Position numbers and translations under genes: made by a program
Virus record (IMG/VR): IMGVR_UViG_3300042503_001656
Coordinates: 62,001 to 118,036 of that record
Reading direction: 5' to 3' (one strand)
Length of the DNA stretch: 56,036 bases
Source of the DNA: an uncultured virus (IMG/VR IMGVR_UViG_3300042503_001656)
Taxonomy: Duplodnaviria > Heunggongvirae > Uroviricota > Caudoviricetes
Shown: piece after piece, positions 1 to 56,036 of the stretch
Numbering within the stretch: position 1 is the first letter of the stretch
Layout of the letters: every line of letters starts with the position of its first letter
The notes under the pieces: generated by a model
Seen by the model: only the letters and a program-made list of their open reading frames with translations
The model's database searches: none
Told to the model about the DNA's origin: nothing

Positions 1-1
1 T

Positions 2-451
2 GTCGGAACAACCGACCGTATCTCAGTTTCTGCTAATGCTATTGACATTGCTTCCACGTATGCTGGTCAAGCAAGCATTACAACTCTTGGCACAATTACC
101 ACAGGTACATGGAATGGCGTAGACATTGCAGTTGCTGACGGTGGTACCGGTGCTTCAACAGCAGCAGATGCTCGTACAAACCTTGCAAGCACTTCAACTT
201 CTGGTCAGACAACTTCTACTGCAGTTCTTGCAAGAGTTGTACATCAGGCTTGTGCCGCTTCTTCGGTTGGCGTTTCGACCACAACAGTTACGCACAACTT
301 TGGCACAAAGAATGTGACTGTTCAGGTTTACCAAGTATCAACTGGTGAAACAGTAAACTGCGATGTTGTTCGTTCAAGCAATGACTCAGTTGTTGTTACA
401 ATGAACGGAACAATCTCGTCTGACGATTTCCATATCGTAGTAACAGGCTGA
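2..451 (+). CDS. Tail fibre/structural protein, C-terminal part (truncated at window start)
   Basis: Frame 2 is open from the window start to TGA 449-451 and is not in the ORF track. It reads ...IDIASTYAGQASITTLGTITTGTWNGVDIAVADGGTGASTAADARTNLA...VTHNFGTKNVTVQVY...HIVVTG, a GGTGA fibre-shaft repeat typical of phage fibres. Confidence 0.75.
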   Translation, partial: VGTTDRISVSANAIDIASTYAGQASITTLGTITTGTWNGVDIAVADGGTGASTAADARTNLASTSTSGQTTSTAVLARVVHQACAASSVGVSTTTVTHNFGTKNVTVQVYQVSTGETVNCDVVRSSNDSVVVTMNGTISSDDFHIVVTG

Positions 452-494
452 TAGTCCGCCCTGAGGGGCAAAAATGTAGGAAGCGATTGAGGTC

Positions 495-6062
<5,568 letters not shown>

Positions 6063-6063
6063 T

Positions 6064-7206
6064 ATGCCAGTTTTTCCTGGTGCCAGCAGTGTTCCAAAAC
6101 TGTTACCTACTATAAGCATTTCTCCAGTTACGAATTTTAACGAGAACCTTGCAACATTAAATGCAGTAGTTTCTGCAAATAAATACCCAACTACTGTTGA
6201 ATTCGATTATTCAACAAGTTCATCTTTTACTACATTTACGACAGTCACACTCGGCTCTAGTGTGAATGGTCAGATTTCAAGCGTTTTTCATAACATAACT
6301 GGTTTAGCAGTTGGTACTGCTTACCATGTTCGTTGCCGTGCGACAAATGCAATTGGGACGACAACAAGTTCAAGCGCATCATTCACTACATGGTCGCTGA
6401 AGACGTTTACGCAAACCACTGCTGGGTCTTTCTCTGTTTCAATACCATCAGTTATACCCACTGGCGGAAGTGCTATAGCCCCAACTGTCTATGAAATGCT
6501 TCTTTATGGAGGCGGAGGTGGCGCAAACTATGGCGGCGGTGGTGGCGGTGGCTATCGACTATTCTCTTCCCACACGTCATCTTCTGCTGGAACACAAACA
6601 ATAAGCGGAACCGTAGGGGCAGGTGGTGCCGCAGGAAATGGCGGTGGCGGAGTCGGAACTGCAACAACGGGCGGAAGTACGACACTGACAGTTGGTTCTA
6701 CAACATGGACTGGTGGAGGCGGAACAGCAGGAGAACATCCAGGCGCAATAGGTAATCCGTTTGGTCGGGGAGGAACTGCTGGTTCCGGAACGAATGCATC
6801 CAATCTTGGTGGAACAAATGCTTATGGTTATTACTACGTATCTGGGTATGTTCAGGTCATAACTGGTTACGATAAAAGCGGTAATCCTCAATATGCACCC
6901 GACTATAACCAACCAATCTATGCATGGGATGGCGGGTACTATGCATGTGGCGGTGGCGGTGGTACCGACTCTGCTGGTTCAAATGCGTCTGGGCACACAA
7001 CAGCATCGCAAGTCGGTGGAAATGGCGGAACTGGTGGTGGGGCCTACGGCTTGCGGGGTGGAAACGGCGGTGGCGGCTTTGGAACACAAGGAACAGGTTC
7101 TGCTGGTGGTTTCTCTGTAGGTTCTGGAACAGTTGTAGGTAGTGGTGGAACTTCATTTGCGGCAGGCCTTGCTGGTGGTATTACGTTTAAGTACTATGGA
7201 CCTTAA
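6064..7206 (+). CDS. Fibronectin-III plus glycine-rich domain protein (putative fibre tip/adhesin)
   Basis: FN3 signature ITGLAVGTAYHVRCRATNAIG, then GGGGG-rich polyglycine repeats; starts 1 nt after the fibre stop. Confidence 0.7.
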   Translation: MPVFPGASSVPKLLPTISISPVTNFNENLATLNAVVSANKYPTTVEFDYSTSSSFTTFTTVTLGSSVNGQISSVFHNITGLAVGTAYHVRCRATNAIGTTTSSSASFTTWSLKTFTQTTAGSFSVSIPSVIPTGGSAIAPTVYEMLLYGGGGGANYGGGGGGGYRLFSSHTSSSAGTQTISGTVGAGGAAGNGGGGVGTATTGGSTTLTVGSTTWTGGGGTAGEHPGAIGNPFGRGGTAGSGTNASNLGGTNAYGYYYVSGYVQVITGYDKSGNPQYAPDYNQPIYAWDGGYYACGGGGGTDSAGSNASGHTTASQVGGNGGTGGGAYGLRGGNGGGGFGTQGTGSAGGFSVGSGTVVGSGGTSFAAGLAGGITFKYYGP

Positions 7207-7215
7207 AGGAGCAAT

Positions 7216-8316
7216 ATGATTCAGGTACAGCCTTTCACACTCGACGTTTTGTCTACGCACAAAGTTTTTTTTCTTTTAAACCATCTTCCAAAAAATACAG
7301 AGGAAGTTGATATTTGGATTCAAACACCTATTGGTTATGAAAGTGTCGACTTTGTAGACGTTTTTTTAATGCAAGATGGCTCGTTACTTGCCGCATGGAA
7401 GCACCCTCTACAGAAGTTGGGTCTTCAAAACCTTGTTGCCTTTGCTGATGGGGTAACACAGGTACTAAACCTCTATCCAATAGAACGAATGATTGATTTG
7501 TATGACAGACCCGTGAATTCATCTTCTGGCACGTTTAACTTCACACAGTCACGAGTTATTGAAAATGCTGATTGGCGTTGTGACAAGAGTTACTATGGTG
7601 CTAGAGCGTTTGCTGGTGAAGTATCTTCCCCTGTGATTTCTAGCCTTGACGAAGTTGTGGTGTACGAACCATTTCTGTCTGTTGCTGGAATTGCACATTT
7701 TATTTATCTTGAATCTTCTGGAAAACAGGAATTGGCTGTAGAAAAGTTAAATAACTCTGTTGTACCAATTACAGGAAGAACATTTCAAGAAGTTCTTCGA
7801 CTTATCTATGAATGGTCTGTTCTTGCTGAAGAACCATTTAATAGCTTAGATGATGTGGCTGTAAGCGCTAAGAAGTACATGTCTGACCTTCACTTTACAG
7901 AGGCTGAAATAGACTTAATCAAAGAACTGCCTCCAATGCAAATTAGTAACTTTATCTCTGGTAGTGAAGAAGCACGTGTCCGTCCTGGCAACATCGCACC
8001 CCTTAGTACTGATATTTCAAACATTTTGTTTAAGAGGATGGCATCTAGTTCTTTGAGTTTTATCATTTATCGCAACCCAAACATTTGGGATTATGAAGAA
8101 GCGCACCAAAGGGAACTGGCTGAACTTCAAGAAGGTATTTTGAGGTTTAAGGAGTATTACGAAATTCCTAAATATGTGGAACTGGACGATATAGAAACTG
8201 TAATGCAATTTGCTGAGACTAAGGCTTCTAATCAATTGGCGTATTTCCATAATCAGCTTCGTCTTTTTAAGAACAAAAAAGACATTTTGGATAAAGTTGC
8301 GAACAACGAACTCTAA
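7216..8316 (+). CDS. Hypothetical protein, 366 aa
   Basis: Long ORF with AAGGAG RBS upstream; no motif recognised. Confidence 0.7.
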   Translation: MIQVQPFTLDVLSTHKVFFLLNHLPKNTEEVDIWIQTPIGYESVDFVDVFLMQDGSLLAAWKHPLQKLGLQNLVAFADGVTQVLNLYPIERMIDLYDRPVNSSSGTFNFTQSRVIENADWRCDKSYYGARAFAGEVSSPVISSLDEVVVYEPFLSVAGIAHFIYLESSGKQELAVEKLNNSVVPITGRTFQEVLRLIYEWSVLAEEPFNSLDDVAVSAKKYMSDLHFTEAEIDLIKELPPMQISNFISGSEEARVRPGNIAPLSTDISNILFKRMASSSLSFIIYRNPNIWDYEEAHQRELAELQEGILRFKEYYEIPKYVELDDIETVMQFAETKASNQLAYFHNQLRLFKNKKDILDKVANNEL

Positions 8317-8397
8317 GAAAAACAATAGGATTGTTCTTTCAATTCTTTACATCACTAAACACTTCTGGTGGGGATAAACACACAAGTCATCCTGGGG

Positions 8398-8403
8398 TAT
8401 AAT
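8398..8403 (+). promoter_or_regulatory. -10 box (TATAAT) 7 nt before ATG 8411; probable leaderless promoter
   Basis: TATAAT-TATCGTC-ATG with no Shine-Dalgarno. Confidence 0.55.
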
Positions 8404-8410
8404 TATCGTC

Positions 8411-8887
8411 ATGGCCATTGATTTCCCAAACTCACCAGCAGAAAACGACAACTACACAGTTGATGGAAAAACATGGACCTTCAGCGATGGTAAATGGGCT
8501 TTAAATGTTGGAGCTGCAGGCGTTCAGGGACCAACTGGCCCAACTGGCCCAGCAGGAGCAACTGGACCATCCGGAACGTGGGCTACAACTCAGGAGATAA
8601 ACGGGCAGACCGGAACTTCCTACACTCTTGTTTCTGGAGACCTGGGGAAAATGGTTATGCTTAATAACTCATCTCCTGTCACCGTAACGGTTGGCACGTC
8701 TCTCAATCTTTCTGCCGGTCAAAGTATTGACTTATTGAGCATGGGTACAGGTCAGGTGACCGTCAGTCCGGATGGAGCGACTCTTGATGGAACACCAGGA
8801 CTCAAACTTCGTACACGCTATTCTTCCGCAACTCTTTTTTGTGTAGGAGAAGATAGCTATGTTCTTATTGGCGATTTGAGTGCTTAA
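8411..8887 (+). CDS. Short collagen-containing fibre adaptor protein
   Basis: MAIDFPNSP N-terminus, short GPT/GAT run, and a C-terminal domain paralogous to that of 495-6062 (LSAGQSI...TPGLxLRxxYSxATLxCV...GDLS). Confidence 0.75.
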   Translation: MAIDFPNSPAENDNYTVDGKTWTFSDGKWALNVGAAGVQGPTGPTGPAGATGPSGTWATTQEINGQTGTSYTLVSGDLGKMVMLNNSSPVTVTVGTSLNLSAGQSIDLLSMGTGQVTVSPDGATLDGTPGLKLRTRYSSATLFCVGEDSYVLIGDLSA

Positions 8888-10476
8888 TGCCAATTCGCAG
8901 AGGAACAGTAGCAAGTAGCGTTTTATTTACGGAGCCTGGTGCGCCTACATCCCTATCGGGAACCGCAGGGAATGCTCAAGTCTCTCTTTCGTGGACAGAA
9001 CCGGAATTTACCGGATTTACTAGCATTACTGATTACACAATTCAGTACTCAACGTCTGCTACTTTCTCTTCGTCCATAACTACATTTACTGACTCAGTTT
9101 CTTCAAATACTTCAGTAACAGTTACTGGATTGACCAACGGCACGACTTACTATTTCAGAGTCGCGGCAGTAAATACGATTGGGGCTGGAGCGTATTCGCC
9201 AATATCAGCAGGCGTAACACCAATAACTGTTCCAGCAGGAGTGACGAACCTTACTGCTTCTGCTTCAGACAGGACAATATCGGCAACGTGGTCTGCCCCC
9301 TCAAGCGATGGTGGCTCGGCAATAACTTCATATACGGTAGAAACTCAACTCAACAGTGAGGCATGGGTTAATCAAGGCTCTCAATCAAGTGGTGTGTCTT
9401 TTACTGTTAGAAACAACTCTGCAGTAACCGCTCGTTCTTACAGAATAAGAGTGACTGCAAACAATGCTGCTGGAGCAGGAACGGTCGTAACTTCTTCATC
9501 CGTAACTCCAAATTTTGGAACGCCAGCAACTCCTGTGCTTACAGCAATTGCACCAACTCAGCCCTCTTCTGGAAACGGAACAGGACATAGGCAGTTCAAG
9601 GTAGACTATAACCCATTGGCTTGCAGTGCGTTTTCTAATACACAAACATTTATAAAACTTTCAGGATATTCGTATACAAACACTGCAAATAGCACAGCAT
9701 TAAATACAACAAACTCTGCTGCTGGAAAATCGTGGACAATCAGCACCCTCAATGCTCCAGAGTGGAATTCTGATAGAAATCTTCTTGCAAGCGAAACGTA
9801 CTTTGTTTTTACGAGAACATGGAATACCGATGGTGACTATATAGATAGTGCTGAAGCGTCTGTAACAACAACAGCAACACAATCTTACAACGTTGTCGTA
9901 GACACCTCATATTACGTAACTGTTGATACAAGTAGTTGGGGCGGCAATGAAGACTATACCGCCCAAACTGGAACATTTACGGTAACTGGAAATACATTCA
10001 GCCAGACTTCTGCTTACGCAATACCTGGAGTTAATGCTTCCGGAACAACCTGTCCTGGTTGTCCTGATGGAACAAGAAGGTATTCCATCCAACATTTAAC
10101 AATCAGGGCCAGAGTCGTTGTTACTGGAATAAATATCACTACTTCTTCTAGAAACTTTATTGTCGATTTTTCTGGCACATCAACATCTGCTGGAACAGGC
10201 GGTGGAACAATAGACTGCTTGCGGTCACCCTTCTCTACAAGCTCAGGAACAACAGAGCAAAGCCTTCTGTGGAGCGCTCCAAGCGTTCCAATAGGCACGG
10301 GAGCTGACGGCGGACGCATAAGAATTAGGGGCGCAGGTTCTATCGGTACAGTTTCAACAAGCCCTGACCAAAGAATTCGAGTGATAGTCAACATAACAGG
10401 AAACCAGCAACGATGGAATGTGAGCAGCAGGCAAGACCTTGTCCCAGCTTCCAGAACTGACACTTACTATTACTAA
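8887..10476 (+). CDS. Fibronectin type III domain protein (putative receptor-binding/tip protein)
   Basis: Two FN3 repeats (PGAPTSLSGTAGNAQVSLSW...VTGLTNGTTYYFRVAAVN); start overlaps the upstream TAA. Confidence 0.8.
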   Translation: MPIRRGTVASSVLFTEPGAPTSLSGTAGNAQVSLSWTEPEFTGFTSITDYTIQYSTSATFSSSITTFTDSVSSNTSVTVTGLTNGTTYYFRVAAVNTIGAGAYSPISAGVTPITVPAGVTNLTASASDRTISATWSAPSSDGGSAITSYTVETQLNSEAWVNQGSQSSGVSFTVRNNSAVTARSYRIRVTANNAAGAGTVVTSSSVTPNFGTPATPVLTAIAPTQPSSGNGTGHRQFKVDYNPLACSAFSNTQTFIKLSGYSYTNTANSTALNTTNSAAGKSWTISTLNAPEWNSDRNLLASETYFVFTRTWNTDGDYIDSAEASVTTTATQSYNVVVDTSYYVTVDTSSWGGNEDYTAQTGTFTVTGNTFSQTSAYAIPGVNASGTTCPGCPDGTRRYSIQHLTIRARVVVTGINITTSSRNFIVDFSGTSTSAGTGGGTIDCLRSPFSTSSGTTEQSLLWSAPSVPIGTGADGGRIRIRGAGSIGTVSTSPDQRIRVIVNITGNQQRWNVSSRQDLVPASRTDTYYY

Positions 10477-10483
10477 ATAATGT

Positions 10484-10492
10484 TGCTAGTAT
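10484..10492 (+). promoter_or_regulatory. Extended -10 (TGcTAGTAT) 7 nt before ATG 10500; probable leaderless promoter
   Basis: TGC-TAGTAT-TTGCTAC-ATG with no SD. Confidence 0.55.
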
Positions 10493-10499
10493 TTGCTAC

Positions 10500-11570
10500 A
10501 TGAGATTTCATGTAGTTTCCCTACCTCACACCAATACAACCGAAGACTTTACGGCTTGTGCCTATACAGAAAAAGTACGCAAGTTCTGCATCATGATGAA
10601 GAACCTTGGACACACAATTTTTCTATATGGCGGGGAATTCAATGAGGCTCCTTGCGATGAGCACATTAAGTGCATTACCGAAGAACAGCGTTTAGGGGCT
10701 GTAGGAAACAACCATTACTCGGCCGCGTCCTTTAACTGGAATCTTCCGCATTGGGTCGAGTTCAACGGAAACGTCATCAAGGGGATTCAGGAACGCTTAG
10801 AGCACAAGGACTTCATTTGTCTTATTGCTGGGCATGCTTCAAAGCCAATTGCCGACGCCTTCCCCAGTGAGTTAAGCGTGGAGTTTGGTATCGGATATGG
10901 TGGCTCTTTTGCGCCATTCAAGGTTTTTGAGTCCTACGCATGGATGCACTCCTGTTATGGCTCCAAGGTAACTGACCCGCATGCTCTTGATGGAAAGTTC
11001 TACGACACTGTAATCCCAAGCTATATCGATATTAAAGATTTCCCTTTACAGGAAGAACCAGACGACTACTACCTCTTCATAGGACGCCTTATTGAGCGCA
11101 AGGGCTATCAGATTGCAGTTGACGTCTGCAAAGCCCTAGGAAAGCGTCTGGTAGTCGCTGGACAGGGTTCTGCGCCTAGTTATGGCGAGTATGTAGGCGT
11201 TGTTGGGACAGAAGAACGAGCCAAACTCATGGGTGGAGCAATCGCCACTTTTACCCCAACTATCTATGTGGAGCCATTTGGGACTGTAGCCATCGAAGCC
11301 ATGGCCTGTGGTTCCCCAATTATCTCTACTGACTGGGGCGCGTTCACTGAAACCGTTATTGATGGAGTGACCGGATTCCGTTGCCACACAATGCAAGAAT
11401 TTGCTGACGCAACAGAAAACGTAAAATCTCTTGACAGAGCATTAATCAGTAAGTACTCAAAAGACCGTTATGGGCTAGACACGGTTGGCTTGATGTACGA
11501 GAAGTACTTCATCCGCCTGCAGGGACTATGGGGTAAGGGCTTCTACGAGCTTGAATTACCACTTGCCTAG
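10500..11570 (+). CDS. Glycosyltransferase family 4 (GT-B fold)
   Basis: YLFIGRLIERKG and EPFGTVAIEAMACGSPIISTDWGAFTE (EX7E motif). Confidence 0.9.
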   Translation: MRFHVVSLPHTNTTEDFTACAYTEKVRKFCIMMKNLGHTIFLYGGEFNEAPCDEHIKCITEEQRLGAVGNNHYSAASFNWNLPHWVEFNGNVIKGIQERLEHKDFICLIAGHASKPIADAFPSELSVEFGIGYGGSFAPFKVFESYAWMHSCYGSKVTDPHALDGKFYDTVIPSYIDIKDFPLQEEPDDYYLFIGRLIERKGYQIAVDVCKALGKRLVVAGQGSAPSYGEYVGVVGTEERAKLMGGAIATFTPTIYVEPFGTVAIEAMACGSPIISTDWGAFTETVIDGVTGFRCHTMQEFADATENVKSLDRALISKYSKDRYGLDTVGLMYEKYFIRLQGLWGKGFYELELPLA

Positions 11571-11774
11571 CGGACATACTGCGTGATTTAGTTTCACTTT
11601 TAGATTCATAAAGCAACCGCATTGTTTGCACTGCTTCGTTACTTTTGTTAATTCAGGGCAGGCTTTACAAATAGAAAAACGTTCACGTTGTAATGCAGTT
11701 GATGCAAACTCGGTGTCAGACTTTAAAAAGTCAGTAGGACTAGATTTCTGGTTTTTCCCAATTTCTTCACGCAT
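11556..11774 (-). CDS. Small Cys-rich protein (DUF6171-like)
   Basis: RFSICKACP...QCKQCGCFMNLKVKL...CPLGKW pattern; overlaps the glycosyltransferase 3' end by 15 nt. Confidence 0.7.
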   Translation of the reverse strand: MREEIGKNQKSSPTDFLKSDTEFASTALQRERFSICKACPELTKVTKQCKQCGCFMNLKVKLNHAVCPLGKW

Positions 11775-11783
11775 GTTTGAACG

Positions 11784-13880
11784 TTACCATGTAATGAGTG
11801 CTGGCGTAGTGCTTATTCTCGTCCGCTTAGTACCTTTAGCTATTATAGTTACGTCAATTCTTTGGTCAGGATTAGTGCTGTAGGTTGTACTGCCTAGTCC
11901 CCGTATTCTAACTATTCCAGCCCCAGCGTTTCCATATGCTATGTCCGTAATATTCCATGTGTATGACATGGTGTTATTTGAAGCGCCAGGCCATAGATTA
12001 CTTGGGTCCGATGTCTCGGAAGCCGTGAACGTTGTGCTTGTGCCACTGTGTTCTAGATAAAAGGACCTTGACGTTGTTGAAGCAGAGGTAACCGACCTTC
12101 CTGTAGCTGTAACCCTGAAGGACGTAATGGTGTATTGAACACTTCCTACGGTTGTAGCATTTGTTCCAGGCATACCACTGCTTGTTTTTATATAGGAGCT
12201 TCCACTAACAAGAGCTGTCATTGTGTAGACGTCAGCAGCACCGTTATCCTGCCAAGACTCGACATTTGGTGGCTGACGGCTTTGTAGCCCTATAACAGCC
12301 AAGTTTATCCATGATGTTCCGACAATGTATCCAGTGTCCTCAGAAGAAAACTGCTCCGCTCGAATACGGTACTGTTGGTCGCGTTCAACGGTACCCGAGG
12401 TTGTAAAGCTTGTGCCAAAACTTCCATTTGCAGCATTTCCAGTATAAGTAGCAATAAGTTGCTCAGCATGCGATGGGTTTGACCATGTGCCGTCTGCAGT
12501 CATACGCTGAAGATAAACTCTTGTTGTTGTTCCAGCACTGGAAGTAGAGCTCCTAACGTCTGTCGGGTCCACGCTCCATGTAATTCTTCTTACATTTGGC
12601 TCAGATTCTGAGTTATAGCTTGCATTGGCAGTAAGAACAGGAGCGGCGAATACGGGAGTTCTTGCAGTTGACGCAGAGCTGTACGCCCCATTGCCGACAG
12701 CGTTTGTTGCTAAGACTCGACCAACATACGAGACTCCGTTGTTCAGAACCCATGATTTTGTGCGGTTTGTAAATTCGGTTGAACCAGAAGAGAAAGTTTC
12801 TGCAGTAGACCAGGATGACCCGCCATTTGAAGAATATTGAACCGTGTAGCTAGTTATGTTGCTTCCGTTACTTGCCGGAGTAGACCAAGATATTGTAAAA
12901 ACTCTGTCTCCAGAAGAGCTTGTTGGTGTTCCTACTTGAGAAGGTACTCCAGCTGTTGTTGCTGAAACAACCGAAGACCAGCCACTTTGGCCAACCTGAT
13001 TAACTGCAGCAACCCTAAAATAGTAAGTAATTGATGCTGATAGACCCGTAACTGTTGCAGAAGTATTGGTAGATACGCCGTCTGGAAAAGTCACAACATC
13101 TTCTGAAGGAAAGTTAGGAAAAATAGAACGTTGAATTATGTAGTCGGATATAGGCGAGCCATTGCTTTCCGGAGCGGTCCACGAAAGTGGGGATTCAGAT
13201 ACGCCATTACTCCCAGCACTTAGAGAAATCGGAGCATTTGTTAATCCTGCTGTAATACCAACCAACATATTGCTGCTACTGCTTGGACCAGCAGCGTTTA
13301 CGGCTCTGACACGAACGTTGTAGCTCGTAAAGTCAGCAAGACCAGTTATAACGTAATCCGTAGTTCCGGACTGTGTCATAGATGTCCAAGAAGTTCCGTT
13401 ATTTGTTGAAAACTCATAATCGGTTATGGCGCTACCACCGTTAAATGTAGGTGCTGTAAATGCAACAGTTAACTGTCTGTATCCGCGTGTTACAGAAGAA
13501 AGTGTTGGGGCATCGGGCGTAGTTCTTGGTGTTGTTGTTGTATTCCAAACATTTGACTCCGGACCAGGGCCCATACTATTTACGGCTCTTATTTTTACAT
13601 AATAAGCCTGGCCATTGGTAAGTCCACTTATTGTTACTGGAGAAGTGGGTGGAGATGTTGAGGAAGAAGCCAAAGCCCATTCACTCCATGTGGAGTTGTT
13701 TGTTGAGAAAGCCTGCTCATATCTTGTGACTGTTATGCCACCATTGAATGTCGGAGCGTCAAAGGCAATAGAAAGAAAAGACGCGCCAGGTGTTGAAGAC
13801 GTTATTGTCGGCGCTCCCGGTTTTTCCTTTTCGCCAAAATAACATCTAGATGCAGTAGCTCTAGCTCCAATAAGAGGCAT
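11784..13880 (-). CDS. Multi-fibronectin-III domain protein (putative tail tip/adhesin), 698 aa
   Basis: About four FN3 repeats (SGLTNGQAYYVKIRAVN, TGLADFTSYNVRVRAVN, TGLSASITYYFRVAAVN); C-terminus paralogous to 8887-10476. Confidence 0.8.
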   Translation of the reverse strand: MPLIGARATASRCYFGEKEKPGAPTITSSTPGASFLSIAFDAPTFNGGITVTRYEQAFSTNNSTWSEWALASSSTSPPTSPVTISGLTNGQAYYVKIRAVNSMGPGPESNVWNTTTTPRTTPDAPTLSSVTRGYRQLTVAFTAPTFNGGSAITDYEFSTNNGTSWTSMTQSGTTDYVITGLADFTSYNVRVRAVNAAGPSSSSNMLVGITAGLTNAPISLSAGSNGVSESPLSWTAPESNGSPISDYIIQRSIFPNFPSEDVVTFPDGVSTNTSATVTGLSASITYYFRVAAVNQVGQSGWSSVVSATTAGVPSQVGTPTSSSGDRVFTISWSTPASNGSNITSYTVQYSSNGGSSWSTAETFSSGSTEFTNRTKSWVLNNGVSYVGRVLATNAVGNGAYSSASTARTPVFAAPVLTANASYNSESEPNVRRITWSVDPTDVRSSTSSAGTTTRVYLQRMTADGTWSNPSHAEQLIATYTGNAANGSFGTSFTTSGTVERDQQYRIRAEQFSSEDTGYIVGTSWINLAVIGLQSRQPPNVESWQDNGAADVYTMTALVSGSSYIKTSSGMPGTNATTVGSVQYTITSFRVTATGRSVTSASTTSRSFYLEHSGTSTTFTASETSDPSNLWPGASNNTMSYTWNITDIAYGNAGAGIVRIRGLGSTTYSTNPDQRIDVTIIAKGTKRTRISTTPALITW

Positions 13881-13882
13881 TG

Positions 13883-14743
13883 CTATTCCTTAAATGCAGA
13901 CTGGCTAGCAAAAACGGCAAATTGGTTATTTCCAGTTTTTACCACAGTTATCGTATAAACGTCAATCGAAGAAGCGTTACCAGAAGGATACGCAGAGCCA
14001 CCAAACCAACGAACAGTTACACCAGATGTCAACTCATCAATAGTGATAGCGGAAAGCCTTCTGGCTGTTGTTCCCTGTGTACAAAAAGCAACAACGGTAA
14101 TAGTTTCATGTGTTGCCATGTCTGTATTCAGAGAGTTTGTTGATGTGATTTTAAATTGAAAATCAGCTGATGAGTTGCTGGAGTAGTAATAAATTGCACC
14201 GTTGTCTGTATTTAACGTATGAAGGCCATCAAGGCCAGTTCCAGAATGTATAGCTTTTTCTATTAGTTGCTGTATTTTCCCGGTACCAGAAAGTGTTGTT
14301 ATCCCAGAAAGAGTAAGATTTGATGCCAATTTCCCGGAAGTAACAGCGCCTGCTCTGATTTTTGCCTCAGTAACCGCCTCTGAGCCAGATGTCCCATCGA
14401 GCTTGTCGGTGGTTACAGCTCCAGTTCTTATCTTTGCTGTAGTAACTGCCTCTTCGCCGACAACGTCGCTTTTAAGCTGTGCGGCCCCAATTCCATTGTC
14501 AGGAATGGTGAACTGACCAGAGTCGCTCCAGCTGACACCGTTGTAAAACTGTATTTTTTTCGTGCTTTGCAAATAACAAAGACGCCCTTCAGAAAGGGAT
14601 GGTTCATTAGCCCCACCAAACGCGGAGTCCCTTGCGGCAGCGTTGACAAAAACAGGGACTGTCTGGTCCATGAGATATTCGTTTATTTCTTTATCCGAAA
14701 GGGTTTCCCCCACCGTGAACTTCTTTATTCCTGCGCCAGCCAT
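13883..14743 (-). CDS. Tail fibre/baseplate-associated protein
   Basis: MAGAGIKKFTVGETL...YLMDQTV N-terminus, AVTTAKI/AVTTDKL fibre repeats, GGAGG RBS; lies between baseplate and FN3 genes. Confidence 0.65.
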   Translation of the reverse strand: MAGAGIKKFTVGETLSDKEINEYLMDQTVPVFVNAAARDSAFGGANEPSLSEGRLCYLQSTKKIQFYNGVSWSDSGQFTIPDNGIGAAQLKSDVVGEEAVTTAKIRTGAVTTDKLDGTSGSEAVTEAKIRAGAVTSGKLASNLTLSGITTLSGTGKIQQLIEKAIHSGTGLDGLHTLNTDNGAIYYYSSNSSADFQFKITSTNSLNTDMATHETITVVAFCTQGTTARRLSAITIDELTSGVTVRWFGGSAYPSGNASSIDVYTITVVKTGNNQFAVFASQSAFKE

Positions 14744-14764
14744 TTTTCCTCCGTTATTGCTCCA

Positions 14765-14773
14765 ATTTTACCA
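14765..14773 (-). promoter_or_regulatory. Extended -10 promoter (TGgTAAAAT)
   Basis: Minus-strand TGG-TAAAAT upstream of the GGAGG RBS of 13883-14743. Confidence 0.5.
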
Positions 14774-14793
14774 TCTAGGGTAATTTGTATTCG

Positions 14794-16476
14794 CTATGTA
14801 AGGCTTATCCCGTCTTCGGGGGTCCCTGTTATGTCGTTAGGGACAACGTTGCCCAGTGGATACATGCCGTCAACAGTGTCTCCAATTGGATTTCCTGAAA
14901 CAGGTGTTCCGTCTGGCAGTATGCCCGCAAGAGTGTCTCCAACTTTGAATTCAACATCTTCTACGGCTCGGTGATAAATCTTAAAACCCATTGGCTTCGC
15001 CATTTCGACAGCGTCAAGTATTGCATAACTTTCGTCACCGTCTTCTTTGCAATCAAATGTCTCATTAACAAGCGTCTCAATGAGAATCTTAAATGGGTCA
15101 CTTTGGTAGTGGGGAATTATGAAAATATAATATGTTGAATCTTCTCCATCTTTTGTGTAATGGAGAACCTGTTTAGTGGCTTCTTTGATTGCGTCTGTTG
15201 TTCCAGCCGCTCTTCCGTAGTATCCGGTAGAAAGCTGCCACTTGACAAAAGATTCAATGGCTCCATTGGATGTAAACATATCTTGCGGAGTTTCGTATGT
15301 TTCATCTGTTAAACCATTATAGAAATATTTAATATTTTTCTTTAGCTTATGACCGTTGAACTGAGATAGCCAAGGCGCATTTTTTGAGTCGACATATTTT
15401 GGATTTACTAAAGTGCTGTGGGTGTTGTTCGTTGTGTATTGGTCGGAAAGAACAGCAAGCTGACGAGGTTCGTAGTGGTAAATACGATGATACTCATCAA
15501 GCACATCCCTGGCACCGGTCATCAAGCAGTCCATTAGCCTGTGTAGCGGAGCAGATGGGTTTGTTTGCGCTAAATCTATGTCCCAGTAAAAGTCGGGCAT
15601 TGAAGAGCGGGCATCATAAACGTAGGGATTTGAGTAATAAAGAAAATCTTCTATCAAATGCGGGGACGTAACATAAACGGGTTCTCCACCATGCCCTGTG
15701 AGGGTGATTGATATATCAAAGTTGTAAGTATCTTCTTCATCAAGGGGAAGCATTTCTACATTGCTTCTAAATGCAGAAAATCGTCCAGGGTAAATAACAG
15801 AAACAGACGGCTCTGTGGATTCTATACCAACCCATCCAGAATAAACTAAAGAGCATGTAACAGAAGTTTTGCTGTTGCAGTAAATTTTTCCATTAAAAGA
15901 AAAATCTTTGCCATTATCCCCAAGAAGCATTGGTGTTTTTTCCAAAAGGCTCAGCACTACGGGCTCTGTACCACTAGGATTAATTTTAATTGAATACCTA
16001 GATGTGACATCATATATTTCCGAAGTTGTAGAAATTGTTCCACCACTACACGTCCACTGATGTGGATATGGGTAGTAAACAACGCAGTCTGTAGAGGAAG
16101 AAGTTATTTCTCCCATTGACCACGAAAGCTCTGTTTCAACGTGTATGTAGTAATAGCCCCCCGATTGACTAACATACACAATGTTGTATGTGTCATTTAG
16201 TGAGCTGGGATTACTATCTGTTGGTGTTGGCGCATATCCAGTAAGGTCTGAGATAGATATCCCGTCTACTCTTATTGGGTCACCAACTGATGGCAAGTAT
16301 GAATTTGACACTTTTAATATTAAATTGTTTATGCCTGCTGGATACGAAACGTCTTCATCAATTCTCCATTCATGCACAGTAAATGCATCGCTAGACAGAG
16401 GTAACGCAGCACCTGTTAATCTGTTTTTTGATTCTAGGCCATTGTATTGAGAGAGTCTGTTAAAAGTTTTTGCCAC
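14794..16476 (-). CDS. Baseplate wedge/tail protein (P2 gpI-like C-terminal part)
   Basis: APWLSQFNG...RAAGTTDAIKEATKQVL...AKPMGFKI motifs; directly downstream of baseplate J. Confidence 0.6.
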   Translation of the reverse strand: MAKTFNRLSQYNGLESKNRLTGAALPLSSDAFTVHEWRIDEDVSYPAGINNLILKVSNSYLPSVGDPIRVDGISISDLTGYAPTPTDSNPSSLNDTYNIVYVSQSGGYYYIHVETELSWSMGEITSSSTDCVVYYPYPHQWTCSGGTISTTSEIYDVTSRYSIKINPSGTEPVVLSLLEKTPMLLGDNGKDFSFNGKIYCNSKTSVTCSLVYSGWVGIESTEPSVSVIYPGRFSAFRSNVEMLPLDEEDTYNFDISITLTGHGGEPVYVTSPHLIEDFLYYSNPYVYDARSSMPDFYWDIDLAQTNPSAPLHRLMDCLMTGARDVLDEYHRIYHYEPRQLAVLSDQYTTNNTHSTLVNPKYVDSKNAPWLSQFNGHKLKKNIKYFYNGLTDETYETPQDMFTSNGAIESFVKWQLSTGYYGRAAGTTDAIKEATKQVLHYTKDGEDSTYYIFIIPHYQSDPFKILIETLVNETFDCKEDGDESYAILDAVEMAKPMGFKIYHRAVEDVEFKVGDTLAGILPDGTPVSGNPIGDTVDGMYPLGNVVPNDITGTPEDGISLT

Positions 16477-16478
16477 GG

Positions 16479-17930
16479 CTAAACCACCGTATATGAAATT
16501 GTTAAATTATCAGGAGTGATTCGTGGGGACCAGCCTTTATTTGCAGGTTCCAAATTCTCGTCAATTTGTGGAAGCCAGTTTGAATCACCTGGGTCTAAAG
16601 ACAGAGAAGAAACGTATTTAACTCCAGGAATAGAACTAATTAATGCAATTATTTGATTAACCCTAACTGCATCTTCTGAGATGGGGTAAGAACTAGGGCT
16701 TAGATACTCGATAATGGAGTTTTCTACTGTTTGCTGAAGCGGCTCTTGGTCATAGTTTGAGTCAAGAACGACAGAAGCTGTAATGTCTAGTGACAATAAC
16801 TCGACATTGCTTACGCTAACTATAAGACCAGGAAGGGACTTTTTTGTAACCTCAGATTGAATGTCATTAAGCTGTGGTTCGATTAAAAAGTTTCCATTTC
16901 CATAAACAAAAACAGCAATGTATCCAATAGCGTCAATACCTTTTGCAACAGTCCCCGAATCAGCAGTGGAAGACTGAATAGAACCACTGTTTGCATAAGA
17001 GATGGTTGTTGTACCGACTTCTGTTAATTCGTATGTTCCGTTGTAAGCAGTATTTGTTAAACCAGAAACAGTAACCATATCTCCTACCTGAAACTGATGA
17101 CCAGAACCAACAGTTACGGTTGCGATTTGACTTGGTGAAGTAACCCTAGAAACGTTTGTAATTGTTCTGGTTTTACTTGTTGCGATGTCTCCAGTGTCTG
17201 GGTCTCCATCTGTTAGGTCATAGGTACGAACCCTGCCAACCAAACCTGAATACCCATTTGACACAAAAGAATCAACCTGGGATGCTTTAACCAAGGTTGA
17301 AGAAAGAGAAGAAAGATAAGAAACAGCCCTAGATAAAAACTCTGGAGAGGTTTCATCATTTAGACCATTTTGAAAATCTCCACCAGCTTCCACGCTGAGA
17401 ATTGATGTTGATGGGCTCAAAATAGAAAGAGCGGTCCCCTCGTTGACGAAAGGAATAACGCCAGGGGTAAAACACTCCGTAAGAACCTGACCAGATGGGA
17501 ATGGGTCACCAGGGGATGGGGATTCATCGGAAGGAATTTCTAGCGCTTCAACCGTATAGAATACGTACTCAAGAACTTCGTCTTCAAACTCAACCGTATA
17601 TCCGAAAATTGTTCCAGGAGGTATTGTTGCACCCTCATATGAGTCGGCCGTAACCGTAACAGACATCTGCGCTGAAGAAGACAGGTTTATTGTTACTCCC
17701 ATCATCGACAGAATTCCTGACATTAACCTGTCTGGAATTCTGTTCATGGCGCTAGCGTTTACCCAGCCAATCCATGACATCGCTTGAAATATCGCGTCTT
17801 CTACGGTTCCCGCCCTGAGCGTGAACTCTGGCATGGTCAGTCGAGCCATCTCTATGGCCTCAAGGTACATGTCGCCGGGCTGTTTGTCGTAGACAGTAAG
17901 GTCTACGTATTCTGAAAAATCTGCTGCCAT
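16479..17930 (-). CDS. Baseplate J-like protein
   Basis: GATIPPGTIF, NGLNDETSPEFLSRAVSYL and C-terminal VRVNQIIALISSIPGVKYV motifs; contractile-tail context. Confidence 0.85.
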   Translation of the reverse strand: MAADFSEYVDLTVYDKQPGDMYLEAIEMARLTMPEFTLRAGTVEDAIFQAMSWIGWVNASAMNRIPDRLMSGILSMMGVTINLSSSAQMSVTVTADSYEGATIPPGTIFGYTVEFEDEVLEYVFYTVEALEIPSDESPSPGDPFPSGQVLTECFTPGVIPFVNEGTALSILSPSTSILSVEAGGDFQNGLNDETSPEFLSRAVSYLSSLSSTLVKASQVDSFVSNGYSGLVGRVRTYDLTDGDPDTGDIATSKTRTITNVSRVTSPSQIATVTVGSGHQFQVGDMVTVSGLTNTAYNGTYELTEVGTTTISYANSGSIQSSTADSGTVAKGIDAIGYIAVFVYGNGNFLIEPQLNDIQSEVTKKSLPGLIVSVSNVELLSLDITASVVLDSNYDQEPLQQTVENSIIEYLSPSSYPISEDAVRVNQIIALISSIPGVKYVSSLSLDPGDSNWLPQIDENLEPANKGWSPRITPDNLTISYTVV

Positions 17931-17934
17931 GAAT

Positions 17935-18231
17935 TTAATCTTCCGTTATTACAAAAGAAAACTGAACATTCACTGTGTCAATTTCTTCCGATATGTTTAA
18001 TGATGTTATTTCAACTTCTGGTACAAAACGAGAAGCATTTAAAACAAATAGACCTTTATCGATTGTTGTGAATGTCGGGTCGCTAACCCCAAATCTTGGG
18101 GTGAATGGATGAATGTTCGGCTCTGTAAGCAAGGCAACTGTCAATAGTTGTGAATAAAAATCATATGTACCATCGATGAGTTTTTCAACACCGTTTGCAT
18201 TGAACTTAAGTGGGAATTTAATTGTATTCAT
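17935..18231 (-). CDS. Baseplate wedge protein (gp25/GPW-like)
   Basis: 98 aa; IKFPLKF...LLTEPNIHPFTPRFGVSDPTF...RFVPEVEI; sits between spike and J. Confidence 0.7.
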   Translation of the reverse strand: MNTIKFPLKFNANGVEKLIDGTYDFYSQLLTVALLTEPNIHPFTPRFGVSDPTFTTIDKGLFVLNASRFVPEVEITSLNISEEIDTVNVQFSFVITED

Positions 18232-18290
18232 GCTTAATTATCCCACAATCGAGCCATAGTGGCGTAGGCAGGAATGAGTTAAACAACATT

Positions 18291-19352
18291 TTAAAACCTC
18301 CTTATTGGAATAACACCCATTGCTGTGTTTTTTGCAGTTCCCACGACAGTGCTTGTAAAAACAGAAGCACTTCTTGCTGTGGAGTTGGTGTACTCGGTTG
18401 ATGACCAAAAACTGTCAGTGACATTCACCGACAAACCTAGTTGTTCATAAATAACACTAAGCATAATGCGCATTTCACCTATCGAACCAAGGTACCAGTC
18501 TGTTTTCCCACCATAAACAAGCTCATGACAATACCCAGCAGCAGAGGTAGACGTATTCCCTTGTGCAACAATATCTAAAGTGTTTTGATATCCGGAACCA
18601 AGACCTCTTAAATCTGCACCAACTACAGCCGTTGATGAGTAATTAACTGGGGCAGTAGAACTCCATGTTATAAAATAGCTACCGCTGTCTGGGAAGAAAA
18701 GTTGCGGGCCAGCTTCAAGGTATGTAAAATCTGCATATTCATTGAATCTGTCAACAAAAAATATAATTCCCCCACCGGGTCCAGTGCTACCAACTTTATA
18801 TTCAAAAGATGACTCAAACGACGGGCCCGTTGCCCCAGATGGTCCAGTCGGTCCGATTGAACCAGGCGCACCAGAAGGTCCAGATGGTCCGGAAATACCT
18901 GTTGGTCCTGTCGGTCCTGTCGCGCCAGTTGTTCCACCCGTTTGCACCCAAGCAGAACCGTCCCAATACTCAACGACAGAAGTTCCGGTTATATACGTAA
19001 ATATGCCGGTATCTGGTGAAGCGCCAAGTGAAACCGTTCTGTCGTCTTCTGTCGCAAAAATAAGAATAGAGGAGCGATTTGTAGTTTTTGTAGAGCCAAA
19101 AATAACAAAACTTGTCATTGCTGAAGTTAAGAAAGTTCCTACAAGAGTGTCGCCAATTTTGTATTTTTTTGTTAGGTCGACATCAAGGGGCATGACTGGA
19201 CCTATGTCTGTGCCGAGTTCAGGGACATGAACATGAACGCGCCCGTCATTGCTCGTCATTGTTACGATGCAGTTATATATTTCACCAGGCTGTTTGGGTA
19301 TGGAAAATGCATTATCTCTACGTATTGTCCGTACTTGTGGAGGTGTAAGCAT
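18291..19352 (-). CDS. Baseplate spike-like protein (N-terminal OB-fold) + short collagen + C-terminal DUF1566/Lcl C-type-lectin-like domain
   Basis: GEIYNCIVT...DGRVHVHVPELG N-terminus; GPT run; YKVGSTGPGGGIIF...DWYLGSIGEM...FWSSTE...VIPIRRF. Confidence 0.65.
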   Translation of the reverse strand: MLTPPQVRTIRRDNAFSIPKQPGEIYNCIVTMTSNDGRVHVHVPELGTDIGPVMPLDVDLTKKYKIGDTLVGTFLTSAMTSFVIFGSTKTTNRSSILIFATEDDRTVSLGASPDTGIFTYITGTSVVEYWDGSAWVQTGGTTGATGPTGPTGISGPSGPSGAPGSIGPTGPSGATGPSFESSFEYKVGSTGPGGGIIFFVDRFNEYADFTYLEAGPQLFFPDSGSYFITWSSTAPVNYSSTAVVGADLRGLGSGYQNTLDIVAQGNTSTSAAGYCHELVYGGKTDWYLGSIGEMRIMLSVIYEQLGLSVNVTDSFWSSTEYTNSTARSASVFTSTVVGTAKNTAMGVIPIRRF

Positions 19353-20953
19353 TACTCGCTCCCCGGTGTATTGACGTATTTCCCATTAGGAAATTTTTTT
19401 ATTAGTATTTCTTGTTGCTGTCCGCTTATGAGTTTTCCATAAACACTGGCGTTGGCAATAGATTCTTTTCCTGTTTTGCCCCTTACCTTGGCCAAAAATT
19501 TTCCATCCGATTGATACTTGGCGATAGCCTGGTTTTGCGTTAACTCAACTGGGGCTCCATTAACTGTCCATATTGGAGTAAGAAGAAGCGAGAATGGTTT
19601 TCCACCATTTACGCCTGTTTCTCTCCATGGATAAATAGTGATTGAATAGGTTGTTTTTGGTTCAGAACCGGACATGAGCAATGGTCTTCCGTAAAGGTCT
19701 ACGTTCCCTGTTGCAAAAACGCCTTTTGTAGCTAACGGGTAGCGATTGGTTCTGTTTTCTGCATCAGGCAATGGGAATATGCCTTTGTATGCTCTGTCTT
19801 TAAAAAAAATTGAACCGGCGCGAGTAACTTCATATGCCCTGCTTGCTCCAATTATTCCAACTTGTGCATCCACATCGATAACCTGTGGCCCTCTTGCGCC
19901 GATTGCCAAGTCTTTTATTTCTTTAGGTTGCTTTTCTGGTTTTTTAAAAGAAATATTTACCGCTTCAGGGGATATGTCGGGAAAAGAAACATCGGATATT
20001 AGGTAGTATCCATCGTATTCAGACATGCCGCCAAGCTTTATAGTCATTCCAGGCCTTAGACGAACTGCATTAAATCTATCTACTCGTGCTGTTCCGGAGG
20101 CTTCCCATGGGTTGTTGTCTGATATAGAAATACTCGGAATTTCCATAAGCTGAAGGTCTTCTCGCAGGTCCGCAGAATCAAACTTTTTGTTTTTCCATGT
20201 GAGTGGAATGTATTTATTTTTTGTTTTTTGATTTTTGTCTTTGCTTTTTTTCTGAGCAGCAGTTAAAGGAGCTTCGTGGGTTCCCCATCTTTTTAAAATA
20301 AATTTTTCTGATGCAAAAATTAGGTATCCATCAACTTCGTAAACAACAAACTTTGCATCACTAGCCAGTTTTGTGATTACGTCCCATAGTGATTCTGCTT
20401 TATTTCCCGATGAAGCCTTGCTTATGTTTTTGGACTTAGAAGTAGCTTCGCCCCAAAATTTAAGTCCATATTTTTTTGCAGCTCTTTTTACAAACTCTGT
20501 TCCTGAGCCACCAACAGTCCCAGGCTTTCTGTCTCTTTTCATCTGCTGAATAGCCCTTGAGTAGCAGGTAACAGTTATTGTTGGATTTTCTCCAGGACCC
20601 TGGGAAACGCCAACATTCGCTATTTCAAAAAGCTGAAGCTGTCTTTCAGATATGTCTGGAAGTGTTGTTTTTTCAATTGTTCCAAAAGTTTCACTCATAT
20701 AAGCAACTACTCGGCCTATTTTAAAATAATTTTTAGAAAGCATTCCGAGCTCTTCATCTAGAACGGAAAAAGTAAGCTCACTAGACATGTTCATCGTGTA
20801 GCTAATATCAACACTAATTAAACGTTCTCTTACTTCTGCAATTTCTTCCCTTTTTTCGTCCATGAAGAAAATAACGCCACCATATTGGCGTTCGAGAGAG
20901 CGGGGAATTTGCTTCCATAATTCAATTGGAATCCTGTTATCTGTATTACTCAT
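19352..20953 (-). CDS. Baseplate hub / late-control-D-like tail protein
   Basis: ESLWDVITKLASDAKFVVYEVDGYLIF and LRPGMTIKLGGMSEYDGYYLISDVSF motifs; position upstream of the spike. Confidence 0.7.
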   Translation of the reverse strand: MSNTDNRIPIELWKQIPRSLERQYGGVIFFMDEKREEIAEVRERLISVDISYTMNMSSELTFSVLDEELGMLSKNYFKIGRVVAYMSETFGTIEKTTLPDISERQLQLFEIANVGVSQGPGENPTITVTCYSRAIQQMKRDRKPGTVGGSGTEFVKRAAKKYGLKFWGEATSKSKNISKASSGNKAESLWDVITKLASDAKFVVYEVDGYLIFASEKFILKRWGTHEAPLTAAQKKSKDKNQKTKNKYIPLTWKNKKFDSADLREDLQLMEIPSISISDNNPWEASGTARVDRFNAVRLRPGMTIKLGGMSEYDGYYLISDVSFPDISPEAVNISFKKPEKQPKEIKDLAIGARGPQVIDVDAQVGIIGASRAYEVTRAGSIFFKDRAYKGIFPLPDAENRTNRYPLATKGVFATGNVDLYGRPLLMSGSEPKTTYSITIYPWRETGVNGGKPFSLLLTPIWTVNGAPVELTQNQAIAKYQSDGKFLAKVRGKTGKESIANASVYGKLISGQQQEILIKKFPNGKYVNTPGSE

Positions 20954-22611
20954 GGGTTTACAAAATTACCATTATCAAGAATTTCGTCAAAATTCATAGT
21001 CGGATTTTGTTTAGCTCTAGCGTAAGCAGCTTCGCGGCCAGTAACCACAATAACAGAATTGCATTTTGCATTAAATTCTATAAATCCTCTTGCAGCAGCT
21101 CGAGTTAAAAAGTCAATCGTAAGTCCTGTCCTTAATGCCAAACTTGTACTTGGTTTGGTTCTGCTACACAGCGTTCCTTCTCTTGGAGTACGTGGCGGTA
21201 ACTCTACAATTGGCGTAAGTTTTGGAAACTCAATAAGTTTTATTAGTTCTTTCGGATACTCAGTCAATGTTATGTCGCATGAAGCCCTGCTTATTGCCCC
21301 AGTTGAACTTCTGTACACAGATGTAACGCTAAAGTCAGCTATGACAAACAGTGAACCGCTACCCGAGTCTTTGTTAAATGGGTATCTAACGGGTTCTTGT
21401 AAGAGTTTGTCAAAACCCATAAACACAACAGGGAAAGGGCTTGAGGCCATTTGCCTAAGTGTTTTCAAATCGTTATCTACACTTGTTGTTATTACACCGT
21501 TGTCAAGCGCCCTATCAAGACTTCCCTCAGCGTTTGGTGCAACTAAAAAGCTAAACGAAACACTCATTAGCTTGTAAGACTTCCAATCAACCATCGGCCT
21601 ATTTGCAGCGCGGTCAATTGGCGACCATTCAGAACCAATGCTTGTATAAGAAATTTGGTTTGGTCTATGAAGAAACTCGTATGTGAGCTGAGGCTGTCCA
21701 GAAGTTGTTGTCTGTACAAGTTTTGGCGCTTGGGAAGTAGAAATAGTTACAGAGCCAGCATTAACTGTTCGACTTAAAGCAGGTGAGGCGACAGTTACCG
21801 CTATGTTTTGACTTCTTGGTGTTTGCCTGGCAATTCTTGCACTTGGCATAATTAATGAATTTGCTGCTCTTGTTGAAAGTGCAGCAGCTGAATTTGCATT
21901 TACAAGAGCAATTGCCTCAGCTCTTGTGTTCCCTCTGGCTATTAGTTCATCAATTTTAGCAAGCCTAATTGATTCTGCAACGTTAGCCATTAAAGATTCG
22001 TTGCTTTGACCAGATGTGTCTCTTGTAAATAAACTGTCAATCAAATATTGACTGTCGGTAAACCCAAAAGTTTCTAAATTTCCAAATGTATAAAATCTAT
22101 TGTCAAACGGGTGATACCAATATGCAGGAATAATTAGGTTGCCGTTATCATCGTATGTGTTTGTGTACGTTTGAGGGCTTTCAATCCAAACCTGAATATT
22201 ATTGTAAGAATATGGATTTGTTGACGCAGGAAGAGATGCAGAAACAGGGTATAGCTTTGTTCTGCTTGTTGCAACAAAAAGCTTTGTTCCATAGTACTTA
22301 TGTGTATAAACACTAAACCTGTCGGGGTAGTACCTGCGGGTTGGTTTTATGCCTATTTCTGTACGCGGTTCGTATCTTGTTCTTTCGGCGGGAACGTTTT
22401 CATCTCCAGGCATATATTGCTTGTACGCAGTGAGGGCAGGAAGAGGAAGCCAGTATTCAATTTCATTAATTCTTAAATCGGTGCCATTTAAGATGCGTTT
22501 GTATAGATGAAAAATTGGATACCCAGGGTACACAACACCAGGACCGGGTTGAGTTTTTCTGACTTCTTTGTAGTAATAGGTTTCTTGAATTGGCTGAGGA
22601 GATATAGACAT
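20950..22611 (-). CDS. Tail tube initiator (P2 gpU/CIS-tube-like domain) protein
   Basis: YEFLHRPNQISY...WSPIDRAANRPMVDW...FVIADFSV...RASCDITLTEY; directly downstream of the tape measure. Confidence 0.55.
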   Translation of the reverse strand: MSISPQPIQETYYYKEVRKTQPGPGVVYPGYPIFHLYKRILNGTDLRINEIEYWLPLPALTAYKQYMPGDENVPAERTRYEPRTEIGIKPTRRYYPDRFSVYTHKYYGTKLFVATSRTKLYPVSASLPASTNPYSYNNIQVWIESPQTYTNTYDDNGNLIIPAYWYHPFDNRFYTFGNLETFGFTDSQYLIDSLFTRDTSGQSNESLMANVAESIRLAKIDELIARGNTRAEAIALVNANSAAALSTRAANSLIMPSARIARQTPRSQNIAVTVASPALSRTVNAGSVTISTSQAPKLVQTTTSGQPQLTYEFLHRPNQISYTSIGSEWSPIDRAANRPMVDWKSYKLMSVSFSFLVAPNAEGSLDRALDNGVITTSVDNDLKTLRQMASSPFPVVFMGFDKLLQEPVRYPFNKDSGSGSLFVIADFSVTSVYRSSTGAISRASCDITLTEYPKELIKLIEFPKLTPIVELPPRTPREGTLCSRTKPSTSLALRTGLTIDFLTRAAARGFIEFNAKCNSVIVVTGREAAYARAKQNPTMNFDEILDNGNFVNP

Positions 22612-25600
22612 TAGATTCTCTCTCTTATTCTCTGCTCAGTAGTCTTTATCTTTGCCATTACCATGTTTGCTATCTCTTCAGGGTTGTTTTGTCCACCGTT
22701 TATATGGAAAGTAAACGAATTTCCTCCTGATGTAACAGTAGCCTGAGTTGCTACACCCATTTGGTTAGAAGCTGGAGTCAATGTGTCGCCAAGTGCGCCT
22801 GGCCCTGGAACTGCATGAAGATGTCTACCCGCTCCACTTCCATGGAATTCGGCAAACCCACCAGCATTACGTGTTGCCACGGCGTAGGAACCAAGGTTTT
22901 GACCAACAAGGTCGATTGCCCTACCCGTTACATGGTCAGAGTTGAGTGAACCAAGACCATATGTTCTATACGAAGAGGTGATTGACCTCTTCCCAGGAAT
23001 AGAGCTGTTAATAGCCTTGTGCCTATCCATTGTTTGGCTAAGTCGTGAAGAAGTGGTATCACCGACAACGCCACCACGAGGGGTTGTCGTGTCCGTCTGC
23101 ATTATTTCTTTCATTGCTTCTTTTGACCACCACTCAGGTTTGGCTGCTTCTGGACCAAAAGCGGTACTCATATCTCTACTGAATTTTTCAACGGCCTCTT
23201 TAAACGTTGTTGATGCTGTTTTCATTTCTTTTGCAACAGCGTTTGTTTGGTCAGTATCTTGAGCACGAACTATAAGGCCAGCGTTTGTAACCCCATAATT
23301 AGCGAACTGTTGATTGAGAAGCATTCCCTGATAGTGTGCTTTGCTCTTGGCTCCTTTAGAGGTGTACAATTTCTTTGCTTCTGCGTCCGTCATGTTTGCA
23401 AACGGGTCCGTTATTTGGAAAATTCCACTTTCAACGTCGCTTAGGAATCTTTCTCTATTTTCAGCACTCATTTTAGAAATTGCTTCGTTCATCTTTGTAG
23501 TGTTGCCGTACCTCCCCATTCCGCCAAGCATTCCCTGCACTTGAGCGCTAGCGTTGGATATGAGTCCTTTTTCGGTTTCTGTAGATGTTTTAGTGAGAGC
23601 CTCAGTAACTTCCGGTGTAAAAAAATCAGCTGGGTTAATATCAGCAAATGCGCCACCTGGCTTAAAAAGGTCACCAGGGTTAGCAAGTGTGCCTATCTGT
23701 CTCTGTTGGGCATAAAAATCCGTTATCGGGTTGTCTGTCATTCCTATGGATGACTCTTGAAATGCCCTTAAAGCATTGAGTACAGATAATGTGTCTCCTC
23801 CACCCCTAATGGTGTCACCAAGCGCCGTACCTCTTTCGTCATATATTTCGGGCGCTTGAACTCTTTTTATTATTTCGTCAAAACCAGTAGCTATAGCAGA
23901 AAGCGATACGTCTATATTGGCCTCTTTCATTTCTTTTGCAGTTTTAACCATTGTTAAGCCAAGTTTTTCAACTATGTCAGAAGTCTTGAGTGTCGCGTCG
24001 TATAGGTCTACACCCATCTTCTTGGCAAGAACTTCTATTTCTGCTCCAGACTTTCCGCTCATGTCTTTGAGCAGCTCCATGCGTGCACCTTGCTGCTTGC
24101 TGATTGTGTCTGCTGCTTTAAGCCTTTCAGGAAGCTCTTTAGAAAGCTTTGTAAGTCCAGCGCCTTTGTCTTTGCTTATGGCTGCCATTTCTTCGGGCGT
24201 AATAATTCCTTTAAAGGCTGGGTCTTCGCTTATTTCTTTGAGTATCTTGTAATCTTTTTCTTGTTTTTTCTTTCTTTCACCTCTACCAAAAAGACCTTTT
24301 GTTAAACCTGTAATTCCTCCCACGACTCCACCGAGAACTGCACCAATACTTCCAAAGGTAGCTGCTGTTACTAAAGAGCCGATAGGTCCGCCGACGCTTC
24401 CCGCTATCGCGCCAGTCGCGACTCCAAGTCCTCCGCCTATTGCTGCGCCAGTACCCATGCCGCCCTTGGTTTGCTCCCATGTCGACTTTCCGTAGTCTCC
24501 GCTAAATCCTCGCTCTTTTAGTGCTTTGCTGAGGTTTCCGTAAGCTGCAGCAGTTTCTCCAGCTATCCCTTCATATGCTCCCGTGCGCCCAGTCATATCT
24601 ACACCTGCAGCTGCATCTGCCTCTTGTCGAAGTACTTTGTCTTTGGCATTCATGATTTGACGAGTGGCTATGCCATCAAGAAATGAGCCCATCGCTTCTT
24701 TTGATTCTTTTGCTCTTTGTCTCATTCCTCCAGCAAAACCAGCAACTGCTCCAGTTATCGCACCAAGAGCTGCACCTACAGCAGTACCAATTCCTGGGGC
24801 AATCATTGTTCCAATTGCTGCACCCGCACCAGCACCGGTCATTGCTCCGCCTGCTGCCGTTCTAGAGTTAAGTGCTGCTCCACCGAGACCAACAGCAAGA
24901 CCGGCTAGTGGGTTGAATTGACCAACCATTGCACCCATAGCCATTGCCCCCTGTGCTTCTGGTGCCATGTACTGAGACGCAACTCCCATGCCTAGGCCAA
25001 CGCCCATTTTTGCACCCATGCTTCTGTTAACTCCGCTAATACCTTTTTCATCGTTACCGAGAATTGCGGAACCAAGGGCGCTGTTTCTGCGTGAGCGTGA
25101 AGTGAGGCCTGCATATTTAATTTTGTTTCTAAAGGTTTGACCTTTTGTGTCTACAAAACCTGTTTGTGCGTCATATCTAGCGCCCACCGTGGCTATTCTT
25201 TGACCTGTAACCGGGTCTATCTTTCTACTTAAATTAAGCACTTCACCAGTAGATTCATCTAGTGTCGCAAATCGACGGCCAGTAATTTTTCCTCTAAATA
25301 AATCTTGACCAACTCCTGTATTACCCTGTGCTTGTTGTCTTGAGCCATCGAATATGCGACCCAAAAAGCCTCTGCGGCTGTACGCGCCTTGCGTTCCTGG
25401 TCCGCCAGCACCAGGAGGAGCTGTTCCTGGACCTCCAGGACCGGGCATGCCACCGCCACCACCTGCGCCACCACCTGTTGCGCCGCTAGAAAATCTCGCT
25501 GCGTCAATTGGGGAACTAGGGCCTGCTGGAGTCGAGTCGATAAACTGATAACCTCGTTGGACCATCATTATTGGTCTAGTGCTGCTTCCGGCAGTTGGTG

Positions 25601-27722
25601 CAGGCGGGTAAGGTGCTCCACCCTGCCCTGTTCTTCCAACTTCTCCGGTACCCGGAGTTTTTGCAACAAAAGCTCCCGGATTCCAGTACCGTGTACCGTC
25701 TTTTTTGGTTACCCAGTTACCTCTACCGACAAGCTTTGCGTCAGGGTTAGGGTAATCCTTGCCCCAGGTAATTGGCCTTCCACCCGCATCAACTTCTCCG
25801 GTGCGTGTATCTCCAGGCCACCTACGTCCTCCATACAAGGGACTACCGTGCGGGTCATAAAGTGGTTTACCCCCTCTTCTTACGGTAACGGGGACGCCTG
25901 GTGGAATAGCTGGCGGTCTTTGTGGGCCGATAGGAACAGGTCCGGTGGGTATTGGTCTTGGTGGAGTCCCCGGTGGTGTTCCTGGTGGTGTTCCAGGTGG
26001 CGTTCCCGGTGGCCCGCCCGGTCCACTTGGTCCTACTGGTGGACCTCCAGGCCCTCCTGGTCTTCCACCATTAACAATAACGCTTCTAGCTGTTACGGTC
26101 ATCGTATTTACTGGTGCGCGCTCTCTGCCCAAAAAACCACCAGTATTGCCCTTCATCTGACGGCCCAATATCAAGAGAGCCATATACGCCATTGGCCCTC
26201 CGAGAATGCTGCTGAATTTAGAAAGCAAGCCGGTCATCATTCCAACAACCTCGGTAATACCTTTAATTACATCGCTCAAAAATGGAAGAGCATCAGAAAA
26301 TGCTTTAGTAAAAACATCCTGCAATTTAAATAGTTCTGTTATTAAAGAACCGAGGTTGTTGCCTATTTCTACAAATGTTTCTTTGTTACTGATGGCTCCT
26401 TCATTAAAATCTTTGAAAGAATCCAAAAATCCAGATTTCAATGCTGAAAGAATTGGTTTGAATATTCCTTCTACGGCCCTTGCGCCTTCAATAAAAGGCC
26501 TAAGCTCTTCTCTGGAATTTTTAAACCATCTAGAAAACTTCTCCCATCCGCCAGCCATGTTTTTGAAAAATCCATCAGTCTTTGGAAGCCACTCGCGAAT
26601 AAGCTTTACAAAGAAGTTTGACATTTTTTCGACTCCGCTTACTATTCCGTCGAAAAAAGAATCATTTCCAAAATCAGAAAGCGCCCCACTTACGCGAACA
26701 AGGTCTGTTCTAATAATCCTAAAAATCTTTTGCATTGCAACTTTGGCTGGCTCAAGAAACTGTTGACCAAAGTCTCCGAACTCAATTTTTAAAAGATTAA
26801 AAAATGATTTTGCCTGTCCAATGAGTGTCGAGTTAACAGCTTCAAATTGACCAGCAACTCCACCAGCCTTGGCGAGTTCGCCAGACATGATAAGTTCCTT
26901 CATCTGCTTCTTGCTGGTTACTTTTGCATCTTTGAGCGCTTTTTCCATTTGTGGACCAAGCGCTTTTGCGGCTTGTTTAACGCTAGCCATGCTTGTCTTA
27001 GAGTTATTGAGAGCCTCAATAAGAGCCCCAACTTTGTCAGCCGCCGCTGCTGGGTCTTGACCCGCTGCTCCAAAGTCCATGAGGTTCTTAATCATGGCTC
27101 CACTTTGTGCAATTTGCGAGGACTTCATCGACTTAGCCATTGATGCGTAAGCTTTGTTAAGTGCATCAACACCAAGACCTGCCAGCTGAGCATCGGCTTG
27201 AAGGGTTCGCATTGCAACACGAACCTGGTTTGTTCCTGTTATGTATTCCCCTGCTCCACCTGCCGTGTACGCATGCATTGCGGCTTGTTGTTCGCGAATA
27301 GCGGCAGTGGCAACTCCAATTGCAATCGCTGCGCTTGCGGCCGCACCGGCCATGGCTGTCATGCCCCAGGAATAGGCTTTGTGCAACCACTTTCCTGCAA
27401 TAAATAGAGCATGAATTCCCATTAAAGCAGCAGAAAATAAACCAAACTGAAGAAGCGTTGATTTAAGAGCAAGACCCAGGACTTTAGTTAGTCCTGTGCC
27501 CATCATTTTTATGCCCTTGTCTACAGAGTCGAACACTTTGCGTGTTGCCACGCTGGTGGTTACCAAGCTTTTTGATACAGTTGCTACCGACCTAGCACCA
27601 CTGCTTAGCTTTTTTCCTTGCCTATCAAGCCTGTCGATGGCTTTGCTGAGAGTCCTGACTTCAAGAGCACCCTGAAGGGCACCCTTTACCTCAATATTGA
27701 CTGTTGCTTCAGCCCTGGACAC
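22611..27722 (-). CDS. Tape measure protein, 1703 aa, with Pro/Gly-rich insert and C-terminal M15-like peptidase domain
   Basis: Long Ala/Gly-rich helical protein with hydrophobic glycine-zipper stretches, downstream of the tail chaperone; C-terminal ITSSYR...SDHVTGRAID...RHLH. Confidence 0.88.
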   Translation of the reverse strand: MSRAEATVNIEVKGALQGALEVRTLSKAIDRLDRQGKKLSSGARSVATVSKSLVTTSVATRKVFDSVDKGIKMMGTGLTKVLGLALKSTLLQFGLFSAALMGIHALFIAGKWLHKAYSWGMTAMAGAAASAAIAIGVATAAIREQQAAMHAYTAGGAGEYITGTNQVRVAMRTLQADAQLAGLGVDALNKAYASMAKSMKSSQIAQSGAMIKNLMDFGAAGQDPAAAADKVGALIEALNNSKTSMASVKQAAKALGPQMEKALKDAKVTSKKQMKELIMSGELAKAGGVAGQFEAVNSTLIGQAKSFFNLLKIEFGDFGQQFLEPAKVAMQKIFRIIRTDLVRVSGALSDFGNDSFFDGIVSGVEKMSNFFVKLIREWLPKTDGFFKNMAGGWEKFSRWFKNSREELRPFIEGARAVEGIFKPILSALKSGFLDSFKDFNEGAISNKETFVEIGNNLGSLITELFKLQDVFTKAFSDALPFLSDVIKGITEVVGMMTGLLSKFSSILGGPMAYMALLILGRQMKGNTGGFLGRERAPVNTMTVTARSVIVNGGRPGGPGGPPVGPSGPGGPPGTPPGTPPGTPPGTPPRPIPTGPVPIGPQRPPAIPPGVPVTVRRGGKPLYDPHGSPLYGGRRWPGDTRTGEVDAGGRPITWGKDYPNPDAKLVGRGNWVTKKDGTRYWNPGAFVAKTPGTGEVGRTGQGGAPYPPAPTAGSSTRPIMMVQRGYQFIDSTPAGPSSPIDAARFSSGATGGGAGGGGGMPGPGGPGTAPPGAGGPGTQGAYSRRGFLGRIFDGSRQQAQGNTGVGQDLFRGKITGRRFATLDESTGEVLNLSRKIDPVTGQRIATVGARYDAQTGFVDTKGQTFRNKIKYAGLTSRSRRNSALGSAILGNDEKGISGVNRSMGAKMGVGLGMGVASQYMAPEAQGAMAMGAMVGQFNPLAGLAVGLGGAALNSRTAAGGAMTGAGAGAAIGTMIAPGIGTAVGAALGAITGAVAGFAGGMRQRAKESKEAMGSFLDGIATRQIMNAKDKVLRQEADAAAGVDMTGRTGAYEGIAGETAAAYGNLSKALKERGFSGDYGKSTWEQTKGGMGTGAAIGGGLGVATGAIAGSVGGPIGSLVTAATFGSIGAVLGGVVGGITGLTKGLFGRGERKKKQEKDYKILKEISEDPAFKGIITPEEMAAISKDKGAGLTKLSKELPERLKAADTISKQQGARMELLKDMSGKSGAEIEVLAKKMGVDLYDATLKTSDIVEKLGLTMVKTAKEMKEANIDVSLSAIATGFDEIIKRVQAPEIYDERGTALGDTIRGGGDTLSVLNALRAFQESSIGMTDNPITDFYAQQRQIGTLANPGDLFKPGGAFADINPADFFTPEVTEALTKTSTETEKGLISNASAQVQGMLGGMGRYGNTTKMNEAISKMSAENRERFLSDVESGIFQITDPFANMTDAEAKKLYTSKGAKSKAHYQGMLLNQQFANYGVTNAGLIVRAQDTDQTNAVAKEMKTASTTFKEAVEKFSRDMSTAFGPEAAKPEWWSKEAMKEIMQTDTTTPRGGVVGDTTSSRLSQTMDRHKAINSSIPGKRSITSSYRTYGLGSLNSDHVTGRAIDLVGQNLGSYAVATRNAGGFAEFHGSGAGRHLHAVPGPGALGDTLTPASNQMGVATQATVTSGGNSFTFHINGGQNNPEEIANMVMAKIKTTEQRIRERI

Positions 27723-27790
27723 GGTTAGACCTCACACGCTATCTGACGATTTTTTTTAGAAATCGCGTGAGTGTAGGAAGGGAACCTAGC

Positions 27791-27991
27791 TCATTGCCTA
27801 GATTTGCGTTCCTGCTCTTCGCGGTCGTTACTTATTACTTTAGCACAAGCAAGCCTTATGAGCCATTCAGTTTCTGTTGAATCCAGAAGCCTAATGGGGT
27901 CGGTTCCGAACAGTTCACCTAGTCTGGCCGCAGATATGACCAGAGGGTCTTCAACTAGTTCGTCGAAGACCCCTTCGTAGGGTCCTCTACG
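27791..27991 (-). CDS. Tail assembly chaperone frameshift extension (gpT-like, -1 frame)
   Basis: The -1 frame is open from 27991 to TGA 27793-27791, overlaps the last ~11 codons of the chaperone and has no in-frame ATG/GTG/TTG: ...FDELVEDPLVISAARLGELFGTDPIRLLDSTETEWLIRLACAKVISNDREEQERKSRQ. Confidence 0.7.
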   Translation of the reverse strand, partial: RRGPYEGVFDELVEDPLVISAARLGELFGTDPIRLLDSTETEWLIRLACAKVISNDREEQERKSRQ

Positions 27992-28494
27992 TCAACCGAG
28001 TCTGAATATCCTGCGGCGTCAAGGATTGAGAGAGCTGCTGCCTCGATGTGCGGGTCAACACCGAAAAACTCTTTAACGCAGTCTGGGAGTGGACGGGTTG
28101 TCCCTGTCATCTCCAAAATAACTGCTGAAGCAAAAGTTAATTCGTGTCCAGCATCATCAAACACTTCTTCGTCATCGAAAAGTATTCCGATAGTCGTGTG
28201 GCCGATAACTGAACAAGCAAAACGTGTTCCGTCCATGCCGTTACGAGTATCTTCACCAGCTTGCTTACGCCAGTTCTTCATCTGGTTCTGTGTAATGTTC
28301 GGGCTAATCTTGATTTTTACACCAGGACGCTCAGGAACAGGAATAAGAACAACAGGGCGTTCAACTTTGCGCTTAACAACGCCGGTCAGCTTTTGAAGTG
28401 GTGTTTCCTCTACGGAAGCAGCAGCTTTAGCCTGTCTGGCTTTCGGAGAAGAATCTTCTGTGGATGTTGTGTAGAGTTCAGAGTTTTCTGTCAT
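27955..28494 (-). CDS. Tail assembly chaperone (gpG-like)
   Basis: Lies between tail tube and tape measure; ends ...VEDPTKGSSTN and overlaps a -1-frame ORF. Confidence 0.75.
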   Translation of the reverse strand: MTENSELYTTSTEDSSPKARQAKAAASVEETPLQKLTGVVKRKVERPVVLIPVPERPGVKIKISPNITQNQMKNWRKQAGEDTRNGMDGTRFACSVIGHTTIGILFDDEEVFDDAGHELTFASAVILEMTGTTRPLPDCVKEFFGVDPHIEAAALSILDAAGYSDSVDVEDPTKGSSTN

Positions 28495-28501
28495 GAGAGA
28501 A

Positions 28502-28510
28502 AACCTAGCA
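28502..28510 (-). promoter_or_regulatory. Extended -10 (TGcTAGGTT) 7 nt before ATG 28494; probable leaderless promoter
   Basis: Minus strand TGC-TAGGTT-TTCTCTC-ATG. Confidence 0.5.
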
Positions 28511-28551
28511 CATCATTTATGCTAGCGATGGAACTCAGTAAAGAAGATTTA

Positions 28552-29031
28552 TCAGCCAGCTGCGCCAGCGCCGGACTCAACGTCCGAGATGGCAAATGTT
28601 AGCGAGAAAGTTGCAGGTGCGCCCGAAGATGAGTCACCGTCTGGCTCGGTAATGCCAACCAGAAGGGCCTTGTAATAAACTCGGTCTGTGCCTGGAACCT
28701 TAAGGTCGCAGTCAGTCGTTTCGATGGTTATGTCATAAGAAGCGCGACCAACCAATGGACGAAGTGTTGCAATCTTTTCTGCAATTCCGGTAGGGCCGTC
28801 TGCTGCAATTCTGTCGTCATCATAATGAGCGGTTAGGGTGATGTCGCCGACCTCAGATGGAGCGCAAAGAACTGTCGGGCGGAGCTTGCCACCTTCGTAG
28901 ATTTTTTCTACAGATGCGGTTATTTCTCCACCAGAAACTTGGGCGAAATAGAAACCGGTCCATTTCGGGTGCTTTGTTGGCTCTACTGGATTAATAGAGG
29001 CGAGTACTTGGCGTTGAGATACCTTTGGCAT
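28552..29031 (-). CDS. Tail tube protein (T4 gp19-like)
   Basis: 159 aa directly after sheath; FAQVSGGEITASVEKIYEGG...GDITLT motif. Confidence 0.8.
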   Translation of the reverse strand: MPKVSQRQVLASINPVEPTKHPKWTGFYFAQVSGGEITASVEKIYEGGKLRPTVLCAPSEVGDITLTAHYDDDRIAADGPTGIAEKIATLRPLVGRASYDITIETTDCDLKVPGTDRVYYKALLVGITEPDGDSSSGAPATFSLTFAISDVESGAGAAG

Positions 29032-29045
29032 GTTTATATCCTTCT

Positions 29046-30578
29046 TTAGACGACGCTGGAGGTCAGATTCGACTTAATGATGTCAACCTCAATCTTGTCA
29101 CCGACGCTGCTGGTTCGAACACCAACTTTTGCCTTGACAGTACCGCCAGCAAGCTGGGTTACCGGATTGAGAGCTGAGTCGCATCGTACGGTGTAGCCAT
29201 TGTCAACCTTCTTGCCATTGGCATCAAATGCCTGGAAGAGAGCGCCCTGCTCACGGAGTGGAGCAAGGATGGCTATCAGTCTCGATGTGATTGCAGAGAA
29301 AATAGTGTCTCTACCGTCGATTACACCGAACACAAGGTCTTCAAGTGACCTTTGTGACTCAACAACAATGTGGTTGATGATTTCTTGAGTTGTGATATAA
29401 CGGAAGTTTTCTGTATCGATAGAAAGCGAACGAGCACCGTAGATTCTGACAGAGTTTTGAATTATTCTAATTGCATTGATATTTTCAGAATCAAGAGAAT
29501 CACCAACGGTCTTGTTGATGTCCAATGCTGTTCCGGATACATATCGTGAGTTAGAAATCAAACCAGCTGCTGGAATATGTGCTCCACCCTGGTTGTGTGC
29601 CTGGGCACGCTTAGCAGCAACGTAACCATCTGGTGGGATGGTCTTGCTGAGGCCATTGGTTGATGTTGGAACGGTAACCCATGGGAAGTAGATAGCTGCA
29701 TGCTCAAGGCCCTCAAGGAGCTTGATGTCATCAGCCTTAGAAATTGCATTGGCAGCCGTGTCAGCAACGCCACAGTGCAAGATTGCTATTCTGTTGTTTG
29801 CATTTGCGTGCGCAATAAGAGCAGCAGAAACTTCAAAGTCTGATTTGAGTGTTCCGTCGTAGTCTGTTGCTGGGCCTCCCGATGAGGCGAGGGTTGCTGT
29901 TTCTCCGTCTGGAATTGCAACAGCTCCTGCACCAAGAGAGTCATTGAAGGCTTCAAGACCAGCAATCAAAACAGCATCGTCAACACCAGCAAGGTCATCG
30001 GAGCCTGTTGAAAGAGCTGTTAATGAAATTGCTGCCGGTATCTGGCTTACGCCAACTGCTCCTGCATCTGGGCCCAGTTCAGCAACTACATAACGTGAAG
30101 CGACACTGCTTGAGTTGATTCGCCCAACAGCCTGTGCAAGAGATGTAACAACACCAGTGTTATATACAGGGTTGCCATCATATTCAATAATTACAGCGAA
30201 TGCTGAACCTGGATTGGTAACAGTCACGCCAACTTCCGCGCTCCAGTTTCCAGGACCAGTTGCTTTAAGGATAAGCAAAGAGTCTTCGTCTTCGTTTTCA
30301 AGAACAAGCTCTCCTACTGCGGCGTCTTCGCCAGCAACCCTGGAAACATAGACCTGGGTGCCACCCTCTTCAAAGAACGTCTCTACCGTTGGGTGAAGGT
30401 ATGACCAGGCTACATAGCCGCCAAAAATGTTTTCAAATTCTGTGAGGCTCTGAACAAGAACTGCTTCACCTACTGGTCCGCGTTCTGCTAGTCCGACAAC
30501 AAAAAGCTGCGAAGATTCGCGCACTGTCGCGGAAGATGGGCCTGTTCTGACTGCTGTGGAGATAACTACGCCTGGCAT
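29046..30578 (-). CDS. Tail sheath protein
   Basis: MPGVVI...FVVGLAERGP...FFEEGGTQVYVSRV; AAIYFPW...PPDGYVAA...INAIR...IYGARSL...FRYI. Confidence 0.92.
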   Translation of the reverse strand: MPGVVISTAVRTGPSSATVRESSQLFVVGLAERGPVGEAVLVQSLTEFENIFGGYVAWSYLHPTVETFFEEGGTQVYVSRVAGEDAAVGELVLENEDEDSLLILKATGPGNWSAEVGVTVTNPGSAFAVIIEYDGNPVYNTGVVTSLAQAVGRINSSSVASRYVVAELGPDAGAVGVSQIPAAISLTALSTGSDDLAGVDDAVLIAGLEAFNDSLGAGAVAIPDGETATLASSGGPATDYDGTLKSDFEVSAALIAHANANNRIAILHCGVADTAANAISKADDIKLLEGLEHAAIYFPWVTVPTSTNGLSKTIPPDGYVAAKRAQAHNQGGAHIPAAGLISNSRYVSGTALDINKTVGDSLDSENINAIRIIQNSVRIYGARSLSIDTENFRYITTQEIINHIVVESQRSLEDLVFGVIDGRDTIFSAITSRLIAILAPLREQGALFQAFDANGKKVDNGYTVRCDSALNPVTQLAGGTVKAKVGVRTSSVGDKIEVDIIKSNLTSSVV

Positions 30579-30704
30579 AAGACCTTCCTATTGGTTATGT
30601 TGAGTGACAATGCCGCCAACGATTTATATTGTACAGATGATTTGTTGTTGATTATTGCAACTGTTACAAAAGAATGCTGTACAAATAGAATACGGCAAAA
30701 AGGT

Positions 30705-31325
30705 CTACAAAACAGGAAGTGTTGACGCCGAATTGCCGGTTCCATCTATTTCTAGTTCAATGTTTGACACTGTTCCGATTGGCTTGCGTGAAACGACTTC
30801 ATCTATCTCCATGTTGTAGCCAATGTAGGCTCCAGCCATGATTCTGTCGCCTTTTAGTAGTGTTAAATCCGAGAACTCTTCACGTATTGAGCCTTCGTCA
30901 ATCATCGCTTTAAAAGAGTTTCTTTCGTCATAAGCTTTTAGACACGGATAGTCAAGGAGCGCTGAGCGCAAAACCGTCGTAAGCCTGTCTCTCATTATCG
31001 TGCACTCTTCAGAACCTTCTGTTCTGACCCAAACGTATGTACGCATTGAATAAGAAACGCGGTAAAGAGGGTCTCGTCCATCAAAGCCAATCCTGTTAAA
31101 TGCCGTCGAAGATATTACGACGGTTATAACGAGCGGCCATGTATCGATGGCAAACGGCTCGTATGTTGTAAAACCCTCAGGAGTGGGGAGGGTTATGTCA
31201 TCAACATTCCATCCGTTGCGATAGTCAATAATTCTGACAGGAATGTCGTTTGACAGGTAGTCCGTAACATACTGTTTGGCGAACTGAGCGCCGTGCATTA
31301 ATGGATATCCGGGTGGCGTTGTCAT
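30705..31325 (-). CDS. Putative tail terminator/completion protein
   Basis: Position between virion morphogenesis gene and sheath; 206 aa. Confidence 0.5.
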   Translation of the reverse strand: MTTPPGYPLMHGAQFAKQYVTDYLSNDIPVRIIDYRNGWNVDDITLPTPEGFTTYEPFAIDTWPLVITVVISSTAFNRIGFDGRDPLYRVSYSMRTYVWVRTEGSEECTIMRDRLTTVLRSALLDYPCLKAYDERNSFKAMIDEGSIREEFSDLTLLKGDRIMAGAYIGYNMEIDEVVSRKPIGTVSNIELEIDGTGNSASTLPVL

Positions 31326-31804
31326 TATGCCGTAAGCCCTTCATTTCCTTCAACAATGTAATTGGCAAGTTTTTCAGCAAATTCATCAGCAAACGACTGA
31401 GGTATAAAGAGTATTTGTCTTTTAGGCATTTTTGATGTCCCATACTGATGAAATCCTGCGTATTTAACGCCAGTTCCAAAAGTAGCACTTAACCTATTTA
31501 TTTCATTGACAGAAGGGTCGGAGAGTTCTGAGATGCTCCTAAATAGTTCCCCGCTACGAACAAGTGTTGGCCTTCCGGGGAGGTCTCTTGCTTTCCATGC
31601 CGCATATTCGGCATCAAGTGGTGACCATCCACCAACGGCAAGACCTTGAGATGTAAAGTTTTCTGCGAATGTTTTCTTTAATACCTGTTGAGCCCACCTA
31701 AAAACAGGCCGAGCATCAATACATCTTTCGTTCACATCGTCGATAAGGTTTTGGACTTTTTCAACCCTTACCTCAACATCAATCCTTACTGGAGCCTTTG
31801 CCAT
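31325..31804 (-). CDS. Phage virion morphogenesis (Mu gpG/P2 gpS-like) neck protein
   Basis: WSPL...TLVRSGELFRSI...FGTGVKYAGFHQYGTSKMPKRQIL. Confidence 0.8.
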   Translation of the reverse strand: MAKAPVRIDVEVRVEKVQNLIDDVNERCIDARPVFRWAQQVLKKTFAENFTSQGLAVGGWSPLDAEYAAWKARDLPGRPTLVRSGELFRSISELSDPSVNEINRLSATFGTGVKYAGFHQYGTSKMPKRQILFIPQSFADEFAEKLANYIVEGNEGLTA

Positions 31805-31805
31805 T

Positions 31806-32453
31806 TTAAGACACTCTGCTTCGTCTGTACTTCCTTAAAGACATCAGTTCAGTGTCTAGAAATCCAGTAACAAGAGGACCGACGTTTCTTGTGGTCAAGT
31901 CTTTTAGGCCAACAACATCGTCGTGCATGTTTTGCATTTCTCTTGACGCTGCCCTAAGTATCAAAAGCTTAAACATAGGAATATTTGTTCCGTCAAGTCC
32001 TGCCGTGTATGTGACGGTGACGACGTCTCCATCTAGGGCGTAGAAATAGTCAATACCAAACCTGCGAACAACATAGTCATGCTCAACGACCAAAGTTCTT
32101 GGTTCGCCGTAGAGCGGTTTAACCACTACTTCAGATACCTCTACAACTGGAGAGTTTCGTAAATAGATTGTGCTGGGTGGGGTTGCCCATGTTGTGCTGT
32201 CGACCATGTTTGACTGAACAAAAGAGTCCGTGTAGCTATGGGGAGGAGCGCTCAAGAATGTACCCATAGGTACTCCGTGATATGTTCCCTCGACAGTGTG
32301 GTCTTCTTCAAATTCTTCTACTTCAACTGGTCGACGGAGGTATGCCTCCATCTCGGACTGAAGTCCTGCAAGAATCATTTCTGCAGCATCCTGCTGGCGA
32401 AGCGTGAACTTCACGTCCATATAGTTAACAAGGTCTGCTTGTGTGACTAGCAT
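31806..32453 (-). CDS. Head-tail adaptor/connector protein
   Basis: MLVTQADLVNYM...EMEAYLRRP...PVVEVSEV...VTVTYTAG...LRKYRR pattern. Confidence 0.7.
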   Translation of the reverse strand: MLVTQADLVNYMDVKFTLRQQDAAEMILAGLQSEMEAYLRRPVEVEEFEEDHTVEGTYHGVPMGTFLSAPPHSYTDSFVQSNMVDSTTWATPPSTIYLRNSPVVEVSEVVVKPLYGEPRTLVVEHDYVVRRFGIDYFYALDGDVVTVTYTAGLDGTNIPMFKLLILRAASREMQNMHDDVVGLKDLTTRNVGPLVTGFLDTELMSLRKYRRSRVS

Positions 32454-32493
32454 GTGTTACCTCCGTAAGGATGACAGGTCGACTATTTTCGAC

Positions 32494-33180
32494 CTATCTC
32501 CTTTTCTGTGGTGCCTTCTTGGCTGGAGCCTTCTTAGCTGGAGCCTTCTTTGCTGGAGCCTTCTTTGCTGGAGCCTTCTTTGCTGCGGCTTTTTTAGCGG
32601 GGGCCTTCTTAGCTGCGGCCTTTTTGGCTGGAGCTGCCTTCTTGGCTGCAGGAGCCTTCTTGGCTGCTGGAGCTTTCTTGGCTCCAGAAACTTTTTTAGC
32701 TGTTTTTTTGGCTTTGGTTCTTGAAGCTTGCGCTGCAGTTCTTTGAGCCCTTATGCGACGCATCGTCTCATTAGCCTGAGCTTTTGTTGTTGCAGACCTG
32801 TATAGGTCTGAATGTTCAGTCTCTTTACGAGCCTGGAAGCCTTGTTTGCGACCAATCTGCTGACTGCGACGGCCAGGTGTGGCGGGGAGGCCGAGTGGTC
32901 CTTTGCCCTGGACTTTTGCGTATCTTTTGGCCCCAATAGCTTTTACTTCCTCGGGGGTCATGTACCCCTGCCTTCTGACAGACTCGCGTTGTAGCTTTCT
33001 GGCATTGGCTCTAGAACCAAAAACTTCTTTAATTGCCTTGTTTATAAGTTCTCTTTGCTTAAGAAGCTGCTCTCTTCTTCGACCAGTTGCAGTCGTAAGT
33101 TGATTTTTGATTCTACTTTCATCCAGCAACAAGGAGTCTGCGTCGTCAGTAATGTCTGGGCCATATCTTACTCTGGGCAT
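32494..33180 (-). CDS. Highly basic protein with histone-H1/HupB-like PAKK(A) repeat tail
   Basis: C-terminal AKKAPAAKKAPAAKKAAPAKKAAAKKAPAKK...; Arg/Lys-rich N-terminus; AAGGAG RBS. Confidence 0.8.
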   Translation of the reverse strand: MPRVRYGPDITDDADSLLLDESRIKNQLTTATGRRREQLLKQRELINKAIKEVFGSRANARKLQRESVRRQGYMTPEEVKAIGAKRYAKVQGKGPLGLPATPGRRSQQIGRKQGFQARKETEHSDLYRSATTKAQANETMRRIRAQRTAAQASRTKAKKTAKKVSGAKKAPAAKKAPAAKKAAPAKKAAAKKAPAKKAAAKKAPAKKAPAKKAPAKKAPAKKAPQKRR

Positions 33181-33214
33181 AATGAGCCAACTCCTTTAAG
33201 AAATACTTTAAAGA

Positions 33215-33223
33215 AGTTTACCA
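33215..33223 (-). promoter_or_regulatory. Extended -10 promoter (TGgTAAACT) for PAKK/neck/tail genes
   Basis: Minus-strand TGG-TAAACT in the intergenic gap upstream of 33180. Confidence 0.5.
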
Positions 33224-33261
33224 TATGGCGCCAAGCTATTGATAAATAGCCACGCCAATGC

Positions 33262-33816
33262 CTACCTGTCAGCGTTTGGTGGGGATTCTATTGTTGGCCC
33301 CTTGTCAACAGTTCCTGGAGGTGCCTCAACCGGAACCCATGCTCTTGAGTATGTGTATTCTTTGATATTTCTTGACTTCAATATCGTTCCGTCAATCATC
33401 AAAGAGTATTCATTTGGCTTCATGCACAATGTTCTTTCTAGGCTTTTTTCATTAGCCGCTCTAGCTCGAACAAGTTTTTTAATTATTGAGGACATGGGTT
33501 TGGCGACTACTGAACCTCTTCCTCTATTGAGACGAAGGTGCATCTCCATTGCTTCCATGGTGCCAATGTCATGTTTTATAACTGGAATTGTTCCACCAGT
33601 TATTTCCATTATTTGCTTTACATTGGTAGCCAGCAGGTACCGCTCAGAGCCGTCAATTATCTCTCCGCTTCTGGCAGATACGTGAATTGGTTGAATAAAA
33701 CCAAAATCAGCAAGAGACGCAGAAAGAACCAAAAGGTCTGGCCTCAATATGTAGGTTGCTCTCCATGATGGAACCACAAGCGTTGATGGGTCGACTTCTT
33801 CAATTTCATACTTCAT
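33262..33816 (-). CDS. ParB/Srx-fold protein (IbrB-like)
   Basis: SLADFGFIQPIHV...GEIIDGSERY...HLRLNRGRG...YSRAWVP; coupled to the PAPS-reductase-family gene. Confidence 0.75.
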   Translation of the reverse strand: MKYEIEEVDPSTLVVPSWRATYILRPDLLVLSASLADFGFIQPIHVSARSGEIIDGSERYLLATNVKQIMEITGGTIPVIKHDIGTMEAMEMHLRLNRGRGSVVAKPMSSIIKKLVRARAANEKSLERTLCMKPNEYSLMIDGTILKSRNIKEYTYSRAWVPVEAPPGTVDKGPTIESPPNADR

Positions 33817-34945
33817 ATGTTGAATCTATTTCTTCTTCTTGGTTTCTTACTGTGTACGCCCTGGTCCTTGGTCCAACGGGCGAAGGCGAGCCACCATCTA
33901 TCTCATTTAGAACAAGGGTTCTAATTAATAGGCTGATTGGATATGCTCGTTGGTCTTCTAGGTGTTTCTTGCGAAACTTGGACACATACGCTTTTGCTTC
34001 CATTTGTCTACGTTCACCAATAAGGTACTCCTCAATAAACATAGAGGCACCTTCTAGACCGAGTGCTGAATATTGGTCTATTAGTTTTTCGATGTCAAAC
34101 TCTGGCCACCATCGACGCTGGGCATCTATGTAGGGGAAGCACTCAAAAAGTCTGTCGTAGAACTTTGGTTCAGTAGCAACCACATCACCAATTCTGCGGA
34201 TAGCAATACTATGGAGTGGAATACCGATTCTTGTGTTGCTCTCTGTTTGGGCGGCAAGGTCGTAGTACTCACAATATTCAGAACCGTGCTCTTCAATTAG
34301 AAACTTAAAAACATCGTTTGTATTCCAGTCATAAATGACCTTTGCAAACTTCATCGGAATTCCGGTTTTCAGCTTGTACGGAGTGACGATGTAGTTTTCG
34401 TGAAGCTTCTGCACGCATGAGCGATAACGAACCATCGACTCGCTAGCCCTAACTCCAGTGATGAAGGCAACATTGCCTTTCTTTCCCTGCATTGTGTAGT
34501 AGTCGGTTTGCTCGGGCAAAGAGACGTCATGTGTCAAGCCAAAGTCTTCAGCAGTAATTGCCCATGGCGGAATATCTCTAACGAGCCTTCCTTGGTTCTT
34601 GCGCGTATTGCTCCAAAGAACCGTGGTAACTCTTTGTCCAAGAACCCAAATCTCTGCAGGGTATGGAAGGCAGTACCACTCCATGTCAACCCAGTCGTAG
34701 TTTCTGACCTTCTCGACGTACTTGATGGTTGCCGGGCTAACCATTTCTTCATCTCTAAAGATGACCTTTACAGGGCCAAGTCCTCGCTCTTCATGGACTT
34801 CTTTGGCAAGGTACATAACAGCAGAAGAGTCTTTGCCACCAGAGAATTGAACACACACGGTGTCAAAGGTGTCGTATACGTGGCGAATTCTTTGACGAGC
34901 TGCATCGATGCAACTCATGTCAAGAAACATTCTTTGTCTAGTCAT
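33806..34945 (-). CDS. PAPS-reductase-family (PP-loop) protein, IbrA/DUF3440-like
   Basis: AARQRIRHVYDTFDTVCVQFSGGKDS; IFRDEE; ITGVRASESMVRY; IYDWNTNDVF. Confidence 0.85.
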   Translation of the reverse strand: MTRQRMFLDMSCIDAARQRIRHVYDTFDTVCVQFSGGKDSSAVMYLAKEVHEERGLGPVKVIFRDEEMVSPATIKYVEKVRNYDWVDMEWYCLPYPAEIWVLGQRVTTVLWSNTRKNQGRLVRDIPPWAITAEDFGLTHDVSLPEQTDYYTMQGKKGNVAFITGVRASESMVRYRSCVQKLHENYIVTPYKLKTGIPMKFAKVIYDWNTNDVFKFLIEEHGSEYCEYYDLAAQTESNTRIGIPLHSIAIRRIGDVVATEPKFYDRLFECFPYIDAQRRWWPEFDIEKLIDQYSALGLEGASMFIEEYLIGERRQMEAKAYVSKFRKKHLEDQRAYPISLLIRTLVLNEIDGGSPSPVGPRTRAYTVRNQEEEIDSTYEV

Positions 34946-35124
34946 TAATATTTCGCAATCTGAGAAAGCCTCTGATTTTCTGCTCTAACATTTTCCAACT
35001 CTATGCGCAAGCGTTCAATCTCATCGGCCGCTTCCCAGCAGGCAACGGGAACGACTTTGCCGCTCATGTCGCCACGCAGGGATGCTATGTCTCGCAGTCG
35101 GGTCAGAATATCATTTTGATTCAT
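34945..35124 (-). CDS. Small hypothetical protein (DILTRLR...EAADEIERLR type)
   Basis: Likely start at ATG 35124 (MNQNDILTRLRD); common small phage protein pattern. Confidence 0.6.
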   Translation of the reverse strand: MNQNDILTRLRDIASLRGDMSGKVVPVACWEAADEIERLRIELENVRAENQRLSQIAKY

Positions 35125-35335
35125 TGTATTTCCTTGTGTTTTTGGCATTCCTTGCATAAACCGCAGCATAGGCAATCGCCATCAATATGAATCCATATTG
35201 CTTGGTTCTTATTGCGTAGACAATCCAAAGAATTTCATTAACGAGGTTTATTAACCAACCCCACCAAACCCTATTGCCAGCGATTAGGAGACCAGTAACT
35301 CCTAAAATGCCCAGCACCCATGACCATGCACTCAT
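35111..35335 (-). CDS. Small membrane protein, PnuC/SemiSWEET-like 3-helix unit
   Basis: 74 aa, hydrophobic: WSWVLGILGVTGLLIAG...WGWLINLVNEILWIVYAI...QYGFILMAIAY. Confidence 0.6.
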   Translation of the reverse strand: MSAWSWVLGILGVTGLLIAGNRVWWGWLINLVNEILWIVYAIRTKQYGFILMAIAYAAVYARNAKNTRKYNESK

Positions 35336-36141
35336 TAAATCTCCGAGTGTTGGCCGATGAAGTCCATCAGTCTTTCTGCTGTTGTGTTTCCAACAATTGC
35401 AGGGTCGCTACGAAGCCATCTAACAAAGTCATACCAGCGAGACTGCTGAGCAGGGTTATCAAAAACAATCGTAAACTGAACCACGGCCTGCTGTGCGGCT
35501 CCGTTTGCCATTGTCGAACCTCTAACGGCAATGTCATTCTGGTCGGATGAAGGTGGGGCAACGATTCTTTTTTCTCCATCGCTATCACGAGAAACAGAGA
35601 ACTGTTGTTCTGGCAATTCTGGGACATCATTGAATCCCTGTATTTCTGTGTTGCGGTCGATTAGAACAGGCGGAACATAGGAACCAGTTGTAGACATCTC
35701 GCTACTGTTCCTGTATGCCTCTTGCTCATACTCGGCAATCTCAAACTCATCCCAACCGAGTCCTTCTAAAAGTTCTGGGTAGTCATCGCTTACTGCGGTA
35801 ATCAGTTCATAAAGAACTTCTGGTTCTGAATAACCTAGTTCAACAGTTCTATTGTCTGCCAACGCAAACGCAACTGCACGGGAATCGTCACCGTCAAGAT
35901 AAACAACAGCAACTTTGTCCCACCCAAGCATCTTGGCTGCTTCAAGTTGGTGGTTTCCTGCGATAACCGTGGCTGTACCATCATCGTTTTTCTTTGCAAC
36001 AATTGGCTTTACTTGTCCGAATTCAGCATAGGAAGCGGCAATTGCATCAACGTCGCCAATTCTTGGATTTTTTTCAAGCGGCAAAAGAGTTTCTATATCT
36101 ACTGCCATTCCCAACAGTGACTCATGAATTCCATTACTCAT
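35335..36141 (-). CDS. ParB/Srx N-terminal domain protein
   Basis: LLPLEKNPRIGDVDAIAASYAEFGQVKPIV...VIAGNHQLEAAKMLGW...ALADNRT. Confidence 0.85.
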   Translation of the reverse strand: MSNGIHESLLGMAVDIETLLPLEKNPRIGDVDAIAASYAEFGQVKPIVAKKNDDGTATVIAGNHQLEAAKMLGWDKVAVVYLDGDDSRAVAFALADNRTVELGYSEPEVLYELITAVSDDYPELLEGLGWDEFEIAEYEQEAYRNSSEMSTTGSYVPPVLIDRNTEIQGFNDVPELPEQQFSVSRDSDGEKRIVAPPSSDQNDIAVRGSTMANGAAQQAVVQFTIVFDNPAQQSRWYDFVRWLRSDPAIVGNTTAERLMDFIGQHSEI

Positions 36142-36479
36142 ACTTGATGTCTCACATTGGCGTTGAGGGTTCTCATAGCATCAATAGACGTACGAAGTGA
36201 AAGTAACTTCTCTCTCTTTGACTTAACCAATGCTTCAGATATTTTGTAATCGAAAGAAGATGAGTCAAGCTTGTAGTCAGCCCATGCTTCACGTTCTTTG
36301 ATTGAGCCTTTTGCAGACAAGTATTCTTTCGCCCAATTAGACTTATGAAGTGCTTCCTTCTTGGCATTGTCTGTGGCCAAAACCTCAAAAGCTTCTGTCT
36401 CTTCTTCAAGCATCTCTATAAGACGAAGAAGCTCGTTTTCGATGTCTACCTGGCTAATTGGCTTATTTCTATGTTGCAC
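36138..36479 (-). CDS. Hypothetical coiled-coil protein
   Basis: 113 aa, helical; overlaps both neighbours. Confidence 0.65.
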   Translation of the reverse strand: MQHRNKPISQVDIENELLRLIEMLEEETEAFEVLATDNAKKEALHKSNWAKEYLSAKGSIKEREAWADYKLDSSSFDYKISEALVKSKREKLLSLRTSIDAMRTLNANVRHQV

Positions 36480-37011
36480 TTACGCTCCTCTTATTATCCA
36501 GCGGCGACCAATCTATCTTCTCCAGAGAAGATAGTTGCACCGATGTCCAATCATATGAACTTTTACCTAAATATGCAAGTCCCATTTGTTCAAGAATCCA
36601 TGCGTCGCATTCGTCGTCGGCTCCAGCGCCAGAAAAGATAAGACCGGTCTTTGATGAGATTGCAGAGATAACTTCCGTTTTTCCCGCATTGCCTTTTCCA
36701 GTGGCAAATTTAGCCCTGGATGTTGGAGGAACCTCTACATATGCAATTCCGCACTCCCAGAAAGTCATCCTGATACACCCACCAAGCTCTCCAATGCTGT
36801 GGGCCTGTGAGTTGCGTGATGCAAACGAGTAGCCCTCAATGATGGCGCAGTCAATTTTATCGTCAAGACATGTCTGAAGAACGGTCTTATTTATATAAGA
36901 CAGCCTTTCAGGGCCCTTAGTTTTAGTGGAAATAATCGACGTTTTGCCATTTATTGACACTCCGGTGGAGGTCAGTGAAAGGTCTAGTCCTATTAGCTTC
37001 AAATCGGGCAC
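36469..37011 (-). CDS. ruvC: RuvC-like Holliday junction resolvase
   Basis: IGLDLSLTSTGV, AIIEGY, KFATGKGNAGK, DDECDA (RuvC acidic residues). Confidence 0.85.
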   Translation of the reverse strand: MPDLKLIGLDLSLTSTGVSINGKTSIISTKTKGPERLSYINKTVLQTCLDDKIDCAIIEGYSFASRNSQAHSIGELGGCIRMTFWECGIAYVEVPPTSRAKFATGKGNAGKTEVISAISSKTGLIFSGAGADDECDAWILEQMGLAYLGKSSYDWTSVQLSSLEKIDWSPLDNKRSVSAT

Positions 37012-37029
37012 AAACAGACCCTACTACAC

Positions 37030-37059
37030 AAAAATCGGGCAGGATTTCTCCTACCCGAC
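37030..37059 (-). terminator. Rho-independent terminator (minus strand)
   Basis: Minus strand GTCGGGTAGGA-GAAA-TCCTGCCCGAT followed by a T run. Confidence 0.7.
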
Positions 37060-37262
37060 TTTTGCCTATAACGGTCACAAATCTTGTGCTGAAACAATTG
37101 TACAACAATAACAAACTGAGCTGATACAGCAAACAACCGCTTATCCTGCAGAGACAAGCGGTTGTAGAGAAATTAAGAAATAAATCTCCGAATTGCCGTG
37201 GTTAGGCCACTAGACATTGACCACCGTCCTTTCCTTTCCGACAGCAGGTTTGTAGGTACCTG
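37030..37262 (-). ncRNA. Candidate structured small RNA or 14-aa-peptide transcript
   Basis: -10 TATTCT at 37274-37269, 13-bp hairpin at 37133-37165, terminator at 37030-37059; no Rfam family recognised. Confidence 0.3.
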
Positions 37263-37379
37263 GTATCAAGAATACACGCATGAATAATAAACGAACAATA
37301 AATAATTGCCGAAATAATGCAAAGAAGAAAAACTTCTGATGCTATTATTGTTTCATACCCCCTCACTCAAGGAGAAAAT

Positions 37380-37733
37380 ATGTCAACAGCAGCATTGGCC
37401 CCAACAACGGTCACACTCACGATTCCCGGAACCCTTTCGACCTCAAGCCTTGTTTCCGTAGCTTTGCCTTTCAATGGCAGAATCACTGGAGCATACGTTG
37501 CAGTTACTGGTGCACCAGCAGGTTCGGCACTTACTGCAGACCTCAAGGTTGGCTCAGATGTCGCAGCAGCCTTCTCAATCGCAGCAGGCGGTTTTGTAGA
37601 CGCAGGAACGCTTACAGCAGCCAACACGGACTTCGTTGCAGGCGACCTTATTAGCCTTGATGTTTCAGCAGTTGGTTCTGGTACCGCCGGTTCAAACATG
37701 ACTGTTGCTTTTACGGTTCAAGAAGGCCGTTAA
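37380..37733 (+). CDS. Small Ala/Gly/Thr-rich beta protein, possible virion decoration protein
   Basis: AAGGAG RBS before ATG 37380; extended -10 TGcTATTAT at 37340-37348; has its own terminator. Confidence 0.65.
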   Translation: MSTAALAPTTVTLTIPGTLSTSSLVSVALPFNGRITGAYVAVTGAPAGSALTADLKVGSDVAAAFSIAAGGFVDAGTLTAANTDFVAGDLISLDVSAVGSGTAGSNMTVAFTVQEGR

Positions 37734-37757
37734 TTAAAAATTAACCAAAATCTGATT

Positions 37758-37784
37758 AAAGCGCTTCTTCGGGGGCGCTTTTTT
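37758..37784 (+). terminator. Rho-independent terminator
   Basis: AAAGCGCTTC-TTCG-GGGGCGCTTT-TTT with a cUUCGg tetraloop. Confidence 0.8.
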
Positions 37785-37809
37785 CATGCCCAATATAGAG
37801 CCGTAGGGC

Positions 37810-38184
37810 TTATTCGTCGTATGAGTGTTTAGATAGTCCAAGGTCAAAGGCAAGCTGGGGATAGTTCCCTATCCGTGTATGGCACTGACGGCAGACACAC
37901 ATAAGGTTTGACTCATCAAGAATAGAACCACCCTGTGAGCGTCTCACTAGTTCATGCACATCAACAGATGGTCTTTGCTGATAAACGGCAAGGCCATCAT
38001 ACTGGGCAAAAACAGGACATGCCTGACACCATGGTCGCTCCTCTAAAAGCTTTTTTACCAAAGGTCTGCGAAGTTCGTACTTTTCTTCCGTCTTCTTGGA
38101 ACGCTGATTTATCTTCTTGGAAGAGTTCTTAATCGGAGTTCTTTTTAGCGGTTTATCTGACCGCTTGAGAGGCTTGCGCTTCAC
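37810..38184 (-). CDS. HNH endonuclease
   Basis: WCQACP...DVHELVRRSQGGSILDESNLMCVCRQCH. Confidence 0.8.
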   Translation of the reverse strand: MKRKPLKRSDKPLKRTPIKNSSKKINQRSKKTEEKYELRRPLVKKLLEERPWCQACPVFAQYDGLAVYQQRPSVDVHELVRRSQGGSILDESNLMCVCRQCHTRIGNYPQLAFDLGLSKHSYDE

Positions 38185-38699
38185 TCTGCAGGGAATAGGC
38201 TTGACTCATCGATTGAGTCAAAAAGCCATTCATTGTCAAGAACAGCCCACAGCGCCCTATCGATTGAAGTCTCTTCAAGGTCGAATTCTCGCAAGAGGGT
38301 CCGATGCTTGATAATTGCCTTTTTGAGAGTTTCCATCTCTTGCCAACCGTTTGACTCAGGGGCCTCTCCAGTATCAATCATTGCTGAGATTTCGTCAAGT
38401 CTCTTGTTTACATGAAACCTAAACCTAAGAATCTTCTTCTTGCGTCCTTCGTATGCACGAGAAGCCTCTTGGGCAAGAATCTTTCCATCTCTGCCCATCC
38501 TTTGGAATCGCTCCAGGTCTGCATCGTTGTCCATGTCAATGTCTTCGATTTGGTCATCAAGGTTGTCAACCAAAGCCTGCAGATTGTCTCTCCATCTTTC
38601 CCAGTTTTCTCTTTCCATTAAGAGGTCTCTCTGGATTGGGGATAGTTTGTTTTTTACTTCCTCAGCAACCATTTGTGCGAAAGTATTATCGTCAATCAT
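38181..38699 (-). CDS. Hypothetical protein, 172 aa
   Basis: Operonic 4-nt overlaps on both sides; helical. Confidence 0.7.
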   Translation of the reverse strand: MIDDNTFAQMVAEEVKNKLSPIQRDLLMERENWERWRDNLQALVDNLDDQIEDIDMDNDADLERFQRMGRDGKILAQEASRAYEGRKKKILRFRFHVNKRLDEISAMIDTGEAPESNGWQEMETLKKAIIKHRTLLREFDLEETSIDRALWAVLDNEWLFDSIDESSLFPAE

Positions 38700-39478
38700 T
38701 TCTTACCACCAAACATTGGGCATATCTCTTGGTAACTACACCAGTTACACAGTATTGATTTTCTTGCTTCAAATTCACCGGTTCGACAGCATTCGTCGAC
38801 CTGCTTTTTTGTATCGATTACATGCTCAATCATGTTCTTAGCTTCTCTGCTGTTTACATGTTTTTTGAGCCTTACGCCATCTTTGAGATAAAGAAGTTCA
38901 AGCTCTTTAGCAGTGCCTACTCCCATTTTCTCTAACATGTATGCGTAGACATAAAGTTGGAAGAACTTGTCACCCTGATACTGAGGGCGAGGTGTTTTGC
39001 CTGTTTTATAGTCGCTCACGATGAGTGATTCTCCGTCTCCAAGGGTTGAATATCGGTCGATAAACCCCTTGATTACGACACCCTCAATGTCTCCTACGAC
39101 TTCAAACTCAAGACCGTCAGGCTCTAGTTCCTGAGGGTTTTCCAATCTCCATAGGTTCTCAATACAGAACCATGAGCGCCATCTAAAGAGGCGTACTTCT
39201 TCTGAGTTCTTTACAGAGGAAGTTGCTTGGTCAACCCAAATCTCTTCCCATACTTGCTTTGCAAGAACCTTTGCATTATCAAGCGTTCTGTCTTCCGCAG
39301 GAAGTTTATAAAGCTCCTCAAGAACATCGTGAACAAAGTTTCCCATGACGGCAGCTTCACCTGAAACATCTGGAATTTTGTCAATTTTGTTATATCTGAA
39401 CTTAAGTGGACATTGATGAAATGTGCCAATAGAAGATGCAGAAAGATGAGGAGGAGGTGTTAGCTCACTCTGAGACAA
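38696..39478 (-). CDS. PD-(D/E)XK RecB-like exonuclease
   Basis: HLSASSIGTFHQCP, GNFVHDVLE, KGFIDR, VSDYKTGK, QLYVY, C-terminal CNWCSYQEICP. Start probably TTG 39478 (the ORF track extends to 39514). Confidence 0.88.
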   Translation of the reverse strand: MSQSELTPPPHLSASSIGTFHQCPLKFRYNKIDKIPDVSGEAAVMGNFVHDVLEELYKLPAEDRTLDNAKVLAKQVWEEIWVDQATSSVKNSEEVRLFRWRSWFCIENLWRLENPQELEPDGLEFEVVGDIEGVVIKGFIDRYSTLGDGESLIVSDYKTGKTPRPQYQGDKFFQLYVYAYMLEKMGVGTAKELELLYLKDGVRLKKHVNSREAKNMIEHVIDTKKQVDECCRTGEFEARKSILCNWCSYQEICPMFGGKK

Positions 39479-40121
39479 GTGTGCCACCAAACTGAATGCG
39501 GACAATCTCTGCAATCAAGTCGTCAAGGTCTTGGTCGGTTGCATTTGACTTTGTTGGCTTTGGTCGACCACCTGCATGCTTCTCCCAAAACTCATTGAGT
39601 TCTGTCTTTTGTTCAGCGTTGAGCGACTTAGCAAGGCCAGCAAACTGCTCCCACTTGTCAAGTCGTTCTTGTTCCTGTGGAGAGATGCTCATTGCTTCTT
39701 CAACATCCATTGCCTCTTCACTGCGAGCGAGATACAAGCCAACTCCAAGAGTTTGGGCTGCTTTCTTGAGCGCATCAGAAACCGCACCCTTCATCTCGTC
39801 ACCGAGGTCAACAATGTCGCCAGTCTTCGTGCGCTTGATTTTTTGACCACCAAATCCATCACGAACAATGACGCTTTCTGGACGTGTTGCATCCGTGTGC
39901 CACATTAAACGCACATGGGCGACAATGTAGTCAGGGTCAAGAGTGTCACGCTCGCACGAAAGAATATTGAATGACCACGCTTCAATTCCAAGAACCTTGT
40001 TTAAGCGAGTAATCACTTCACTTACCGGAATGTAGGTAAGAGATGCTCCACCTTTCTTAAGGATTTTTTCCATCTCTCGTGGAAATGGTTCGCTTAACTG
40101 TTGCATAACTGTGTTGTTCAT
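39465..40121 (-). CDS. Rad52/22-family single-strand annealing protein (Sak-like)
   Basis: LTYIPVSEVITRLNKVLG...WSF...KGAVSDALKKAAQTLGVGLYL; start ATG 40121 overlaps the upstream stop (ATGA). Confidence 0.85.
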   Translation of the reverse strand: MNNTVMQQLSEPFPREMEKILKKGGASLTYIPVSEVITRLNKVLGIEAWSFNILSCERDTLDPDYIVAHVRLMWHTDATRPESVIVRDGFGGQKIKRTKTGDIVDLGDEMKGAVSDALKKAAQTLGVGLYLARSEEAMDVEEAMSISPQEQERLDKWEQFAGLAKSLNAEQKTELNEFWEKHAGGRPKPTKSNATDQDLDDLIAEIVRIQFGGTLVSE

Positions 40122-40615
40122 TCTGTGTCGCCCTTTCTGACGATGATGCTTGTTTTTAGTACGCCTGTTTCGCAATACATATCTGGGTTGATACCGATGT
40201 TGTTGAGTTCTTTGATTCTCCAGTAAGAAGGAGCGCAGTAAGTCATTAACTCCATAGCAATATCTTCTGGAGACTTTACAACCTCGCCCGTGTCCATGTC
40301 AACGGACATCTGACCAAGTCGGTCAACTACTGCTTTGGCAAGGTCTTTATGTTGCCAAGCTTTCCGTTCGTATGAAGACTTCTTTTCAATGATTGCGTTT
40401 CCAGGAAGTGGAACAGCGGACTCTTTGTCCATCATTTCTCCAAAACGATTCGCAACAGAGTCATAAACAAGAGACATGTCTCGTTTGGCTAGATTCATCT
40501 GAAGAAGCATGTTTCCCGCTTCTTCAAGAGTTGCTCCATTGTTCATGGCTTCAAGAACTTCTGCTTCGAGTTGAACCATGAGGTAGCGAATCTCAACAAT
40601 TTTTTCTATGGTCAA
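40118..40615 (-). CDS. Hypothetical protein, 165 aa
   Basis: ORF coupled to the Sak gene; VDMDTGEV motif. Confidence 0.7.
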   Translation of the reverse strand: MTIEKIVEIRYLMVQLEAEVLEAMNNGATLEEAGNMLLQMNLAKRDMSLVYDSVANRFGEMMDKESAVPLPGNAIIEKKSSYERKAWQHKDLAKAVVDRLGQMSVDMDTGEVVKSPEDIAMELMTYCAPSYWRIKELNNIGINPDMYCETGVLKTSIIVRKGDTE

Positions 40616-40651
40616 TTAGTACCGTCCTAGTTAGTAGCTGGTCTCCCAGTG

Positions 40652-41968
40652 CTAGATAACGATAGCAATCCTTCTTCTTTGTTGCAACCCGAGTCCGGCC
40701 AAATGTGTAAAAGCCCCAACAGCAGAGTCAACCTGGTCGTCGTGGTCGCATGCTTCAGGGAAAGAAGAAAGTTCATCAAGCCACTGAGTCAGCCATGGAC
40801 CCCTAACTACCCTTACGTTTCCATTTGCTACTGCTGCGGCAAATGGTCTAGCCCTAGTGACCTTGTCTCCGGTTGCCCTAACTCCAGAAAAGTTATAACC
40901 GGGAAGAACGTATCTGGCGTACTGGTCGACAAGCGCTTTACCGCTTGAGCCGGGCTCCATTTCCATAAGAATCGGGGTATCTAGACCGTCTTCGTATGCT
41001 GTTTGAGATATTAATTGCTCGACTTTTTCCCCACGAACCCTGACTCTCTTGACGTCCATGATGTAAGCAATGCCTTGGTCAAACATCATCAAGGTTCCAA
41101 CCGTGTAGTCAGGGTCAGGGTTGTTTGGACTTGGTTCGGTTGCTGCAAGGTCCCAGAACCTAACAACCCTTGCTGTGTTGGATATTGTTGGGACTTCAGA
41201 CTGGTCAATAATAATTACCGACTCTCGTTCAAAGAGGCTTCCGAGAGTCGTGCTCCACCAGTCACCTTCTTCAAGTCGTCTACGCTCGATTGGGTCAAGG
41301 GCTTGCAAAGCCTGACGATACGAATCAGCGTCAATTCCGGGGTTGTCCGTAAGTTTTGAAGGTACGAATATTCTTCCTTCAGACAATCCCTCAACAATGA
41401 ATCTCTGCCTCACCCAGTTGGGCGCAGGGTTAGATGCGCAACGCATTCTGAGGGGGACTTCCGATAGGGGGCCAGAGTTGGGTCGACGCAAACGGGAGAA
41501 CATGTAGCGATAGTCGGATTCCCGGATTTCGGTGACTTCGTCCATTCCGATGAACTGGAATTCAGAACCTTTGTAGCGAAGATAGTCGGACTGGTTGTTT
41601 AGGTATCCAAACGAGATTCTTGCCCCCGAAGGGAAGGTAGCCACGAAGCTGTTGTTGTTCCAGTGGACATCGTCGTAGTTAGACATCCACGATTTAAAGC
41701 GGTCCATGAGTGCTCCAGGTAGCGACAAGTCTGCGAATGTTCGACGGAAAAGAATTGCAGAATAGTTGGGGACATCTACAAACTGAAGGGCGGACATCAA
41801 AAGCGCAGAAGACTTACCACCGCCAGCAGCACCCCCAAAAAGGGCCTCAATGCCGTTAGTTCTCAAAAATACCTTTTGAGGCAAAGATGGCTCTTCTGGG
41901 CAGTAGTCGGACATCTTTGGTTGGAGATACTCAAGAACTTGTTCCCAGTTCGTAGGTTGTTCTGACAT
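40652..41968 (-). CDS. terL: Terminase large subunit
   Basis: Walker A FGGAAGGGKS, Walker B FIGMDE, ASNP, nuclease RFWDLAA and HDDQVDS. Confidence 0.93.
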   Translation of the reverse strand: MSEQPTNWEQVLEYLQPKMSDYCPEEPSLPQKVFLRTNGIEALFGGAAGGGKSSALLMSALQFVDVPNYSAILFRRTFADLSLPGALMDRFKSWMSNYDDVHWNNNSFVATFPSGARISFGYLNNQSDYLRYKGSEFQFIGMDEVTEIRESDYRYMFSRLRRPNSGPLSEVPLRMRCASNPAPNWVRQRFIVEGLSEGRIFVPSKLTDNPGIDADSYRQALQALDPIERRRLEEGDWWSTTLGSLFERESVIIIDQSEVPTISNTARVVRFWDLAATEPSPNNPDPDYTVGTLMMFDQGIAYIMDVKRVRVRGEKVEQLISQTAYEDGLDTPILMEMEPGSSGKALVDQYARYVLPGYNFSGVRATGDKVTRARPFAAAVANGNVRVVRGPWLTQWLDELSSFPEACDHDDQVDSAVGAFTHLAGLGLQQRRRIAIVI

Positions 41969-42024
41969 ATATATCTCCGGGTTGTTTAGTCTGATGATAC
42001 TCCAATGCGCTAGGCTGTGAGCAT

Positions 42025-42204
42025 ATGCAAAAGTTATGGCTACGAGTTAAAATCAGACTGAACAGGTCTTTGTTCGCTTATTTTTTCATGGTTTCATTTA
42101 TAATACTATCTAGTATTGGTGCAGCGCTTATATACCCCCCAGCTGGTTTGCTGGTTGGAGGGGCTACATGTGGCTTCTTCGGATTTTTGTTAGGTCGTGA
42201 GTAA
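42025..42204 (+). CDS. Small 59-aa membrane protein upstream of portal
   Basis: Not in the ORF track. MQKLWLRVKIRLNRSLFAYFFMVSFIILSSIGAALIYPPAGLLVGGATCGFFGFLLGRE, two TM helices; TAGGCT -10 lies 8 nt upstream. Confidence 0.7.
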   Translation: MQKLWLRVKIRLNRSLFAYFFMVSFIILSSIGAALIYPPAGLLVGGATCGFFGFLLGRE

Positions 42205-42209
42205 AAAAT

Positions 42210-44288
42210 ATGGCATGGAACGCTTCAACGAACAAGTCGCTGAATAATCAAGCACAAAAAGACATTGGACCTGGAGCACCAGTAGCCCAAAATCCCGGCT
42301 ATGCAGGCAAGCCGTACAGGGACTCCTGGGATATTGAGCGTGCCTATAGAGAAGGCATGCAGAAGGTTACATGGGTGTCTAGGTGTATCGATGCCATTGC
42401 TGGAAACCAGGCAAGACTGCCGATAATACTCAGAAAAGACAACTCACCTCATGGTGAAATTCTTTCAATCAGAGAGTCAAAAAAGACAAATCTTCTTAAT
42501 ATTCTAAACTCAAAGTCTAATGTTGGAGAAAACTCCTACATTTTTAGATACAGACTTTCTGCTCAGTTGATGCTTGGCACCAGGGGTGCTTTTATTGAAA
42601 AAGTAAGAGGACGAGACGGCGGAATAATTGGCCTCAACCTATTACCTCCTCAGTCAACCTCCCCAATACCAGACCCTAAAAAGTTTGTTTCTGGCTACGA
42701 AGTTCAAATGCCCACAGGAAACAAGGTCTACCTGAAGCCAGAAGACGTTTGCTGGGTGAGAAGACCTCACCCAATCGACCCATACTTGTCACTGACCCCA
42801 TTGGAGGCCTGTGGCGTTGCGATTGAAATAGAAAACCTGGCAAAGCTTTACAACAGAAACTACCTATTAAACGACGGTAGACCGGGTGGTTTGCTTGTTC
42901 TTCGTGGAGAAATCGACGACGACGACAAAGAAGAATTGAGAAGCCGTTTCCGTGGAAACCTTTCACGCGCTGGATATACCTCTGTAATCGCTTCCGACGA
43001 CGGTGTTGACTATGTTGACACTTCAGCAAACCCAAGAGACGCTGCGTACATACAGATGCGTCAAATAACAAAGGAGGAAATCCTTGCTTCATTTGGTGTT
43101 CCAGAGTCGGTTATCGGTAATGCTGCTGGTAGAACTTTTAGCAACGCTTCGGAAGAAATTCGTGTCTTTTGGATGGAGACGATGCTTCCCCATTTGGAGA
43201 TTCTTTCACGGGCTCTAGATGAACTAGATGAAGACAACTATGTTGACTTCAATGTTGACCAAGTGCCCATTTTGATGCTTTACGAGCAGGAGCGCCACCG
43301 CTACTTGATGGACGAATTCAACGCAGGTCTTATCAGCAATAACGAGTACAGAATAGGCTCAGGTCGCAAAGAAACAGAAAGCGACCTTGCTGACTCGCTC
43401 TTGGCTAATCCAAACCTTATTCCTATTGCAAATACGAAGAAGAAGATGGAAGAGCCTTCTCAGGCACAGGTTCCAGGGGCACCAGGACAGCCTGGGATGC
43501 CCGGAATGCCTCCAGGTGCACCCGGCATGCCTCCGATGCCAGGAATGCCTCCAGGACCGGAAGCACAGCCAGCACTTGACCCAAATACGATGGCTGGGGC
43601 AATGGCAGAAGTATCTGGAGCACAAGCAGGTGGAGAACTGGCACAATCTCCAATCCCAGGAATGCCTCCAGGAATGATGACCGGAGCAGAGCCAGTACCT
43701 CCTGGTGCTACCTCTGCTGAGTCGCCAACCATAATGACAAAAGACGCCCTCGAAGCAATTTCCCAAAAGCAAGAAATCGAAAGATGGGAAGAGATACTTG
43801 TCAGAAGCATGGAAAGAGTCATGGAAAGACAACAGCGTGTTGTTCTTGAGAAGTCAAGTGGAGCAAAAGCAAAGAAGGCTTTGTTTGCTGGAACCCTAGA
43901 TATCCCATCTGTGCTTCACTCAGAGACATGGGATAGGCAATTCGATGAGGACATCAGGCCGGTAATTACGGCCATAGTCAAAGAATCGTTAAAAGCTTCT
44001 ACATCAATCGAGAAAAAGTCCGCGAAAAGTTGGGAAGTAGAGTCTGACATCATTGCTCAAGTTGATTCTCAAATGTTACGAATCAAGAGCTTAAACCAGG
44101 ATTTGACAGAGGAAATTACTTCCCTCATGTTGTCTTCTCTGAATGTTTCTGACGAAGACCAGCGAGCTGGCGCTTTTAGGTCAAACATCGTGTCTTTGTA
44201 TACAAATGTGTTGGCAAAACGGCTTCCGGAGATAGCTAGCGAGGAATCTAGGCGTGCCTGGACTTACGGAAAATTCATCGCTAGATAG
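42210..44288 (+). CDS. Portal protein (HK97 family) with Pro/Met/Gly linker and C-terminal extension
   Basis: WVSRCIDAIAGNQARLP, GLNLLPP, LSLTPLEA, NDGRPGGLL, EILASFGVPESVIG, TFSNA. Confidence 0.92.
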   Translation: MAWNASTNKSLNNQAQKDIGPGAPVAQNPGYAGKPYRDSWDIERAYREGMQKVTWVSRCIDAIAGNQARLPIILRKDNSPHGEILSIRESKKTNLLNILNSKSNVGENSYIFRYRLSAQLMLGTRGAFIEKVRGRDGGIIGLNLLPPQSTSPIPDPKKFVSGYEVQMPTGNKVYLKPEDVCWVRRPHPIDPYLSLTPLEACGVAIEIENLAKLYNRNYLLNDGRPGGLLVLRGEIDDDDKEELRSRFRGNLSRAGYTSVIASDDGVDYVDTSANPRDAAYIQMRQITKEEILASFGVPESVIGNAAGRTFSNASEEIRVFWMETMLPHLEILSRALDELDEDNYVDFNVDQVPILMLYEQERHRYLMDEFNAGLISNNEYRIGSGRKETESDLADSLLANPNLIPIANTKKKMEEPSQAQVPGAPGQPGMPGMPPGAPGMPPMPGMPPGPEAQPALDPNTMAGAMAEVSGAQAGGELAQSPIPGMPPGMMTGAEPVPPGATSAESPTIMTKDALEAISQKQEIERWEEILVRSMERVMERQQRVVLEKSSGAKAKKALFAGTLDIPSVLHSETWDRQFDEDIRPVITAIVKESLKASTSIEKKSAKSWEVESDIIAQVDSQMLRIKSLNQDLTEEITSLMLSSLNVSDEDQRAGAFRSNIVSLYTNVLAKRLPEIASEESRRAWTYGKFIAR

Positions 44289-44309
44289 TTTTAGTATTTA
44301 GTTTTAGTA
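44286..44309 (+). repeat. 11-bp direct repeat TAGTTTTAGTA x2
   Basis: Copies at 44286-44296 and 44299-44309, between portal and polyprotein. Confidence 0.6.
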
Positions 44310-44386
44310 AACGACGCTAAAAACCTGAATACTTGCGGTTTCCATTGGTATTTTCGTTTATTATCGAAGAAGACACAAGGAGTCAC

Positions 44387-47300
44387 ATGTCCTCTTCTAA
44401 TAAAAAATCCGACATTCAGTACAAGGCTGCACCGCAAGGAATGGTGAATTTAGACGAGGCCCAAGGCATCGTCGAATGTTTTGTCGCTGGGATAGGCAAC
44501 AAAGACTCTGTTGGTGACGTTTGCGCACCAGGGGCTTTCGGCAAGAGTCTTACCAGAAGGAAGCCACGAGTCGTATGGGGACACAACTGGAACGACCCCA
44601 TTGGCAAGGTCATCGACATGTACGAGGTTCCACCCAACGACCCTCGTTTACCAGCAAAGATGAAGGCTGCAGGAATTGGCGGTCTTTATGCTCGCGTTCA
44701 ATTCAACCTTATGTCGGAAAAGGGTCGTGAGGCGTTTGCCAATGTTGCTTTCTTTGGTGAAGAGCAAGAGTGGTCTATTGGTTACAAAACAATCAATGCA
44801 AAATTTGACCCACAGATGCAAGCAAACATTCTTTATGAAGTAGAGCTTTATGAAGTGTCTCCAGTTCTTCATGGAGCAAACCAGCTGACAGGAACAATTT
44901 CAGTAAAGTCAGAAGAGCAGCCATCTGGCGTTTCAGTAATTAATGCACCAAGCATTGATGGGTTAAACGTAAATGAGCTTTCTTCTATTCTTGAAGCACT
45001 TAAGGCTATTTCTTCTTCCGTTTCAGAAGACGAAAAGTGTGGACCAGGAATGATGCCACAAGGAATGCCAGGAATGCCTTCTGGCGGACCAGGTATGCCT
45101 TCTGGGCCGAAGCCAATGCATACAAACACTCCTGGTGCAGCACCAAGAGAAGTTGTTAAACCACAAATTCCATCCATGCCAGAAAACCCAATGACCGTAG
45201 CGCTTCGCCGTGAACTCGCGACTCGCACTGGCTCAAATGTAATTGTGCGTTCAGCAAGTGACAGTGTCGTCGTTTTTGACAGGGTGCTGGCTGACGGAAC
45301 ATCAAGCACATACAGATTGCCTTTCCACTATGCCGGTGGAGAGTTTATGTTCGGCAAGCCAGAAAAAGTTCAGTCTCAAGCAAACTACGTCCAAGATTCT
45401 CCTTTGTCTGAAATCATGGTTGAAGCGCTTCTTTCTGGCCCCACTGCAGGCGCAGAAAAGTCTTTAATCTCTTTTGACGACCAAGAGTGGGGTGAAGGAT
45501 TTGGGCAATCAATTCCGTCACAGCAAGTTGATGCTTCAACTTTGAATAGCGTTATCGCTAATCTTCAAAAAATAATCGAGCAGAAATCTGAATATGTTGT
45601 TCAAGTTGCTCCAGAACATGCTTTTGAAGTAAAGCAAGCGATAGACCCAATTCTTGATTTCTACAAGGTTGACGCAACCATCAATGAAGATGGAATTGTT
45701 GTTAAGTCACTCAATGAAGACTTTTTGAACGCTCTTGACATCGCCACAAAAGGCGTATTACGCAGTCTTGGCAACCTTGCGGGTAGAGCAATAGACCGCC
45801 CTAATATTGGCAGAAACAGAAGAGACAGAACACCCAACCTTGCATCACGAGGCCCTGGAATTGGTTCACGAGGAGCGGTAGTAAGACTCCGTGATGGAAG
45901 CACGTGGGACCCAAAAAACGCACCGGATAGAAACCGTAATGGCATTGTAGGTGAAGGCCTCTTTGACAGTAGCGGAAGGTCGTTGGCACAGCCAGACCCA
46001 ACACCAGAGGGGCCAGATTCTATCCGGGGAGCAAAGACACCAAAGTCACCGCAGACCCCTAAAAGGCAGGCAGCGGCTGCCGCAAAAAGAAACGCTACTG
46101 TAAAAAGAACTTCTGGGCAGCCCCAGAAAGCAAGGCAGCGTCTTTCTTCAGGCGGAATTGACCAAGAAGTTGACGATACACCAATGCTTGAGGAGAAGTT
46201 CAAGAAGGAAGTCTCTGGCTTTTTGTCTGAAATAGGAACAAACCGTAATGAGATAGAAAACATTCTTGACCTGTGGGAAAACAACGATGCAGACCATGAC
46301 AAGTACATGGAAGAGCATGGAGCTGGTTCAAAAAACTTTGCTGAAAACGTGGCTTATGCAGCGTCAGCAATGTACGAAGACTACATCTCTGATGCGGGAG
46401 ATAGGCAGGCTGACCGTCGTGCCGAGGGAGGGCGTTTCTCGTCTGGCGAGTGGACAAAAATTCCTGGTGTTGGCTATGAGATGGATGCCCCAGACATTGA
46501 AGGTGTTTATGAAATACAGGAAGGCCTTGACGGGAAGTTCTATGTAGTCAGATACTCCGATGGCAACCGTAATGGTGGCCAAAACATGGGCATATATGAG
46601 CATGATAAGCCTTTCTCTACTCTTGCAGCAGCAAAGAAGTGGTCTGAAAAAGACTATGCGCAAGCAGCTGATGAATATATGCCAGATGGCATGGAGGATG
46701 CAGATTCAGAAGATGGCGAAAGGTTCTCTTCTGGTCAAATTGACTTCGACAAGATAGGCGAATCGGGCCTCAGAGAAATGCGCCATGTTGAGCGCAACCC
46801 TCTTAGATTTGATACACAGGCAGACAAAGATGCACGCGCTGCGTACGAACGGGTTGTAGCAAACTTTAGAGCAAACAACGGTTTCTTCCGTGAAGTACCT
46901 ATGTATGCAGGTGACAAAAAGTGGCACAGCGAAGACTGGTTCCGTGGCCGCGAGATGGCAGAAAACGTTGCCACCTTGCGATTTGGTGACCCAATTGACC
47001 AAATGCCGTTCTTCGATAAACCAGGCAAGCCATCAAAAAGAGAATTCTTCGAGAGAACTACAACTGTTGATTACAGGTCCTGGTACATGGCAAAAATTCC
47101 AGCCATGACGCAAGAGTTGGACAGAGTGCTTGCTTCCGACGCCTATTCAGATGAATACAAAGAAGCATTCCTAGAAGGAATGAGGACATTCTTCTACGTG
47201 AATAGGCCAAACCTTCAGTACGCTCCGAAAGATACACAGGCGCAGTATGAAGAATGGCTTCAGCGTTCAGGTCTCGGCTGGAAGGGTAGATACTCTACTT

Positions 47301-50300
47301 CTGGTCCAAAATTCGAAGACATGGAAACAAACAGATTTTCTTCTGGTGCTACAGGTAGAGATAACAAGGTAATTGAGTCTTACGAAAACGTTGACGACCT
47401 CAAAGAAGCAATGTTTAGTGCTCTCTGGGAAATGTCACTAAAGGGTGACATTGATGGTGTTACGGCAGAAGAACTTGCAGATGCGATTAGCGTAAATACG
47501 AACTGGGTAGAACCACATCTTGAAGATGTAAAGAATTACGCGCTTGATGCAAGAAGAAGTATGGATGAGTATTACTCTTCCATTCCTGAGCTAACCGACG
47601 AAGAGATGGACCAGGAATACAGGGACTGGCTGGATTCACAGGCTGGCAAAGACAGCGCTCGTGCCATGACTATTAAAGAAAAATTCGACAGCATGACCGA
47701 CGAAGAGGCAGCTGATTATGTTGCTTGGCTCGAAGAAGAGACATGGAGAGACAGAAGCGATACGTACTTCTCATCTGGAGAAAGAGGAACCCCTGAAGAG
47801 AGGGTAGAGCTCTATAACAGGAGAGCCTCTGAAAAGAATGCAATTCTTGAGTCCATGACACCAGAAGAGCTTGCAGAATATGCAGAGCAGTGGAATGAAG
47901 ACCATCGCGAAGATGAAAGATTCTCGTCTGGCCAAGTCAATAGACCGAAGTCAACAAAAACCGGAGAAGAGTTTATTGGCCGTAGCTACGGTCTTCATGA
48001 TTTTTTTGTTTACGACGAAGAAGACGATTTTGAGAATATTGACAAGGCGATTGTAGATTCACTTCTCAAAGGCGAAAGAATGTCCCTTGATGACCTTCTG
48101 CTTGAAGTGCGAGGCATCAATGACCCCGACCTCAGCGGAGAAGCACTGGTCCGCAGACCAGACCAAATGGGCGCAAACGCAAGACGCGTTGCTGAAGCTG
48201 TTGCAAACAATACATCCGTTAGTCCATCGTTGGCCAACCAGAAGGCTGGAAGGGAAGACATACTTCACTTTAGTTACAATGGTAAACAGCGTTCTATATA
48301 CCCAGAGACTTTTTCAACAAGCAAAAAGGGTGTTGGCTATTTTGTTGGCTGGGACGAAACCGCAGATAACGGCAATGGCGCATATAGAAGTTTCAATATA
48401 GACAAAATAGAAGGCCTTATATCTAGCGCAATACCTCCACATGTAGACAGGGCAGCAAGGTATACAGATTATTCATGGAACATAACTGACTTCTCTGATG
48501 AAGATAATCAAAAAATTCTTGAACAGATGCGACGTACTAAAGAGTTCAGGGTTCTTGATGACGCGCAAGACCTGATAGACGATGAGGTGAGCGCAGGAGG
48601 CACAAGAGTTGCAGGCTCGACTCTTGATATTGCGGAAAAAGAAGCCCAAGCAGCTTTCCAAGATGCTCGCAATAGACAAATTGACAAGATGGTTGCCGAC
48701 GGCAAAATTAAGCCGCTATCAAGAGATAGTAGATTCTCTTCAGGAATGGTTAACGACGGTCTTCCAGACGGATACTGGGACACCGCAGACGACATGGCAG
48801 ATTCTTATGGCGACAGAGAAGACTACACAGACGCAAGGTTCTCCTCTGGTGGAATGCCAAGCACTAAAGAGCAAGCAGACCTAATAGCTTTTGCTAGGTC
48901 AAAGCCTGGCACTTTTACAGACAGTGTTGTTTCTCAATTTGACAGAAACAGAAGACTGTCAGAAAAGCAATGGGACGCAATACGTAGAATGATGCGCGGT
49001 GCATCTGGTGGTAAGGCTGCTCCAAAAGCAGATAAGCCAACTGCTCGTTTTTCTGGAAAGCGTCGTCAAATTGTAGATATTGCCGATATTGAAAAGTATG
49101 ACTACCCAGAGCTTCCTGCAAAGATAAAGCCAACACCAGAACAAGACAGAGCTATCGATGCGATGATGACTGGTGCAGACGTAAAGATTGGTGCTTTAGC
49201 AGCAACAGGCAAGACGACAACTGTCATTAACTTTGCCAACCGCCTCAAGGCTAAAGAACCAGACGCAAGGGTTGTCTATCTCGTGTTTAACAGAAACGCA
49301 AAAGACGACGTAGAAAAGCGTGGAATGCCAGGAAACGTTTCTGTCTCAACGATGGACGGAATTGCTTACAGAGCAATGGACGCTATCAACCCAGAAATGA
49401 CCAAGAAGAGCTTTGACAAAAAAGAGGGCCACATAAAGCCAATCAACTCTTTCAAAGATAGAGCTAAGTATCTTGGTACAAAGGGAATGGTTTCCCAAGG
49501 CGAAGAATTGACCGATGTTGATGTTTATAGAATTGTAGCTAAAGCGATAGATGCATATTCAATAAGCGACGACAAGGAAATTGGACCACAACACTTTACT
49601 GGCCCATACAACGGTTCATACAAGGTGACAGACACTTCATTGCTTCCCGAGTTGCTTAAGTATGCAAACAAGATGTGGGAAGACATGAATCTTCCTAGAG
49701 TCAATGGTGCCACCAGGAAAGACCAAAAAGGAATGCTTCCTGTAAACAACACACATCTAACAAAGATGTGGGCATTGACAAATCCAGACATAGGCGAAAT
49801 TGCTGAAGTCAATGTAGCAATGGTTGACGAAGCTCAAGACATGAACCCAGTTTTTGCTGGAATATTGAGGAACTCAAACCTTCAGAAAATCTACATTGGT
49901 GACACAAACCAGGCAATTAACGCATGGCGTGGAGCAGACGGAACAACGCTTGCAAATGTAGAAGCAACATACGACATGCCAATTACTGATTCGTTCAGAT
50001 TCGGCAAGAACGTAGCGAACATGGGCAACAGATTCCTTTCGCTTCTCAATACAAAAGAGCGCATGACCGGAAGAAAGACAGACAAGTCTGGAAATCCTGT
50101 TGACGGAAGAATTGGACAGGTTGATAACCCAACAATGATTTTGACACGCTCTAATGGCGGAGCCATCGCTGCAACCATGGAAGTGTTTGCAGATGGTGGA
50201 ATTGTTTACGGAAGCCAAAACTTCAAGAGAGATTTGGAGAACTTCTTAAACAACATCGAATGGATGCAGAATGCCCAAAAGGGCAAACCGTTCTATACAG

Positions 50301-53300
50301 ACGTATATGGAAAGCAAGTATTTTCAGCTCCTGAGTTCAGTCAAGACCTTGACGGAATTACAAACATTGCAGACTTCAATAAGGCTATTGAAAAGGGCGA
50401 TGACAACAGACTAAACATGCTTTCTAAGCTGATGAACGATTACTCGCTTGAAGACTTGAGAGAATCTCTCAACAACATCATTACAGACAAAAACAAGCTT
50501 CCAAAAAATCGTGATGAGTATGTTCACATTCAGACAGCCCACACATCCAAGGGTCTTGAGTCGCCACGAGTCAAGATTTGGTCAGACTTTAGAAAGCCAA
50601 AGAAGCTTGAGAACGGTGAATGGCAATACCCTGATGAGCAGGAGATGAGGCTTTCTTATGTTGCCGTAACAAGAGCAGAGGAAGAACTTGACCTTGGTTC
50701 ACTTAGTTGGATTCTTGACCACACAACAGAAGAAGACGGTATGCCAAATACTTTCTCTTCTGGAAGAAGCAAAGCAAGAGGCAACAGGGGTGATGGCAAG
50801 GGAAGACAAAAACCATGGTCGGCAGAAGATAGGCAAAGATTTGCGGACAGGGACATTCTTCGTTCACAAACACGCCCAGGAAAGCGTCGTCCAGGTCCTT
50901 CAGCAAACGAATTCTCGTCTGGTGCTGAATTTGATTTCACTCCAGAAGAGCTCAATAGGTGGCAAAAAGCTAGCGAACATGCCAGCGCATATGGCGATTG
51001 GGAAAATCTTCCAGAAAACAGAAAAAACGGATATCTTCGTAAATTTAACGGAGATGAAAATCTTGCTCGCGAGCAATTTAACGTGGAAAGAGATTTGGCA
51101 GACTTTGCTGCAGATGCACAATTCGACAAAACAAATTCACGATTCTCTTCTGGAGGCCGTTTCGCACCACAACCGCAAGCACCAGAGGGCTGGGAAATGC
51201 CAGAAATTGGTGATGACGGCGAAATAAAGAATGGACCGCTTAAGGGTTACTACATTCGTGAATTCGGTGACCCTTTTGTACCAGGAAGAAAGTACGTAAG
51301 CTATGGTGGCACACACTACAGCACTACCGATGAGCACAAAAATACCCTAGTTGAATGGGGTGACTACGAGCCTGGCTACACCATCGACAGAAACATAGGC
51401 TCTGACGAAGACATTAGGGGTATTGCTGACTCTTCCGAGCAAGAAGAAATGGCGCAGTATGGCGACGAAGGTTTGTACTATGGCAATAGTTCACGTGGGC
51501 GATACGACCCTCAAAATGATTATGAAACTTCAGTAACCGACGACTCCCATTCACCAGAAAACGGTGAAGACCACATCGGTAAAGCCGTATCCGTAACGGA
51601 TGAAAATGGAAACAAATTCTACGGTGTAGTTGTTAGAGGTTGGGAACCGGAATACGAAGAAGACTTAGATGTTGATGAGGATGGGTGGGCAACCCCGAGC
51701 ATGAACATACAAGACGGTGGCATGGTAGTTCTCGCTACTCATGATGCTGACGGCAAAAAACTTGATAAACCAGTAGTTGTTGAGGCAAGTTTTGGTCTTG
51801 AAAATGAATACGCCCTCGTATCAAATGTTGAGAGAGGTGGAGACGATTACGAAGGGCCAAAGGTCAATGTATCAAAAGGCCGTGTAAGTGAAGAAACCCT
51901 TGACGAAGCCAAAAAGCTTTATGAAGAACTGGACCCATATAGAAATGGTAAAGCCGACGAGTTCAGGCGTCAAGGAGCCTTGATAGATAGAACATGGAGA
52001 ATGCCGGGAGGCGAAAAAGAGCGCAGGGAAAAAGCTGCCGAAGAAGCTTACAGAAGAAGCCCTGAAGGAATACAAGAGCAAAGAGAAAAGCTAGAAGCAT
52101 CCATATCGGCTATAGAAGACAAGATAAGAAGCGCGGAGTCTTCTCGTGAATCTCTCATGGAGAGGCTGAACGACGTTTCTGAAAGTGGAGACAATGTCCT
52201 TGCTTCAAAAATGGAAGAAATATTAAGAGACAGAGAGGGAGCGGTACGACTCCTCCAAGAAAAACTTGAAGAAGCAAAAGCTGAACTAGATGCTTTTAAT
52301 GGCGAAGGAAACAGGCTTTCTTCTGGAAGATTTGCGCCTGATGGACAATCGGGTTCAAGGCTTCAAAGAAGACTTTCTTCTGGCGATGTTTTTGGCCCAC
52401 CACCAGGACAGTCGGCAAGATATGACCGCAAGAAGCAAGTCGAAGCAACGATGGGTGCATTCCACTCTGACCCAGGAATGGCTCGTGTATCTAGCGACGC
52501 AGAAGGCATTTTAGGAAAGATACCTTCTGGCAAGAACTCGCATGTTCTTAACCTAGAAGCAGCAAAGAGAATAATTGCAGACCCTGACGGTGAGTATTCA
52601 GCAGAAACTGGATGGCCAGTTGATGCCGGAAGACTGCTTGATTTTATTCAAATTGATAACCCTCTTGGTGGAAGCCCAAGCACTCTTCGTGACAAAGACG
52701 ACGCACAACTTATTGCAAGGGTTTTGGGTATACCAGCATCGGACGCTCAAGACATGCTTGATGGGAAGCCTGTATACATTGCCAGCTCAACTGCGGCTGA
52801 CATGTTTGACAACCTTTCAAGAACAAAAGAGTACACATCAAGCGTTGGTGGATTAAACGACGTAGCGAGAGTTTGGGGATTTGATGGCGCTCCAAAGTGG
52901 GTGCGTCATAGCGACATTGCTACCCCCGAGTTTGACCTCGATGAAAACGACAGAGTTAACTGGTCGCAGGTTAAATGGGATGGCCTCTCAAGGGCTGACT
53001 TTGATGCAGCAGTAAGAAGAGGGAACAACCCACCAGAACCCGTATACACATCTCCTGTTGAGTTTTTCAATAGTGATGCAATCGCCAGCAACCCCAAGTG
53101 GGACGCTCGTGGTGGCTCATTCAGGAACCCAACAGTCGATGCTGAGTTCACTGCAACACCAAAGAAGGTTTCCAGAGCCGAACAGTTGGAGCCAGAAAGA
53201 TTTGTTTCTCAGGCAAGAGCTGGAGAAAGGGTTGCGCGCGCTGACAAAGATTTTATGGACGAATGGACCAACGGAAGTCATGGAATTGGTGCAGCACAGC

Positions 53301-55927
53301 TCATGCAGATGCTTGGATTGGAAAGAGATTCAGAAGGAGACCGCATAAGTAGCCAAGACGTAAGAAAGCTTCTTGACGAAATAAACAAGATTAAAGAAGA
53401 AGCTGGAAGCGGACTTGTTCCTGCTGCAAAGAGAGAAGATGGCAAATTTAAAGAATCACTTGAGCTGGACACAAAGAAGTCTCCAATCAATGATGAAATA
53501 ATGCATGCACTCATTGTCTCTGGAAGATTCAAGAACATGAAAGAAGCAGTTGCTTCGCTTGGTGACCCAAGACTTGATTCTCTTGCCGCAGAATACGACT
53601 CCCGCATGCTTGTCGATGCAGCATTCATAAGAATCAAGGACCATCTAAACAAGGTTGGAGCAGCTGACCAAAAGAAGATTCTTTCTAAGGTAATCACTGC
53701 CGCTCTTGGTCGCAAGACAACACTTGAATCTCGCGTACAGGAAGGCAGAGCATCCATCAAGGGTGTAATGAATTCAGACGCAATGATTGGCGATGAAAAG
53801 CTTTCCGAAGTAATTGGCATGGTCAACGAGGTTCTTGAGGCAAGGGGTCTTGAGACAATCGACAAGGATGCATTGTTCCCAAGGGACGAGGCAGGCGGAT
53901 TTGTGAACAACTTGAGTGCTTCGGCTCCAGGCGCAACGAGGCTTGCTTCTGGTCAGAGGTTTGTAGCCAGAACCGCATCAAGCAGAAGAGCTGATGCCGG
54001 AATGGATGCTGCAGCAAGAAGAGCAACAGATAGGCCAACGTTCTCAAGCGGTGCGAAGCCAGCATTTAGGGACCCAGACGGAAAACTGAACGCCACAAAC
54101 ATGAGAGATGCTGCATCCGAAGCAACAATTCCAGAAGGAACAAGGATAAGAAAAACTCCTGGCCAAAATATAGAAGACTTTGAAAAAGCAGTTAAGACGA
54201 GGGCCGAAATAGCAGAAACCCTAAACATAGATACTTCAGCAATAAATGGCTTTACTGTCTACGACGTTATAGACGAGCTTAAAAAGGCAGGAATACCTGA
54301 AGATACCGCAGAAGACCTTGTCGATAAGCTTGTAGAACTAGATTTCTATATTGATGCAATCGAGGAGAGATTCTCTGAAGCCAGAGAAATCATGGATGAA
54401 GCTATTGAAGAAGCTGAAGATGCTATGGACAAGATTGCGAAACTAAGAAAAGAGCGTGCCGACATTATTAATAGGTACGGCGAAGAAGATGGACAGCCAC
54501 TGCTTGAGGTTGTTGATGAAAAAATTAGCAGAGCGACCAAAAAGCTTGACGATGCCTACCAAAGAGGTATCGGCAATGAGGATGCAAGAATGGGAACTCT
54601 CTATTCTCAGGTTGACGAAATTCTGAGTAATAATCGTGGATGGAGAGAGTATTCGCCATCCCCATATAGAGATAGTACAAATCAGAACCTTGCTGCTCTT
54701 GAATTAGCAATTGCAAAAGCTGGCGGAGTAAAGAAAGCCGTACCAGTTACGGGAATAGATTTCGGAGTTCCAGAAGGCACAAGGCTTTCTTCAGGAAAAG
54801 CAGAAGAGTATTACCAAAACCTCACAAGCCACTTGATAAACATGATTGAAAAATCACAAAAAGAAGGCGGTAAGTGGGAAGCACCATGGCATAAGGCTGG
54901 AAATCTTCCAAGAAATGCTTCTACAAAGAATATGTATTCGGGTGGAAACATCTTTGCTCTTATGCTTGCAGCCGAAGAAAAGGGCTTCACAACCTCTCAC
55001 TGGGGTGGATTCCAGCAGTGGAAGAAGCTTGGAGGAAGCGTAAAGAAGGGCGAAAAGGCAACCATCATCCTCATGCCAAAGCAGATGTTTGGTGAGGAAA
55101 TCGACCCAGACACAGGGCAGAAGGTTAGAAAGTCAAAGGGCGTATATTTTACGACCGCACATGTTTTCAACCTTGACCAAGTTGAGGGAATTGACCGCGA
55201 TGAGTTCTTGAAGCTGCCGACAGATGCCCTGACACCAGAGCAGAGAGTCACAAAGCTTGAAGACGCAATCAAGGAAGTTGGTGCAACAATCAAGACCGGA
55301 GATGGAAGTAGGGCTTACTACTCTCCGCGTGAAGACCATGTTGTGATGCCTCCATTCGAACTGTTCAAGTCCCCAGAGGGATACTACGGAACACTCGCCC
55401 ATGAGCTTGTTCACTGGACAGGGCATTCGTCAAGACTTGACAGAAAGAATATGAACCAGTTTGGTTCTCCTGACTATGCAAGAGAAGAGCTTATTGCTGA
55501 ATTTGGCTCAGCTTTCCTGTTGGCAATGTTTGGTCTTTCTGCAGAACCAAGAGAAGACCATGCCCATTACTTGGCAAACTGGTTGCAGGTTCTTCGCGAT
55601 GAGCCAAATGCTCTGCAGGAAGCAGCAACAAAAGCTCAAGAAGCGTCAAAAATGCTCATTGAAAAAATGAAGGCAGTTCTGGAAGAGATGGGCGAAACAG
55701 CATCTTCTGCTGAATCCGACATAGAAGAAAAGAATGCAAACATTTTTACAGACCCGCTTTACGGAATAAAGAATGAACTTGTTGAATGGAGCAAAAACAT
55801 TGAAAATGCTCCATATTTCATTAAGTCCTTGACAAACCCCGACGAAGAACACGGAAATGTAAATAGAAGATGGGAAAGAATTGCAGAAGCAGCGCTATTC
55901 CTAAACGGCATAAACAACAAAATCTAG
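44387..55927 (+). CDS. Giant prohead-protease-headed polyvalent polyprotein (~3846 aa): HK97-type protease, WYL, UvrD/SF1 helicase, ArdC, with repeated R[F/L]SSG linkers
   Basis: One uninterrupted ORF in the head-protease position after portal; AAGGAG RBS before ATG 44387 (the ORF track starts at 44333); domains recognised by motif. Confidence 0.9.
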   Translation: MSSSNKKSDIQYKAAPQGMVNLDEAQGIVECFVAGIGNKDSVGDVCAPGAFGKSLTRRKPRVVWGHNWNDPIGKVIDMYEVPPNDPRLPAKMKAAGIGGLYARVQFNLMSEKGREAFANVAFFGEEQEWSIGYKTINAKFDPQMQANILYEVELYEVSPVLHGANQLTGTISVKSEEQPSGVSVINAPSIDGLNVNELSSILEALKAISSSVSEDEKCGPGMMPQGMPGMPSGGPGMPSGPKPMHTNTPGAAPREVVKPQIPSMPENPMTVALRRELATRTGSNVIVRSASDSVVVFDRVLADGTSSTYRLPFHYAGGEFMFGKPEKVQSQANYVQDSPLSEIMVEALLSGPTAGAEKSLISFDDQEWGEGFGQSIPSQQVDASTLNSVIANLQKIIEQKSEYVVQVAPEHAFEVKQAIDPILDFYKVDATINEDGIVVKSLNEDFLNALDIATKGVLRSLGNLAGRAIDRPNIGRNRRDRTPNLASRGPGIGSRGAVVRLRDGSTWDPKNAPDRNRNGIVGEGLFDSSGRSLAQPDPTPEGPDSIRGAKTPKSPQTPKRQAAAAAKRNATVKRTSGQPQKARQRLSSGGIDQEVDDTPMLEEKFKKEVSGFLSEIGTNRNEIENILDLWENNDADHDKYMEEHGAGSKNFAENVAYAASAMYEDYISDAGDRQADRRAEGGRFSSGEWTKIPGVGYEMDAPDIEGVYEIQEGLDGKFYVVRYSDGNRNGGQNMGIYEHDKPFSTLAAAKKWSEKDYAQAADEYMPDGMEDADSEDGERFSSGQIDFDKIGESGLREMRHVERNPLRFDTQADKDARAAYERVVANFRANNGFFREVPMYAGDKKWHSEDWFRGREMAENVATLRFGDPIDQMPFFDKPGKPSKREFFERTTTVDYRSWYMAKIPAMTQELDRVLASDAYSDEYKEAFLEGMRTFFYVNRPNLQYAPKDTQAQYEEWLQRSGLGWKGRYSTSGPKFEDMETNRFSSGATGRDNKVIESYENVDDLKEAMFSALWEMSLKGDIDGVTAEELADAISVNTNWVEPHLEDVKNYALDARRSMDEYYSSIPELTDEEMDQEYRDWLDSQAGKDSARAMTIKEKFDSMTDEEAADYVAWLEEETWRDRSDTYFSSGERGTPEERVELYNRRASEKNAILESMTPEELAEYAEQWNEDHREDERFSSGQVNRPKSTKTGEEFIGRSYGLHDFFVYDEEDDFENIDKAIVDSLLKGERMSLDDLLLEVRGINDPDLSGEALVRRPDQMGANARRVAEAVANNTSVSPSLANQKAGREDILHFSYNGKQRSIYPETFSTSKKGVGYFVGWDETADNGNGAYRSFNIDKIEGLISSAIPPHVDRAARYTDYSWNITDFSDEDNQKILEQMRRTKEFRVLDDAQDLIDDEVSAGGTRVAGSTLDIAEKEAQAAFQDARNRQIDKMVADGKIKPLSRDSRFSSGMVNDGLPDGYWDTADDMADSYGDREDYTDARFSSGGMPSTKEQADLIAFARSKPGTFTDSVVSQFDRNRRLSEKQWDAIRRMMRGASGGKAAPKADKPTARFSGKRRQIVDIADIEKYDYPELPAKIKPTPEQDRAIDAMMTGADVKIGALAATGKTTTVINFANRLKAKEPDARVVYLVFNRNAKDDVEKRGMPGNVSVSTMDGIAYRAMDAINPEMTKKSFDKKEGHIKPINSFKDRAKYLGTKGMVSQGEELTDVDVYRIVAKAIDAYSISDDKEIGPQHFTGPYNGSYKVTDTSLLPELLKYANKMWEDMNLPRVNGATRKDQKGMLPVNNTHLTKMWALTNPDIGEIAEVNVAMVDEAQDMNPVFAGILRNSNLQKIYIGDTNQAINAWRGADGTTLANVEATYDMPITDSFRFGKNVANMGNRFLSLLNTKERMTGRKTDKSGNPVDGRIGQVDNPTMILTRSNGGAIAATMEVFADGGIVYGSQNFKRDLENFLNNIEWMQNAQKGKPFYTDVYGKQVFSAPEFSQDLDGITNIADFNKAIEKGDDNRLNMLSKLMNDYSLEDLRESLNNIITDKNKLPKNRDEYVHIQTAHTSKGLESPRVKIWSDFRKPKKLENGEWQYPDEQEMRLSYVAVTRAEEELDLGSLSWILDHTTEEDGMPNTFSSGRSKARGNRGDGKGRQKPWSAEDRQRFADRDILRSQTRPGKRRPGPSANEFSSGAEFDFTPEELNRWQKASEHASAYGDWENLPENRKNGYLRKFNGDENLAREQFNVERDLADFAADAQFDKTNSRFSSGGRFAPQPQAPEGWEMPEIGDDGEIKNGPLKGYYIREFGDPFVPGRKYVSYGGTHYSTTDEHKNTLVEWGDYEPGYTIDRNIGSDEDIRGIADSSEQEEMAQYGDEGLYYGNSSRGRYDPQNDYETSVTDDSHSPENGEDHIGKAVSVTDENGNKFYGVVVRGWEPEYEEDLDVDEDGWATPSMNIQDGGMVVLATHDADGKKLDKPVVVEASFGLENEYALVSNVERGGDDYEGPKVNVSKGRVSEETLDEAKKLYEELDPYRNGKADEFRRQGALIDRTWRMPGGEKERREKAAEEAYRRSPEGIQEQREKLEASISAIEDKIRSAESSRESLMERLNDVSESGDNVLASKMEEILRDREGAVRLLQEKLEEAKAELDAFNGEGNRLSSGRFAPDGQSGSRLQRRLSSGDVFGPPPGQSARYDRKKQVEATMGAFHSDPGMARVSSDAEGILGKIPSGKNSHVLNLEAAKRIIADPDGEYSAETGWPVDAGRLLDFIQIDNPLGGSPSTLRDKDDAQLIARVLGIPASDAQDMLDGKPVYIASSTAADMFDNLSRTKEYTSSVGGLNDVARVWGFDGAPKWVRHSDIATPEFDLDENDRVNWSQVKWDGLSRADFDAAVRRGNNPPEPVYTSPVEFFNSDAIASNPKWDARGGSFRNPTVDAEFTATPKKVSRAEQLEPERFVSQARAGERVARADKDFMDEWTNGSHGIGAAQLMQMLGLERDSEGDRISSQDVRKLLDEINKIKEEAGSGLVPAAKREDGKFKESLELDTKKSPINDEIMHALIVSGRFKNMKEAVASLGDPRLDSLAAEYDSRMLVDAAFIRIKDHLNKVGAADQKKILSKVITAALGRKTTLESRVQEGRASIKGVMNSDAMIGDEKLSEVIGMVNEVLEARGLETIDKDALFPRDEAGGFVNNLSASAPGATRLASGQRFVARTASSRRADAGMDAAARRATDRPTFSSGAKPAFRDPDGKLNATNMRDAASEATIPEGTRIRKTPGQNIEDFEKAVKTRAEIAETLNIDTSAINGFTVYDVIDELKKAGIPEDTAEDLVDKLVELDFYIDAIEERFSEAREIMDEAIEEAEDAMDKIAKLRKERADIINRYGEEDGQPLLEVVDEKISRATKKLDDAYQRGIGNEDARMGTLYSQVDEILSNNRGWREYSPSPYRDSTNQNLAALELAIAKAGGVKKAVPVTGIDFGVPEGTRLSSGKAEEYYQNLTSHLINMIEKSQKEGGKWEAPWHKAGNLPRNASTKNMYSGGNIFALMLAAEEKGFTTSHWGGFQQWKKLGGSVKKGEKATIILMPKQMFGEEIDPDTGQKVRKSKGVYFTTAHVFNLDQVEGIDRDEFLKLPTDALTPEQRVTKLEDAIKEVGATIKTGDGSRAYYSPREDHVVMPPFELFKSPEGYYGTLAHELVHWTGHSSRLDRKNMNQFGSPDYAREELIAEFGSAFLLAMFGLSAEPREDHAHYLANWLQVLRDEPNALQEAATKAQEASKMLIEKMKAVLEEMGETASSAESDIEEKNANIFTDPLYGIKNELVEWSKNIENAPYFIKSLTNPDEEHGNVNRRWERIAEAALFLNGINNKI
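44450..44910 (+). other. Domain: HK97-family prohead maturation protease (peptidase S78)
   Basis: GNKDSVGDVCAPGAF, VVWGHNWNDPIGK (His 44582), EWSIGY (Ser 44774), LYEVSPVLHGAN (Glu 44852). Confidence 0.9.
48254..48420 (+). other. Domain: WYL-like
   Basis: ILHFSYNGKQRSIYPETF...GYFVGWD...YRSFNIDKIEGL matches the WYL consensus. Confidence 0.75.
49124..50698 (+). other. Domain: UvrD/Rep-like superfamily 1 helicase
   Basis: PTPEQ, ALAATGKTT, YLVFN, VDEAQD, IGDTNQAINAWRGA, DSFRFG, LTRSN, TAHTSKGLE, LSYVAVTRA. Confidence 0.92.
54800..55680 (+). other. ardC: Domain: ArdC anti-restriction protein (ArdC-N ssDNA-binding + zincin metallopeptidase)
   Basis: WEAPW...PRN...YSGGN...WGGFQQW...VKKGEK...VFNLDQ; AYYSP..D...YYGTLAHELVHWTGH..RLDR...YAREELIAE...YLANW. 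Confidence 0.92.
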
Positions 55928-55980
55928 GAATAGTAATCAGTACATACACCGCAATACTTACTCGAATGATACGTTTAGAG

Positions 55981-55986
55981 TATAAT
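55981..55986 (+). promoter_or_regulatory. -10 box TATAAT for the next gene
   Basis: TATAAT, then AGGAG RBS (56005-56009) and ATG 56019. Confidence 0.5.
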
Positions 55987-56018
55987 TTACGGTACTTACC
56001 AATTAGGAGTCATCTTTT

Positions 56019-56036
56019 ATGAACGATGAAATGAAC
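56019..56036 (+). CDS. Start of next gene (truncated, MNDEMN...)
   Basis: AGGAG RBS plus ATG; runs off the window. Confidence 0.5.

Follow-up and report, generated by a model that had tools for sequence, protein, structure and literature searches.

Polyvalent proteins, found in phages and in conjugative elements, join unrelated conflict domains, including ArdC-N with MPTase and helicase, in one chain encoded among head genes (Iyer et al. 2017, PMC5512222). In the available part of that paper, release by embedded peptidases was proposed, the analogy with viral polyproteins was drawn, and an assemblin-like peptidase is C-terminal in a stated subtype; no repeated junction peptide was found described there, and "linker" and "tape measure" occur 0 times in its main text. 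ArdC in huge phages has been reported in an account whose accessible portion leaves proteases unmentioned (bioRxiv 2025.02.27.640493). The prohead proteases T4 gp21, SPN3US gp245, and phiKZ gp175 trim many head proteins at a 3-residue motif, and the internal proteins of T4 share a capsid targeting sequence; as far as the excerpted text of both sources goes, these cuts remove propeptides (13 of 14 SPN3US sites), the cargo is encoded as separate genes, and the T4 targeting sequence is the removed part (PMC9026906, PMC10052503). HK97 has an S78-family protease, gp4, encoded after the portal, and its capsid protein gp5, with a delta domain, is cut at a Lys scaffold/capsid boundary, i.e., K103/S104 (PMC10275583, in the portion available). 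On the tail side, the tape measures of T5 and lambda are cut during tail morphogenesis, the T5 cut separating a metallopeptidase part, and the accessible text describes no motif common with head cargo (bioRxiv 2022.09.20.507954).

Here, we report a giant open reading frame of 3846 aa without internal stop (44387..55927, + strand) in a 56,036-nt stretch of DNA (the window) from an uncultured Caudoviricetes virus (IMG/VR IMGVR_UViG_3300042503_001656, positions 62,001 to 118,036). It starts with a prohead protease, a scaffold-like region, and a cargo tag, and continues as 15–16 modules delimited by a repeated peptide, i.e., the lineage carries a chain of swappable enzyme modules fused to its capsid-maturation protease. 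Like polyvalent proteins, it has several unrelated conflict domains, is variable among relatives, and lies among virion-packaging genes; unlike the stated subtype, its peptidase is N-terminal. The HK97 protease is a small protein without cargo, and we know of no second motif class in HK97. In contrast to the propeptide sites of T4-type heads, the repeated motif here lies at borders between modules, and the shared tag, although comparable to the T4 targeting sequence, is located after the putative Lys cut rather than in the removed part. Compared with a self-processing polyprotein, the embedded protease and the repeated border junction are both present, the capsid and scaffold sites point to Lys, and the junction is hydrophobic-x-Ser. 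The system is real and apparently undescribed; in its working it would resemble a polyvalent protein to which head-cargo processing of the T4 type has been added. Polyvalent proteins are predicted to be cut into domains, and the present family offers exact candidate sites. Our literature search, in which subscription journals were largely outside the scope, returned no description of a prohead protease placed N-terminal to a motif-punctuated cargo (please note that the architecture lists of Iyer et al. may include such fusions) and no paper on a motif common to head cargo and tape measure.

Anatomy of the giant protein and its repeated peptide

The portal gene (42210..44288, +, Pfam PF04860) is directly upstream of the giant ORF, and the terminase is also upstream, on the opposite strand. 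The original prediction that this gene begins with an intact HK97-type protease, with its catalytic Ser at 44774, is borne out. The S78 domain (44468..44899, +; Pfam aa 28–171) scores 37.6 bits against PF04586 (cut-off 21) and 43.8 bits against TIGR01543, which is below the cut-off of 59, and H66 (44582), S130 (44774), and E156 (44852) are invariant in 41 and in 45 aligned relatives. A PDB sequence search with the protease domain as query gave 0 matches; with a 700-aa model containing the protease, the best Foldseek matches were the HSV-2 (herpes) protease and T4 gp21, weak at E 0.11.

Within the cargo, an SF1 (UvrD-like) helicase (49136..50689, +; Pfam aa 1584–2101) is supported by Pfam, an AlphaFold model, and stand-alone relatives of about 490–520 aa that cover 83–85% of the 638-aa module. 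The ArdC module (54806..55630, +) comprises ArdcN (54806–55168, Pfam aa 3474–3594) and a zincin MPTase with HELVH (55253–55630, Pfam aa 3623–3748). A WYL-containing block had also been claimed; the WYL-like domain within module 6 (48122..48439, +) reaches only E 0.13 in the window itself, and it is through homologous segments, three of four of which exceed the Pfam cut-off, that the assignment stands. Pfam and PHROG scans of 15 single segments gave nothing named at cut-off.

The peptide [F/L]SSG occurs 15 times, all on the + strand and all where they had been listed from the sequence: RLSSG at 46139..46153 (motif 1), RFSSG at 46433..46447 (2), 46721..46735 (3), and 47333..47347 (4), YFSSG at 47765..47779 (5), RFSSG at 47918..47932 (6), 48731..48745 (7), and 48836..48850 (8), TFSSG at 50750..50764 (9), EFSSG at 50909..50923 (10), RFSSG at 51140..51154 (11), RLSSG at 52313..52327 (12) and 52370..52384 (13), TFSSG at 54038..54052 (14), and RLSSG at 54782..54796 (15), the last immediately 5' of ArdC, as predicted. 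There are 16 SSG in total and 15 of them are preceded by F or L. Shuffling gave a mean of 0.16 [F/L]SSG and a maximum of 3 (10,000 shuffles); FSSG alone has 11 copies, whereas the commonest 4-mer of any kind reached at most 5 in 500 shuffles. Elsewhere in the window, a further 35 ORFs were tested (13,900 aa) and have 3 copies, 2 of these in the tape measure. A variant, RLASG (53939..53953, +), is where module ends of two other lineages (G005 and L008) align.

In two AlphaFold models, five motifs fall in segments with pLDDT<50 and a sixth is at a segment edge, in line with the expectation of disordered linkers. Motif 1 lies in such a segment, motif 8 at the final residues of one, followed by folded helices, and motif 9 at the edge; motif 10 is also within a model, and motifs 2 and 7, likewise at pLDDT<50, are close to the end and the start of their models, respectively. 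Alignments are shallow in the linkers, and the low linker pLDDT may reflect this. The motif flanks are 15% hydrophobic versus 27%. Several modules are only 19–53 aa long and themselves of low pLDDT, which, as modeled, is odd for released proteins and speaks against the release reading. The helicase had been described as bracketed by RFSG (49046) and the downstream TFSSG. RFSG lies outside the low-confidence model region and aligns with PFSG/PFSN/KYSG in most relatives, and RFSSG at 48836 is therefore the better upstream bracket; the bracketing holds in this corrected form.

The source record, a linear viral fragment of 118 kb, stops 109 nt past the giant ORF, before the capsid gene. A complete 148-kb relative (G001) matches the entire giant protein at 95–98% except for a 100-aa insertion, which sits just before motif 3 (46721) and begins near a degenerate RLNS; one contig of run X4 covers 44420–50604 with 13 differences from the window. 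These independent assemblies rule out a chimera. No RNA run was among those listed in a public sequencing-run search. An apparent slippery A-run occurs in other lineages (10–11 A's in L064, L066, L045, and L041), and G011 has an apparent frame change at the protease-cargo junction; a slippery run before the cargo is not applicable here, the window's gene having no run of at least 7 A's.

Relatives, module borders, and lineage-specific spelling

A viral contig search confirmed 590 relatives, and 80 of these were kept; lake viromes commonly contain them, and the four sequencing runs compared are lake water metagenome. At least three [F/L]SSG are present in 47 of the 49 relatives readable over at least 1500 aa (near-duplicates included) and the remaining two use GLRS, so the motif is kept across homologous giant proteins, as the original prediction required. 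Pooled scans (158 proteins, 51 lineages) give the general form [G/R/K]-[L/F/M]-[S/R/A]-S with a lineage-specific spelling, including RFSSG, KLSSG, GLSSG, GLRSS, GMRSR, GMASR, GLAST, and GFASS. Tandem copies 6–20 aa apart occur in several lineages, and two lineages (L153 and L162) have long cargo without junction motif. The series SSG, LRS, MRS, MAS, LAS, FAS is a natural specificity series, and it poses a clean two-protease question.

The placement of the motif at module borders is confirmed by comparison among 28 lineages, with L153, L162, and the partly masked L177 excluded: of 2097 alignment ends, 24.0% are at most 5 aa away from a motif versus 6.2% at random, and 78 of 132 rearrangement breakpoints contain the motif versus 17.8% at random (45 of 79 after merging repeats). 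Modules are shuffled end to end. The helicase module matches over its whole length (638 aa here, 648 aa in L064, 652 aa in L144); ArdC begins at residue 1–2 after a motif in nine of the ten lineages with a match, being terminal here and internal in L045, L064, L066, and L144; one 53-aa module has matches in 12 segments of other lineages; and an exonuclease module belongs to the protease-led protein in G002 and to the second giant in G001.

In public assemblies (runs X4 and X7), an allele replacement starts at 54051, inside TFSSG (motif 14); at its opposite end, the next motif is 76 nt away, and the other loose ends mostly lie well apart from any motif. One run X7 contig diverges 5 nt past motif 9. 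At the DNA level, all six Ser codons are used at the motif and most 12-nt copies differ from one another; their synonymous agreement is slightly elevated (0.33–0.42 vs 0.21–0.32), and TCT is enriched (106/196 at each motif Ser vs 769/3354 in the background). Motif codons come from both Ser boxes, with agreement in mild excess, so it is mainly the peptide that is constrained.

The peptide is not confined to the protease-led protein. In the complete relative, this giant is followed by a 516-aa protein, a 3490-aa second giant with nine motifs and without protease, several smaller genes, and the capsid gene; there, the motif is restricted to three proteins, with 15 and 9 copies in the giants and 2 in the tape measure, the other ORFs having 2 against 1.99 expected. 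Tag excepted, modules are rarely common to genes of one genome (2 of 24 operon stretches listed with such matches). Spelling in the protease-led protein agrees with that of the other head cargo genes (0.455 vs 0.10 permuted, 0/5000; 15 of 23 genomes usable), in a permutation that treats kin as independent.

The tape measure of the window (22611..27722, −) was assigned from its position, since putative sheath, tube, and chaperone genes precede it and baseplate genes follow, and it has a weak C-terminal M15 peptidase match. It carries KLSSG at aa 38 (27597..27611, −), whose serines AGC AGT are unlike those of the cargo copies, and RFSSG at aa 743 (25482..25496, −) in a Gly/Pro-rich linker. Tape measures of relatives bear their lineage's spelling near the N-terminus, in a central Gly/Pro-rich linker, or both, e.g., RLSSG twice in G005, GMRSS and GLRSS in G004, GLASS in G008, and GFASR in G018. 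Their agreement with the head proteins is 0.39 vs 0.09 (0/10,000) in 19 of 22 genomes (G009, G042, and G049 left out, the motif being missing on one side) and 0.40 vs 0.155 (3/10,000) in the 12 non-SSG genomes, where the permutations again treat kin as independent and the two tape-measure stretches were chosen after seeing the data. Tape measures of SSG lineages (n = 7) have 13 copies vs 0.81 expected, and the other 14 have 3 vs 1.55. Since the motif is also on proteins without protease, including the tape measure, the unit is a genome-wide code on presumably injected proteins and not one self-processing polyprotein.

Cultured phages GMA6, Chidiebere, and DalanDe (Gordonia) and Cantare (Brevibacterium) resemble this group in a protease about 39–42% identical, a K/D capsid boundary, and a contractile-tail layout; unlike it, they are without C-terminal cargo chain or repeated junction peptide in the head proteins tested, and their tape measures have 0–2 loose motif matches each. 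The annotated protease gene of DalanDe has about 1100 aa ahead of the protease domain. From these relatives and from two WhiB genes encoded by G001, we infer that the hosts are freshwater Actinobacteria, and the hundreds of small, bounded, uncharacterized modules would then be candidate host-takeover factors for them.

Lysine sites and the head protease

Of 35 records, 27 (G001 and 26 others) have the HK97-fold capsid gene in the operon. The capsid protein of 23 of 23 relatives is without junction motif and has K/D at the delta-domain boundary, as have 4 of 4 cultured distant relatives, which are junction-free. A Lys-site pattern, [EVIYQ]K[SAD], drawn from these same sequences, has observed/expected ratios of 2.0 in the scaffold region of the giant, 3.4 in the delta domain, and 0.10 in the mature capsid protein. 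The scaffold-like region (44900..45751, +) contains putative cleavage sites K174 (44906), K358, K400, and K440 and ends at K455 (45749); K174 and K455 are invariant in 41 aligned rows. After K455 comes the cargo tag (45752..46021, +), made of [SAG]-[LIV]-G, a Gly/Arg-rich stretch, and a DxDxDG-like motif; many relatives encode it in two to four head-operon proteins of the genome, with identity reaching 82%. It is ordered in the AlphaFold model at about aa 501–540. It is a putative packaging or ejection signal.

By analogy with HK97 and from these site patterns, the S78 protease is probably Lys-specific and would free the cargo at K455. Lys sites in the cargo show no depletion beyond control (0.83 and 0.94 vs 0.70), and the sequence therefore gives no sign that the cargo meets a Lys protease.

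Readings of the junction peptide

Cleavage of some kind at the junction is probable; because the peptide is also on a second cargo protein and on the tape measure, it would most plausibly signal the cutting of (presumably) injected proteins. If it is cut, a DNA phage would be using a polyprotein strategy to deliver a large set of day-zero anti-defence enzymes, and a rule for designing how proteins are loaded into capsids and released from them would follow.

The likeliest of the readings, at somewhat under even odds, is a two-tier mechanism, in which the head protease would cut Lys sites and a separate viral or host activity would cut the junction peptide on injected proteins. In the first tier, the S78 protease in the prohead would remove the capsid delta domain, destroy its own scaffold-like region, and cut at K455, exposing the shared N-terminal tag on the cargo of the giant; on one to three other head-operon cargo proteins, the tag would be exposed likewise. 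The protease fusion may be one of several loading routes. In the second tier, [G/R/K]-[L/F/M]-[S/R/A]-S, here R[F/L]SSG, would be a processing site at which cargo chains and tape measure alike come apart into individual working proteins (helicase, ArdC, WYL-like, and small uncharacterized modules). Its reader, viral or host, would be other than the prohead protease and would have access to the contents of both head and tail, either ahead of assembly or during or following ejection. A slightly more tentative extension is an "ejection code" that spans the genome and is spelled by lineage, i.e., one peptide may mark the module borders of every injected protein, head and tail, to be read by a second maturation or post-injection protease, with anti-defence modules swapped as cassettes and the spelling co-evolving with the reader or the host.

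As for the reader, the ArdC zincin as a universal one was rejected: it is missing from 16 of the 26 records searched, of which many are fragments. G008 and G007, at 91% and 88% completeness, are among those without it, and the motif-bearing complete ORFs L032 and L049 do not have it either. An HslV/proteasome-beta-like gene occurs in 8 of 20 records, and in all 3 that are near-complete, with catalytic Thr, Asp, and Lys kept in the four copies extracted. It lies outside the head operon and is also in phage DSL-LC01, whose 3289-aa head-operon protein is without the repeat; from sequence, it may be regarded as a weak candidate.

The original prediction was that the protease cuts its own cargo at the motif. 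Its descriptive part, a protease-headed modular cargo with the motif at the borders, stands; the cutting is put in doubt by the Lys-type, motif-free capsid boundary in all 23 relatives and by the motif on protease-less proteins. In its broader form, the prohead protease would itself cut the junction, the simplest site being behind [F/L]-S-S, both in cis and in trans, besides or instead of the Lys sites, which we think rather unlikely. No other protease was found in every head operon examined, and the hydrophobic-x-small layout of the junction fits known P3–P1 sites of assemblin-fold proteases, i.e., L/I-X-E for T4 gp21 (PMC9026906, available part), YLQA-T and VQA-S for the PrV enzyme (PMC4498786), and A-X-E with Ser preferred at P1' for SPN3US (PMC10052503, available part). 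The switch to the SSG spelling also coincides with protease changes around C46, A47, and Y150, but this is a single branch, and we rejected these residues as specificity evidence. P1 would need to accept both Lys and Ser, and the spelling changed 8 times for 5 classes (40-row tree) across proteases that are 76–95% identical with invariant active-site residues. The tape measure is not a prohead component, the tail of tailed phages being assembled separately, yet it bears the motif.

It is about equally doubtful that the motif is never cut and acts as a repeated linear signal, i.e., a binding handle for packaging or ejection-translocation, or a Ser modification site. The invariant Ser, the exposed linkers, the closely spaced tandem copies, and the presence on head cargo and tape measure alike would suit such a signal. 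One conserved head-operon protein, 680 aa long, is similar to HipA/PI3K-like kinases (Atlas 0.93, lead only); as an active kinase, it was rejected, there being no invariant catalytic-loop Asp in 22 aligned copies, and it looks inactive. One copy per border, retained when modules move, is what a release site predicts, whereas a handle needs no such register.

That the motif is a neutral scar of modules spreading by recombination at a short shared DNA word, the peptide being functionless, is very improbable. The allele swaps that begin in or beside the motif would be expected of it, as would the TCT enrichment and the mildly raised synonymous agreement; however, the copies are mostly distinct in DNA and draw on both Ser codon boxes, those of the tape measure follow the lineage spelling with different codons, and modules are seldom shared between genes of one genome. 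An assembly artefact or chance, to which a linear record ending so soon after the ORF might have pointed, is refuted by the independent assemblies and the shuffle statistics.

Head-operon layout and conserved downstream proteins

The head operon of the window starts with the portal at 42210 (+), and the minus-strand terminase (40652-41968) and tail genes are divergent from it, a layout seen again in relatives. The collagen-repeat tail fibre (495-6062, +) has 1855 aa in the window versus 1671 aa in the allele of G001, a complete relative. Directly after the giant gene, G001 encodes a conserved Cys-rich head-operon protein (L086:12067-13614), of which the window holds just the gene start, at about 56020. 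Proteins of this type are 420-630 aa long with numerous Lys sites, and the PepSY-like domains matched in them (Atlas 0.86; NCBIfam E 0.035) are leads only; a role as scaffold or as regulator of a protease is conceivable. Another conserved head-operon protein of 680 aa (G001, L087:6419-8452) is similar in its C-terminal part to HipA/PI3K-like kinases and lacks an invariant catalytic Asp; it is probably a pseudokinase. The second giant of G001 (L086:13635 to L087:4104) carries, among its modules, a DEDDh exonuclease with the junction motif on both sides, and its C-terminal domain, also bracketed by the motif, matches a XopAD-type profile, a domain we take to be RelA/SpoT-like.

Motif-like capsid sequences and lineages devoid of the motif

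The capsid delta domain contains LSSR or LTSR in all nine SSG-lineage genomes read (L085 and other capsid genes); in non-SSG lineages, other sequences are found there. LSSR/LTSR may be a site related to the junction motif, or may reflect common ancestry. The junction motif was not found in lineages L153, L162 and G009: the first two have long cargo with SSRS-like repeats instead, and the G009 protease is 567 aa long with no cargo. These three would be useful negative controls in a search for the reader, i.e., the proposed activity acting on the motif.

Protease/cargo frame and an HslV-like peptidase

In the relative G011 (L217-L219), the protease ORF ends at 494 aa, and the tag (the shared N-terminal cargo segment) and cargo resume in a different frame past an A-run. 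Runs of 10-11 A also occur near this junction in L064, L066, L045 and L041, and a programmed frameshift is possible in these relatives; the window's giant gene has no such A-run. An HslV/proteasome-beta-like Ntn peptidase gene is located outside the window (G000:C1:51406-52038, -) and at L182:1143-1778, adjoining a WhiB gene. Of 20 family records, 8 carry it, as do 3/3 of the near-complete ones; phage DSL-LC01, whose head-operon giant lacks the junction repeat, likewise has it adjacent to WhiB.
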